Shown here: in pieces, positions 1-64,000 of the stretch
Layout of the letters: each line of letters begins with the position of its first letter
Numbering within the stretch: the stretch's first letter is position 1
Assembly (NCBI GenBank): GCA_051294905.1
Contig: CM119371.1
Location: 8,496,001 to 8,560,000 of the forward strand
Reading direction: 5' to 3'
Source: Botryllus schlosseri
Taxonomy: Eukaryota
Length of the DNA: 64,000 nt
Made by a program: the position numbers and the translations under genes
The notes under the pieces: generated by a model
The model's database searches: none
What the model was told of the DNA's origin: nothing
Seen by the model: the letters and a program-made list of their open reading frames with translations, nothing else

Positions 1-40
1 TTAAACGCTTTGATGGTACAATTAATGAAACGCTGTAATA

Positions 41-350
41 GACTCATTTACTCATATTGGTTTTAACTATGAAATCGAATACTGGTACTACCGTTTGATG
101 TCAGATTGCAGTATATTCTCTTTGTGCTGGAGTGTTGAGCGGGCCAGACTCAGATATAAATTGAAGATATTAGTGCGACCACTTTCAAATGACAATAAAC
201 TTCAGTTAAGTCCACTATATGGAGACAATAAATGTACATAGTTTTATCAACTTCGTACGTCCCTACGAGGAGTATCATTTGGATTAAAATGTTGTGTTTG
301 ATTTATACCGTAATGTTAGTTTGAGGTCGATTTTGGTTTCGTGTACCAGG
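41..350 (+). repeat. Segment duplicated (diverged) at about 4540-7716, where it is split by TE insertions
   Basis: Colinear matches such as aaaatgttgtgtt.gatttataccgtaatgttagt..gaggt.gatt.tggtttcgtgtaccaggg. Confidence 0.85.
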
Positions 351-1149
351 GTGTATATTCAACACATCCATTTATAACGGGTAATAGACGGATGTGGTGA
401 ATACAGACGTTTTCGCTAGGAGTATACGGAGCATGATTGGTCCTATCGCATCATATACGGTGCGTTGGAAAGCACCACATGTTGATGAAACTGACATATA
501 TGTGAAGCAGAGATGACCACACAGATTGTCACAAACTCAAATAAAGTAATTATGGTCGAAAACAACATGGAATAATATTTATTTTGACGAAACACTGGCA
601 TTATTTGGCATTATGTTATTGGTGGACAGGGAAAAAGTACCAATTTGACATTTTAACATCCTTCACACTGTTCTGACGTCACCCTTATACTCGATCCAGA
701 ACTAAATCTATCAAGTATCTAATTTTGCCCATAAAGAAGTGCAAAGTTTTACTAATTTTGCATCAAATTCATCAATACAAAATACAATAAAAGATCGCTC
801 TATTGCTTTTGTGACCTAAATTGATACCTTTCGCGACCCATACTTTACAAATCACTGACCTAAAAGATCTGATCTGGTTATTTTTACGTAATCATATGCG
901 TGGACGTGACAACGTTATTTTATTGCTGTTTAGATGACTCTCTGGTGCTAAGAAGGACAATCATGGGGTTGCGTTTACTTGTGCCTTACGCTGATTTTGC
1001 AATCAAATATTACCGACCATAGTGAAGTAACCAATCACTATCTAGTTGAAAGACGTGACTGTTTTGTAGTTGGTTTCAACGTTAGCAAGTCGCGGACAAA
1101 AACAACCACGCCTACCTTCCTATTCCATGTCTGTTATCTGCGAAAGCTC

Positions 1150-1450
1150 GGGCATTAATCAGACATCTGCGGTGGATCAAAGTTGCCAACTAGTTCTTCG
1201 AACTGCGGCTGCATGTCGGGTGTAGGAACCGTTAGTAATGAATGCACGTAAACATCAGTTGAATTGAAATGCAGCGTAGCCTAGTCTATGGTTGATGTTC
1301 ACGGCCGATATTGTTTGGTCGAAAATGTCTGTAGACCCGAAAAGAATAAGTAATTTCATCACCATCTTTCTCAGGTTTTCAGACTTAGATTCATTTTGTG
1401 ACGCATAAAATTTGTCAATACTTTCAGATAGGAATTTCACTTTCAAGGTA
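1150..1450 (-). pseudogene. hAT (Buster/Charlie-like) transposase C-terminal dimerization fragment
   Basis: ENLRKMVMKLLILFGSTDIFDQTISAVNIN resembles the LFGSTYxCEQxFSxMN motif; interrupted frames. Confidence 0.75.
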
Positions 1451-1657
1451 AAAACTCTCTGCGGCCTCTCAAAATCACGCCGTGGGCCTACTTTCAAGGT
1501 GAAGTTTGGGCATCATTTGGCATGACCGGTCTGTAAGCGACTAAAATAGTCTGAATGGGACCAGCTATAGAAATTGAGTTCGACTTGCCTGCTATATAGC
1601 ATCTACGTTCAGCATCACGTTGTTCAAAGAAATCGGTATTGCCATGTTGTTCTATAT

Positions 1658-3782
1658 CAGTGGTTCTTAACTTTGCCTCTGCGCCTGTCGATTTTGAAGG
1701 GGGCGGTAACGCTCAGGGGGTGATATGGAGGGGAGCTGGACTCAAAGGGGCGCAATAGGCACGCTAAAGAAAAATGGCTTCGTATTAGATGATGTGCATG
1801 GTAATAAGACATATCCTTAATGAGTATTCAGAGCAAATTAACATCCCACAGAACATGTCAAATCCCGAAAATTTTGGTCGATGTTTGCTACGTATCATTT
1901 TATAAATGTAGTGGCTTCTATAATTCACGTAAATCGAATTGTGCGTACCTTTAGAGTCCGCTTGTACATAAAATAAGTTTTGACGCTTTGTGCAGTCGAA
2001 TTGTCGAATGTCCTCGAGCGCGATTAAGGGGAATAGCAAGTCAAAAACCTAACTCTTAGATGGCTACGCCCAACACCATGAAATTTTCGCAGTCGCTACA
2101 TGTCGCTATGCTTCATAAAAGAAAACACAAAAATTTTTCTACCCTGCAGATTGTGGATTTGAAGGAGAAAAAAATGCACCGACACGGGGAACACAAATCT
2201 AAAACTTGTAAAGCCGTTTTTCCAATCTAATGCCTTCTTTAGGAAGTACTAGGACAGTTCTGTGTTATGCTAAAATTTGAAGGAATATGTGCCACCCTAT
2301 TAGCAGAAATTTCATTTTGAAATTTCAAAATTTTCGAATTTCAAGTCATTTTTAAAAAAAAGTTTGCTGTGAATCTCTGTAATTCTAGACCTAGACCAGA
2401 GGTTCCCAACGTGGGTGATATCGCCCCCAAGGGGGCGATTTGGCGGTCTAGTGGGGGCGAAAATAACGAAGGGGCGATAGGGGCGAAAACAACGAAGGGG
2501 GCGATATGGGGCTATATTGGAGTCGGGACCGTAACTACCGCACCCCAAACCCCCCGATTGGGGTTGGGGGGCCCGAAATCGAAGGAAGCCCAAAATTATT
2601 TAGTGAATTAACATGAATGATAGAGTAATTTTTAGAAATTCATGTTAATTTTTCAAAAAAATTTCGCGCTGCGCGCCATTTAGTATTTTCATGTATCTTG
2701 ATGTTGGGGTCCCCGGACCCCGTCACTCAACAAAACTACGCAAGATTCATGGAAATGGGGACTTCGGCGTCGGCCATTACTGCGCCACGACGCACCAAGA
2801 CATATGAAGTTAGCGGCCATGTAACTTGCGACTCCGAGAAGTGTGTCAGAATAATCAGCAGCGAGAAGACCTTGGCCGAAAAGGAATGCCCTTGTGCTGA
2901 CCGAAGACTTCGATATATATATATATATAAATAGCTGGTTCGTGGTACAGAACTTGAATATAGCTTTCAATACAACATCCATTGTAGCAGTATATTTATT
3001 AAACTCGAAGACTTTTCGGGTGCCTCTTTTCAAGAGTTATCGGCACACTAAAGGGATTTAAACAGATTTAAAAGCAAAACCAAAAAGGCGAAGTATGACG
3101 CAACATTCAAAATCACAGACCATGAAATTCGCATTGTATCAATGGCAACAATAACAAACTACGAAGTACACGGACATACGGTACTATAGTAGCAGCACAA
3201 TTTGTAAAAAAAACAATTGCACGCACGGAACAACACGCACTAATGAGAAATTTGTAGGTTATAGAGGAAATCTTTCTGTCTGCATAAAAGAGGTTTGCTC
3301 AACTGAATGATAGTAGACTGCAACACTTTTAAATGAAACACAGACCTACCACGCGCAATGACAGTGAACATATTGTCATCATAGTGCTGTGCACAGGCAA
3401 GGTTTTCGCTCAGATGCTGACCGATTGACGAAGCATATGCTTGGTAATCATCATAGCAGTCTGTTTTTGCAGCCAATTTGCACTGACGTGCGAGCTCCGT
3501 GCGATCATTTGCGCATGTTTTCGACCGAATGACCGAATTTTGTATTTGGCGCCTAGGGCGACCAGGCCACATAAACATTGATGACCATCGAAATCACGCG
3601 ACGTGATTCTTGGGGACGAAGCCCTCAGAAATTTGGTTTATCACGCTATGGGAGTGCAAGACAATCGTTTTTAGGGGGCTGACGAAGTGCTGTTACGTCC
3701 CTACCTCTAACCCACAGCTTTTATTACATTCCTTACAATATGATATGGGGGGCGCTGGAGGAAAAAAGGTTATGAACCACTG
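1658..3782. mobile_element. Non-autonomous hAT element containing further nested MITE ends (2397; about 2523-3703)
   Basis: CAGTGGTTCTTAAC...GTTATGAACCACTG termini; flanks ttctatat / ttttatat (7/8 TSD). Confidence 0.7.
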
Positions 3783-4735
3783 TTTTATATTATGAAGAAT
3801 TTTGCATTAAACTAACGGTCGGTATTTGTTTCCGAATTTATATAAAATATATATAACTCCAATTACATCAGGAGATCCGAAAGCTCGTGTGATAAATAAA
3901 AGTATTACGTTGCGAGTGGACGCTAAATAGGGTGTTAAAGCAACCAAGAGCTTAATATAACCAGGACAAAGGTAATTCTAAGATATAAACGGATTGTAAT
4001 TTGCAACAGCGACAAAACAAACTAGCGATGTGCGATTGGAATTGCGTCACGCGCTCGGTATTGTTGCAACCATAGCAACATAACGGATATCTCTATTCAG
4101 GCGACGACATAAAACTCCAAACCAAAACAAGGTCCCGCGGTAGAACAATGTTCGACTTCTCAATATGGCTTGAAGGTCACATTATTTAAGTGAACTAAAG
4201 GTAGACTATACGCCGCAGTTAGTGCATTGACATTATTTTCACAGGCGGGAAGTGATTAGCGACATATACCATGTCATGTCATGTCATGACTTCTCGAATC
4301 TTCAATTGTGATGTTTCGGTAGATTTCTCTCGTTTTGTAGCGATTTGCACGGATATTCTCTACCAATATGTGTAGAATCTGTAGTTTGATGAGTAATATT
4401 TTTTTATATTTGTTTAGTGATTATAAGCGAATATTTGGGTTTCACAAAATGCTTTGCAGACTGGTGTGTCGACTTGTTTGTAAAAGTAAAGAAGCACTGC
4501 GGTAGACTCGTTTGTATGGTTCGTAACATAGTTTGACAAGACTTTATACTCGTTAGTTTTTAACTATGATATCAAAGATTAAAGTACACAATACCTACTG
4601 ATTGATGCAAGATTGCATACTGTCTTTTACCTAGACTCTAGGTCCTAGAGGTTTGAGCGTTCCAGATTCTGATTTAAATGGAAGATATAAGGGCGATCAC
4701 TTTACAACGACAAACTTCAGAAAGCATCTTGCAAG

Positions 4736-5637
4736 CAGGGCTTGGGAGCAGCAATAAATTTAAACTGCTCCAGCTCCGGCTCCGTAGCTCTCTTCTATCA
4801 TACATTAGCTCCGGTTCCAGCTCCGGAGAAGCATTATAACCACTGCTCCGGCTCCGGCTCTGAATTATCTAATGGTCCTGTCTATATCAGGGGTGGCCTA
4901 CCCCCTACTGAAATCGAAAAAAAACGCCTAATTTACCCGATTGAGTCTAACTGTATTCGCAATTACGGAAGAAAGTCTTTTCGCAATTGCGCTCGCATAA
5001 AATCGTCGACGTTGAAATGTAGGCACAAAATGATTGTCGCATATTATCGGAGACCTTCTGTATCGATGTGTCCGAATAGTCGCGTCCTTGCAAACTGAGC
5101 TTAGCGGGTGGTATACAATAGACCCGCAATACTAACCTAGTTTATTTATAAACTTAAAAAATCTTACCCGCTTGGCGTGGCTAGTGGACTCGTTCGTCAA
5201 TTGCATGTGCCCTTTTAGCAGAAAAGGTTGGCCATTCCTGGTCTATATAGATTACTAATCGACCAATAGTAATCTAGAGTCCGTCAGTAACATCCGATGT
5301 AGCAACAAAGACATATAGGTGCCGCCGTGCCGGCTTGTGACTTCATACTGAATACTTGTCAATTTTCGACAACATCATAGTTGCACTAGAACGCAATTTA
5401 CTCCATGCTGTACACAGCATTAAAATTCAGGCCTGGTGTTCAATTATGATAAATTAGCAGATGTGGTTGTTGCATATATAATAGCATCTTATGAAATCGG
5501 TCGGAGCCAGAGCTACTCCTCATATAACGGGCTCCAGCTCCGGCTCCGGCTAAATTTTATGTAGAGCTCTGGCTCCGGCTCCAGCTCCGGTGAAAATGCA
5601 CGGCTCCGGGGCTCCGGCTCCGGGCTCCAAAGCCCTG
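4736..5637. mobile_element. hAT MITE with (GGCTCC)n subterminal arrays
   Basis: CAGGGCTT...AAGCCCTG termini; perfect 8-bp TSD cttgcaag. Confidence 0.92.
4888..5240. mobile_element. hAT MITE nested in 4736-5637
   Basis: CAGGGGTGGCC...GGCCATTCCTG termini; perfect TSD gtctatat. Confidence 0.9.
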
Positions 5638-5667
5638 CTTGCAAGCATGCTCAAGTCCACAATATAA

Positions 5668-7552
5668 TAGGTTTGCCATACGTCCGGAATTTCCCGGACA
5701 TATCTGGAATTTCACTGTTCAAGCTAGCGTCCGGGAGGAATTTCTAAAATATGCCAAATGTCCGGAATTTTGAAAATTTGACGTAGGCTCATAAATTTTT
5801 CGTAAATCAGCATAAAATTTTTTTTATGGGAATATTTATGCCGATGCATGATATTTTTCTTCGCGCTGCACACGATTTTTCATCACATTTATTGATTTTA
5901 ATAGGGCAAGGACAACATCACCAAACTTTGAAGCTACATTTGTTTGATTCAACCGTGACCAGAAGAGTAACAGTAATGTCAGTTGATCATTCATCGCATG
6001 TTGTGAAATACGTTGCCGCGTAGACTACATTAGCCTAGCATCGGATGAGCCCAATGACTTCACAGACATTGCATAGATAATTATCTGCGGGGTGTTTTTT
6101 ATCAGAGTGGAAATGCAGGCAGGGCAAACGCGGGGAAGGACCAGCGAAAAACATCAACTTGACAATGATGACTTCCATCTGTATGTAGGCCTATGACTAT
6201 TGGTGCAGGGCTCCAGCCATGGAAGGAAAGGAGTGGGGTTGATTGCTGGTTTGTTCAGAAATGACCCGAACGACAAACTTCATCCCATATCTTTGAGAGC
6301 TCAAAGTGATAATGGCCTCTGTAACAGAAAAGTTACCGTAATTTTATACTTGCCCACTTACGCATTGAAACAGAGAGTTCGGTTGAAATAGAGAGTTCGG
6401 CTGAAACAGAGAGTTCGGTTCTTTCTCTGGTGGGTGGAAGGGTTTGAAGGTGCATAAACGACTTGGCAACAGTGGTGGCTTTTGGCGTTGGCGAGGAGGG
6501 CGGTGGCCCGCCCCCTGTTCGAAGGGCCCCCCTGTTTGCCCAATCATCAAATCTCTGCATTTATTAGAAAAGTCCTATGTATCGATGATATTCAAGTCCC
6601 TCTGCATGCAGTAGAGGTACTTAGTTTTGATGTAGTCTATCCTTGCAACCATGCAATAATAGATATGAACTAATCCAGCGCCTGGCTCAAACCTTGACGT
6701 AGTGTACTGCCTCATTACTAATGTCAGCCGATAGCTTTCCAGATTAGCGTGGGTCCATTTAGCCTGCAGCAGCTGTGTCGCTATTCTATTATTTCACGCT
6801 ACATGGCATACATCTTCAACATGAAGGTTTGGGCTATAGTTACCTGGTTAATTTTTATAATTTGACAATGTATGAAAAAGACAAGGCTCAACAGCTAGAG
6901 CAATTCCACATTACGGCCTCTTTGAAAGCCTCTGTTATAGTTTCATATACATATGACGGTACCCTGCCCCACTAATATCAAATTTGTAACACTAGTTGTG
7001 AAAGGGGGGTGCTGTAATTACATAGTTCAACCCCCCAGAAGTCTCGCGCAGGGCCCCCCAATCGTAGGGCCAGCACTGCTCGGCAATTAAAACAATGCAC
7101 GGTGCACGTTCAATGACGAGATGTACTTGCGCCGCTGGAAGATAATTAATATTCCCACGAAAAACTACCAACTTACGAACTCTGCCCAACAGTGTTTTAG
7201 AATGCCCAAATTTGCTAGTAGCGCACAAATACATGAAGAAATAATGCTCTGCGGCCCGCAGCGTCTTTTGCTGTTCAAATGCAGCCGGTTGTACAAGGGA
7301 AGTTGAGAACCCCTGCCTTATGATGTGAGCTCAAAATCGTTGTTTATTTGGGCCGCAAGGGGCTGGAAAAATTTGCTTTCAGTCCCGGTTACACAACACA
7401 CACACACACACACACAGCTAAATAGGCTGGATCGTGGCCACCTCTGGTCTATGTGCAAAGCTTTGCTAGTGTGACGTCATAACTCATTTTACATCCACTA
7501 GTGGGCGCATAAGATTGTCTGGAATTTGTGTTGCAGAAATATGGTAACCCTA
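5668..7552. mobile_element. Non-autonomous hAT element, TAGGGTTGCC/TCCGG family, with internal MITE fragments
   Basis: TAGGTTTGCCATA...TATGGTAACCCTA termini; perfect TSD caatataa; related to 49673-50774 and 54314-57218. Confidence 0.88.
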
Positions 7553-8298
7553 CAATATAAAGACTGATGTGCAGAATTAAATCGCGATTATAAATCATTC
7601 GTGTCTAAGTTCACGCCTTCGTATGTCTCTACGTGGAGTATTAGTTGGAATAAAATGTTGTGTTCGATTTATACCGTAATGTTAGTCCGAGGTAGATTCT
7701 GGTTTCGTGTACCAGGGCAAGGAAGAGAAAATGAGTCGAGTCATCAGAAAATCGTTACTCGAGTCGGACCCGAGTCGAGACATGACTCGAGTCATTACAA
7801 CCCTGCTATGTCATGACTAATTGACAGCATTGTCACGGAGGGCAATGAAATAGTTATGGTAGAGAAATACTAATACTAACTCCATCATTTAGATTTTTAT
7901 GGCGTCATAATGAGCGATAACGGAATATCATACTCGACTCGGAACCTAATACTCGATTGAGAGTCGAATTCTTTAGGCACTCTATTTTAGTAAGTTCAAT
8001 AATTATGACTAGGACGAATATTTTTGACTTGTCGGAAATAGTCGACATACAGTCAAAATTATTGCGTTAGAGGTCATGAAGTGTAAAAATTGTTAATGAC
8101 AACTCCTACATAGCGGGTATCGATGTCAGCATATAGGCATCGAATTCCACGGTATGGTGGAAATACACAATAGAAATCTGACGTTATACGAATGAGGTGG
8201 TTAACTGTGTATGTTTTGATGTGGATACCTACACTCTTTAAACAAAGAGTGTGTATTTATGCTCGTGTACTACTCCTGATATACGTGGCTATGTATAT

Positions 8299-9910
8299 TA
8301 GGGTTGTCCAAAATTTGGAAAATCTTAAAAATTCCCCGTGATTGTGTCTCATTCCATAGATTATTGATAATAAATAACAATGAGCCCAAAAGAAGCTCAC
8401 GGGAAAGCCGTTAAGATTTCGGCCAAAGCGTTTTAAAGTAGCTGCCCAAGAATGGGCGTGACACCGACCATAGAACGGCGAGAAGACTAGTAATCAAATA
8501 ACCACGGCTCCTGATTGGCTAATTGGCTATGCTTCAATGATCACCACAGCAACAACTTGCTGATTATGTGCTCAAGGAGTCTGCTACCGGTGGGGATTCT
8601 GAAATCGCGTTGTTGGTAGGTTGGCAGATGATGATTTAAGATTAATTCATGACATGTTAAGGTACGAAATACATGATGAACAATCAACAGCTGCTTCACA
8701 TAAACTTTTACAGCATGACTGCTTTGCTGTGAAGGAAACGGCTGTAGCCTACATGCCGTGTTTTCATCGAGGGAAAGCAAAGACGCGTATGCAATTAGTG
8801 AACGAATTCCCCGTTTCAGAAGGGATCCATCATCAGTGAATACAAATATAAAGCTTGACCATGACACTATACTTTGTGTGAGCTTATTGGACTCCAGTTG
8901 TAGTATATAGTTGATATTTTGATACTCTAGGGATTGACTGAATCAGCCGGTTGTGCTTGGCAGTTATACTTACAGCAAATTGAATTCACATGTAAGTGTT
9001 GTCAAAGTCCTTAATGATGCTGCAGAAAAGAGGTGTAAAGTAAGCACAATGCTGGATATCATGTCCAAACTATGCTGGTTACTATGCAGTATAGTCTGTG
9101 ATTATCTTTACACCTATTTTCTGCGGGATCAATAGGGACTTTGACATACCACATTGGGCATAGCCTGTGCGAGTGTGCGTTATCATTAGGGACTTTAGCA
9201 ACACTTACAAGTGAATTCAATTTACTGTAAGCATCTGATGAGTGCCAAGCATAACCCGCTGATTCAGCCGATTCCAATATCATTCAAAACGTCACCTATA
9301 TATTACAGCTTGAGCCTAATAAGATCACACAAATTACGGTATCGTGTCATTGATAAGCTTTATATTTGAGTTCACTGATGATGGATCCTTTCCAAACGGG
9401 GAATTCGTTTACCGCTTGCATAAGCGCCTTTGCTTTCCCTCGGTGAAAACACGGCATGTAGGCTACAGCCGTTTCCTTCCAATAAAGCAGTCATGCTGTA
9501 GAAGTTTTTGTGAAGCAGCTGTTGATCGTTCATCATGTATTTCGTACCTTAACATGTCCTGAATTAATCTTAAATCATCATCTGCCAACCTACCAACAAC
9601 GCGATTTCAGAATCCCCACCGGTAGCAGACTCCTTGAGCACATAATCAGCAAGTTGTTGCTGTGGTGATCATTGAAGCATAGCCAATTAGCCAATCAGGA
9701 GCCGTGGTTATTTGATTACTAGTCTTCTCGCCGTTCTATGGTCGGTGGCACGCCCATTATTGGGCAGCTACTTTAAAACGCTTTGGCCGAAATCTTAACG
9801 GCGTTCCCGCGAGCTTCTTTTGGGCTCATTGTTATTTTTTATCAATAATCTATGGAATGAGACACAATCACGGGGTATTTTTAAGATTTTCCAAATTTTG
9901 GACAACCCTA
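8299..9910. mobile_element. 1.6-kb palindromic (foldback) element derived from a hATm-like transposon
   Basis: Arms of about 700 bp are reverse complements. TAGGGTTGTCC termini and perfect TSD atgtatat. Both arms carry decayed transposase motifs (DDLRLIHDMLRY...AASHKLLQH; VKVLNDAAE). Confidence 0.92.
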
Positions 9911-11133
9911 ATGTATATCCTTATCCACCCATGACACGCAAAACCAGAACCCAGCTGAGACTAATAGCGTGGTATAAAGCGTGGTCCTTATTAAAGTTAA
10001 ATCTCAGCATCTTTCATAAATGTGCTGGATAATACACCCACATTTACGAATCGCTTCGCGAGCCGGATGAACTGTTCTCGCCCCGGCCGGATGTGGCCTG
10101 CGAGCCGTAAATTTAACACCCCTGGTTTACACCATTAGTGAGAGCAAAGGTTAATTAAATGGAATGCGTTTGGCGAGTGGCGGGTTTAAACCCTGTTGTA
10201 ATGAAGGCAACCGATCAAGTTCCCGTCACACGTACGAGACAACCATAAACCTTAGAATGATGATGTGGTTGTTTCTTGCGCATATACAGACAGAAATCAA
10301 CAGAGACAGGATGCACCATATCGTACGCCTATAGCTATGTGCTGGAGTGTATTCTCAAGGAACACACAAGACGAAACGTCGCCAGTATACTGTACTTACT
10401 GCACTGTGCTGTTCTTATTCTAATCCTGGTTGTATATAATATAATATATCATAATATATAATATATATATAAGTACAGCCGACACATGCATAGCAAAAGC
10501 GAATTTATTGTTGATTATAACCAAGATAATATCGTTGTCAAGTATGCGATTGATTATTTTCTAACCATATGTTAAATTCCACCCTCCCATTGCTTGGAAG
10601 AGGAAAATCTTTGGGACATGCTACTGGTCATCACACGGATTTTGTTTCGATAGCTTTCTATAACGATTCAGGCTTTGAATAGTATAAGTTTTGCATTTTT
10701 TGTGATGTGAAGTTAAAAAAGTAAAGATGATCTGGGTTTCCTTGGTTTGTCTCATCGGACTTTATGTGATGGAGTATTGGGCACGCTCGGCGCCTCAGCT
10801 TTCCTGGGTAATGATAAACTGTGAATTTATGTTTGTGGGATAAATTTCTTTTATGAACTGCATCACGGGTTGACACGGCCAGAATTGAAGCTGCGCGCCT
10901 CGAGCATAATTCGTGTATTTCATCTCACCAATCCTATTTGTTCACATAGTCATTATGTGTTCAAAATTTGTGGATGTTCACAGCTCCTGAATCAGAGTAC
11001 TCGAATTAAATTCTTTAGTTTCGACGCGCTATTCAAATAAAATTTCTCAAATATTGTAGACTTTCAATTTAGTGTCCTTGCATTTTTAGTATTGTCTGAT
11101 ACATCAACTATTTACCATTACGTGATTGCCATC

Positions 11134-11206
11134 ATGGCGGAAGGGGGTGAGGACCGAAATTCTGGGGGCACAGGTGTGCCATCGTCAGTATTACCCGGGG
11201 AAAGCA
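11134..11206 (+). CDS. NLR N-terminal cassette A, coding exon 1 (MAEGGEDRNSGGTGVPSSVLPGES)
   Basis: Good Kozak context (ccatcATGG), donor GCA|gtaagt in phase 1, paralogous to 17484-17559 including the flanking non-coding sequence. Confidence 0.7.
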
Positions 11207-11425
11207 GTAAGTAAAACTTAAATATTTGAGTTCCTATTTATTTCTTCAACATTATCCATATAAAATCATGTTTAAGTCACTGAAATATTATATTATTAGC
11301 CCGCTGCATAATCTAGTACTGGCAAGACATTATGGGAAGTTTCCATGATGCAATTTGATTACAAATGCTTATAAATGAGTATACATCGGAACTCGGAACT
11401 ATTACAATATTCTCGGGCGTCTCAG

Positions 11426-11575
11426 GATCAGCAAGTTTGGCAGTAGTCGAAAACGTCAATCAACGGATCATGAACAGCTCGGTTAACGTTGTGACGGAAG
11501 ATCAGATTACCGTGAACAAGATCACCAACAACTACACCATGGATTCTGGAAATGAAGCAATTCCAACAGACCAAC
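11426..11575 (+). CDS. NLR N-terminal cassette A, exon 2 (Asn/Val-rich motif)
   Basis: ctcag|GA acceptor and CAAC|gtgagt donor, 150 nt, phase 1-1. Encodes SASLAVVENVNQRIMNSSVNVVTEDQITVNKITNNYTMDSGNEAIPTDQ. Paralog of 17783-17926. Confidence 0.75.
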
Positions 11576-11619
11576 GTGAGTGTTTTACCAGGAACTTTGT
11601 AGTGCAGCTTGTCAGACTA

Positions 11620-11900
11620 TGGATTACTAACCTACAGACAAGTCCAGTCGTTACGTTCTGGCAAGCATTACACTTATTGCAGATCAAACCACAACACCAA
11701 CCATGCAATACTATCAATTGTAACGGACTATTACAAAACCATCAAGCAAAAAAATGGCTGCAGCATTTTCATCGACCTCCTCAAAGCTTTCGACACTGTG
11801 AACCACAGAATTTTAAGATACAAGCTTGAACACTATGGTATCAGGTGTATTGCAGCAACTATACTTAAAAGCTACCTGGCAAACTGCAAACAATTTGTTA
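11620..11900 (+). mobile_element. CR1/L2-type LINE reverse transcriptase fragment
   Basis: IFIDLLKAFDTVNHRILRYKLEHYGIR...LKSYLAN motif. Confidence 0.85.
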
Positions 11901-12175
11901 AACAATTTGTTGAACTGATCAAATTTAGTATGGCAGCAGTACAGAACGACGCCGCGCGCTCTGTAGCCACTATACCAGCATTAGGATTAGTCTTAGTGCA
12001 ACCTACCTTGAAATGAAATGATGTCCCGTCCAATGTTCTTTGCTATTTTCAAACAAGTTTGGTGAAATTTGTCACAAATGTTAAACACTCAGCAACGGGA
12101 ATGCGGATTTAAACTTGGCACAAGACACTATATGCATACTATTAGACCAGGGATGGGCGACCGGCGGCCGTAGAA

Positions 12176-14604
12176 TAGGGTTACCATCAGACATGGGGTG
12201 ATTACTTCATGAATGTAATCGATTGCGATTACGATTACTTCTGAATCACGCGATTACGATTACGATTACGATTACAGCAAAATCAGGAAGTAGTCGATTA
12301 CGATTACGATTACATTGGAAAAGTAATCACGATTACTCACGATTACATTTATTTTGCATGGTAGTAGTTATATTGGTTGGAAGACAATACATGGATTGCG
12401 CTGAAAAGGCCTAATGATATAACAGCTGTCTTTACAAAAGATGGGACATTTCTCTGTTACGTCATAATGTACCTATTGCCCATTTTATAGAGGACGGTTT
12501 ATCCCACACAACGTTTTGCATTCTTGCCAGGTCCATAACTGCCGCACCCCAAATTCCCCAATAGGGTGCGGAGAGTGGTTGCTGGGGAGGGTACTCGCAA
12601 AAGTATTTCGTAAACCAACATAAATTATAAGAGTATTTTCGATAGATTTCATTAACTTGGAAATTCTCTTTAAGCTTTGCGATTTAAATGTCTCTAGATA
12701 GCTTGATTTGAAAATGCATATGTCTCCCCTTCAAGAAATAGGGCTTGTATAATTCATAGTAATCGGCATTTCGGTGCCAGTCAATACCGCTCCTTGACAC
12801 ATCAAAAGACATGTGAAGTTTCGGCCAACACGAGACTCCACGAAGTGTGCTACTAAAGAAAGACATTGGCCGAAACTTAGATAATGTTTCCATTGTCAAT
12901 AGCCGGGCTGGGTGGGCGTGACTAACAGTCTATTCCTTTCAATCTGAGCCCACGATGCAAATGCCACCCGGGCACCCACAGAGGATTAGACATGAAAATT
13001 TGTGCGTGCGTCTCACGCAAGTTTTTCTTGTATTCTGCTATGTTTGGGGCACTACAACAATATCTTTTGGCTATATAACAGACCGGAGGTCACGAATTAA
13101 CAACATACAATAAAGTAATTATTCCAAGATACCAGATGTTATAATTATGAATTACGCGCCCCCTGCTCTTCAGGTAAATCTGGCCATCGGGCGCTGAGAT
13201 AGGATTAAAAACGCAATATAATGCAATTACCAATATTATTGATTAAATTCAATCTTCAACTTCAAAATTGACTACTCTATGAGGGCCCAAGACCAATGTT
13301 TGGGTGGGGGAAACTTTTGCTGTTTTGATCCTGATTCTAGCTACAACCCACGCTAACATGGTATATAAGCCGATGGCTATGGCGGCAGGTCCAAATGTTC
13401 AATAAAGAATTGTGACATAGCGATTGGCGCCCGTTTTGAGAAGAATAATATGAAAATACGAGAACGTGAACTTAACATTCTGCCGTCAACTTGATGCGGA
13501 TAATGTAATGCAAGCTTCCATTACGAAAACGGCAAAACAACGGCTCGGTTATGATATATATCAGCAGCTGTTGATTTTAATGCTTCGTTGTGGAAACCGA
13601 AATGTTTTTTTTGACGAGTACCAAATTTCAAACCTTTGTCTGGTGTACGTTCGTACCATATAGGCCTACTGCTCGCCAAGCAGCACGGTTAAACTGCAAT
13701 TAACTATAGAATTAGAACTATTACATTCAATAGTTTAACTATAAGCAGAACCAAACATCAATACAAAAGTTGCTATTTTGACTTAGGCTGAGATTGAGAG
13801 GTGATTAATTATCCTGTTGCGAAGTAGTGGTGTCTGAAATGTATTGATAACCCGATATACAGCACGGTGGCTTTTCTTACAATCACACTAATGTACATCG
13901 AATATCTATTTACTATGTGTGGACACTTCTTACGCAAAGACGAGCAAAGCTAATAGGCTACCTCTGACGTAATAATGACCAGTGGCATTTCAAATCAGAC
14001 GTTTACGCTCTGAATAACTGGTATATTATCTCTTCCTTGTTCACGAGTGTTTAGTTTATGTCACAGTCCTTGGACAAATACAAAGTAATCGTTCTTTCAC
14101 AAAGAAATCGATTAAATATGGGAAGTAGTCGATTACGATTACGATTACTTCGGGATTTTTTCGAATGTAATCGATTGTGATTACGATTACTTGAAAATGC
14201 TGTAATCGTCGTAATCGATTACGATTACTAATCGCGATTACCCCATGTCTGGTTACCATACGTCCTCTTTTAAGAGGATTTGTCCTCTTTTTTGACTTTT
14301 TTGAACGTGTCCTCGGAGGACGCCCTTTTGTCCTCTTTTTTGAGATTTTGTCCTCTTTTTAGAAAATTTAGGTCACATTTAGAGCAAAATGCGAGTGATA
14401 TGCCGTAAATTAGCACAGAAGGGACGCTCCGGCGGATATTTCGGAGTGAAAGACGGTAATTTGAGCTCTGAGCGAAAAGGTGACCTTTTTTAAAGCAACT
14501 ACCTAGCAAATTCACCGATTTTTGAGAATTCTTCTCCGGTTTTGCAAGTCTCAAATTTCTGAAAAAGTGTCCTCTTTATAGATTTCCAAAATATGGTAAG
14601 CCTA
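12176..14604. mobile_element. hAT MITE (TAGGGTTACCATACGTCCTC family), split by a 2-kb insertion in its left TIR
   Basis: Perfect TSD ccgtagaa; right end ATATGGTAAGCCTA; relatives at about 17290-17412, 35837-36174 and 38123-38445. Confidence 0.88.
12188..14251. mobile_element. Non-autonomous hAT element with (GATTAC)n subterminal arrays
   Basis: CAGACATGGGG...CCCCATGTCTG TIRs; perfect TSD gttaccat. Confidence 0.93.
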
Positions 14605-15555
14605 CCGTAGAAGGGAATTTGTGTGGCCTTCGACACATAATTCAATTAGTAAGTGTTGGCGGCCGTCGACATGCAAATAGAAATTACAAATTCACTCCCA
14701 AATGGTTCAAGAGATTTTAATTATTCTTAAAATTTTCTTCGCGCTCCGCGCAATTCAACATAATTTCATTTTTCGAATCTGATATAGTAGTATGCCCTTC
14801 TCAATATGCGCAGGAATCGGAATCGTGTGCTCCTCGCGAAATAAATTTGCTGATGGTACATTTGGGCGATTTCAATATATTTCCGCTATTGCCACTACCG
14901 ATACAATCGACAATCCTGATGGGGTGTCAAGAAATATCAGCATGCAACAAAGTGACTAATGATGCATTATCATTTATAACTTGCCCTAAATTTTCGAAAG
15001 CACTCCCTCCATGAACCTACCGGTGAATCTGATTACATGGGCGGATAAATGATAAATATTTGAAAGTAATATGTGATATTGCTACTATTAATTACGGAAT
15101 TCATTCGTGAATCTGAAACATTTTCGCGCCCAGCGCGACAATATGCAATTCCAGCCACTAATCATAACATTTCCACTCGCGATTTCCACTCGCGATTTCG
15201 ATTGCGTACAATAGGCCGTTGTGAAAAGTAGAATAGTCCGGAGTTCAACGGGAATGGATATTGTCAGATTAACATAGGTAAATTGCGCCCAGTCTGTTCA
15301 TTACTGGTATGCCCTGGAATGCGACCTAAGGCTATATAAGTAATCGAAATGCGACCGTGATTAGCAAAAAGATGCCTACCTCGGTATTAGATGATGTACT
15401 ATTTTAACATGACGATAAGTGAAGGGGGGATCAGGGGAGCGCAATTTTTTTGACCATCGCCAAGGGAGGCGCATGCCCAAAAAGGTTGAGAACCCCTGTG
15501 CTAGGCAGTCAGCAATCACGGACAGCATGGAGGAGAAAAAACCGGGGGTTCAGAC

Positions 15556-17084
15556 CAACGTTCCCTCTAATTTTTCAAGAGTCTGCACAAACACGTCAAC
15601 TCACTGCGCAGGCCCTCGGACAACAGTGCGCAACCACCCTCCATTAGGGTGATAAAACTAACCCATACCCCCTACGGCTCTAGGCTTCTTCCGGTACTTA
15701 TCATGTACTTTGGGTGCCCATTTAGTAGTAGCGTCCCTAAACGCGCGAAGCGCGAAAAAAATCTATAATTCATGATTGCATCGGCCAATATGATCGGGAA
15801 TTGCATATATATTATATTATATTATATTATTTTATATATTATATATATTGCATATATTTCTATCCTCTCCCCGCTCACATAATCAGATTTATCGGTAGAG
15901 CTGATCCAGTGAGGTGTGTTGGAATAGATAGGCTCTCTAAATAATAATAACACATCTTCGGGCGTACCCGTTGATATAATGACTTCGTTACATGATGCTA
16001 TTTCGTGCCCCCTATCTGCTATGTCAAAAGATATTGAAATCGCCAAAACGTACTAAAGTAAAAGACGTACACGAATTCAAATTGGTACCTCTTAACTGGA
16101 AAATAATGTTCCCTCGATATGGCATTTGTCTTGTTGTGGGACCCGCATCGCCAGGACAGGAACATTCGGCGCCAGCCATTTAGGCGCCCATGGATATGGT
16201 CAATTACACATATATTGGTATATATCGAAGTTTTCGATCAGCACCGGGCAGCCTTTTTCGCCCAAGGTTTTCTCGATGCTGATCGTTCTGGCGCCCTTCT
16301 TGGATTCGCATGTTACATAGCCTTTAACTTCATATGTCTTAACGCGTCATGGTGCGGTAATGGCCGACGCCCAACTGCCCGTTTCTATAAATCATGCCTA
16401 ATTTTTGTTGGGAAAGGGTACCCAATAATCAGATATCTTACAATAATAAAACGAGCGTAACGCGAAAAAAAATTCCTGAAAAATTTCAAAAGATACACCA
16501 TGATTTATGGTAATTCTCGAAATAATTTTGGACCCCCTTCGAGCTTGGCCCCTCCAATTGGGGGTTTGGGGTGCGAAAGTTACGGTCCTGAGTAAATCCT
16601 ACGCAATGTTCATGCCATGCGAAGAAGACTATCATTCGTTAGTTTATCGCAGATTAACTTCGAGCTAAACCATTGTTATTCATAACTTTGTTAAACCAGG
16701 TTATTTCGCCTTTCCCAGAAAGTAATGCGCTATTGAAATGATATCAGTATCGCTCACGTGTACAAGGCCATACCAAAAAAATATCTTCCGTGAGGCACAG
16801 GTCATTGTGAACTCTAATTTCCTCACGGAGCGCAATAGTTACCTTTGCGGGGCGCACTTGTACCCCGGTTTCAGACTTCAGTGATAACACTATTTGGCCC
16901 CGGCAATGTTCCATCTTAATTTTCACGAATCTGTGCGCCTGCGTGGTCCATTGGACAACAGTGCGCAACAACTATAAAAAAAAACATCATTTCTGATTTT
17001 CTGTGCGCAACGTAGATTTTCTGTGCGCAGAGACCGTTTCAGCACTGCGCATTTGCGCACGTGCGCAGCTTAGAGGGAACATTG
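15556..17084. mobile_element. Non-autonomous hAT element with an internal inverted copy of the 26609-27437 family
   Basis: CAACGTTCCCTCTAA...TTAGAGGGAACATTG termini; perfect TSD gttcagac; short relative near 51070-51249. Confidence 0.9.
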
Positions 17085-17483
17085 GTTCAGACTAGATGAC
17101 CTTACTATAAACGCCGTATCGTATCTCCGTCGCCAAAGCATCTCGATGGTGCAGGCAAAACAGAATACCATAACTCTCTCTCTCTCACTTCGTGTTCGGT
17201 TGACTAAAATAACGCCAACTTTCCGGCTCACCTCTCGAAATAGCCACCGGAACGTTCGTTACTTCAATGCTGATTTAGTGAATCTCAGTCTACGTTTGCC
17301 ATATATTGAACCAAAATTATCCAAAAAAGATTACATTTGGGCATCCTCCGAGGACACTCTCAAAGAAGTAAAAAAAGGACAAATTCTCTTAAGTGGACGT
17401 ATGGTATCCCTAACATAGAATGTTATTATGTATTTTCGGTATTGTCATATACGCTAGCTAATTAGTACCACGTTATCAATACC

Positions 17484-17559
17484 ATGGCAGAAGGGGGTAA
17501 GTATAACAATTCTGATGTCGCTGATGTCAAGCCTACATCAATATCGCCCGAAATAAGCG
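17484..17559 (+). CDS. NLR N-terminal cassette B, coding exon 1 (MAEGGKYNNSDVADVKPTSISPEIS; may end at 17496)
   Basis: accATGG start. The donor at the position homologous to cassette A is G|gcgagt (17560). An alternative consensus donor G|gtaagt lies at 17497. Both are phase 1. Confidence 0.7.
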
Positions 17560-17782
17560 GCGAGTAGCTCGATGTCTGTTGTATTGAGCTCAGACTACTT
17601 AAAATACATGATTATTTATCCATCTGAAACAGCTTCGAAGTTCTTTAAATACTGTACATTTTGCTCGTTGCGCTAATAATATTCCGGAGGATATCGAAGA
17701 AAATAGAAGAATTCATGTTATTTTCTAATAAGGCTCTGTATGGAACCTGGCACGCAGTACAATAACCATGTGTTTTTCTTAG

Positions 17783-17926
17783 GATCCGCAACTTTGGCCG
17801 AAGGAGAAAATATCAATCTGAAGTTCACAAAGAGCTCTGTTAACGTCGTGGCAGGAGATCAAATCAGTGCAAAGATCGTCTACCATGTTACAGGTGCTGA
17901 TGGAAAAAAACCTTCCGGGATCAAAA
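17783..17926 (+). CDS. NLR N-terminal cassette B, exon 2
   Basis: tttttcttag|GA acceptor and AAAA|gtgagt donor, 144 nt, phase 1-1, in frame with the NACHT exon. Encodes SATLAEGENINLKFTKSSVNVVAGDQISAKIVYHVTGADGKKPSGIK. Confidence 0.78.
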
Positions 17927-18649
17927 GTGAGTATAATGCTCTTTTATGCAATACGGTGTGCATATTTGCTGGTGAATGGTCTGCTGAAACCCCATTTTCA
18001 AGGAATTGCAAAATATGTGAAGAATTTTTTCAGGACCAGAAGTCATGGCTTCTGTGGTATTAGTATTCTGATGCATAAATTATTCACAATGATATCCATA
18101 ACCCCTCCATAACGATAGTTTAGTTGGAGACATTTCAGAATGGGGCTCTTCAGCATGGGACTTCGCAAACCTAACGAAGTCATAATTGCCCCTTTCCTAA
18201 TCATACTTGTTTCGAGATCACGTTACCGTGTTTTCGCCACGGTTCCATATGGTGCGCAATCATAGTTATAAAGTATGATTAGATTGAACTTTTGCGCCTC
18301 TACTGGGGAGCCAGTACATGGTCAGCCAGTACATGGTCATTCGTGATAGCGTTCGTAATCGCATTCGTGTTCGGGACTCTGCTCATCTGAACAGAATATT
18401 TATCTACGGGATACGCATTACGTGTTTTGTTCGTACTCGTGACTTCTGTTCGCGATGAGTTGTAAGTGGGAAACTTTAGCACTTCGCTTCGTTGTTTGTT
18501 TGAATACCCATCTAAATTTGTTAGCGGCACTTTCTGGGAATTAATATCGAAGTACAATCACAATTCCAGATAAAGAGCTCAGAATTTGCGGAGCGATGAT
18601 TTGTTTATGACTTGATTAATTACGGTCTGAAAACGAAACGAAGACTTTT

Positions 18650-19450
18650 GAGAGATAAGATTCCACATGGCAATTACCCTGTGCTATCGGAAATGCCAAA
18701 ATTGTTTTCATTACCCCGTACTATCTCGCTGCTATTGAAACAGTAAGAGTGCTGTCTAATCGTAAATGCTTATATGCATGTCTGACTAATATCATTATAT
18801 TAAAATATCCAAATTCACCTCTTTCGAAATCGTCCCAAATTCTTGAAGTTTGAAGTATAATCTTTTGATCCAGGTCATTTTGCTACAACATCCGTAAATA
18901 GAAGATTTGCATCACAGATTCCCCGGATGTTGATTGAGTAGATTTTTTTCTATTCACATAAGCAAACTCGTCATCATGTGGAGCAATTATAAGGATATGA
19001 GATCAATCAATGCAGCCGATTACGCCAGGAAAACCCGCTACTTGATAAAAACAACGTTTAACGGCGACGACTTCAGTGTGATTTATTGGCATGTAAATGA
19101 AATTTGGAACTATATCGAAAGCATTGAATCCCAAAACGCGACTAATACTTTACTAAGAGTTGGCTGGGATACTTTCAAGAAATATTTTCTGCAATTGTGA
19201 AAGCTTCCTGAACCGAGCGTTTTAAGAGATACCAAAACTTTGTGCTGTATGGTTAGATTGGTTAGGTCTGCCGAACGATGATGACCTAATGGCTCCATGC
19301 TATTCTTCACTCCTGGCAATGAACAGAGATATTCGATTTCATATTTTCTCATTCTAAATTTTGTAACTTCTTTTTCGCTTAATTTGTTCAAGTCAACATA
19401 TTCCTGATCTTGACATCCTCCAAAGTGCGATGTGCGGTTATTTACTAAGA
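18650..19450 (-). pseudogene. PIF/Harbinger DDE transposase relic
   Basis: KVLVSLKTLGSGSF...VSQPTLSKV, then VAGFPGVIGCID*SHI, FAYVNRK and SINIRGICDANLLFTDVVAK*PGS; stops and frameshifts. Confidence 0.9.
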
Positions 19451-20697
19451 AATAACGGGCAGCCATAATGCCGACATAAGTCTTCCCGAATGATGATCGT
19501 ACTAACACGAACGGTATTGAGTGTTCGTGGTCTGCCGAAGATATTTGTCAGAATTTCCGAACATTTTTTCATGGTGTTCGCGAATAGATTGCACGGAATA
19601 CCGAAGATTTCTATTCTTACGCAGAGAATGTAATGACCTCCCTGATGTGACCATGGGTATGAATGTCTCCCATTCACCACGCCATCAGAGATTATACGAC
19701 ATGTAGAAATCTGAGATTGTTTTCATTTGCAAATATCCTCACCATGATCTTCCATTACTCTTCATCTTCAATGCCTGCATTAATAAGTGAATCTATAGCC
19801 TACTGGATACCATCCGTATTCCCAATAATCTTCTTCAATAGATTGTCTCAAAGGTACATAAATTGTCGTTATCAGTGTAAATCGCGAAGAGAAAACACCT
19901 GCTATTGCTGCACTTTATACATAAAGTAGTTCATCCAGTCTCGGATTGCCAATTGTGTAAAGGTTCCGCATTTCTGTTATTTCAACAATTGTATAATATC
20001 AGCATGACGCACCACATCATGTTTTATCAGTAGTCGCACCCGATCTCTGGCCACGTCGCGGCATTCATTTTCGCATTTGGATTTCTGATTCCAACGAAAT
20101 GGCAAATGCTCCACGGCTGCAGAAAGGTTGATCTACAATCCAATCGTTACGCAATGAATGAACGTTCTTACTACCTTTCTGTAACCTTAGCTTAGGTTAT
20201 GCCGGCTGTCATGGTGATAACGTCACAATATGATAACTCGACCATGTCGGCAACAACAACGACAACTACACTGCGGATCGTCGCTCAGTATTCTTACCAA
20301 AACATACAGCGATAGTCATGTCGCGGTAAGGAAGACTGATCTACTGCACGGATAGGTATATATATTTGTAATGGCAGTCAGTTATACAGCAAAGATTCAT
20401 TGGAGTATGGTAGTGCGCAAGAAGATACTACAAGAGAATTTCGCGCAATATGGTCCAGAAGCGGTACCAGAATTAAATATGGAAGAAACATCGTAATTGT
20501 TTTGAGTTACATTGAGCAACAGCTGCTCTCTGGCCCGTTGAAGATGGCCATCACACTGTTTTAGGCGCAACAAGATTAGGTTTGATGACACTGTCCTAAT
20601 TAAAAATATAACATTTGCCGAAATTTCTTATACTTTACTGCCGAGTAATCTATATTTTTTATCAGCCCTTTTGTTTCAGCCTTGGTAACCTCTATAT

Positions 20698-22640
20698 CAG
20701 GAGTTCTCAGCCTTCTTTTGACTGTGGCTCATTTCGAGTTTCAAAATGTTCTGTGGCCCACCTCTTATTCTACGCAGAGTCATAGTCCTGTTCAATGTGT
20801 GGTAATAGCCGCTGCCGATACGACTATTTCCAGTGTTGGGATGACTCGAGTCACCTTTTCGTATTATTTGACTTGACCCGAGTCACTTTGCTAAAACGAC
20901 TTGACTTGACTCGGCGTATCAGAAATGTGGATTGACTCGTAACTTGGAGCAAAATTTACGAGTCAATTTCAAGTCATGAAGTAATAGCTGTCGATGAAAA
21001 TCACTGTATCTTGCTCAGGCTCGGATTGTTCGCGAAACGCCGGTGTAACCCGTGAGAGCGAGCAATCCTTCAATATAAGTGTGTTTTGCTTATCCTCCAT
21101 TGTTCTGTCACATATAAATTGACCGCAAACAAAGTGACCAAAACTTACGTTGTCGTCAACTGCAGTATGTATTAAACCGAACCTCTTGTTTTATTGAAAT
21201 TGAATTCGAATATAGTTTATAATAGTCCTCAGCCATTGGCACGGGCTCGAATTGTGTTATATCAATTGGTAATGTACTGCATCTTATCAATTCGTTTCTC
21301 TATTCTCTTTTGTGACTGCGGTAACTATAAACGGGGGCTATGTAATTAGTAATTACTTACGTAGTTCAACAGTTCTACGTATATGTGAGCGACACAGCGC
21401 CTTCTTCCGTGTATATTTAACTCTATATTCGTTCATCGCTTCAGAATCATGCCTCATTCTTCGAAAAGGCAACTTGACTTGAATTGTGACTTGACTCGTG
21501 GCTTGACTTGACTTGACTCGACTTGACTTAAGTCACCTTCAAAACTCGAGTGACTTAACTTGACTCGAGTCAAAATATGTAATGAAAGGACTGGTGAATC
21601 GAAGGTAGTGACTTGATCCCAACACTGCCTATTTATCTACAATATGTACATTTTTGTCTTACTTATTATATCCAAACACAGGCCGTAAGAGACACGAAAT
21701 CGCGCGAAGAACATTTACAAGTTCTATAACTCTCAGTCAACAAACAACAATGATTTTGGGCCTCTTTAAGCACTCCCCGATTTGGGGTTAGGAGTGCACA
21801 TAACTCTCACGTCGGGAAACCCAACGATCTAATCCCCACAGCCATTATGTCCTGGCGGTTTTAGCTCCACTATGGTGGGGAATAATATTATCATTCTGGC
21901 CCCGCTTCAAACAATTCTTTGGTGAATGGGATACGTTGCTATAGAGAAGCGAAGAACGAATTTTTATATGCTAGCTGTACAATGTACAATTGTACATAGT
22001 ATGTCTTGTACCTATGGAAGTCGCGTTGCCAGGACATTAAATCCAATGTTACAAACAATTCATGTTACTCGTACATTATGTACATTGTAAAATGACTTCA
22101 AGGCCACACATTGTCAGAGCGACTTCAAATCTTGATGTTATGTGCTAAATCATCCATACATTAAGATCGCTGCGGTGATGCCGTATACTTCCACAGGAAG
22201 TTTATAATAGATAATAAGTTGCAATTGTGGCTATTCTTATGTTACAATGATACGAACTGCCGAAGTATAGGCCTACCAATATTCTACGTCAAATGCATTT
22301 CAGTCTCAGTTTAATGCTCATCCTTTTCAAGGGCATACGACGCATGACAGTGCCGGAATACTTGGTTTCTTCAGCATTAATGTCCAGTTACTTTATAATC
22401 GAAATTATTGCCGTTGCTGTTGGCCGTAGGTTGTCATGGCCAGAGGACAAAATCCGCTGCTTTCCCTCCCATCTTCGACTTGTATAGGAACATAGCCGAC
22501 GTATAATTCGATAATATGAATATAAAAATATATAACTAAATTTTCACAAATTTTATAATTTTCCAAAAAGGGCTGTGGCCCACCTCACATTACTCTTGTG
22601 GCCCACCAGTGGACCATGTCCCAGCCTTTGAGAACCTCTG
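20698..22640. mobile_element. Non-autonomous hAT element
   Basis: CAGGAGTTCTCAG...TGAGAACCTCTG termini; flanks ctctatat / ctctctat. Confidence 0.7.
20831..21627. mobile_element. hAT MITE with (GACTT/GACTC)n arrays; inverted relative of 51985-52915
   Basis: CAGTGTTGGGAT...ATCCCAACACTG TIRs; degenerate TSD actatttc / cctattta. Confidence 0.88.
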
Positions 22641-23531
22641 CTCTCTATATAAGAAAGTTTAGTTATTACTAGGGAAAGTTTTTGTTGTAGTTGGAAAGTT
22701 GCACTTACTATTATTATAAGTTGCAGTAAAGATTTGTATTTATAATTTTTAATATATTAGGATATTAGATACTCGAAAAGTTTAAGATTTGCAGGGTATC
22801 TGTTTTTATTCGCTTCTTTCTTCGTTATTCAATTGATCATGAACACAATTTTATGTTCTTTGGGTTTCAAACTACATGACACCATTTCGCTGTCCCCTCA
22901 TGCGCGCAGAGCTGTCAGATACGGTACTTTCTTATCTCACGAACGGCCTAGCGAGACCGCTGAAAATTACATGTTTTGCAAGTACGCAGCAAAAGAGTAA
23001 CGCAACACGCGGAAGTTAAGTAATATTCCGCGAAAATCCATACATATCCATTAAACAAGTCAACTACCGCAACTCAAACCCCCTATACTAGGTCTGCAAA
23101 CTTGACCAAAGGCATTGCAGCAAAACGCAGTGTTCACGACTTCAACAAAATGAATAGCCTGGAAAGGTAACCTAGTAAATGTGTCATTGTCAGCGGTGTC
23201 GCTTAAGCGTCCGAGGTGAAGGACGTCAGATTGAAACAAAAGTGAATAAATCAAGCTTTATATTATATATATAGAGAGGGATCAAGCACTGTCGTCTTTG
23301 GATGTGGTTTCTGAACTTCTAGCTTACAAGCCATGGCGCCATCGATATCATTAGAATGCAACTAATCCACCACATAGCTCTTTTTTGAGCAAATCGAGCA
23401 GAACTGATACTGATACTGTTACTGACTATCGAGCTCATTTTAAGTGACATGCCACTTCACGCTTGATTTTTTTTCTGTACTACTTTTACTTCTCATTCAA
23501 TGTACATGCCTCCTCTTTACATCGCCTAAAC

Positions 23532-24109
23532 CAGGGCCGGCCAACCCGTGGCCCGCGAGAAGGTTTCGAGTGGCTCGCGAGGCATTTCTCGAAATTACTT
23601 ATAATATAAATAAAATATATTAGCCAGGTAATTCATTGTGAACTTGCAAGAGCAACCTAAAATTTGATTAGCCTGATCGTGGACACGCGACTTGGCGTCT
23701 GCACTCGCTGAAAGATCGTCAGCGATGAAATCTTTGCACAAAGTGATAGACGCAACGTTCACTGAGCTCTTCGATATTGATGTCCAAGCGCCGATTAATC
23801 ATGTCCTGGCCAAACGAGCCCAGCTGTATACAGGAGCGACCCACCACAATATATGCAACTGACATTATTTTATGGACCTATCTTTCCCTACCTTCGAACA
23901 TATTAGCGCTCGCGCGGCTGGGACGTTTGCACAGAGTTTTCGTGACATAAGTGTTAGCGATTTTGTTGTTTATATTTTTGTCCTTTTTACCTTCGCCTAA
24001 TCCGGTTCGCTATTATCGGACGACTAAAAGGACATCAATATGCAAGTGGCACGCGCAATGCTTCGTAAATCTCATGTGGCCCTTCAGCCGAAAAGGCTGG
24101 TCACCCCGG
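23532..24109. mobile_element. Old hAT MITE
   Basis: CAGGGCCGGCCAACC...GGCTGGTCACCCCGG termini; TSD degenerate. Confidence 0.6.
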
Positions 24110-24576
24110 GCCAAGGCCAAGGTGGGTGTCTGATTCCAAAGAACAGGAAGTGGTTTCGAGTCCGACCGAGGTTGACGTCCTAATTCCGATACTTAAGTGT
24201 TGGAGGTTTACCTAGGCCCCTCCTCGCCACCTCATCCGCGTCAGCGGTGTCATCCAAAAAGCCTAGAGGTGGGCCGTGCTATAAGTCGACAGTTACGGAA
24301 AATAAGAAGAATATCGGCCTTGTGTAAATGACAATAGTAGTCGATAAACACCATGTATACCCCAAAACACACAAAAATAACAACAAGTGGTTTCGACACC
24401 TTTCTTTCTTTTCATAGTATCGCAACTTTGTGGTGTATTGAACTGATAAAAATTGCTAACAAACCGAACCGAAAGAGAACCATACCAGAATTAGTTTTAT
24501 AGCATTTTCTTTTAATGACTTTTACAAATTTTGCGCAATACTTGATAACAGTTACAATAAAAATTATTTTGTACAG

Positions 24577-26118
24577 GCGTAGACTACAGGAAATTGATAA
24601 CGGTTATAAACGAAAATACTCGACAACAAACGGAAAGTAGCATTCGCGAAAACTTCAAGAATGAATTTCTTCACGAGCCTGACTTTGAAGTTTTCCCCAA
24701 GATGAAAAAATACAATGTTGATGATTACTACAAAGGTCGTCTTCCCGAAAACAGTTCGAATGAAGAATCTTTTCGTGATTCTAGAAGGAAAGCTTATCAA
24801 AATCAGTTGATAGAGGAAGTCGGTTTTTACCGTCAATCCGACAATGGCGGTAAACCGATAACAATGGAAGAGATAATGGAATGGATGGCAAAGTCGGAGA
24901 AATTACCTTCCGGTGAAAAAGTTGGTTACACTGCAATCGTCGCCTCTGCAGGATCGGGCAAAACTACTCTCGTGCGTAGAATTGCTCGGAGAATGGTCGA
25001 AATTCCCTCCGCGAAGGAAAAGCATGAAGCGGTTCCGTTAAGGAAATCTAATATATTTCGTAGACTTATCCGAAGCGCTCTCGGAACTTCTTCCGGGAAT
25101 AAAAAAAGTAGACACTCTTTTTCCGAACCGAAACCAAAGGCAAAAATGGTACATTACGTCGAATTGAAGAACATGAAAAAAGAAATCTGTATAAAATCAT
25201 CGAAGTTTTTATTCGGCGGTCTGTTTGAAACTGAGTATGAAGAGGATGAAGCTTTCAAATGGCTGCTTAAGAATCAATCTGAAGCAATTATCATTTTTGA
25301 CGGGCTTGATCAAGTGAAGTGGGACTTTGAGGAGTCTACAGTACGAAATATCAAAACGTTTGAAAGAGCGAGCACTTCGACCATCATGTACAACATCCTA
25401 TCTCGCAGAATCCTTCGCCAAGTCAAAATCATAGTGGCGTCGCGTGAATTCAAAGTCTCCGAGTTACCGGCGCAAGCACGTCCTGAAGAAATAATCACAC
25501 TCAATGGCCTCACACTGGAAGACGCTTATAAACTGTTTACTTTTCTGCTCTGCGAGAACGGGCAGCGTCTCTGGGAGAAGATTGAAATCATGTCACCACG
25601 ACTATTACAACTAGTATCGGTCCCGGTTTTCCTGATTTTGATAGCAGTGGTGATGGGAATCAATCCAGATATACCTCCTCCGTCTACCGTGACAGAACTA
25701 TACAGCAGGATCCTGTTAGTCTTACGGGGTGTGGAAAATATCCGAAAACGCAAAGAAATCCTCTCAATAATCAACAAATTGAAGGTAATGGCGTTTGAAG
25801 GCATGGAAGAGGGGCGAGTCGTATTCTACAAAGCAGATTTGGATCGCTTTGAAGTTTCTGCGGACGAAGTACAGGATTTGATGACGAAAGTGCCTAACAA
25901 CAACATCCTCAGCTGTCACTTGATGGAAGATGACTTTACATTCTTCTTCTGTCATCAAAGCATGCAGGAATTTCTGGCAGCTAGTTTTATCTCGGAAATG
26001 GAGATCGGAATGTTCTCTCGCTTTGATGGCAAACATCTACATGAGAAACGATGGTCCGTCGTTCGAAGATTCGTTACAGGCATCGTTTACATGAAATCTA
26101 TTAGCGACCTTCACAGTG
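24577..26118 (+). CDS. NLR-type NACHT (STAND NTPase) exon of a multi-exon immune receptor gene
   Basis: 510-aa ORF with Walker A (AIVASAGSGKTT), Walker B (AIIIFDGLDQ), sensor 1 (IIVASR), VPVFL, winged-helix FCHQSMQEFLAA and HD2-like RWSVVRRFVTG. Acceptor ttttgtacag|GC at 24577 and donor AGTG|gtaagt at 26119; both ends phase 1. Confidence 0.95.
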
Positions 26119-26608
26119 GTAAGTAATCATGGTTTTACGCGGCTATTCTGCCGCAGTACCTACCTGATTATTATGGGTCGCCTATAGTTTATCATGACTT
26201 TGATGGTATTGTCACAATCGAAGGGGTGAAATAGTCGAAATATCTTAAATTCATACACGGCTAGTAAATAAGTCTTCAGTCGGTTAAATAAAACTTATAT
26301 ATCTAAAATGGGCCTCAAGTTCGCAGATAATTGAGTGTGAGCGCTACACTATGTAACATTGTTTGTTTGTTTCGGGTATTTATGGTGTCTGTCGACTAAA
26401 ATGGTCATTTACACCAGGCCTATGTTTTACATTTTTGATTTCGCTTCCGCCGACTTGTAGCACGGCCAACTTCTAAACTTATTGAACGATAGCGCTTCCG
26501 CGAACGAGATGGCTAGGATGAGACTAAATAAACCTCGAACACTTAGGTATGAATTCTGGACTCGATCTTTGTCGAACGTGCGATATTGATGCGTATGAAA
26601 TGCTCATG

Positions 26609-27437
26609 CAGGGCTGTAACTGCCTCACCCCTTAACCCCCGCGCGTTTTCAAGTCGCCAAGTATCTTGCTTATTGGGTACCCTTCCCCCAAGAAAAAATA
26701 TGCAAGATTTAAAGAAATGGGTATATCGACGTCGACCATTACCGCGGCACGACGCACAAAGACAGATGAGTTTTAGGCCATACAACATGCGACTCCAAAA
26801 AGTGTGCCAGAACGATCGCAGCGAGAAAACCGTGGCCGTAAAGGACTTCCCTTATGCTGGCCGAAAACTTGGTTATATATACAAAATACATATACGGTAG
26901 GTTTATTTGTCCATATAGGCGCCTAAAAGACTGGCGCCGAATGTTCCTGTCTTGGCAATCTGAACCTCACCAGACAAATACGATCATGCAGGAAAAAGTT
27001 ACATGCAAGTGAAGAAATACCAATCCAGAATCGTGTGATCTTTCAGTCTAGTACGTTTGGGCGATTCTATATTTTTTGATATAGCAGAAAGGACGTCACG
27101 AAATAACATCATGTAACGAAGTCATACCAAAGGGTCCGCCCGCCTTAAGATGTTCATTTTTATTTTATTTACAGACTGTACAGTTACAAACACACCTCAC
27201 TCAGCTCTACCGGTAAATCTGATTACGTGAGCACAGAGAAGCTAAAAATTGATAGCAATATATATGCGATTCCCGATCATATCGACCGATTCAGTCATGA
27301 ATTACATCGATTTCTCGCGCCTCGCGCGTTTAGACGAGGGAAGCCGACTCACGACTCACCAGCAGAAGTCCGGTCTATCACCATGTGGGGGCCCAGGGTG
27401 TTTTTATCGGGGCTGACGAAGTGTTGTTACGGCTCTG
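26609..27437. mobile_element. hAT-like MITE in the NACHT-LRR intron
   Basis: CAGGGCTGTAAC...GTTACGGCTCTG termini; perfect TSD tgctcatg; homologous segments at about 2520-2930, 15640-16590 and 34980-35235. Confidence 0.9.
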
Positions 27438-27534
27438 TGCTCATGTTATTGTGATAGACATAGTTCAATGACTCCATTTGAACCCTGCCTCATCACAGTC
27501 GCGTGAATTATTCAATTTTCACGTAAACGATTAG

Positions 27535-27893
27535 GCAAGAAACATTACGAATACCGGTACAACGACATTGCGTATTGCTTGACAGTCTCGGATCAAACAC
27601 AGAAGCAGCAAGTTCTATCTCAATCGCTCCTTTCACAACTTCACGATAAGTTTGAATACGAAGACGATCGCATGGAAATCTATACAGCAATCTACGAATC
27701 GGGCGACGACAGTCTAATGAAAGATCTTGCCGTCATCGACGCGTCTCACATCCCATTGAATCGCGATGAAGCTCATATCATTGGATCGCTTGCAGCAAGG
27801 AATGAAAACCTTGGTTATTTGAATTTATCGTTCTGCAGTATTGACGACGAGCTTTTGAGCATCATTGCCAGGTGTCTGGTAAATCGAATACAA
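27535..27893 (+). CDS. NLR post-NACHT/LRR exon (acceptor at 27535 or 27586)
   Basis: Both acceptors are phase 1 and compatible with the NACHT donor. Encodes YTAIYES and an RI-like LRR (NLGYLNLSFCSIDDELLSIIARCL). Donor CAA|gtgagt, phase 0. Confidence 0.85.
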
Positions 27894-28664
27894 GTGAGTC
27901 ATACTTTTTCAAATGATGCATTTCGTAGGAAAACTATATTATGTGTTATTCTGAAATTCATCTCATTGTGAAGTCTCCCTTCCTTAGAAACAGTGCGATA
28001 TTTGCAACTTTTCCCTGGCGATGCACTATTCGCAACAATCGCTTAGGTGTCATAATTTCACATTACTCAGGCCTATTGCGGGAAGGATAGCAATTTTCAA
28101 AATCATATTCAATGGTAAGAAACCTGTTCAGGAAACATACATTATGTAGGAGTATTTCAGGAGTATTTTTATTGATTTTTCGAATCGAAAGCAATGGCTG
28201 AAGGTTTATTACCTCGAATCCTAGCTTCTCTAAATACAATTCAATTGATTTCGTTTTTTGGAAAGTATTTACGCAATTATGGCATAACTTTACACAATTT
28301 TATTTTTCACGACTTCTGTTTAAAACATATTTTAAACAATGTGTTTTAAAACATCCAACTCTGGCCACCTCTCTCGCCAAAATGAAATTGAAAATGAATG
28401 AAAATTAGCCATCATTTGCTGAAATCAAATCGTTATCTCAAAAGAGGACAGTGTATTCCTAGAATCGGTTGAAGCTGTTTGAATGGTTTATTAAGAGACC
28501 GTGGCTCTAAAACTAGGGTAATTTCCCTTTATTATGGGGATCACGAAGATTTTGAACATTCTCAGCTTCCAAAATATGCCCTGAGGTTGCTTTGATAGTT
28601 TGACAATATATTGGCATACATTGTATTCATATTTCATTATGAAGCCCGCTCGTAGGCACTAGAG

Positions 28665-29997
28665 CGGTGGTTCTAAACCTTTTTTGACACGCGGCATCCT
28701 TGGAGATGGTCAAAAAAATCGCGCGCCCCCTGACCCCCCTTGCATTTATCGTCATGTCAAAACGAGCACATCATCTAATACAGAGGTGGGCAACGTTTTT
28801 TTATAATCATTGCTGAATTTCGATTGCTTATGTAGCGTAAGGCCGCATTCCAGGGCATAGGCGCAATGAACCATCTGGACGCAAAATTCCTACGGTAAAC
28901 TGTCCATATCCATTTCCGGTGAACTCCGGAATATTCTATTTTTCACAATGGTCTATTGTACGCACCGAAATCACGATTGGAAAAGTGATGAATAATTGAG
29001 GGGAGTGCATATTGTCGCGCGGAGCGCGAAAATTTTTCAGGGCAGCGAACGAATTGTTATTTCTTGCCTATTCCCATTCCGGCTCAGATTAAGAAGGGCG
29101 CTACTGCATTAAAATCGAAAAATGAAGTCTTGTTAAATTGCGCGGAGGGCGAAGAAAATTTCAAGATTAATTAAAATGTCTCGAAAATGCGGGAGTGAAT
29201 TCGTAATTGCAATTTGCATGTCTACGGCCGCACTCACATACTAATTGAATTAGGCGTCGACGGCCGCTCAAATTCCTTTCTACGGCCGCACGCTGCCCAC
29301 CCCTGTACTAATAGTATACATAAAGTATATCTTACGTCAATTTTGAATCTGCATCCCAGTTGCTGAATCTTTTACATTGCTGACAATTTTCTCCAAACTT
29401 GTTTAAAAATAACAAAAAAAAAATTTAACAAGACATCCATTAATTAATTTCAGGGTAGGTCATCCTTAGACTAATCCTGATGCTGGTAGTGAGTACAGAG
29501 ATCAAGGCGTCGTTCTGTCCTGCCAGGCTAAGTTTAATCAGTTTTGGAAATTAATTAAATTGTGTTGATTTATAGCCTAATTGAGGGCGAAACCGTGCAA
29601 CCTGTGTTGCATTTAAGTCTGTCTAAGGCAGTGCAGTTCGCAAGCTATTACCAACAGCTGCCCAGCGCGACAAGCTTTAGGATACTGCCCAAGCTATGAA
29701 GCAATAAATGACTTATACGTGGGAATTGCTCTCTATATCTCCAAAGAATATCAAAAATTTGCTCAAATGAAGTTGAAATCAGACTATACTCCGTTGAGCA
29801 CGGTTGCTAGAGTTTTTATTTTGCAAGCTTTCTTGAATATGGAATAAATTTCATCTTCAATAATCGTCTTCTCATAATGGATGTGAAACACATGTTCAGA
29901 CACGTACAATTTATAATGACTTCGTCAATTTCTCGTGCCCCCTGAGAGCCTCCTACGCCCCCAAAGGAGGGCGCGCCTCACAGGCTGAGAACCCCTG
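28665..29997. mobile_element. Composite non-autonomous hAT element (internal TIR near 29305)
   Basis: CGGTGGTTCT...GAGAACCCCTG termini; perfect TSD cactagag. Confidence 0.88.
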
Positions 29998-30582
29998 CAC
30001 TAGAGATTGCCACAATAATAAAGTAACACTAGCAGGAATATGGAAATCTGGAAATGACTAATATTCTGGAAATCCAAATCCCGTCGATTTGGGAATTATT
30101 TCTAATGAAGGCAATAAATTTTCATCATATTGCTTCGAGAAATATGTATTCAATTAAATTTGATTGCTTACGAATTTGCTGATAGCACAATTATTCAGCA
30201 TTTACTTACATAATGTACGTTGTATGGAATATCCTTAGGTCATATAACCTAAATAGATTCTGCCTTCCACACTGTCTTTCACGATTAGTTCTCTTCAACG
30301 CTTCGTAAAATATTTTTATCGTTCCATGTGAAGGAAGTAGATTTGCGTGGCAATACGTTCTCAGCAACAGCACTAGGTTCACTTCTTCGACATCGTCCGA
30401 TTGAATCGCCATCTGGAAAAATGGATTGGGAAGTGAGATCGATTCCATGATTTATTTGCGTATTAACAAGTCTAAAGGCACCGAACTGTAATTTTATGTG
30501 GATATGCGAAGACTTGTGACGTGACAATCGTTCGTGATCCATGACGCCATAGTCGTGATAGAAAGCATTATACAACATATCC

Positions 30583-31475
30583 TCTGCAATAACGCTGTTA
30601 AAAAACAAAATTTCTTCTGATATCAGTGGCTATGTTATAGAGTTGTTAGGTTGGAGAAAATACGCTGCACACAAGCTTATGGTCAATTGCAACCATAGAA
30701 GCGATTTTCATGCACTGCAAAGTTTTTGATTTAACATTTGAAAATAAAAAAAATTCACTTTTTTTTGTATACCCCCTGACATTGTTGACCCGTCAGTAGA
30801 GATGTTGCACATCAAATTTGGCTCAATTCAAACCAATTAGAAGGGAAGTTATTGCAGTAAAAAAAAATTGAATTCCAATAAAATAGTTTTTGCGGTGGCT
30901 AACTCTTTGATTATTTATTTTAATGGTTGGTTCGTGGTACAAAACTTGATGATAGCTTTTAATAAAACCTCGATTTTAGTAGAATATTTATTTCACTCGA
31001 AGACTTTTCTAGTGCCCATTTTCAAGAGTTAACGACACACTAAAGGGATTTGATCAGATTTGGTGTGCATTCAGTGAGCCATTAACTCTTAAAATGAGGC
31101 ACCCGAATAGTATTTAAGTTTAATAAATATTGTACTAAAATTGATGTTGTATTTAAAGCTATAGGATGATTATTTCTTATAAAATAATGCAATTGGAAGT
31201 TTTACTACAGCAATAACTTCGCTTCTAGAAGTTGGAATTGAGCCAAATTTAGTATGCATCAACTCTGGTGATAGCCCAGCAATATTATGGGTTGACAGAA
31301 AAAATTTTAATTTTTTTCAATGATATTCCAAAGTTTTCACAACATGAATCTCGCTGCTACTAGTTGGACGTCAGCCAAATTTGTTTTACGGCGTTGCTTC
31401 AACCAACCTACCAATTGTATCGCATAACCAGTGAAATCTGAAGAAAACTTTTTTTTTCCTAACAGCCCTACTCTG
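30583..31475. repeat. Degenerate long inverted repeat (old foldback element)
   Basis: Left and right arms are diverged reverse complements (for example ttcttctgatatcagtgg / ccagtgaaatctgaagaa). The central part resembles 2935-3070. Confidence 0.65.
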
Positions 31476-31977
31476 CATTCACCCCGAAGCCGTATAGTAC
31501 GTATTCACTGATATCATATTTTAATATCCGCACTGTGTCATTAATATCGAGCTATGTAATCGAATTTAGTGAAATGGTTGATTATGTAGCGTAGTGGCAG
31601 AAAAAAGAGCGCTGAGGTAATGTCACGATCTCATCAACAAAAATTCGCTTTCTACCAAATTGAGAACGAATGAAATGAATGCAACGCAATCAAATTTGAT
31701 ATTGATTGTGCATCAATATTTTGTCAAATTATGTCGCATTTACGTAATCAAACATCGCGTGCCTCTAAAATGTTGCCAATACTTCTTGCCTCATATAAAT
31801 GAGTGTTTGCGGAGATATCGAGTCCCAAAATGCCGCCATCGGCCAAAACGCCGGTAAAATTAGTGAACCGTGTTGTGATGTTGTGTTCGTCACTGTATTT
31901 GCGATATGACGTCACGATATTTGATGGATGATCGATAAAATGCGCGAACTCGAGTTTCACATCTGAACAATATTTAG

Positions 31978-32085
31978 GTTGTCTGGCTGACTGTAGATGA
32001 AGGGGGAGGGTGGGTGGTATTGAAGAACAAAGAAGAAGTCATCAAGATAATTGGCGAGAATGTTGACGGTCACTTCATCATCAAG
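31978..32085 (+). CDS. Candidate NLR C-terminal exon (VVWLTVDEGGGWVVLKNKEEVIKIIGENVDGHFIIK)
   Basis: tatttag|GTT acceptor, AAG|gttgga donor, open and phase 0-0. No diagnostic motif. Confidence 0.45.
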
Positions 32086-32539
32086 GTTGGATAGTCAGTT
32101 GATTAAGTTTGATAACGAGTCCATACTAATGATTGAACCAAAGTTTTGCCCATCTCACTGAATTTACTATGCACGAAAATGTAAACAACACTATTAAGGC
32201 ACGTAGAGCGATGACTTGGCAGTGTAGTATAGCAAGGCTGTAGTGGATAACGTAATTATGAGCGCTATGAAGACGCAATGATTTTGTAGGGAATAGTAAG
32301 CTTACAGCCCATGCTGTTTTTGTACATAGTGAAATAATACATTTTTTGTTGGCACCGTGCTTTAATTCTCAATTCTCTTCGGAATTGTAGATCACATCGA
32401 TAACAAATCAAAGTATGAGGTATTTCCCCATCGTTATTTTAAACAGACAAGCCATGTTCTTGAAATATTTCGAAATCCGGGATTGTGGTGGGGGTGGAAA
32501 CTTCAAGGTATATTCTGGACACTGTTCTGCTCTGACCTC

Positions 32540-33935
32540 TGCCTGCACGCGATACGATAGTGATTTGCCACCACCCCCTTTCTCGCGTAAAGTTTAAGAT
32601 GAACTTTTGAATATGGTCACTTGCTCTGGTGAATTTAGTTTTAATGATACTATGTAGAGACAAATCGATGGTTTAGCTATGGGATCCCCTCTCGTCCCGA
32701 TTTTAGCAAATATATTTGTGTGATTCCATGAGAACAAATTATTTGCAGCTGATACAATCAAAAAACCTTTTATGTATCGTCGATATGTGGACGACACCTT
32801 CGTCATCTGCCATAACGAGATAGAGTTTGACGATTTTCTAATCTAACTAACTTGAATGCGCTACATCCCTCATTGAAATTCACATTTGAAAAAGAGTGCG
32901 GCAGCTCGTTACCGTTCTTGGACGTTCTTGTAGAGAAACAGGGTAATAACATCGTTACTTCGGTGTACCGGAAACCAACATTTTCCGGACAATATCTGCG
33001 TTGGAATTCGTTCAGCCCAAACCGCCGTAAACTGAATCTAATTGGAACATTGGTACATAGAGCATTGATGATCTGTTCGGATGTAAAATTAAACTCGGAA
33101 CTCGAATATATTCGAAAAATTTTAATTGATAACGGTTACCCGGAACATATCATCAAGCGCTCTATGGACAGAAAACTCAACAATTTCAATGCCAGCAATT
33201 CCCAAAACACGAACGAATGCCCTGAGAATAATGTATACATACATTTACCGTGGTTGGGTCCCACCTCTTCTCGTTTTGAGAAACAGTTGATCTCCGCCGT
33301 AGATCGTTGTTACGACAACGTGAAAACGAATGTTGTATTCACTACCAAACAACTACTTACTTCCTGCAACGCGCAAAGATGTTCTTCCCACTTCTCAACA
33401 AAGCAATATAGTTTACGAATTTAAGTGCCACTGTGATTGTCGATACGTAGGAAGAACAACTCAGCGCTTGCAGGAACGTATCAAACAACATGTACCGCGC
33501 GTTATTAGACTACGTAAATTAAATTCCCAGGAACAGGCCGCTGAAACTGACCTGAGGGTGTTCGAACACAATCAGGCCGTGGCAGTGAACTGAGCTGAGC
33601 ATGCTACTTGCGCCAATAACTATTATGACGACAGACTCTCAATTTAGGGTAGAGATCGCACACTTTTCCACTTGTCCGCGCTGGAATCGACATTCATTAA
33701 GATCCATCAACCACGCTTATGCCAGCAGAAGGAACGCTTGCTTCAGCTAAATATTGGCCACTAGCTGCGCTCGCGGGTTGTCTGCATTTGATGTTGTTTT
33801 GTTTCTATGACGTCACAATTGGCTTTATGCAATGTAGTTATATGCAAGTTTTTGGAATTCTCTTTATGCCGACGATTACCCCTGAAGAGTGTTGGCTCGA
33901 AAAGCTTCGGATTTAATATATTTGTAATAGGAATA
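32540..33935 (+). mobile_element. Penelope-like retroelement, 5'-truncated (RT + GIY-YIG), decayed
   Basis: QIDGLAMGSPL, YRRYVDDTF, LHPSLKFTFEKE, LPFLDVLV, VYRKPT and NIVYEFKCHCDCRYVGRT...RIKQH; stops and frameshifts. Confidence 0.93.
33875..33915 (+). ncRNA. Candidate minimal type I hammerhead ribozyme of the Penelope 3' repeat
   Basis: CC-CTGAAGA-G..C-GAAA-AGC-TTC-GG: catalytic core boxes, palindromic stem III (AAGCTT) and the expected position after the GIY-YIG ORF. Confidence 0.65.
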
Positions 33936-34456
33936 TATTATTAAAATGTATAATAAAGTTCTGTACCCCCAAAAGTCTCTTCAAATATGTTCCAATAGCG
34001 CGAAGATTTCGCCTAGCCCGCAGTAGGCAGAAGTAGTCACTATTGTAAAGCGAACCTGACGTGATTGTACAATACGTAAGCCGAAACTGATCTGACCTCA
34101 TTGATAGTTTTTTCTTCTTGATTGAGTACCTAGTGTGTGGTGTCAACATTGTACGTTGTGTGGTGCTTTCTAATTCAGTTCGTGTTTGAGTGCTCTGTAT
34201 CATGGTTATTTTTCTTCCACGACGCGTCGAATTGACACTCTTCGAAAACTACTTCGGACTCAGACGGCATCGTATTCAAACTCTTACTGTGTGAGGTGTT
34301 GGAGTAATTTCTTGGCTTGACTTTGATTTATCTTTTTGCAATTCACTGATATTTCTTATGAATTTTGGTAATGAAATTCTTCGGTCACACATATATCTTA
34401 GGGCTTCTTGTTGGTGGATTGTGAGTTTGTGACCTCACAGCACTTTATTTTCGCAG

Positions 34457-34597
34457 GATTCCACTCCATCATTCAAAATGGTTCTTTCCTTCGCAGCAGT
34501 GGGATTTTTGATCAACCTCTTCGATACAGAATTTATCAAATTGATTGAAGAACTGTATGTCAAGCAGGCTGGTTTGAGGGAGTTATCAGAACGTAAA
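34457..34597 (+). CDS. Candidate NLR C-terminal exon (DSTPSFKMVLSF...IKLIEELYVKQAGLRELSERK)
   Basis: Strong acceptor tttattttcgcag|GAT, open in phase 0, LRR-like IEELYV. Donor at 34598 (gtaaaa) or 34607 (gtctgc). Confidence 0.55.
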
Positions 34598-36947
34598 GTA
34601 AAAAAGGTCTGCTGCAGATATATTTTTCTTATGCTATTTATTTGGTTTCATGTTTGCCGTCATTTGAACTTCGAATCACGGTTGACTGATTCGACTATTC
34701 TATTTGCTTCTACTTCCAGACGTACTTCATACTACAATAAGTAATCCAGAAATCGATGCCTAGATATCTAACAAAAATAAGTAACCGAACGATTTCTTGT
34801 GTGTGCTTGAATTAATAATAATAATGGTTGGGTACTTTGCAGGTGGCCAAATCGTTTGGGGGTTCATTAAATATGTATATGGAACATCTGTTTCAATTTG
34901 TATTTGCTCTAGGCAAATACTGCAAATAGTGCTGGCTCACTTAACAGTACAATTAGTTTCGTGGCAAAAGCGAACAAGGTGATACGGGTAGGTTTATCAC
35001 CCTGTGGGAACCCTAGACCGACGTTTATCATTATTATTATTATTATTATTATTTTTTTGGGGGGGGGCTGACGAAGAACTGTGTCGTTCCTGCCAACGGA
35101 TATACGCACGCAGATGTTTAATTTTTATGGGCTCTACCATTTCAAATACACTTCCCTCAGCTCTACCTGTAAAACTGATTACGTGAGCAGAGAGAATAAT
35201 AAAAATTGATGGCAATACATATGTAATTCTCGATCAGGGGTCACCAACACGCGGCCCGCGACGTCATATTTTGCGGCCCGCGGCCCGATTTGAGATTTCA
35301 GAAAAATGCTTGGCAAAGCATTTTAAAATGCTGAAATTGATTTCATATTAAACGTACTGTTGTGCCAATGGCGTTAAGCGATTGATTTGAACCATGCCAA
35401 AAATTCATATTTTGATGAATATTTTTGATACAATTTATCTCCCTGGTAGCCTACTCGTGCGGCCCCGACCGTATTCTGAAATTTTAATTTTTGCCCTGAC
35501 ACCTGAAAAGTTTGACAACCACCGCTTTAAGTACTTATACAAGTGGTCATCTTCCTGCTTTGATTTGGTCAATTTTGCGGCAAGACCACTTACTGGTTAC
35601 AATTTGAATTCTGGAAAGTATTAAGCAGTCCATAAGTTTCCATCAAAATTATGAAGGAAATTGTCAGAATAACCATGTACTCTGGAAATATGGAAGTGAC
35701 TTGTTAATAGATGTGGTTAGAATACCAGTACTTGTACTTTTTCAGAATACTCAAATAAATTTTGCCTACCTCCGCTATTTACTCAAGCGACAATGATTTT
35801 TACTACTTCCATTTCTGCCTTAGCAGTTCCTCTACATAGGGTTACCAAACGTCCCCCATTAGGATGATTTGTCCTCCTTTTTTCGGGTTATTGAAAATGT
35901 CCTCCGAGGACGCCTAAATGTCCTCATTTTTCAGATTTTGTCTTCTTTTTTTCAGAATAGTAGTGAAACACATGGCAAAATTCGACCGAGATACCATAAA
36001 ATAGCACTCAACTAACGGTCTGGCGGGTATTTTGGGATCTGAGCTAAAGTTGACCATTTTTAGTCGAATACCTGATAAAGTGAAGGGCACTGAGCAGGAA
36101 ACTTGACCTATTATTTTAGTCAACCGACTACAAAGTGGAAAAGGTTTACCGTTTTACGGAATATGGTAACCCTATTTTACAAGACTAATTGCTTGTTGTA
36201 TTTTACATTCGTGTAGTTCGTGCTAAGTTTTCATAAATTTTGATTCTGGAAAATATAAAGTACCATATAAATAAGTGTTCATCTATTTTATAAGTGAAAC
36301 TGTACGCTCAAGCATTGGCGTTGTCAGAGGTGAAAATCATCAATGCCTCATACAAATAGTTGTTTTGGAAAGCATTTAGTTAATAATTAGTGTGGAGTAA
36401 GGTATGCGTCTCCGTGCCAAGTGTATGGGAAGTTTTGCGTAAACATGAGTGACCGTGTTACATGGTCCGCGTTTCTTTATATCCAGAGGTGGTTAGTAAC
36501 GGAATAATGGATTATTCCTACTTTACTACTTACTCAAGTAGTTATGATTTTAGAGTACTTTTAATTCTATTTGACGGTTTTCATTTTTTAGACAAAACTA
36601 GGCCTTGAGTACTCATTTTTTTACTACCTGCATATTGCTTCTTCTACCTCTACTGAGTAGAAATTGAAGGCGTGACTTCTACTTGACTACCGACGATGAC
36701 TACTTTGACCACAATCTTTTATAACATATGTTTGTACAATGCATATCATATTCCTGAGTAGATATAAAAACAAATAAAAGATATTCTGGAATGAAACTAA
36801 AATCGATGTAGTATATGCATTATGCAGAATCAAGAAATCATACTGATTAGCTTACTATTGTACTGTGACTATATGAATAATTATTCAAATGGGTAATCAT
36901 CGTAACAATCACACCATCTTACTTAATGGAACTAATATTGTGTTCAG

Positions 36948-37028
36948 ATAAGCAAGATCCTGCTCGATTGCACAGAAGAAGAAAACATTGACTGGTCTTT
37001 GATTGAGACTTGCTGCAGAGAGTATCAA
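36948..37028 (+). CDS. NLR C-terminal exon, degenerate LRR-sized unit (ISKILLDCTEEENIDWSLIETCCREYQ)
   Basis: gtgttcag|ATA acceptor, CAA|gtacaa donor, 27 codons, phase 0-0. Confidence 0.65.
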
Positions 37029-37163
37029 GTACAATTCCTGATTCGATTCCCAAAATATTTTCAAGCGCATTTACATTTACCTATCATTTTATATGACTTC
37101 GAACCCAATCATCTCTTCGGCAGCTATCTTAAAGTATGGAAACAACTGTTTTTCACATTTTAG

Positions 37164-37331
37164 TTGAATCTCCTGGATATTGTCGTGAATGGTCAGAGAC
37201 CCTACGAATATTGCAATCGAAATTTGGAGCGCCGGACCGCAATTCCCGTTCCTGTCCATATCCATGCCATGTTTTACGTTGAGAAAGCAGATGAATTCAG
37301 GAAAGCGTTAGAAGCATGTCAGCAATGGAAG
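37164..37331 (+). CDS. NLR C-terminal exon (LNLLDIVVNG...KALEACQQWK)
   Basis: cattttag|TTG acceptor, AAG|gtagta donor, 56 codons (two LRR-sized units), phase 0-0. Confidence 0.65.
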
Positions 37332-38789
37332 GTAGTACTTATCATCCAGTATTAGTTGCATTGGATATATGGAACGTTCTTCCGTCGCCATCGCACGTTT
37401 ATCATTGAATTCTGCCGCACAGTATGAGTCCCCTCCACATGAATCCACATTCCATGCCCGGGATATCTACCGCAGTTGCGGGGTTCGTGATCCCTGGTAA
37501 TTTGTTTATCTAAAGCAGGGGTGTCAAACTCAACTGGCGTCACGGGTACGGATTTAAATCTTCACAGCAATTGCAGGCCGGTCCAGTCAAATGATGCCAA
37601 AATATTTTCTCAAAATACATGCCCTTGCTTTTCACTTGAATGCTCAGTTATAAAGCTTAGACACGTTATATTTATTGCGGTATATCACGTGCCATGTTGA
37701 TCTATTCCATCAAGATCTTTATTCGCAATCAACCGAATTGGCACGATCACGATGATTGGCCTGTTAAATAGTTTCATAAATTCCCGACGATATAGGTTGC
37801 CATGTTGCTATGATTGCTTTGTTTTAGTCGGAATTTGACAATATAGTTCTGTGTGTGTTGTGAGGAATACAAGCGATTTAACTGTACTCGGAGACGTTGA
37901 AATTTTGTCCATTACTTTTGCATCGTGATTCGGGTTTCCCCAGAAGCCAAGGAGATGTTGAGTCACAAGCGCAAAAGGAGTGCGACCACAGATATTTAAA
38001 TTATATTTTTGTGTCATAATTATATTATCCACTTCTGTAGATAACTACTTTGTGGTCCGTTTCCCCACGAAACGGTGAACTCACTGAGCACTTTTTTTGC
38101 CTTCTCGGAAGTTAGTGTCAATTAGGGTTACCATATTTTGGGAATCTGAAAGAGGACACTTACACAAATTCAGACTTACGACAAAGGAGTAAAACCCAGA
38201 AAAAATTGATAAAATTATTCCAAGTTTAAAGTTGGCCTAATAAAAAAGGGTCCCGATTCTGGCTCAACTCCCAAAAGACTCGCCGAACCGTTACTTCAGT
38301 ACTTATTTCCAATTTCTCAGTTGAATTTTCACATACATTCAACCAAAAATTTCAAAAAAGGGGACAAATTCTCAAAAAGATGTCATTTGAGCGTGCTGCG
38401 GGGACACTTTCAAAAAAGTAAAAAAAATAGGACGTATGGTAGCACCAGTGTTATTGGCAGTGACTTGTTGCTGATGGTGACTTCAGTGTTACTTCAACAC
38501 CACGGTCGGATGCTTATAATGTGGCCTATGAACAATGAACATGTTCGACATTTTCTGACTTGAGAGAATTTAAGTGTTAAGTCGTACTAAAAATCTAAAC
38601 ATTTGTTAAAAATGTGACGGATAATGCAGCCACTTTTTTCAGAATCGCCTAGAAGGCCAGATGCGGCCCGTGGGTCGTACCCCTGATCTTAAGTATGTTG
38701 CAATGCATCATGGCCCCTGGTGAAATGGTCAACAATATTGGTCAGCATCATTGTAATACACAATAATAATAATAATAATAACAATAATA

Positions 38790-40185
38790 ACAAAAGAATT
38801 CTGAAGCAAAACACGGACGGCAAATGCAGAATGTGCCACAACCAAAATGAAACTGTAGCACATCTCATGTCCGGCTGTGGTGCACTTGCAGCTGCCGAAT
38901 ACACATGGAGACACAATAGGATTGGTCACTACATTCATCTTGAATTACGCAAACATTTTAACATCACCACTTCGACAAAAAATTGGTACGACTACAGCCC
39001 AGCACCAGTGACAGAAAACGAGCAAGTAAAAATTTTGTGGGATGTACCAGTTATAACTGACCGCGAAATCAGAAGCAACCGCCCGGATATAATCGTCAAA
39101 CTAAAAAAGAAAAGAGAATGCTTATTCATTGAACTGGCTGTCCCAGCTGATCACAACCTACTGCAAAAAGAATCAGAAAAATACTCCAAATACGCAGACC
39201 TCAAAATGGAATGTGAAAAAATGTGGCGATGCAAAATAAACATTGTACCGATAGTCATTGGCGCTACAGGAGTCGTGAGCAAAAAACTCATGAGACATAT
39301 CCAACAAATTCCGGGTAACGTTCGATTTGACATGATCCAAAAGATCACATTATTGGGCACTGTGCACATTCTTCGTAAGGCCTTGAATGCACCACTGGAC
39401 TAAAATTACACTTGTGAATCACAGCATGATTTCTGTAATTTCGATTCTTCATCTTCAATCATCTCTACCTCTGCTCTGTAACCCTTGCCAATTCTTCATC
39501 TGCTGCAATTCTGTAAACTTCTCCATGTATCGCATAGTAATAACAATTTGAATGTATTACTGAAATTTTAAAAATTTACTCCATTCTCGCCATTTTCCTT
39601 TGGGGGCAGGTTGCTCCCCGGATTATGTGTGTATTTACCAGTTTTACTGTGAATAAAGAATTTAATAAATATAAGAAAAGCAGAAAAGCAGTCCAAATAC
39701 GCAGACCACAAAATGGAATGTGAGAAAATGTGGCGATGCAAAATAAACATTGTACCGAAATTCATTGGCGCTACAGGGGTCGTAAGCAAAAAACTCATGA
39801 GACACATCCGACAGATTCCGGGTAACGTTTGATTCGACATGATCCAAAAGATCACGTTGTTGGACACTGTGCACATTCTTCGGAAGTCCTTGAGTGCACC
39901 ACTGGACTAAAATTATACTAGTGAATCACAGCATAATTTCTGTAATTTCGATTCTTCATTTTCAATCATCTCTACCTCTGCTCTGTAACCCTTGCCAATT
40001 CTTCATCTACAGCAATTCTGTAATTGACTTCTCCATGTATTGCATAGCAATAACAATTTGACTGCATTACTGAAATTTTAAAAATTTACTCCAATCTCGC
40101 CATTTTCCCTTGGGTGCAGGTTACTCCCAGGATTATGTGTGTATTGACCAGTTTCTTACTGTGAAAAAAAGAATATAATAATAAT
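38790..40185 (+). mobile_element. R4/Dong-like site-specific non-LTR retrotransposon 3' end (CCHC + restriction-like endonuclease) with a tandem 3' duplication
   Basis: CRMC...HLMSGC, YTWRHN, ILWD...NRPDI, IELAVP and KYSKY.DL; stop at 39403; about 39690-40165 repeats about 39180-39655; preceded by (AAT)n. Confidence 0.9.
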
Positions 40186-40200
40186 ATTTTCTCACTGCAG

Positions 40201-40396
40201 ATCGAATATATCAGATGCATAATAAAAGATGGATATTGTGCTTCACTCGATGAAATTTCTCCTCTCGTCAACAACTCTGATTTGAAGAAAGTAACATTGA
40301 TATACCGGTGTCAGCGTTATATGTTGAAAGGAGGCGAATTAAGGAAAGCCCAGAAGATTGCAAATGATCTCGATACTGAGTTGGAAGTTTTAAAAG
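40201..40396 (+). CDS. NLR C-terminal exon (IEYIRCIIKDG...DLKKVTLIY...TELEVLK)
   Basis: ttttctcactgcag|ATC acceptor, AAAG|gtgagt donor, open in phase 0. The terminal exon after it could not be identified with confidence. Confidence 0.7.
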
Positions 40397-40909
40397 GTGA
40401 GTCATTGTTTGGCTGCATCGTATCTTAGATACGTTTTATTAGGTACCTTAAATATGCTCGATCATTTTCATGAAATGGTCAATTCACGTAACAGGTCTAA
40501 TTCGTTACTAACTCAGCTAAAAATCTTGAGGCTTTAGTTTCATGCATGACGTAGCGTCCTTACCAGGATTACGTGATAGCGCACCCGGTATTCATGAATT
40601 ATAGTTTCATCAGACATCCCATACTTAATACGATTAATTGTTGTACGAAATCCAGGCGTGATCTCTCACACGTTGCTGATTGTGAGCTTGCATATCAATT
40701 TTATCTATTTCGAAGCAAGGCGTCGTTGATCGAAATACGACAAAAACTACTTTTTACATGACCATATCAAATATGCAAAAATTACTATCCACCATAAAAA
40801 CTGCTGATGTAGAAGTAGTATACGAACAAAACTATTTGAGTTTGCGAAACAAGTATATGATAATTAGTACTACTACAGAAAATCACAAGTAGGCTACTGT
40901 GCTGCTGAT

Positions 40910-42961
40910 CAGACATGGGGTAATCACGATTCGTAATCGTAATCGATTACGACGATTACAGCATTTTCAAGCAATCGTAATCGCAATCGATTACATTCGA
41001 AAAAATTCCGAAGTAATCGCAATCGTAATCGACTATTTCACAGATCTAATCGATTACTTGGTGTGTTTACGATTACTTCGTATTTGCACAAGGACTATGA
41101 CATGAACGGAACAGTGAACATTCCTGAACAATACGATATCATCATTTTCAAATGTTACTGCCCATTATTATATCACATGTATTGGCTTTACTCGTCATTG
41201 CGTAGCGAATTATCCAAACGTAGCAAATAGTTATTCGATGTACATGTATTTGTGTGATTGTAACATAAGAACACCGCCCATGCCTTATGTCAGGTGATCA
41301 ATACACTCAGTAATCCACTACCTCGCTGCAGGATAATAATCACAACTTCATCTGGTTTCAAATAGTAACGTATGTAGTGATGTTTGGTTGGTTATGCTTT
41401 GTTGAATGCAGTTGACCGCTACTGCTTGGAGAAAAGTAGGCTTCTTTACTCACACCGGACAAAGATTTGAAATTTTTTACTCGTCAAATCGAACATGACG
41501 ATTTCCCCATCGAAGCATGAAAAATCAACGGCTGCTGATACATATCATAACCGAGTCGTTATTTGCCGCAATACCTTTATTGTAGGTATATTTTTATGTC
41601 CTCTTTCATATTCTCATATGTTCCTACTTGAAACCTCCACCAATCGGTATTTCGCAATTCCTTACTCAACATCTGGATCTGACACCATAGCCACACGCTT
41701 ATACACCATGCAAGCTTGAGTTGCAGCAAGAATCAGGACCAAAACAGCAAAAGTTGATTAGGCCCATATGACGGATTGTCAATCAAACTTCTGGCAGGTG
41801 AGAAGTCCCCCAGACCCCCATTAACGGTCGGGCTTTTGTCATAACTGGAATACAAGTTTCGAGGCGATGTGGATTAGCTGTGTATTTGCGAAAACTTTTT
41901 CAAGTTCAGGACTTAATTTCATCTATTATAGTGGTAATTGCATATATTGCTATGGATTTTTGATCCTATTTCAGCCCCGTGGTTAGATATACCGGTTGAG
42001 CTGGGAAAGGTGGTGTCTTCAAAATATAAGGGGAAAAAATAATATAATCACACCATCTTCGGGCGGCGTGTCAAATTCGTAACATCCTGTCTGCTGTATA
42101 GTAAAAAGATATTGAAGTAACCCAAACGGAGCAGCCCATCAGAAAACAAAACGAAATCTTTCGTGAGTCGCACACACAAATTTTCACTTCTTCGCGGGGC
42201 GCATCATTTTCCTCTTTAGGTGCCCCGGGTGACATTTATATTGCCATGACCTGATTAAGAGCAAGAAAAGATTATTCGTCACGCACACTCAGCACGGTTA
42301 TGGGCAATGTATGCATACAAAGTTTCGGCCACGGTATACTTCGTGAAGTCATGAAGTCATGTTGACCGAAACTGCATATGTCTTGATGTGTCGTGGCACA
42401 ATAATGACTCGCGCCGAAATGGCTACTTCTATTTCTATAAATAATGAATATTGTTTCTCGAGGGCGAGAGGTATGCATATCCAAATCAAAATATTCAGCG
42501 AAATTCAATCGCGAAGCTAGAAGAGAATTTTCAAGTTGATTAAACCTCTCGAAAATACTCTATTATATTTGTGGATTTATAAAATAATTTTGTGTCCCCG
42601 TCGAGCTTTCCCCCCACCCTATTTGGAGTTTTGTTTACGGCCCTGCCTAGAATTAAAATCGTTGTGTGCGAAAAATCGTTAGCTATAGGTTTGAGCAATG
42701 GGTATATTATGACGTAAATAGCAGATGACGTCATGATGACACATTTACAAAGAAAGTTGATCTTTCGTGAGACCCTCCATCACAATGGTTATATTGTTTC
42801 CCAATATGTGTTCAAAGATAAATGTAATGTAATGTAAATGTAATCGTGAGTAATCGTGATTACTTTTTCAGCGTAATCGTAATCGACTACTTCCATATTT
42901 TGCTGTAATCGTAATCGTAATCGCAATCGATTACATTCACGTAGTAATCACCCCATGTCTG
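40910..42961. mobile_element. Non-autonomous hAT element with (GTAATC)n arrays; inverted relative of 12188-14251
   Basis: CAGACATGGGG TIRs; perfect TSD ctgctgat. Confidence 0.93.
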
Positions 42962-45900
42962 CTGCTGATAGTAAATCTACCGTTAAGGGGCATGATAAAG
43001 ATATATCGAGCTTGATAAGGGTGCGATGAGTCAAAGAAACTTGTAAACCACTTTCATATACTTATATAACTATGGATCGAATTTAATACTGCATTTAGGT
43101 TGTTTGTGATATCTGGTGACCATTCGGACTCCGATTGCTTCTGAGAGTCGCTAACACGTGTTCATGAATGATTAAAGGCAGTCAAAGTAGTCAAAGTTAA
43201 GACTCATGTAGAAATATAAATAGCGCCGTAAGCTGCTGCTGATATACAAGTAGAAGAAGCAATTTCCAAGTAATCACAAATTGACTTGAGGTGGAAATAG
43301 AAAATGTATTCGTCTGAAATGTAGTGAAATAAGTAGTGTCAAGAAGTAGATTTGGTTGATGGGCCGCATACTTTTAGCGGTTTATAGGAGATATCCACTT
43401 TCGAAATTGCAAGATACATCTTCGCAGCAAATGCAAAATGACTAATGACACTGCAAGTGAGTGGAATCTTTGAAAGTATGTTAATGCAGTTACCGTGATT
43501 CATGCGCTATGTAAGGCGGCCCCCATAAGAATTTCATCAAAAACGATGACGAATACGCAGCTAGGAACAACTTGATACTTTTCAAAATCAATATTGTATA
43601 AAGTAAGTAGTTTTGACCAACATCTGTGACCAGAAGTAAAAACAGAAGTAGTCTAAAATAACAACCCATTGATTAAGTGATGCAAGTAGACAGCAGTTGA
43701 GTGGTCTAATAACGCAGAGTTACTTTGTTATTGACCACCTCTCTGCAGGATTCATGGCTTTATGTTTTACAGGATCCCACTTTTTATATTGGCGTTGATA
43801 CGAACCATTTCATTATCGTGTAGTACCGTGATTAGAATGCTTATTCCAGGAATTTACGTTGATGTACATAGTGCATTCTTCAGGTACAACTAAATTATAA
43901 TCAGCAACACTGCTACGGTTACGAAATCGTTTTGTCCAACCCGATCAAGTACTATAATTCTGAAAATCGAATTCGGGATTACTATGTTCAATTTACTTTT
44001 GATTTGAAAACGAATATGCGAGTTCATATTAGTTTTGCGAAAGAATTCCACAAAACGTGGATCTGGTGCTAAATTTCATCGAACATAGATTTAGTGAGAT
44101 AAATCGATTTGAAAATACGTAAATATTCATCTGCATATTGCAGGAATGCTTTTCAAATGTACCAAAGTTATTTTCACTTATTCGCATATCTAATTGGATT
44201 AGATATGCGTGAAATACATTCTACCGTCGGGGCATCATATTGCATGTACTTTCTCGTTTCAAAATACCCAATGACATAACTATAACACATTAAAAGGCGA
44301 TGCACTCTAAATATGATGTCTTCTGAAATAAAAGTTGAGAGTGTGAACATTTTGTCAGCAATTAACCCTCGAAAGCAACCGTTTCGAACGGAAAGTAGAA
44401 CAAATATTATCACGATTTTGCTACATCACTTTATACATCTCTTTGATTTTGAGGTCACGCGTCATCTCTTCCGCCTGGCTTTTGATCAGAGGTCGATTTC
44501 TGATTCATCCGAAGATGGATTTGCATCTCTACTTTAACATAACAATTTTCGTAACTTTCCATTTTCATGCGACTTTTTGATCCAATTTCAGCCATTACCG
44601 GATTGGACCTTGATATGGACACGATATAAAATTGAATAGAGATTAGTACTTGGATTTGAATGTATCATCAGGGATAGTAGTCGGATATAAAATAGTAGAT
44701 AAGCGCAGTTTCATACTTACCATAACTAAACCACCCTATATCGTAGGACAAAATTCATTTATATTATTATTGATTATTTCAAGTCGCTCCAAGCCAGATG
44801 ACTGTTTCACCAACAGCACAATTCATAGGATGCATACATCTTTTACTAACAAATATCTTATATCTGTAAATTCTTTTTCATTTTAGTGCCACCATTCGCC
44901 TTCAATGTTAAAGATGCCTGGCAGAGACTCGACTTCGATTTTTGTGAGTGGTGAGTAGATGCTGCGAAGTCTGATCGTTCTAAAATGAGAGTTGAGATTT
45001 ATCCTCCAATTACATTGTCGATCCATTCCCGTGCACATCCGGTTTCAAAAACGGCCTAGAAATATTGTTACACTTTCCGTGTAATAATCAAATTATTATA
45101 CAATATTAATTATTGTGATGTCGGATGGTGACGTCATAAGGATGACACGCGACACACCACACGTATCTTCGATAAAAATAACTTTGTTTTCCCGCAATAA
45201 TATAACAGCGTTGTCATGCATCATTTTAGATCGAGTCGCAACAAACTTATCACATTATTCCTAGTTTTGCCAAAAAACTGATAATTGTGAAGTAGAGATA
45301 AAAGTAGTCAGTAATAATAAACGCTTCAGTAAGTGGTGAAAGTGGGAAAAACGTACTTTTGTACTTTGAAAAAGTTGAAGAACTTGGTTACTGACCACTT
45401 CCGCTAATGTGCAATAGCAAATTTGATCTTCGGCAGTAATGTGTCTCTTCAATGCAGGGTTACTTGCTGCATTCAGACTACGCAGATAATGGTCGTAACA
45501 TGTTGTCGCATAATTTTTATGGAAACCATCAAAATAGTCATGGATTGAACCCGAACAGAAGTTGTAGTAATCCCGGAATTTGTTTACTCGGGTGCATGTA
45601 GCAATAGTGTAAATGACGGTTTCAAAAATACTGAAGTGTGTCAATTTGAAGTATTATTACTGGGACTGGTTGTCGCATAATTTTATTAGGTAATCGCAAG
45701 TGAAAACTTACAAATTTCCTGCTTTTGCAAACTCGATGAGAACTAGAATCACAGTTATAATTTGTTTTCCAACATATAGTAGAATTAGAATTGATGCTAC
45801 AAATTTATTTCCAAATCATAGTAGAATTATAATTATCGCATTTCTTTTTTAAAATACATAAAAACTTTAGTTATAGCTATACATTTTTCCAAATTAGATT

Positions 45901-47329
45901 GTAATTAGAATTCAATCCGCAAGAACTAGGTCATCGAATCCAGTTCCATTACTATCAAATAATGGTTCGTTTTTATGAGCAGGATAATAGAAAATCTCTG
46001 TACAACAAGCTAGGCTCGTTTCCCGCTCTGCAGTTCTCTCAGTAGCATTTTCAGGAAAAGCAGAGATAGGTTTTGAATTAAAACGAGAACATATAAAAAT
46101 TTCACAAATTAGCTGAGAATTAGAGCAGAGAATCATTTCAGAAAATAGATTCAAAATAGGTCACCGGCATTACCCTCTAATCAGGCTACTTAGACAACTA
46201 GAGTTATCTAAGTCTGATAGCAGTACACTTATCGTCACCTATCTTAGGCTACGTTGAAGAAGAAACGCGTTCCTTATTTTCATGAATTTGCACTGATACA
46301 GATGATCATTGGAATAGAAAATATACTTTCCATCAAACAAGATGTTGAGCTACTTTTCAAATGTCATTGATACTCGCGATTGTTAACTGCACCGCAATTT
46401 CCCTAATTGAAATGTAAACTGTCAACAAAGTCCTCTAGCTATCACACCGTCCCAGCCAATAGCGCAACCTGAGATATGATGTGTTGCTGGCAGTTTTATT
46501 TTCACGAAATTCCTATACTGACTGTATATGGTACCTAATATAAGATTGTGTACCGATGAAACCTGACAATCGTCTTGCGGGAATAGAAATGCACAATCCA
46601 CCTGTCGACTGAATCCCTACAATCCATTCGACTATGAGCCCAGGTCATCTACAAAAAGTCGAATTGTATTTTGTGCAGTGTAATGACGCGCGAACGGTCC
46701 ATCTCCGGCTCATAGCACGAATAGTTTGGAGACGTGATTGATTAACCAGGATATTGATTTATTCGGAGGTACTTGCTTTTCAGAGAGAAGAGAAGGCGAT
46801 AAATGCAACAACGTCAATCGTGTACAAGAGCCAACATTTCGTCATCAAATATTGAGATATGGAGAGCAGAATTACTGCCTTTCATTTAGGAAGTTAAAAC
46901 TGGCCATTTCATGTTTAATTGATGCAATTTCTCGATGCTAGTTATATAGTGCATATTGCATTTTACAATTAGGTACCCAAACCTGTTGCAAAAAATTTCA
47001 CAACTCGATGAAAACAATGGTAATAGCTTAAACTAAATACCCTAAATACGTCCGACAATGAAGGTTTCACGGTGATTTGAATATGCAGATGGTTTTACTA
47101 CAGTAGAGTTCAAGCCGTCATGCTGTTGCTTTTTTTGCTATTATAAAGATTGGTTAGCAAAGTATAATTGAATAGCGGGATAAAATAAATATATTTCATC
47201 GTCTTAGACCTTAAAAGTAATTGACTATAATCGAAGTTACGTAAAAAGCATTAATATGGAAAAATGAAGAAAAAAATTGGTATAATCTGTGTAATGTGTA
47301 CTGTGTACTGTGTACTGTGTAGTGTGTAC

Positions 47330-48777
47330 CAGAGTTGGATCAATTGTAATTTGTAATTGTAATTGAATGTAATTAATTACATTTTTCAATGTAATTGTAA
47401 TGTAATTGTAATTGAAGCATTTTTATTTTGTGTAATTGTAATTGTAATTGTAATTTGACAAAAATTTTGCTCAATTACAATTTCAATTACATTAAATTGC
47501 TATTGAGACCTGTCAAGCACAACATAAAATAATTGACTTATAATGCATTCTCTTTAAATGTCGACAAGGAATTTGATGGATCCATTCGAGGAAGCCCTTG
47601 ACTGCGCCCTTGCAGGCGAAGTTTTTTTTATTTTTACCGCTAGGCTGGTATCGGCTGCCATTGTATACAATTATTAGATTACTAACCAACGGGAGGATTC
47701 GCAGCACGTGACTCACGATTGAATACGCCGAGAGGCGAACTGCTGAGCCGGCTAAAAGCAGCAGAATTGATAGTTCAATTGCTGGCGATCCAAGCGTCGA
47801 AATTTGATATGTATGGTCCTAATCGCACTGATTCCGCAATAAAAGTATATTTCCAGGCAATGGTACCATCCCAAAATAGTCGTGAAAGTCTGGGAATCAG
47901 CATTGTTCTGAACAATCGCTGGGCGTAATTGGTCATTGTTGTGGTCATGCTGCTGCGGCGCTCTCACTTTTCAGAACAGTCGGCCCTAAACGGCTATTTT
48001 GGAGCAGTTACATTGCCCTGACGAGATTTTAATTTGTATTTTCGGAATTAGTGCATCAATAGCTTACGATAAAGACCAGATGCATCAAATTTAGACGCTT
48101 GGATCGCCAGCTCTAGGACTACAAAGTTTGCTGCTTTTAGCCGGCTCTGCAGTACGTTTGTCGGTGCATTCATCCGTGACTCACATCTTGCGCATCTATC
48201 CGTGGGTTGGCAATCTACAATACGATTTCAGACCACGATGCTGCACCGTTACTTCGTCTGGCTAACTAACCAGACCACTGGATATTATATAACGTCTTAT
48301 CTGACAAAGCACGGTTTTGTTTTTACTCCACATCCTCATTCCAACGTCCCTCGATAAAAATAATAATATTTCTTTATTTATATAATATATATACGCAAAT
48401 TGAACACGTGCATATATTATAATACTTTTTTCAACGACATACTGCATACTGGAATAGTTCGAAAACGTTTTTTCTTTTTATTAATTACCGGGTATTTTCG
48501 CATCATGAATGAAACATGAATACTTGAATTGTTGTTAATTACGACGCTACGGTTGTCAAGGAGCACGGTTGAATTTATGATTATTCAATTACATGTTCAA
48601 CAGCAGCAATTGTAATTGTAATTGTAATGTAATTGAAGCATGCAAGGAGTAATTGTAATTGTTATTTGATATTTTTAGCATGAAGTAATTGTAATTGTAT
48701 TGTAATTGAAACATGCATGAAAGTAATTGTAATTGTAATTGTAGTTGAACTGAAATAATGTAATTGATCCAACTCTG
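47330..48777. mobile_element. Non-autonomous hAT element with (GTAATT)n arrays and an internal ~150-bp inverted repeat (about 47672-48217)
   Basis: CAGAGTTGGATCAATT TIRs; perfect TSD gtgtgtac. Confidence 0.93.
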
Positions 48778-49389
48778 GTGTGTACTATGTAGTGTCGTTA
48801 CGTTTTTTGCGATGGATTATGATAGATATTAAATACTTCGAAAAACATCAAACAAAGTATAAAATATAGAATTTTGTTGAAAATAAATGTAGTTTAGTGT
48901 AAGAAATCTATTGCAATGTCAATTATGTAGAATTCTTCATGTTCCATCATGATCTTGTGACCTTTTCCTATATCTATTGTACAGTTGACTTCAGAAGAGT
49001 GTTGAAAGGTAAACTTATTGAGTCTAGAACTTCCATTACCAAGATATTCATGACCTTTGATATTATTCTGTAGAATGACGGTCGCTGTACTTCAAGCCAA
49101 CGATTTTTCTTGCTTCTATGACCAATGATCATGTTTTCTACGACCTTGGTGTTTTTAAATGCTTCAAGCATAATATAAATTGGCTTATCCCTCTAGATGT
49201 GCTTGTTTATTATTGATATGTGATTAATCGTTTCTCAATTACTTAATGCACCATAGTTAACTTAAAAAGAGGCAAATTGTGAATCCTAACAATCGAAATT
49301 TCAGATAATTCTATGAATGTGATACAATATTCCCTTTTTACTGAGATATTATGATTTGCTGCTTGACATTCTATAAATTACTCTTACTG

Positions 49390-49600
49390 TTCAAGATAGC
49401 GTAATGGTCAAGCGTCCGGCTTCTTGATCGGTAGGTCTTGGGTTCGATTCCCGGCCGGGTCAGACCAAAAACCTGATTAGTAACTTTGGTATCCATGGCT
49501 TCCCTGCTTGGCGCTCATGCATTACTGGGATAGCATGGAGGGGTGGTGCATGAGTTGGAAAGCCGTAAAGGCTATATTTGCACTTCCATGTCCAGCGGCA
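49390..49600 (+). mobile_element. tRNA-derived SINE
   Basis: A box TAGCGTAATGG and B box GGTTCGATTCC, followed by a non-tRNA body (GTCAGACCAAAAAC...GCTTCCCTGCTTGGCGCTC) that from memory resembles the Meta/MESC SINE core. Confidence 0.8.
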
Positions 49601-49672
49601 TATGCACATCATGCACTCATGGTATTCATATGCGCAGATGGTGTGTATGTGTATCCATGAGTCGGTGTATAT

Positions 49673-50774
49673 TAGGGTTACCATATTTTTGTGTACCAAA
49701 TTCCGGACGCTCTTTAGCACCACCAAGCGGATTTCAAAATGAGGTATGAGCACATTGTCGATCATTATGACGTCACGCCAGCGAAGCTTTGTCTATCGAC
49801 TAGAGGCGGTCACGATCCCGTTCAGGAAGTGTAACCAGGGCGGAAGTCACATTTTTTCAGTCCCCTCCGACCCAAATAAACACTGATCTTGGACCCACCG
49901 GATGTTAGGCCCACCGTAGGGTAATCAATGCAACTTCTGAACCCTACCAATATGCATCTGGTCGTTGAATGATATAAACAAATTCTGTCAAAAATATTGT
50001 TTCTTCTATATGTTACTATATAATATTGATCCTCTCTACGCCCACGTGATCAGAGTTAGTAGTTTAGCTGGTCGAGGATGAAGACTTCGAAAATGCAAGG
50101 AACGTAATTGCTTATCGTTAGTCATGTTCATGTCACACAGAAAAGATTGTTTGTCAACCTACTGACGGTGCGCACTGCACCACTGAGCTGTATAAACACA
50201 GCACACCTGGTGGTTTCCAACCTCTTATGGTCGCGACTACATTTCCAATTTGAAAATGTTCCGAAGTCCAGCTCAAAATTTGATGAACTACTTACTAATT
50301 AAATGTAGGCACATTTGCCCGGACTTACTCACGGCTTATTTTGGTAGCTGATCACGCTCAACATCTTCGCGAGTCCCAGAATAAAGGCAAACTATAGTAT
50401 ATCCCCATGTTAAGAACCGCTATCTTTGAATAAAGCATCCAAACCCAAACGGCCTAAACCGCCTCCATGAATATACCGTTATCTTGTAATTGCGATTACA
50501 GTCAGACTTATTTCTGTACATGAATGTTATTTTTATTTATTTTTGATCGCAGATTTTGCTAGGCTGGTAGTTCCCATATTAAAATCAATGTACGTGGTTC
50601 TAAATCGCGCGCAGCGCGAAGAAAAATTCTGATGATTTACGAAAAAATTTTGAGCATTCTTCATGCCTTCAAATTTCCGGACATTTGGGTTTATTTTAGA
50701 AATTCCTCCAGGACGCAGTTTTAACAGTGAAATTCCGGACATGTCCGGGAAATTCCGGACGTATGGCAACCCTA
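49673..50774. mobile_element. Non-autonomous hAT element, TAGGGTTGCC family (inverted relative to 54314)
   Basis: TAGGGTTACCATA...TATGGCAACCCTA termini; perfect TSD gtgtatat. Confidence 0.92.
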
Positions 50775-51984
50775 GTGTATATGCCGCAAAAACATCAAGG
50801 ACAAAAATAAACTACGTCCTGTCCTGCGTCTTTTGTCCATTGTGACTAATTTTCTATTATACTGACATTATCCACAACTCCTTATAACTCAGAGTATTGT
50901 TAATGACTTCTAATAAGTATCTTCATCTTAGACTTAGTGAGTAGTGGCTGGATTTCCGTGATTTTATGTTGTATTGGGCTGCGTTTTCATGTTATGAAAT
51001 GTATGTAACTGATTTGAAATAAATAATAATTACTTATTTGAGCCTCGCATTTTCGTTGTGTCATTGTCAATCAATTTTCCCTCTAGTTTTTCACTAGTCT
51101 GCGCGCACTCAAAAAGGTCATCCGGGGCATACGTAGGCCCGGGTTATCACTTCGGCTTCCTTGCGCGCAGCTTAGATTTTCTGTTCGCAGAGACCGTTTC
51201 AGGACTGTGCAATTGTGCAGTACACGCGCGCAGCTTAGAGGGAACAGTGCTCTCATGTTTTTGCGTCAATATGACAAGGAATACGGTAAATGTTATTTGA
51301 GTAGCTTGTGTGTGTATTTTACTAGTTTGCTAATCCCGGGAAATCTCTTTCTTATTGACATTTATACGACTCAGCAGATCGACATAGCAGCCTATTCACT
51401 GTCATTGTAAACGGATGGCCGAATCGCAGCTGTCCTCACACCGGGCGTGTTGTCTTCGCATGGCATCATTACCTTTTTTCAAATAGTTGATTTGTTGTTG
51501 GAGTACTTCTTATTATACCCGTCCCCAATAAAGTTTAGCAACCCAAACAACTTGAGAGTATCAAAACATGGTGTGTATTAGTTGAATTTGAACCAGCAGC
51601 ATGCAAAGTGAATGAGAACTGAGTCAACGAGAACTTGAAATGCGGAGCCACGTTTCTGGGATACGGGCGATGGCTCGGTAAAATCAGAAACTTGAATCTT
51701 TTTATTGGAAGCTTTTTGGATAGAAGCGAGCTTTCTCTTGGTACCTTGCTAGCATTGCTAGCAAAATCAGGACCCTATTTCTTCATTAGTTGTTTGATAA
51801 TCCTTATGCGTTGAACTGGATTTTCGCCAAAATGGAGTGATGCCTATGTTTATCTCCAATGTCACAAATGGCAGGACCGTTTTACAGTTGCGGCTCGTCC
51901 TATAGGGCAACTGCGGCATTGCCCCACCTAAAATTCTGTTCAATAACAATTCTTTACCATTTATAGACGCACAGCAATCTATAT

Positions 51985-52915
51985 CAGTGTTGGGATCGAG
52001 TCACTACCTTCGAGTCACGAGTCATTTCGAGTCATTGCCCATTTTGACTCGAGTCAAGTCAAGTCAATCGATTTTCAAAGGTGACTCGAGTCAAGTCAAG
52101 TCACTCGATTTTTGGAGGTGACTCGAGTCAAGTCGAGTCAAGTCAAGTCAAGTCACGAGTCAAGTCACAATTCAAGTCAAGTTGCCTTTTCGAAGTATGG
52201 GGCATGATGATGTCATTGCATTTTGATAGCTGTCTGAAATACAGATTGAGTGGTCATTGATTTTGAACCGATGAACGAATATAGAGTTAAATATGCACGC
52301 AAGAAGGCGCTGTATCGCTCACATATACGTAGAACTGCTAAACCACAGTTTATAGTTACCAGCCAAACTAGAGAATAGATACGATTTGATAGGATGCGAT
52401 ACATTACGCATTTACAAATCGATATGATGCAATTCGAGCCTGCGTCAATGGATGAGGACTATATAAAATATATTCAAATTCAATTTCATATATTCGATTT
52501 CAATTTCAATAAAACAAGAGGTTTGGTTAAGGCAAAAACAGAGATTAATTACTTTATTATACTAGTTTACGACAACGTAAGCTGTAAGCTTCGATCATGT
52601 CGTTTGCGGTCAATTTATTTGCACGATTATTAAATGATTGGAAATGATTGGTCGCTCTCACGGTTAGACCAGCGTTTCGCGAACAATCCGAACATATGCA
52701 TGATTAAGTGATTTTCATCGACACCGATTACTTGATGACTTGAAATTGACTCGTGAATTTTGCTCCGAGTCACGAGTCAATCCATATTTCTGATACGTCG
52801 AGTCAAGTCAAGTCAAGTCATTTTAGCAAAGTGACTCGAGTCAAGTCAAGTCATTCGAAAAAGGTGACTCGAGTCTGACTCGAGTCAAGTCATGACTCGA
52901 GTCATCCCAACACTG
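51985..52915. mobile_element. hAT MITE with (GAGTC/AAGTC)n arrays
   Basis: CAGTGTTGGGAT TIRs; perfect TSD atctatat. Confidence 0.93.
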
Positions 52916-54313
52916 ATCTATATATGCCGAAATCACAGTGAAAATCGTATTCTTTTTGTCCTTCCACTTGTAAATGCCCATATATTGCGAAGTCTCTGCG
53001 AAAATCGAAGTCTCTTCCGTGTTTTCGCTTTGCGAATGCCTAGCCGGGGCATGCCCCGGTAGCGCTCATAACAAGCTTTCACTGTCTATTCTCTCAAAGC
53101 CGCGCACAATAAAGAAACAGTGATTTACTCTCTCCTATTCATAAAATTACCGAGCAGGTGGGGCAACATAGCCTGGTTACCCTTAAGGTGTGATGTAATT
53201 ATCGTATCTATATCTGAGCTCAGTTACCGTCATATGCGTTTAGTCGACCTTTGCTGGTATAGGTCAATTTTGTTGGTGTTTCACCATATGGTAATTCTTG
53301 AAACTTGGTATGTCATGTCGTGATGGGGGTATTTAACACTGCCCCAAGTTTCAGGGTTTCTACTTAAAGTTTAGGGTAGTAATTCCGTTTCCGAATTTGA
53401 GTGTGTGGTGATCCGTCATGTATCGCAAACATATTTTACGCAAAGCCGGTATTGGTCTCCATTGATTTTAACGATGCTCCTTACCTAGATCCGTCATGAG
53501 CTTTTGCATGGTATGTCTTGATTTTACTATCGATCGCTGTGCCAAGTCTCAAGATTGGCACTCAATGATTAGTGCAGCAATTTCGTTATCAAGGTCGAGT
53601 ATGGTAGAGATGTGCGCTGATCTGACACTACCTAACCTACCTAACGCATTGCAGATTTCACGCAAAAGCCGGTGTATCTGTGTTAAAGCTAACTGTGTTC
53701 CATACCGAGATCGGTGATGAGATGATGATATCATGAAACAGTTTACTAACAACATCGGTTTGCATTCAAATATTTACTTTTATTTTATATTCTCCAATGT
53801 GAATTTCACCGTGAAATTGTGGCGTTCAGGCCATTTGCTTACAATTACAACCCCTGTGAAGCGCGATAGCTGTTTCGTTTTGGATGGCGGCTAACAGCTG
53901 ATCGCTTGATCAGCCTATTCCTCAGTAAATTTTAGGCGAAATTCGGTGTTGGTCTGTTCGTATTAATTTTGACAGTGGACCATACCGAAAACTGTCATGA
54001 GGCTACTTCTCGATGATTTCATGTAACAGTGTACCAAGTTTTCGACTTTCATCCACGTAATTATTCGGCAATATATTTTCCAAAGGCGATTTTGCAGCAG
54101 ACATATAGACACCAGAGATGAGCATGGATTAGGATTAGGTTTTGAAAAAACAGGATTTGTGAAATTTTGTCGGATTTGGATTGGATTTGGATTAGACATT
54201 TTTTCGGAACGGATTAGGATTTGGATTGGATTTACCTATTTTCTGGGGGATTGAAATGTCGTATGGCGAATGGCGACAAACTTTATTCAGATCAGTTATT
54301 ATTGTACTTATGG

Positions 54314-57218
54314 TAGGGTTGCCATACGTCCGGAATTTCCCGGACATGTCCGGAATTTCACCGAAAAATCTGCGTCCGGGAGGAATTTATAAAATATGCC
54401 TAAATGTCCGGAATTTTGAAGGCTTGAAGCAGGCTCCAAAGTTTTTCGTAAATCAACATAAACAAAGTTATTTTCAAGCAGATTTATGCTATTCAAAATT
54501 GTTCTTCGCGCCGCTCGCGAGTTAATGCAACGTATAATGATATTAGTATGGGCTCCAGGCACCACCCTCGCCAAAAATGCAATCAAAATAAATATAAATA
54601 ACCACCATTTACTGAAATAAGTCTGATTGTAATCGCAATTATAAGCTAACGGTATATTCCTAGAGTTGGTTAAACCGATTGGATGCTTCAATCACAGACA
54701 GTGGTTCCAAATCTAGGGCTCGTCCGCCTTTATCTGGAGATCGCGATGATGTTGGACGTAATCAGCTTCCTAGGCCGCGAGTAAGTTTGGGCAAGCTGAA
54801 TTTTTTCAGTAATCAGCTTTACAAATTTTGAGCTTTGCCACGGAACATTTTCAAGTGGGAAACGAGGTCGCGAGCATAAAAGGTTGGAAATCACTGGATG
54901 TGCAACCTGCTGGTGCATTTTATAATAGCCTAATATATCGAAGAATCAATATTAATGACAGAATTCATACATAAAATTCAACAGTCAAATGCTAAATGCA
55001 TGTAGTAAGTGCCCAACAAGTTACATCGAATACCCTATGGTGGCCCAAGATCAGTGCTTTTTGGGCCCTGACAGGCCAGACCCGACCCGCCAGATGATTT
55101 CATCCGGTCGTGGAGAAATCTATTGCAAACCCTAGCAAGTAGCAATTACCAGAGCTCACATTACAGATGGCTCAATTCATGACATATGTTCCACTTCACT
55201 CCTGTATAATGTATCTGTATATAGTCGATGGGCAATGCTTTGCTAGTGTGACGTCATATTGACGGTCAATGTGTTACAACTCATTTTAAAGGTCAACTAT
55301 ATCGACCAAAACAACTTTGGCTCATTTTATAGAGTTTTTTATGCTGATTCCAATAATATACATCCTAACTTCTAAAATTACGTATTTTCTGAGATATCGC
55401 AGTGCAAACTGCCGACCTCTGAGAAACGGCTGTAAAATCAGCAACCGTGTCGATGACGTACTACCATGAGGATTTTGCCGATACATGGAACACTGAATGG
55501 GATGTCTAAGTCAATCGTTGGTTGTTGTCTTCGCCTAAATTACCTGATGCTGCGTTGTTTCGATTCGTCATGCCCGACTGGACTATTCAACCTTCATTTA
55601 ATGGTACTTTAGGTTCTTATAATTTGCGATGGCTTGTGTAGAGGAAGTACAGAAGCCAAGGTGCAAGGCAAGCAGTTCTGTTTCCATCTCATGTATTGAT
55701 CCCATGGAAACGCCACCTCGGTAAGGACGAGGACGGCTAGCTGCCACGCACTTCAATGAAAACAGATGCAGAGAGCAGAAGAAAAGCAAGTCCGGAAAGA
55801 CCCTTTTGCAGTCCAATATAAGGAAGGCTGCTGTGCTCACCGATGCACAGTGTTTTTCAATAAGCTGCTGTAGTCGGAGTAGGAGCACTTTGCCATCACA
55901 CTTTCTCTACCGCAAAGGATGCTGTACAATGGTGAAGAACGACTTCTGGAGGCACATCTGTCATTCAATCATTGACCAGTTGACCACGAGGTGTGGCCAG
56001 AACCCCCTCCCCTTGCTGCTGCACGTGCAAGATTGCAACGAGATCAAGCCATACATCACGATGATGCCGTGTCACGGTAGGTAATTATTATTTCAACCTC
56101 ACATTTCCCAACAAATTCAGAGATTTGTAACTTCAAACAACCACCCCTGATCTAGGCGTACATAAAAAACTCTTGTCCTGCTGCTGGCTTTCACATAGAT
56201 ATTGAACCGGTGTTACAATAAAAATAAAGTAAATGGAGTGTTAGTGATTGTATATCATTGGATATCTGCTGTAAATTATTATTTCAGAAACATTGACAAT
56301 CCTGGCCGAGGGCATCATGCTGGAGCATAACATCAAAAAAAGAAAATTCGCCAAAGAATCCTGGGAATATCACTTATTCACAGAGATTTATTGAAATAAT
56401 TTCCTTCTATGATATTATAATTTTTGCGATTCTGTATTTATTAGAACCCAATAAAAGCTTTCGACTTTTCTGTATGTATTAGGATCCAGTAAAAGCTTTT
56501 GAGTAAAGCCATTTTATTACATACAAAGATAAAGTGGAAGTAGCAGTCGGTGAGAACTGATCAGCGACGTCGGAATACTTCGGATCCAGTGCATGCGGCG
56601 GAGCTGAATTCCTTTGAGTGAATCTAGTCAGGTCAAGCGTCTCTGAAAAGTCAATATGTATTAGTTATATGCATCGGTCTTCAAGCTTAGATCGTCAGCA
56701 TACCGCACAATCTTACATGCATGCGTTACACTAATTGTTTTAGACGCGCAAGTCCAATCATTTGACCAAACGGTACGGTACTTTCGTCGTCCAGTAATGC
56801 CTGATTGTATATACCATTCAATGGCTTACCTATACACGGGAATTCCTCAATAGTGTCGGAATCAGATTTACTAAACACCGTGTAGCTATCAGTTGAGTCC
56901 ACAGCTTCAGAGGTTGACATTATCCCACTTCAACACATACACCACAGCCACAGCATCAGAAATCCTCATGGTACTACGTCATCGACATGCTTCATTGATT
57001 TTACTACCGTTTTCGTCTGTGGTGGCATTTTGCGACTTTCGCTGCTCGATATCTCAGAAAATACGTAATTTTAGAAGGTATGGTGTATATTTTTGGAATC
57101 AGCATGTAAAACTCTACTGAATGAGCCAAAGTTGTTTCGGTCGATATAGTTGACCTTTAAATTCCGCTAGTGGGCGCTAAACAGTGTCCGGAATTTGCTT
57201 AAAAATATGGCAACCCTA
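54314..57218. mobile_element. TAGGGTTGCC-family hAT element nested in 54113-57451
   Basis: TAGGGTTGCCATA...TATGGCAACCCTA termini; perfect TSD acttatgg. Confidence 0.92.
55290..57156 (+). mobile_element. Kolobok-type DNA transposon, internally deleted
   Basis: TTAA TSD, AGGTCAACTATATCGACC termini with ~130-bp TIRs, internal RLAATHFNENRCREQ motif resembling the Kolobok transposase C-terminus. Confidence 0.82.
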
Positions 57219-57466
57219 ACTTATGGTTACTAAGTTATCTTGAATCAAGTGAATCGTTGGTTGTGAAAGAAAATTTTCGAATCCCTCCATTGCATACATT
57301 AGTATTTTTTCTGAATTTCCAGTTGGAATCGGATTAGGATTGGACATGGACTTGAATATGAAAAAGTTATGGATTAGGATTTGGATTTGGATTTGAAGGT
57401 TCGGATTTGGATTGTATTAGGACATAGAAATTTCAAATCCGCTCATCTCTGATAGACACTATATAC

Positions 57467-59331
57467 CAGTGGTTCCCAACCTTTTTCCACTTACGTACCA
57501 TTTTGAGGTTTTATGCAGTGCTCGCGTACCATCTATATAGGGTACGCGCGTTTCCACAATTTATGACGTCATACTCACGTATTTGACCTAGGCGAGGTGT
57601 ATTAACAAATTCTATTAAACTAGGTTAGGGATGTCAAACATACGGCCCGCCAGACGATTTTATCCGGCCCGCATAGCAATTCTGAGTACATCGAAAAAAG
57701 ATTATATTATCCATCGCATCCACAGTAATAAACCAAATTAGTCCTTGTTGACAGTTACATATCTTGTATTCATCACAACGCATACGCAGCGATAACGCCA
57801 GATGATGACTAAAGCAGGGGTGGCCAACCGTTTTGCCATTCACATTTTGACTACTCGTGTAGACTACGGCCGCATTCGAGGGCATAGTTGTAATGAACGA
57901 GCTGTACGCCAAATACCCAGGTTAAAGTGTCTATGTCCATTTCTGGTGAACTCCGGCCTAATCTATTTAATGGTAGGCTTACCATGCGCACCAAAATCGC
58001 GAGTGGTCACTGGTAATGTTAAGGAAGGAAGTGCTCATAGCCGCGCGAAGCGCGAAAAAAATTCAGATTCACCAATGAATTTCGTCATTGATATTAGTTT
58101 TACATATTACCATCAAACATTTATCCTTTTTCATCCCGTGTGATCAGATTCACTGGTATAGAGTTGATGTAGGGGTGTTTTCGAAAATTTAACGCAAGTT
58201 ATAAATTATGATACATCTTCGGGTGGGCCAATTGGTATTAGTCACTTTGTAGCAAGCTGTTATTTCTTGGCCTCCCATCAGGATTGTTAGTATAGTGAGG
58301 AGCACACGATTCCGAGCTGATATTTCCATGTGAGGCGCATCATTTTCCATTGATGTTCGCATCTGTATTGTGGGGCTCTGATAGCAAAGAATGCTACTAT
58401 ATTAAAATCGAAAAATGTAGTCGCATTGAATCGCGCGCAGCGCGAAGAAAACTTCAATTAATTAAAATCTTTCAAGAAATCGGGAGTCAATTCGTAAATT
58501 CGAATTGCATGTCGACGGCCGCCAACACATACTAATGAATTGCGTGTCTACGGCCGCAAGTTGGCCACCCCTGGACTAAAGCAAAGGGAACACTGAAATA
58601 TGTCTACTTGTATCGCCAGTAATGCCATTGTATTCAACCGGAAAAACATCGTATTTTCGCCAATTTCATAGTTCGCAAATGATGGTGTTGTGACTCGCTA
58701 TAGAATGAAACCCCGACGATCCGTGTATTATCTATATATGCTTGATAATAAAGTATTCCAGCGAGAAGCAATGGCACGAGGCAACATCTTGGATTCCGTT
58801 GACTGGTCCGGCCTGCGAGCGATTTCATGACTTCGATCCGGCCCGCGATGCAATTTGAGTTTGACACCCCTGAACTATAGGCACTATCACCCAGGGTTGA
58901 TGGGATGTATGGAATTGTTTTTTCACCTCCAGTCACAAGAAGAACAACATAATGAAATAACAACACACATTCAAAAGTCAATTTATTTAATGCGATGGCT
59001 GCATTTGTTTATTTTCCACTAGCTTGTCGATGCGTGGTATACGTTTGCTTGCAGCGCATCGAAATTCATGTATGCGCACAACAAGTCGGGTTCGTTTCTT
59101 CGACTTGATAGTCATCAGAGATGAAAATCCTTGCTCGCATTCCTACGTATAAGGGAAAATTAGCAGCTGATGGGGCATAGCGTGAGACGACGGCTTCAAA
59201 AAACTCAAAATCAACCTCACCTGAACTAGTAACTCCCTTCGGTCGAAAAAAAAACAGAATCTACTCGCGTACCACCTGGAAGACCTTCGCGTACCACTAG
59301 TGCTACGCGTACCACAGGTTGGGAACCACTG
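57467..59331. mobile_element. hAT element with two nested MITEs (about 57626-58872 and 57815-58573)
   Basis: CAGTGGTTCCCAACC TIRs, TSD ctatatac / ctatagac; innermost element has CAGGGGTGGCCAAC TIRs and perfect TSD gactaaag. Confidence 0.88.
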
Positions 59332-59859
59332 CTATAGACCGTAAGCCGTATGTGTCGTGTGACAGTCTCAAACCTCAAGGCCAAAATCTCCTATGCTGTA
59401 CCGGAACCGAATTTCCGAGGCTGCTATCCGTAGTTCTTCAGAATTATGTTTTGGATTCAATATGACATGCCCAATCTATGAGATTACAATTCCGTATGTG
59501 TCCGAACTCCTCGACCTTTCCAGTTAGACTCACGCAATCTCCCGAGTTATAGTCATTTTCATTTCTGCAGATAATTAGTCAGGTATAGTGCGAACATGAA
59601 CCGTGTCAAATCTTTGTTCCGTGCGCCGTTTACGCAGTTACCACACTTCAAGTCACAGCTCACCGGCAGACCTCTCGCGGCACATACGTTAAAACCACTG
59701 TTGTCGGGAAGTTCGTGTTACCTTACCACCAAGTTACTTGTTTACGTTGGAGAACGCCATTGGGACGTCATCTTGATAAAAAGTCGCTTGCAGCCCTTGT
59801 CCCACCACCCGATATTGTCACGAGCCGCCACTGACATTTTAAACAGTAATCGAACCGAG

Positions 59860-60530
59860 AGTATGGAACTAGTATATTCTGAGTTGTTGATGGGTTTACC
59901 CACGTTCAGTTTTGCTGACGTAGACAGGATTGCCAGTGAATCGAGGGGCAGTGGAAATAACAAAGATTAAGGATATAAATTATTCGTTGAGTCTTATGTA
60001 ACAGATTTTTGAGGTTTGTAGAAATTTACACCAGCATAGGTTGTTGGTAGATATTTTCAAGCAGTTCAGTCGTTAGCTCTCACCTGCCTTTCCGTATTTT
60101 TATTTAAGAACTAGTAGTAATGACTTCGCAAGTAGCATCAGTAATGAGTTTGCTCATATCGGTATCTGCACAGTGTTGAGCGATGTACAGCACTTTGCAG
60201 GCAGTGTGATGTTATAAAATGTTGAATCAAAATTTTTAGTTATTTGTATTTTCAGCATGTAACGACACTGCAATTTTCTACGAGCAGGCGAAGCGCTATC
60301 ATACCATGTCGAGAAACAGCCCTCTTCACAATTTGAAATTTACAATGAATAGACAAGCTGGTCAAATTATTTTAAGTCATTCGTTTTCATGTCCACATTG
60401 TCCAGCTGGTGAAGAATTCTGCAACCATATTTTTGCTTTACTGTATCAAATCGCTCATTTTTCAACCCTCAAATGCACCAAAGTCCCCCAACAAAGAGCT
60501 GCACATCACAGCCACAGTCATGCCACAGGC
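59860..60530 (+). pseudogene. Decayed SWIM zinc-finger ORF, probably the accessory gene of an ISL2EU/Kolobok-type transposon
   Basis: Exon LPTFSFADVD...KD*GYKLFVESYV, an intron ending at 60256, then CPHCPAGEEFCNHIFALLY (SWIM) followed by a frameshifted SCTSQPQSCHRP. Confidence 0.7.
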
Positions 60531-61199
60531 CTTTTTTTCTTCGTGCCCCAAAACCCGAAATCTCTATTTCCAACCTTTAAACTTGCTCCCTCCTATGAAA
60601 TTCGGTAAGACTTGTATTGTAAAGACTTGCTATTGGTGAAAGTTGAGATCCCCAGAATGGAACAGCACGCAGCCAAATTTATGAGCAGTGAACTAATTTG
60701 ACATGAAAGATGTGCAGTCTATATACGCTGTAGGCAACCCAAGTAGCCTATATAAATGGGATAGTCCATAATGAAACATAATAAATATTATAATAGCACT
60801 GTCTTAAATGCGATTCCATTTATGTGCCTTTTACATGTTGATTTGGCCGAAATAATGAAACCGCTTCATAATATGCAATAAAGTTGCTGTTCCGGTGAGC
60901 TGACCATTACCATTGTTTCGCCAATGTGGAATCCGGAGTAGCAGTATTGTAATGGTACCTTTGATCCGCCTCGAATCATCCTATTCAATTCGACTTTGGA
61001 TAACTGGTCCGTCCTGCCAATACCCGTGTGAATTCAGTATACTGGACTTCGCGACAGTAATGCCAAGGTACGGCTATTACATCACGCAGTAATCAGTGGC
61101 TAGTCCTCAATCAATCATTATTTACTCATCTTGTCCGGCTAGCTATATAGTGTCACGGATCCTTCGGTCGTACTCCATTCAATTGGAAGAAATTCTTAC

Positions 61200-61421
61200 T
61201 CGATAAGTTGATACAGCCGCCGTCTTTCGTTGGACCGCTGGTGTTTTGTTTTGGTAGGATATATTGCTGGTGTGGATGTAGAATTAAGTTCGTACCAATT
61301 CGATGTGTATCGGCAGGTAAAACCATCGTTGCTTCGGTCGACATGCATCGTCAATCTGGAGCGAAAAGAGTTACAATCCGCAGTGGGAAGCCGTTTGATA
61401 CCGTACATTTCATTGCAATAA
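61200..61421 (-). CDS. Candidate isolated exon of an unidentified minus-strand gene
   Basis: ttttccag acceptor, GA|gtaaga donor, 222 nt, open and phase-symmetric (YCNEMYGIKRLPTADCNSFRSRLTMHVDRSNDGFTCRY...). No recognisable domain. Confidence 0.3.
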
Positions 61422-62976
61422 CTGGAAAACGCGAAATTGGTGGTGAGATGCATACTCTGTACCACATTCAAGTTTGCGATAACCACGGTGCCCGCATGCT
61501 GATAATCTAATGGTTAACGTCGTCGCCCTAGTTCTCTACCTACTGCTGACAGGAGCCTGACAAATTTAACGACAACCCTATATCGTAGAATGAATACCCA
61601 ATAGCCGATCAACAAAATGGCTTAAATAGTTCCGCGTCGTAGATGTAGGACCTTATGTCATGCCGGTCACATTGTTCATGTATTGATCTGTCTTGAGCAA
61701 CGGCCCTCCCATCCTTATAATACAGTTTTATTCAATAGAGAGATGAGGAAGAGTGGTGTTACCGATGAAAACATCGTACCGTGATACCGCACTTTAGATA
61801 AGCTCAGCAATACCGACAGCTTTTGTTCAAATAAAGATGTATTCACAATATAGATCATTAAAATAAGGCCCTTATTTTGAACATTTATTTGCATTTCTTT
61901 GGCCATGACTATTTATGCATAAAAATCTAACATTACAGCAATTGGTTAATGTAGGCCTGCATATGCAGTGCACGACATGCGACTTGTACTACACGTACAT
62001 TCAGGAGGCATGTTAACGTGTCTAAATACCCACGGAGTTCTTACGAATTGAATCAAACTGCAATAAACAGCACTTGCTTGACTAGACTCGGGACTGGTAT
62101 TGAAGAATGACACATAGTATATTGTATACATTGAATATTTTGACTGATTTTCATCACTTTTTCATCAAGTAACTAGAAAGCTGCGGAATCTGAACTCGAA
62201 CCGTAATATATTAATACCGCCTATTCACATTTTCATTATGTTCTTGTTCTAAAGGTCGGGGTTCGACAATTGATCCAGCCAACTCGCTCGCAGTCCAGGA
62301 AATAAAACTGCTCGATAAGGAAGGTGGTAAGCTATATTAATGACGTTTACTGTGCTGCCTCAAAAGGCTATGCGAGTGTTGGTCAGTAGTTCTGAATGTT
62401 GTAGGGTCGTTTACTGGCAAGATTTCAAAAAAAATGCTGACCAGCATCGTACATTTGTTTGAATTGCAGTTTTCGCATGGCAAAGTCCTCTTATCAAAAT
62501 ACGAGTTATTGGTAAGCAACGGGACTGTTCGGTGTATGTAAGAACTATGAGTTTTTTTTATAAATATTTAGGTTAGACTCTATACTGCCAAATATCGATT
62601 AATATGTCGGTTGAATTTGATCGAATATCTCGTCAAAGAAAATATCCACTTGCAGGACCTAGCTTTCACGTATGTGACTTTTAGTTTTTTCGTACTCTTA
62701 AACTAGGGGTCGGAACCTTCGGTTATTTTGATGATATGGTTTGGCAGTCTTGTAAATTGATGTGATACTTGATTTGCATTTCATCTATCAGTATTGCATC
62801 AACGCGTATCATTTTCAAAAGGACCATAATAAATATTCTTATGGAATCAAGCCCATGCGTCGTTAAGACGGTGGCGAATTGTGAAGTAAAAATGACCAAT
62901 TGATATCAGGTTACAAAATTTTCTGTAGATGACGATATTATCCAGGCTGGAAGAAAGGAATTGACGTGCGTAACTG

Positions 62977-63580
62977 CAGGGTTGTAACCAAGCCATAAGG
63001 TTCCGAGTCACAAGTCAATCTCAATCTTATCGTTTTGACACGAGTCAAGTCGAGTCATTTTCAATTCACTAGCGAGTCAAGTCCGAGTTCAAGTCACGGA
63101 ATAGAGTGTCGATTTTGAGTCATCGTGTTTGACTCGAGTCCGACCGAGTCCAAGTCATTCTGTTCACTGCTCAGTTCCGAGTTGTGTCATGTGAAACTCA
63201 CTTTTTACAACTCCGCGTGGTGTTATTGAATGGTCCGCATTCATAATATACTAGTTTTCTTCATTTTTAGCAGTTTCTGGTAACATTTTTAGGTGCCAGT
63301 AATGATTGACGAAATAATAATCGTAGTGTAATAACTCTACTATTCTTCGAAATTACAATTAAATGCCTGTCTTGAAAGACCCAGTCTCAAGTCATATGAC
63401 TTGGACCGAGTCATGCGTAATGACTCTAGTACAAGTCGAGTCAATACACAAATCGACTCTCGAGTTGAGTCGAGTCATTTTACCTTTTTCAGAAAATGAC
63501 TCGAGTCAAGTCGAGTCACTAGAAAATCGCGAGTCGAGTCTGACTCGAGTCGAGTCATGACTCAAGTCCTTACAACCCTG
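62977..63580. mobile_element. hAT MITE with (GAGTC)n arrays
   Basis: CAGGGTTGTAA...TTACAACCCTG TIRs; perfect TSD cgtaactg; related right-end remnant at about 7714-7805. Confidence 0.92.
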
Positions 63581-64000
63581 CGTAACTGTAGGTAGAACCA
63601 TTACCGTATTGCTACTTTCGCGCCTGTTTCAGGGATTACTTATATGCCGCAAAACTGTAAAACCCGTGTACTGTTGTGTACGGTTGTTGGTTTTGCTTCA
63701 ATGACCCTACAAAGTTTCGAAAAATGTCAATGCGTCGGACGAGTAATGATATATTTACGATCATTACAACAGGATTGGCTTGTCCTGTCTTCTGGGGTAC
63801 GCGAATCCGGTTTGGTAGATAATTTAAACAAGGTGGTGAAATGGCATGTGCGCAGGGCACCAGTGTCATTTCACCAAGATCTGGTCCACGGAAAAAGCCC
63901 GCCAACGTCAAGCTATTATGGTGTGAAGATGCCAGTGGGGCTACCCCTATGTCATCGACAATAGAAGACTTTGTTCTTCACGTATTAGGAAAACCAGTGG

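Follow-up and report, generated by a model that had tools for sequence, protein, structure and literature searches.

Cassette turnover as a probable explanation for two N-terminal modules upstream of one NACHT exon in Botryllus schlosseri

Structure of the locus

The window analyzed here, a 64-kb stretch of the Botryllus schlosseri genome (contig CM119371.1, positions 8,496,001 to 8,560,000), carries two two-exon cassettes, A and B, upstream of a single NACHT exon, all on the forward strand. Exon 1A (11134-11206) is 73 nt long, beginning with ATG and comprising 24 codons plus 1 nt, with a GTAAGT donor, and is separated by a 219-nt intron from the motif exon 2A (11426-11575; P0002; 150 nt, phase 1-1, AG acceptor, GTGAGT donor). 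Exon 1B (17484-17559, ATG at 17484) has the family's usual length of 76 nt, and the corresponding motif exon 2B (17783-17926; P0003) spans 144 nt, again phase 1-1 with an AG acceptor and a GTGAGT donor. The NACHT exon (24577-26118; 1542 nt) is phase 1 at both ends and is bounded by an AG acceptor and a GTAAGT donor. The positions of two complete cassettes with phase-1 ends and of the NACHT acceptor at 24577, as given in a preliminary description of this DNA, were reproduced by a script check; the donor that it used for exon 1B, at 17560, is GC (GCGAGT) rather than GT.

Frame compatibility was observed directly: in the script check every junction of the cassettes and the NACHT exon (N) is phase 1, and not a single stop codon occurs in 1A-2A-N, 1A-2A-2B-N, 1B-2B-N, 1A-2B-N, 1A-N or 1B-N, so that the splice forms proposed earlier, including 1A-2A-2B-NACHT, are indeed all open. 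Since all junctions are phase 1, a transcript started at A would stay in frame only if spliced to exon 2B or to the NACHT exon. Structurally, the arrangement is one of alternative first exons, with two complete ATG units, each of which can be joined in frame to a common exon, the usual donor of exon 1B being GC. When the window was searched with a nucleotide profile built from exon 1 and 60 nt of its flanking sequence, A (E = 1.7e-36) and B (E = 5.9e-45) were the only two matches; the motif-exon profile likewise gave exactly two, and no second NACHT was found by tblastn anywhere in the window, in agreement with the earlier statement that none lies between A and B.

The NACHT exon matches the Pfam NACHT model (E = 1.2e-15; 58.1 bits, cut-off 26.7), its translation contains the Walker A motif GSGKT, and the NTPase is followed by a winged-helix module (NOD2_WH; 26.3 bits, cut-off 23.1). 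It is constrained, with a dN/dS of 0.34-0.39 in pairwise comparisons with its paralogs PB1 and PB2, and 42 nonsynonymous and 27 synonymous changes on its own branch. The N-terminus ahead of it is the cassette, 73-74 residues long, and no Pfam family, death-fold (CARD/PYD/DD) or other, was found in either motif exon, except for a single weak and unrelated match of exon 2B to Thioredoxin_10 (E = 0.17). Downstream, a plus-strand open frame with the probable next exon (27507-27971), which has no Pfam match, is conserved in paralogs of both types, at about 80% over 27438-28236 in the B-type and at 72-77% over 27575-27899 in the A-type. LRR models matched none of the 79 plus-strand frames of at least 50 aa between 26100 and 50000, a search that short LRR exons would escape, and tblastn with Styela LRR regions found no match in the window. 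The gene would represent one NLR of a large lineage-restricted, ascidian-type family, in which a two-exon cassette, made up of a short ATG exon and an Asn/Val-rich motif exon of ~48 residues, takes the place of the usual death-fold N-terminus.

The DNA separating A from B consists mostly of transposons. The 5′ flank of A (10603-11133, plus strand) is common to A-type paralogs; homology to L003 and L004 begins at 10603, approximately where the mutual homology of the A-type paralogs also begins. In this flank an acceptor-like TTTTTAG is conserved; its last letter, at 11089, lies 44 nt upstream of the ATG, and 20 of the 24 cassettes, A among them, have an AG there. A LINE reverse-transcriptase fragment on the plus strand (11623-12186; RVT_1 match in the ORF 11603-12016) is inserted 47 nt past the exon 2A donor and is bordered by a near-perfect direct repeat of 9-10 bp; the homology of A to its paralogs breaks at 11622 and picks up at 12187, with an overlap of ~10 nt. 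It ends exactly at the start of a 2.0-kb dispersed repeat element (12252-14254; over 25 places match at 89-95%), and PA1-3 still match each other beyond that point. Another dispersed element of 1.5 kb lies at 15550-17089 (8 places match at 90-92%), and the 5′ flank of B on the plus strand (17185-17483) starts where homology to L014 begins. Outside the gene, upstream of cassette A, a young foldback-type repeat element (8291-9918), which matches its own reverse at 87%, has dozens of genome matches at 97-99%.

Origin of the two cassettes

The motif exon forms a genome-wide family, with 83 matches in the same genome for the peptide of A and 150 for that of B. Peptides of exons 2A and 2B are 47% identical (E = 3e-9), which upholds the homology of the cassettes, while their earlier designation as duplicated fails in its local sense, since each has closer relatives elsewhere, in a different subfamily. 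Over ~1 kb, flank and intron included, A is 86.6-87.3% identical at the DNA level to three loci situated megabases away (L002-L004), and its exon 2A protein is 82-86% identical to those at C1:2861523, C1:3751637 and C1:196341; exon 1A is 82-85% identical to its paralogs, below the value for intron 1 (91%). A NACHT exon of their own follows these A-type relatives at a distance of 9-19 kb, and in PA1, PA2 and PA4 it is 45-47% identical to that of the window. B-type paralogs align colinearly with the region 17185-28236 at 78-86%, insertions found only in the window aside. Exon 2B is 72-83% identical to the motif exons of L010-L016, and the NACHT exons of the two of these loci examined further (L014/PB1 and L015/PB2) are 79-81% identical to that of the window.

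Judged by these alignments, A and B are members of different subfamilies of one large cassette family, not local duplicates, and exon 2B is the cognate N-terminal motif of the window's NACHT clade; the origin of A and the cognate status of B can both be observed directly. As A and B are not direct duplicates, their freedom from stops in spite of clear divergence, offered earlier as evidence, carries no weight. The fallback suggestion of a remnant of a deleted paralog comes close to what was found, A being the 5′ module of another subfamily, whose type of NACHT exon is absent from this locus.

Probable cassette turnover in the family

In a genome comparison covering 83 NACHT exons and 93 motif exons at E ≤ 0.01, two upstream motif exons were found for 4 NACHT exons, one for 40 and none for 39, so that two cassettes occur in 4 of the 44 NACHT exons having any detected motif exon. 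Both the recurrence of the arrangement and its damage are directly visible: in all three other two-cassette loci one cassette is damaged, and in none are both intact. The proximal cassette has lost its start codon at C1:11.76 Mb and C1:16.40 Mb, and the distal exon-2 acceptor is deleted together with the first codons at C1:39.58 Mb. Damage to one cassette in three out of three cases argues for turnover rather than for a maintained switch. Two of these loci have an open NACHT frame and an ATG kept by the distal cassette only, indicating that distal cassettes can be the working start. A second cassette was absent from all 10 closest NACHT paralogs (74-83% identical), among the matches listed.

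Shuffling of cassettes is demonstrable within the family from the incongruent histories of the PA3 cassette and its NACHT exon: the former is 98% identical to that of PA1 over 1182 nt, and the latter shows 72% protein identity to the NACHT exon of the window and only 64% DNA identity to that of PA1. Motif type is not tied to NACHT group, as seen in PA3 and in the window itself, where the NACHT exon is of the B clade and an A-type cassette lies ahead of it. On contig C8, both motif exons examined have NHL-repeat frames 3.6-7.7 kb downstream; the motif heading such genes without NACHT, the cassette is not tied to NLRs.

We consider it somewhat better than an even chance (a probability of about 0.55) that the locus is a snapshot of N-terminal cassette turnover by exon shuffling, not a maintained two-way switch. 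It looks like exon shuffling caught mid-way, A having its origin in a separate branch of this large gene family. The ordinary cognate gene would comprise cassette B and the NACHT exon with the 6.6-kb intron between them, and A would be a second complete 5′ module, in which the two exons and their intron are preceded by ~530 bp of upstream flank and followed by ~110 bp of the next intron. We infer that A arrived, or stayed behind, by recombination, duplication or deletion within the long introns and spacers of these genes, which are filled with transposons; that A is transcribed or spliced today would be an inference of the same kind. One of the two cassettes would be expected to decay over time.

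State of the cassettes and alternative readings

The two cassettes could instead be working alternative or tandem N-termini, as proposed earlier, a possibility that we regard as less likely. Transcription from the respective upstream regions of A and B, or splicing of exon 2A to exon 2B or to the NACHT exon, would yield products with the A motif, the B motif or A+B, giving one sensor different downstream partners, and in a variant of this scenario A would already be taking over as the main start. The stop-free frames of every splice form are compatible with it, and A lies 13 kb from the NACHT exon, inside the 9-19 kb intron range of A-type genes. Support also comes from the two of three other loci that combine an open NACHT frame with a distal start codon only, from the A-type cassette ahead of a B-clade NACHT exon in PA3, and from Styela clava LOC120338386, the isoforms of which differ in start and in the number of tandem motif units. 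The comparison with the other two-cassette loci, with no intact pair among the three, argues against a maintained switch, as does the absence of a second cassette in the closest NACHT paralogs listed.

The state of the signals bears on this possibility in both directions. Cassette A is canonical throughout: it has its ATG, an AG acceptor, GT at both donors and, further upstream, the conserved acceptor-like AG, whereas in B both that upstream AG and the GT normally found at the exon-1 donor are missing. At 17437-17439, B has CGG in place of CAG, placing it among the 4 of 24 cassettes without AG at this site, and all five nearest paralogs listed have CAG; the usual exon-1 donor position is GT in 23 of 24 cassettes and GC in B. 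The sole in-frame GT donor within exon 1B, a perfect GTAAGT at 17497, follows after 13 nt, in phase 1. Two such lesions at exon-1 signals (CGG and the GC donor) would fit the early stage of a take-over by A. On the other side, exon 1B has kept its ATG and is well conserved, with one B-specific change in 76 nt versus 21 in 223 nt of intron 1. It is rather doubtful that A is already the active or rising start while exon 1 of B is being silenced, in which case transcripts 1A-2A-(2B)-NACHT would provide a B-clade sensor with an A-type or A+B tail.

Neutral evolution of A had been named earlier as grounds for rejecting its function. On the branch leading to A, 13 nonsynonymous changes stand against 4 synonymous ones (dN/dS 0.96), which is indistinguishable from neutral; its 5′ flank has diverged by 11.1%, faster than its intron (6.8%), and in neutral simulations A was formally intact in 27% of runs (P = 0.27). 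The changes specific to A therefore look neutral, and its intactness appears to be what chance allows, both of which count against working alternative N-termini. The branch of B, however, has 9 nonsynonymous and 3 synonymous changes, so that a dN/dS near 1 is without discriminating power for these cassettes.

It is improbable that A forms a small gene of its own, a decoy or adaptor consisting of the motif alone, with its last exon or poly(A) site in the transposon-rich DNA of 11576-17184. The motif does head genes without NACHT, as in both cases examined on C8, and A has its own conserved upstream flank. Nevertheless, exon 2A ends in a strong phase-1 donor with no stop, the 5.6 kb on its 3′ side are occupied by the LINE fragment and dispersed repeats, protein and nucleotide profiles found no further matches, and hence no conserved coding exon, in 11576-17184, and the A branch evolves at the near-neutral rate given above. 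Tunicate genomes are highly heterozygous, and A and B might be haplotype copies of one cassette misplaced in tandem by the assembly; this is very hard to reconcile with their 47% protein identity and membership in different subfamilies, each with closer relatives elsewhere, with the distinct repeat elements in their surrounding DNA, and with recurrence of the same arrangement at other loci.

Comparison with known N-terminal motifs

The closest known parallel, by analogy, would be the N-terminal peptide-exon shuffling of zebrafish NLR-B30.2 genes (Howe et al. 2016, Open Biol 6:160009, PMC4852459), which have motifs of ~30 residues, each on its own exon, and one big NACHT exon. Both systems share a large lineage-specific NLR expansion with N-terminal motifs on separate exons, and in the window too a single large NACHT exon is preceded by a short motif on a phase-symmetric exon (150 nt in A and 144 nt in B, both phase 1-1). 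In contrast to zebrafish, the genome is of the ascidian type, the motif appears to be a different one, no B30.2 domain was seen here, and the shuffled unit is an entire 5′ module that brings along an ATG exon and the flank before it.

Expanded NLR families diversify sensing and signalling alike. At this locus the full 5′ module of one subfamily (flank, ATG exon and motif exon) is parked before the intact gene of another with compatible phases, and such a parked module is the raw intermediate needed for exon shuffling of N-terminal tails. Together with the PA3 chimera, the three other two-cassette loci and the motif exons before NHL-repeat genes, it provides a testable picture of receptor-tail swapping in an invertebrate chordate. 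If A is spliced to the NACHT exon of the window, the locus would offer a natural experiment for asking whether signalling specificity is set by the short motif. If cassette take-over is real, it would re-plug NLR sensors to other partners, a metazoan counterpart of fungal motif-based NLR signalling, and the Asn/Val-rich motif would serve as a homotypic wiring tag that NLRs share with NHL-repeat genes.

The motif is without a named family. Its profile, derived from an alignment of 56 exons, gave 14 matches among 1.84 billion representative proteins, with no fish protein and no long proteins except two unrelated repeat proteins, and a protein atlas search returned no usable match. The AF2 monomer model has a mean pLDDT of 63 and predicts no secondary structure. 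The RHIM core is (I/V)-Q-(I/V)-G, and it is absent from the consensus of the motif family; none of the 56 members matches the Pfam RHIM model, even at E ≤ 10, and none of the 20 PDB matches listed at E ≤ 10 is a RHIM or HET-s chain. Like the RHIM/HET-s-type amyloid signalling motifs at NLR N-termini (Kajava et al. 2014, Sci Rep 4:7436, PMC4262963, according to which tunicates appear to lack RHIMs), the motif is short, non-globular and Asn/Gln/Val-rich, can occur in tandem and sits where NLRs carry a homotypic signalling domain; as with partner motifs in amyloid signalling, the same motif is found on non-NLR genes, namely the NHL-repeat loci on C8.

The nearest annotated relatives of the NACHT exon are isoforms X1 and X2 of Styela clava LOC120338386 (P0006, P0007) and P0008, with 31-35% identity over 95-98% of the exon. 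In these NLRs, too, short Asn/Val/Gln-rich N-terminal motifs replace the death-fold domain. The predicted isoforms X1 and X2 start differently and carry ~4 versus ~2-3 motif units in tandem, and may by analogy serve as a precedent for tandem or alternative motif exons; the likeness of these units to the motif of the window is weak (hhalign E = 0.06 and 0.097, both alignments falling on the N-terminal repeats). Automatic predictions give up to four near-identical tandem units per gene in Styela, whereas in the window the two cassettes are divergent and each starts with a separate ATG exon.

Structure of the two-cassette NLR gene

The window does carry two cassettes upstream of one NACHT exon, and the coordinates of the preliminary description for all three features held when re-read and checked by script. 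Cassette A consists of exon 1A (11134-11206; 73 nt, GTAAGT donor), a 219-nt intron (11207-11425) and the motif exon 2A (11426-11575; 150 nt, GTGAGT donor); in cassette B, exon 1B starts with an ATG at 17484, and exon 2B occupies 17783-17926 (144 nt, GTGAGT donor). The NACHT exon (24577-26118) matches the Pfam NACHT domain at E 1.2e-15 and also contains a NOD2 winged helix. Every junction is in phase 1, and all six splice forms that we built, the proposed 1A-2A-2B-NACHT form among them, are free of stops. As had been stated, no NACHT lies between A and B, and a second one is absent from the whole 64 kb, in which family profiles locate exon-1 segments and motif exons at exactly two places each. 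The exon-1B donor as originally placed turned out to be GC (GCGAGT), the equivalent site being GT in 23 of the 24 cassettes whose exon 1 can be recognised. A perfect GTAAGT, also in phase 1, is found 13 nt into the window's exon 1B, where the B paralogs have GTAAAT.

The nearest annotated protein relatives of the gene are NLRs from the ascidians Styela clava and Clavelina lepadiformis, and a protein homology search for relatives of similar length returned only single-exon genomic frames (27-52% identity), none with a spliced N-terminus. No downstream LRR exons were found by Pfam in the 79 plus-strand frames of at least 50 aa between 26100 and 50000, a search that short LRR exons would escape. 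An open frame at 38693-39403 shows weak zf-RVT (reverse-transcriptase zinc-binding) likeness and is probably another retroelement fragment.

Origin of the two cassettes

The motif-exon family is large: the 495.5-Mb assembly, in which the window lies on contig C1, contains 83 places matching the peptide of A and 150 matching that of B (both at E <= 10). The nearest relatives of A (L002, L003 and L004) are on the same contig at a distance of 4.7-8.3 Mb, with 82-86% protein identity, versus 47% between A and B, and their DNA is 86.6-87.3% identical to A across about 1 kb that takes in the intron and about 530 bp of flank on the upstream side. All A-type relatives are followed at 9-19 kb by a NACHT exon, which in the A-type paralogs PA1, PA2 and PA4 is only 45-47% identical to that of the window. 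Over 17185-28236, by contrast, two B-type paralogs align colinearly with the window at 78-86% identity, broken only by window-specific insertions. The 10 closest NACHT exons are 74-83% identical to the window's; eight of them have a B-type motif exon 0.2-17 kb upstream, and the other two only an intermediate-type one, 18-41 kb upstream. The colinearity, together with the B-type exons preceding the closest NACHT exons, shows that B is the cognate N-terminus. Cassette A derives from another subfamily, an origin that the sequence comparisons settle with good confidence. A and B, previously described as duplicates of each other, each have subfamily relatives elsewhere in the genome; local tandem duplication is ruled out by the genome-wide family and by the closer relatives of A at other loci.

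Homology between A and its relatives extends over 10603-11622 and resumes at 12187-12251, the gap being filled by a LINE reverse-transcriptase fragment of 564 bp, which is flanked by a repeat of 9-10 bp. Past the end of A's homology, PA1-3 still match one another, and around A no remnant of an A-type NACHT exon is seen. Upstream of A lies a very young 1.6-kb foldback element (8291-9918), which has dozens of copies at 97-99% identity and appears to belong to a recently active transposon family. Downstream are two dispersed repeats, of 2.0 kb (12252-14254; >25 copies at 89-95%) and 1.5 kb (15550-17089; 90-92%). Given these homology limits and the surrounding repeats, A is a 5′ module of about 1.1 kb within transposon-rich DNA. 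The two dispersed repeats occupy most of the A-B spacer, which gave 22,502 candidate matches at first look. Four stretches (18306-19641, 21013-22581, 24160-24386 and 26609-27437), which PB1 and PB2, the two colinear B-type paralogs, lack, are probably insertions in introns of the window gene.

Probable cassette turnover across the genome

The comparison covered 83 scored NACHT exons, out of 218 candidates, and the 93 motif exons that reached E <= 0.01, with poorer matches excluded. Two same-strand motif exons are present within 30 kb upstream of 4 NACHT exons, one is present for 40 and none for 39, and 45 of the 93 motif exons have no assigned NACHT exon. All three other two-cassette loci of this survey were inspected, four further candidate loci being left out. 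At C1:11.76 Mb and C1:16.40 Mb, each motif exon has an exon-1 homologue of its own, and the proximal start codon has been lost; at C1:39.58 Mb, the acceptor and first codons of the distal motif exon are missing, and for the proximal one no exon-1 homologue was found within 600 nt. Loss of proximal starts in front of an open NACHT frame means that the distal cassette can become the sole start of a gene. At L076 (C1:39580871-39581878), a tRNA-like stretch, possibly a SINE, lies just upstream of the motif exon, in the usual place of exon 1 (about 270-330 of the reverse complement). The recurrence of two-cassette loci with damaged cassettes fits birth-and-death turnover.

Direct evidence of shuffling is provided by the chimeric paralog PA3 (C1:176500-196499; L004, L023 and L024). 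Its cassette is 98% identical to that of PA1, and cassette plus much of the intron match at 96-98%. The NACHT exon of PA3, however, is B-like, with 72% protein identity to the window's versus 64% DNA identity to that of PA1, which indicates recent recombination between subfamilies. We regard the window locus as a turnover intermediate without a maintained switch, with a probability of roughly 0.55.

Selection and splice signals

Private changes in A, defined as differences from a base common to at least three of four relatives, amount to 11.1% in the 5′ flank, 13.7% in exon 1, 6.8% in intron 1 and 4.7% in exon 2; the coding part has 13 nonsynonymous and 4 synonymous ones (dN/dS 0.96). As a functional test of A this ratio was rejected for little power, since the branch of B (9 nonsynonymous, 3 synonymous) yields the same value. 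The preliminary description had noted that neither cassette has stops despite clear divergence; the frame of A is indeed open, but in neutral simulations at the intron rate the ATG, the frame and all three splice dinucleotides stayed intact in 27% of runs, so the intactness of A matches chance expectation and does not speak for its use, and the argument that an intact frame implies selection was ruled out (P = 0.27). Constraint is evident in the NACHT exon (pairwise dN/dS 0.34-0.39; 42 nonsynonymous and 27 synonymous changes on its own branch). The whole gene is alive and in need of a start.

An acceptor-like TTTTCAG (polypyrimidine-CAG) lies about 45 nt upstream of the ATG in 20 of the 24 cassettes (L001-L067; 11083-11089 and 17433-17439 in the window). 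It may be the acceptor of a 5′-UTR intron or a spliced-leader trans-splice site; trans-splicing occurs in tunicates. The AG, which in A lies 44 nt before the ATG (11088-11089), is missing in the window's B (17438-17439), L002, L004 and L047. Working alternative or tandem N-termini, by which promoter choice or splicing would give one sensor two signalling specificities or a tandem motif, seem unlikely, though they are the strongest competitor to turnover. B-specific changes strike two of the three splice signals of exon 1B, namely the GC donor and the upstream AG, which reads CGG in B and CAG in its five nearest paralogs, while A retains its AG; PA1 and PA3 also lack this AG, so its loss is tolerated. 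Against such a switch, exon 1B is conserved, its 76 nt having a single private change versus 21 in the 223-nt intron, and none of the three other two-cassette loci has both cassettes intact. That A is an independent motif-only gene is improbable. An assembly artefact, with A and B as two haplotype copies, is very improbable and was rejected on the divergence between them. A small share of the probability is given to none of these readings.

The N-terminal motif

The consensus of 56 motif exons is SATLAEGENVNLxFxKSSVNVVAGDQINxNKxVYNIT. Pfam assigns no family to the A or B motif exons, save for a weak, unrelated Thioredoxin_10 match for B (E 0.17), and gives only stray weak matches among the 56 family members, EAD10 being the commonest (3/56, best E 0.0098). 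A PDB profile search yielded nothing below E 0.16, the protein atlas no usable match, and an AF2 monomer, with mean pLDDT 63 and without secondary structure, was uninformative. Searching 1.84 billion representatives with the motif profile yielded only 14 matches (12 short genomic-frame fragments and 2 unrelated repeat proteins), which marks the motif as lineage-restricted. RHIM membership was rejected on the Pfam (0 of 56 members matching), PDB, atlas and profile-search results. According to Kajava et al. (2014, PMC4262963), amphioxus has RHIM-NACHT architectures and tunicates appear to lack RHIMs.

The zebrafish NLR-B30.2 genes, as described by Howe et al. (2016, PMC4852459), follow the same principle as the window's cassettes: N-terminal peptide motifs of about 30 residues are encoded by single exons, and exon shuffling has combined the motif types with different NACHT groups. 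Of the 1,403 and 1,437 papers matched in full text, the 15 listed included none on N-terminal motifs of ascidian NLRs. The motif aligns weakly with N-terminal repeats of Styela NLRs (E 0.06 and 0.097), and in one Styela gene a predicted isoform has about four such units and another, with a different start, about two to three.

A gene family outside the NLRs may begin with the cassette as well: on contig C8, both motif exons examined (within 3863738-3874554 and 3917728-3928544; L049, L050, L069 and L071) are followed on the same strand, 3.6-7.7 kb downstream, by NHL-repeat frames (Pfam NHL up to E 3.4e-25) rather than NACHT, which is not found nearby. A further two motif exons of this kind are located at C8:3973816 and C8:4008646.

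Follow-up and report, generated by a model that had tools for sequence, protein, structure and literature searches.

An animal precedent for the gene described here is found in amphioxus, which has RHIM-NACHT proteins such as BF82280 (Kajava et al. 2014, PMC4262963). Like the present family, these are NACHT proteins of animals, and where a CARD-like six-helix domain would usually sit they have a short non-globular beta motif. The amphioxus proteins have a recognisable RHIM, whereas the Pfam RHIM model does not find the present motif, which has no [IV]-Q-[IV]-G core; according to the same paper, tunicates appear to be without RHIMs. Ascidian NLRs have already been described (PMC11508797) as having no N-terminal domain. 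An earlier sequence-only reading of this DNA had taken animal NLRs normally to carry death-fold domains, a premise that these two reports show to be too strong.

The fungal NWD2/HET-S, HRAM, sigma and PP motifs, as outlined in PMC4518210 and PMC12261475, resemble the present motif in being short, beta-prone, N/Q/G/V/I-rich and N-terminal on a NACHT NLR. In those systems a cognate effector with the same motif is encoded beside the NLR, whereas none was found for the present motif. Bacterial BASS motifs, in the account given in 10.1101/2020.01.06.895854, likewise lie at the N-terminus of STAND NTPases, are enriched in Q/N/G/V/I and depleted in P/L, and have conserved G/N/Q positions. They are ∼25 residues long and are defined by their occurrence on NLR-like/Bell gene pairs, whereas the present motif has ∼35 residues and no known pair. 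The cRHIM of Drosophila PGRP-LC/LE and IMD, as covered in a 2026 review (PMC13506858), is like the present motif an animal innate-immune motif that departs from the RHIM tetrad, but the proteins that carry it are not NLRs.

The window (the whole 64,000-nucleotide stretch of DNA that was analysed) contains the following features.

11134..11206, plus strand: exon 1A of the distal 5′ module, with an ATG; encodes MAEGGEDRNSGGTGVPSSVLPGES, ends in phase 1 and has a GTAAGT donor (sequence read).
11426..11575, plus strand: motif exon A (P0001), phase 1-1; acceptor AG, donor GTGAGT (sequence read, translation).
17484..17559, plus strand: exon 1B of the proximal 5′ module, phase 1; encodes MAEGGKYNNSDVADVKPTSISPEIS (sequence read and paralog comparison).
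17783..17926, plus strand: motif exon B (P0002), phase 1-1; acceptor AG, donor GTGAGT (sequence read, translation).
24577..26118, plus strand: large exon with an intact open frame, covering the pre-NACHT region, NACHT NBD, HD1, WHD and the start of HD2; acceptor AG at 24575-24576, donor GTAAGT at 26119.
27586..27893, plus strand: next coding exon, HD2 and a first LRR-like unit; acceptor AG at 27584-27585, candidate donor GTs at 27879 and 27894 (tblastn and sequence read).

The large exon matched Pfam NACHT (1.2e-15) and NOD2_WH (8e-6), and its translation contains a GSGKT Walker A sequence. An AlphaFold2 model of it (pLDDT 75, pTM 0.71) gave NOD2, NLRP3 and NLRC4 as the top Foldseek matches, with E down to 1.2e-15. 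The window gene has the Walker A, NACHT, helical and winged-helix modules of an NLR, that is, of a NACHT-type STAND NTPase. The following exon was located with Styela proteins by tblastn (match at 27579-27866/27923, E down to 8e-8); Pfam found no family in it and no LRR family in 73 downstream ORFs, the one LRR-like unit being that in exon 27586-27893.

Both motif peptides were present as the sequence-only reading had written them, and they are conserved between the two paralogous exons: the translations of exon A, SASLAVVENVNQRIMNSSVNVVTEDQITVNKITNNYTMDSGNEAIPTDQ, and exon B, SATLAEGENINLKFTKSSVNVVAGDQISAKIVYHVTGADGKKPSGIK, are 46% identical, with 21 invariant columns out of 50. Each exon is in phase 1 at both ends, compatible with the NACHT exon acceptor at 24577, and A and B are genuine phase 1-1 exons that precede an intact NACHT exon. 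The same reading had placed only a linker and the motif exons 5′ of the NACHT exon; the motif exons stand, and the two ATG exons at 11134-11206 and 17484-17559 had been missed. Since each motif exon has a separate ATG exon, the two pairs form complete alternative 5′ modules rather than simply tandem exons of one transcript. The donor dinucleotide of exon 1B (17560-17561) is GC where its paralogs have GT, and a same-phase GTAAGT lies nearby at 17497-17502.

Comparison with paralogs indicates which module belongs to the window gene. The exon B type of motif is the one found upstream of the NACHT exons nearest to that of the window: paralogs 72–83% identical to exon B are followed, after 2–18 kb, by NACHT exons with 79–84% identity to the window's. 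Exon A instead shares 89% identity, over residues 1–36, with the motif found at locus L033, but the NACHT exon of L033 has just 52% identity to the window's, so exon A belongs to another NLR subfamily. Most likely, the window gene uses the proximal module B, and module A reads as a displaced 5′ module from that other subfamily. Module A could be used as an alternative first-exon pair or through in-frame splicing via exon B.

In the window gene, no folded effector domain was found to separate motif and NACHT exon. Pfam searches of 137 plus-strand ORFs (at least 35 aa, positions 8938-24637) returned RVT_1 only and no CARD, PYD, DEATH, DED or TIR, which upholds the earlier statement that no death-fold or TIR exon lies upstream of the NACHT exon. 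In the AlphaFold2 model, the ∼105 residues before the P-loop appear as a single helix of good confidence, a single strand and stretches of disorder, not as a six-helix bundle. Elsewhere in the family some gaps between motif and NACHT exon are as small as 188 bp or 454 bp (C9:4683221-4683337 to a NACHT match starting at 4683791), too short for a further domain exon. Assignment to the death-fold or TIR effector NLRs (NLRC, NLRP, NLRD) was rejected, there being no CARD, PYD, DEATH, DED or TIR N-terminal to the NACHT.

In the window's own 495-Mb genome, the exon A query gave 83 matches (E ≤ 10) and the exon B query 138 (E ≤ 1). Counting exon B matches at E < 0.01, the motif exon recurs at least 89 times, a recurrence that on the sequence comparisons goes far beyond chance. 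Of these 89, 59 are followed on the same strand, at a distance of up to 25 kb, by a NACHT/STAND exon, with none on the wrong side and none on the opposite strand. For exon A, a listed NACHT exon follows on the same strand, no more than 25 kb away, in 46 of the 83 matches, with two on the wrong side and none on the opposite strand. The NACHT lists behind these counts are incomplete, with 84 of 218 and 94 of 224 candidates scored. The motif is thus kept in many NLR paralogs, as had been expected of it, and a second, divergent STAND subfamily is also preceded by it. When 20 kb downstream was inspected for ten strong ‘orphan’ motif exons, seven gained a NACHT exon; downstream of the other three, only PHD and ZSWIM3_N matches were found.

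Among 30 paralog loci, 20 have an exon-1-like ATG exon of the MAEGG type ahead of the motif exon. A gene of the family reads as a short ATG exon (MAEGG plus ∼20 low-complexity residues) and a motif exon of 47–50 codons, with the NACHT exon next in line. The motif is the N-terminal module of a very large NLR family that is lineage-specific and probably ascidian. We regard this new N-terminal NLR module as real, and infer its mechanism.

The motif (∼35 residues) has the consensus SAxLAEGENVNQxFINSSVNVVAGDQIxxNKxxxN, with S-S-V-N-V-V-A-G-D-Q-I as its best-conserved stretch; V21 is found in 29 of 30 sequences and G24 in 23 of 30. At a dS of ∼0.75, dN/dS was 0.16 for columns 1–12, 0.13 for columns 17–27 and 0.63 for the tail. 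The two conserved blocks are under purifying selection. These values bear on the view that the motif exons lie outside the mature protein, as an untranslated leader, decayed remnants or an open-frame artefact. The origin of module A in a different subfamily from the downstream NACHT exon, and the GC donor of exon 1B, would suit such a view, but we find it scarcely credible given the constraint on the blocks, the open frames in all 83 exon A and all 138 exon B matches, and the AG acceptor and phase-1 GT donor that flank the motif exon, phase-compatible, in 29 of 29 paralog loci examined. The shared layout of annotated Clavelina models also speaks against it.

NLR-like models from Styela clava and Clavelina lepadiformis (26–32% identity) are the nearest named relatives of the window's NACHT exon and, like the present family, have no death fold. 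Annotated Clavelina NLR models start with MAEQ, followed by a ∼30-residue N/V/I/T-rich stretch and then the pre-NACHT region; the Styela models start with long N/V/T/A/E-rich tandem repeats. The window motif showed no significant sequence similarity to either (A3 profile at most 2.4 bits for Styela and at most −0.6 for Clavelina). Shuffle tests gave z values of 2–2.7 in three of four comparisons with Clavelina and no more than 0.5 with Styela.

The core of the motif is Asn/Val/Ile-rich and all but proline-free, in line with its earlier description: N+Q+G+V+I make up 60.5%, as against 26.1% in the NACHT exon, with 0.1% proline and 1.4% leucine. Lysine, at 5.7%, is not depleted as it is in BASS, going by the composition given for the latter (10.1101/2020.01.06.895854). 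The composition fits the bias that Dyrka et al., in the same report, describe for NLR-associated amyloid signalling motifs, and by itself is no demonstration of amyloid formation. In N-terminal position and in its N/Q/G/V/I-rich, P/L-poor composition, the motif agrees with the NLR-associated amyloid motifs.

A pseudo-repeat within the motif, marked by G-[ED]-[NQ]-[VI], was detected at an offset of 17 (z = 3.4, reached by one of 2000 column shuffles); as the best of 23 offsets it is a moderate signal, roughly p 0.01 after correction. The two-repeat r1/r2 organisation of HET-s is presumably comparable. The present repeat differs from the fungal motifs in being 17 residues long and contiguous, and the motif matches none of their Pfam models. 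E6, E8 and D25 are conserved; in a strict in-register arrangement these like charges would stack, a point that counts against one. Modelled alone in AlphaFold2 with 30 sequences, the motif had a pLDDT of 54.5 and no secondary structure, indicating no autonomous monomer fold; such disorder is equally compatible with any linker or linear motif.

The motif has no G-phi-Q-phi-G core of the RHIM/PP/BASS3 kind and no register with an aliphatic-flanked Q followed by G. The Pfam RHIM model (PF12721) gave three matches in the genome, all below cut-off and none at a motif exon, and Pfam hits of 30 motif members (E ≤ 10) included no RHIM and no other amyloid-motif family. A profile search of PDB sequences brought up neither HET-s nor RIPK chains (best E 0.48). 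Canonical RHIM was rejected on the missing tetrad core, noted already in the sequence-only reading, and the missing PF12721 match.

A divergent member of a described family (canonical RHIM, cRHIM or the bacterial adaptor domain EAD10) is a highly improbable identity for the motif. V21-V22-A23-G24 does fit VxxG, the insect cRHIM pattern quoted in PMC13506858, but the pattern is so loose that it carries next to no information and is too loose for kinship. EAD10 (PF19954) gave weak matches in 3 of 30 members (E 0.0098–0.1, profile positions 32–68 of 77), but the best score was 16.4 bits against a curated cut-off of 24.1, none of 17 further distinct members matched, and genome searches with Pfam RHIM and EAD10 missed all motif exons. 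Membership of EAD10 was rejected on the sub-threshold score and the lack of a genomic match at motif exons.

We tentatively propose, with appreciable doubt, that the motif exons encode the N-terminal signalling module of the NLR family and act by amyloid-like homotypic stacking, a mode of signalling known from fungal NWD2/HET-S, bacterial BASS and animal RHIM systems, whose motifs belong to other sequence families. In the resting receptor the motif would be disordered. Oligomerisation of the NACHT would crowd the motifs, which would then come to lie in an ordered, parallel beta stack, each contributing two rungs of ∼17 residues with G-[ED]-[NQ]-[VI] equally placed in each. The stack might nucleate or recruit further motif copies, on paralogous NLRs or on an as-yet unfound adaptor.

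A closed oligomeric beta structure, such as a barrel or collar, might alternatively form only in the assembled NLR wheel and act directly, for example at a membrane, without templating. The N-terminal position on an oligomerising NTPase and the beta-prone composition would agree with this, and plant CC-NLR resistosomes have an N-terminal funnel comparable in position. We consider it improbable, as by our own reading the per-column residue lists show no clean hydrophobic/polar alternation in strands, there is no hydrophobic segment, and no tool result favoured a pore.

The partner effector with the same motif that the earlier reading had envisaged was not found. A profile search of 1.84 billion representative proteins gave 14 matches and identified no non-NLR partner: 12 were single-exon ORF fragments of 40–124 aa and two were long internal-repeat proteins, read as bacterial. 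Within the genome, where 30 of the 89 motif exons have no assigned gene, no effector with the motif was found, the orphan loci included. This absence is exactly what would be expected of an extended linear docking peptide, which would bind a shared adaptor at one of its folded domains, or fold back as a strand on the NACHT/LRR of the same protein in an autoinhibitory or regulatory role, with no open-ended stacking. The motif is indeed short, unfolded as a monomer and at the extreme N-terminus, and it is common to many receptors, which would converge on one adaptor. We nevertheless judge such a peptide unlikely: ∼30 constrained residues in two blocks are long for a linear motif, and neither the N/Q/G/V/I-rich, proline-free composition nor the 17-residue repeat would be expected of it.

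The stacking mechanism can be put in a stronger form, on the unlikely side as a whole: a new chordate family of prion-like amyloid motifs, sequence-unrelated to RHIM, on well over 100 NLRs of one ascidian-like genome, with two 17-residue beta-solenoid rungs, oligomers that template each other or an adaptor, and alternative first-exon motif cassettes in some genes. If this is true, the signalling route of the ‘domain-less’ tunicate NLRs would be explained, and the NLR-amyloid coupling of fungi and bacteria would operate in chordates too.

Well over 100 NLR genes of Botryllus schlosseri share an N-terminal exon that is conserved, under selection, non-globular and of beta type, and they carry no other effector domain. 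The plus strand of the window holds one such gene, with two motif-bearing modules 5′ of its NACHT exon: a distal one (module A, exons 1A and A) and a proximal one (module B, exons 1B and B).

Exons of the NLR gene and its 5′ modules
11134–11206, plus strand: exon 1A, an ATG exon that encodes MAEGGEDRNSGGTGVPSSVLPGES, with a GTAAGT donor
11426–11575, plus strand: motif exon A, AG acceptor and GTGAGT donor, phase 1-1
17484–17559, plus strand: exon 1B, an ATG exon that encodes MAEGGKYNNSDVADVKPTSISPEIS
17783–17926, plus strand: motif exon B, AG acceptor and GTGAGT donor, phase 1-1
24577–26118, plus strand: large NACHT exon, intact 513-codon frame, AG acceptor at 24575–24576 and GTAAGT donor at 26119, both phase 1
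starting at 27586, plus strand: further coding exon of the NLR gene

The NACHT exon matched the Pfam families NACHT (1.2e-15), NOD2_WH (8e-6) and NB-ARC (2.6e-5). Its AlphaFold2 model, built on 25 relatives, had a pLDDT of 75 and a pTM of 0.71, and the top Foldseek matches of the model were NOD2, NLRP3 and NLRC4, with E-values down to 1.2e-15. The sequence-only reading had linked only a low-complexity linker and the ∼35-aa motif to the 5′ side of this exon, and the domain searches agree. Pfam, run on the 137 plus-strand ORFs of 35 aa or longer in 8938–24637, detected no effector domain and only a reverse-transcriptase fragment (RVT_1), and the 105 residues before the P-loop were modelled by AlphaFold2 as one confident helix, one strand and disordered stretches, not as a six-helix bundle. 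Downstream of the NACHT exon, no LRR family was detected by Pfam among 73 plus-strand ORFs in 26461–38016.

The window also holds several mobile-element remnants. The RVT_1 fragment (3.2e-6) lies within 11603–12016, in the intron 3′ of exon A. Grouped with it as retroelement fragments are an unassigned 197-aa ORF at 32831–33421, overlapped by another open frame at 33324–33590 that weakly matches GIY-YIG, and an ORF at 38693–39403 that weakly matches zf-RVT. An interspersed repeat, probably a transposable element, occurs in three copies with similar open frames (...ASW.GNGRR....F..SC...), at 2689–3036 (minus strand), 16107–16460 (plus strand) and 26543–26900.

The translations of exons A and B are exactly those read from the sequence at the outset, and the two exons are indeed paralogous, with 46% identity that lies mostly in the first 30 residues; several of the differences in the conserved blocks are synonymous. 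What had been missed is that each has its own ATG exon ∼220 bp upstream. The window therefore has two complete 5′ modules rather than two tandem internal exons. As both motif exons are phase 1-1, either can join the NACHT exon at 24577 in frame, and A can also join B. In-frame splicing allows three transcripts: 1B-B-NACHT, 1A-A-NACHT and 1A-A-B-NACHT.

The NACHT exons most similar to that of the window have a motif of type B 2–18 kb upstream. The paralog locus L033 has a motif 89% identical to motif A and a NACHT exon that shares just 52% identity with that of the window; module A thus belongs to another subfamily, as a 5′ module placed upstream of the window's gene. This foreign module (11134–11575, compared with loci L033 and L034) sits 6 kb upstream of what is probably the gene's own 5′ module. 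Exon 1B ends AGC G/GCGAGT (the slash marking the exon end), with a GC donor at 17560–17561; the closest paralogs (L025–L027) read GTGAGT at this point. The same exon carries a synonymous change, AAA>AAG, that creates a perfect GTAAGT donor at 17497–17502, specific to the window, in the same phase and after codon 4. These changes could be a donor switch or decay of module B.

The 495.5-Mb assembly of this genome (219 contigs) was searched with both motif exons. Exon A gave 83 open-frame matches (E ≤ 10) and exon B gave 138 (E ≤ 1), 89 of them at E < 0.01. With the NACHT exon as query, 84 of 218 candidate places were scored; with Pfam NACHT, 94 of 224 were, and these 94 all exceeded the cut-off. 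At least 46 of the 83 exon-A matches had a scored NACHT exon in the next 25 kb downstream on their own strand; two matches lay on its wrong side, and no match was on the strand opposite to it. The same placement held for at least 59 of the 89 exon-B matches at E < 0.01, and here neither kind of exception occurred. Both pairing counts are minima, since the majority of NACHT candidates went unscored. Conservation of the motif on NLR paralogs, on which the sequence-only reading depended, is evident from these pairings. When the 20 kb downstream of 10 strong ‘orphan’ motif exons was examined, tblastn found a NACHT exon in six cases and Pfam a divergent NACHT (1.4e-9) in one; the remaining three showed no NACHT, only PHD and ZSWIM3_N matches nearby. 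Some of the gaps between motif and NACHT measure 188 bp and 454 bp (the latter from C9:4683221–4683337 to a NACHT match starting at 4683791), which leave no room for a domain exon between the two.

Weak motif matches were also seen 5–7 kb upstream of several members of a second, divergent STAND subfamily. This NACHT/STAND subfamily (25–64% identical to the exon of locus L047) clusters at C1:16.4–17.3 Mb, C3:1.4–7.2 Mb and C9:3.9–4.2 Mb. The minus strand of C1:0.17–4.5 Mb carries most of the nearest paralogs (79–84% identity) of the NACHT exon in the window, motif exons included, which points to a large tandem NLR array. On contig C8, four good motif exons (3863738, 3917728, 3973816 and 4008646, plus strand; E 1e-6 to 4e-10 with exon B as query) lie 35–55 kb apart, and none has a NACHT exon in the scored lists. 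These four are candidates for a non-NLR carrier of the motif, or are simply unscored NLRs.

At least nine NACHT exons of the genome are preceded, on their own strand, by two motif places (hand-collated, with ∼25 weak matches left out); examples are C1:11762576/11763734, C2:26859365/26859874, C2:39494759/39495504 and C1:16397420/16402293. The doubling suggests alternative first-exon cassettes that put different N-terminal motifs on one receptor body.

The exon structure around the motif is uniform. In all 29 paralog loci examined, the motif exon is flanked by an AG at the same place and by a phase-1 GT donor. The 1.5-kb flanks covered contained an MAEGG-type ATG exon, ending AGC A/GTAAGT or AGC G/GTGAGT in phase 1, on the 5′ side of the motif exon in 20 of 30 loci; at L023, one of the double-motif loci, both motif exons come with an ATG exon of their own. 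An alignment of 30 motif exons (A3) gave the consensus SAxLAEGENVNQxFINSSVNVVAGDQIxxNKxxxN, in which S1, A2, L4, A5, G7, N9, S17, V19, N20, V21, V22, D25, Q26 and I27 vary little or not at all. At a dS of ∼0.75, dN/dS was 0.16 over columns 1–12, 0.13 over columns 17–27 and 0.63 in the tail. No Pfam family reached threshold on the motif exons. That the motif exon is non-coding or an artefact is, beside these dN/dS values and the shared splice phase, very improbable.

The residues N, Q, G, V and I make up 60.5% of the motif core, compared with 26.1% of the NACHT exon; leucine stands at 1.4% and proline at 0.1%, in keeping with the first description of the motif as proline-free. AlphaFold2, given the 30-sequence alignment, returned a pLDDT of 54.5 and no secondary structure, which argues that the motif has no autonomous fold. 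When the column profile was compared with itself, one offset stood out among the 23 tried, that of 17 residues (z = 3.4, reached by 1 in 2000 column shuffles). At this offset SASLAEGENVNQRFINS pairs with SVNVVAGDQIHVNKIVI, and G-[ED]-[NQ]-[VI] and an aliphatic residue fall at equivalent places. We infer that the 17-residue repeat represents two rungs of a stacked beta structure.

Oligomerisation of the NACHT would crowd the motifs into an ordered, stacked beta assembly, and this assembly would recruit more motif copies, either on paralogs or on a hypothetical adaptor. That the motifs stack in this way after NACHT oligomerisation and recruit further copies is our leading, still tentative, interpretation. 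A closed oligomeric beta structure seems unlikely.

The amyloid signalling motifs of bacterial and fungal NLRs are described in a preprint by Dyrka as enriched in Q, N, G, V and I and depleted in P and L, with G, N and Q conserved. The window motif agrees with the composition bias of these NLR-associated motifs as set out there, but lysine is not depleted in it. The missing RHIM tetrad, already remarked on from the sequence, was borne out: the G-phi-Q-phi-G core of RHIM, PP and BASS3 is absent from the motif, and the three sub-threshold Pfam RHIM matches over the genome all lie away from motif exons. The VVAG of the motif fits the loose cRHIM pattern VxxG, as that pattern is quoted in a 2026 review, but so permissive a pattern discriminates almost nothing. 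Searched against PDB sequences, the motif profile returned no HET-s or RIPK chain, the best match being a serine-rich adhesin (E 0.48), and an ESM Atlas search gave no usable match. EAD10 matched 3 of the 30 members weakly (E 0.0098–0.1) and none of 17 further distinct members, and its genome search hit no motif exon; we ascribe the matches to chance. These searches leave membership of a known family, in divergent form, distinctly improbable.

Among named relatives, those nearest to the NACHT exon were NLR-like models from Styela clava (30–32% identity) and Clavelina lepadiformis (26–29%), while single-exon ORFs reached 36–52% identity. Annotated Clavelina models start with MAEQSTSSNVNITDAVLNQSPVIKDAENVTINYT, followed by an acidic/serine-rich linker and the pre-NACHT region, the same architecture as in the window's family. 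We do not claim homology between the motif and these N-termini, for which the A3 profile scored −0.6 or lower and the shuffle z was a marginal 2–2.7 in three of four comparisons. The Styela models have long N-terminal tandem repeats rich in N/V/T/A/E, with no detectable similarity to the window motif: a homology suspected by eye gave nothing in BLASTP, at most 2.4 bits with the A3 profile and a shuffle z of at most 0.5. These repeats (P0004 1–330, P0005 1–330 and P0006 1–85; unit ∼70 residues, N/V/T/A/E/S-rich, no Pfam family) look beta-solenoid-like by eye.

The motif profile matched 14 proteins among 1.84 billion protein representatives. Twelve are ORFs of 40–124 aa in which the frame continues from a single motif exon into the adjoining intron; the other two, long and repeat-bearing, appear to be bacterial and were read as chance matches. 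None of the 14 is a full-length model or a non-NLR carrier of the motif, and a word-indexed protein search with the two-exon alignment, directed at longer proteins, gave nothing at E ≤ 10. The partner effector sharing the motif, onto which amyloid had been proposed to be templated, was thus not found, either among the representatives or at the three ‘orphan’ loci with PHD and ZSWIM3_N alone. A docking or autoinhibitory peptide is another role to be weighed for a motif that has no fold of its own and no non-NLR carrier among these matches, and we regard it as possible, if rather unlikely.

Stacking of the motifs after NACHT oligomerisation, our preferred reading, has a precedent in amphioxus, where animal NACHT proteins are reported with a RHIM in the place of the death fold; the same source indicates that tunicates appear to lack RHIMs (PMC4262963). 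Ascidian NLRs have been reported without an N-terminal effector domain (PMC11508797), and a full-text literature search returned, in the texts it covered, no description of this motif on tunicate NLRs. The motif module appears to be undescribed as a family-wide N-terminal feature.

For ascidian NLR signalling, the motif exon is a concrete and strongly constrained candidate, common to two divergent NACHT/STAND subfamilies. If it encodes a docking peptide, it ought to point to the adaptor shared by a receptor family of over 200 members. Amyloid-like stacking of the motif would instead carry the coupling of NLRs to amyloid, which at present spans fungi, bacteria and the RHIM-NACHT proteins of amphioxus, into a lineage said to lack RHIMs, and would do so through a new sequence family.
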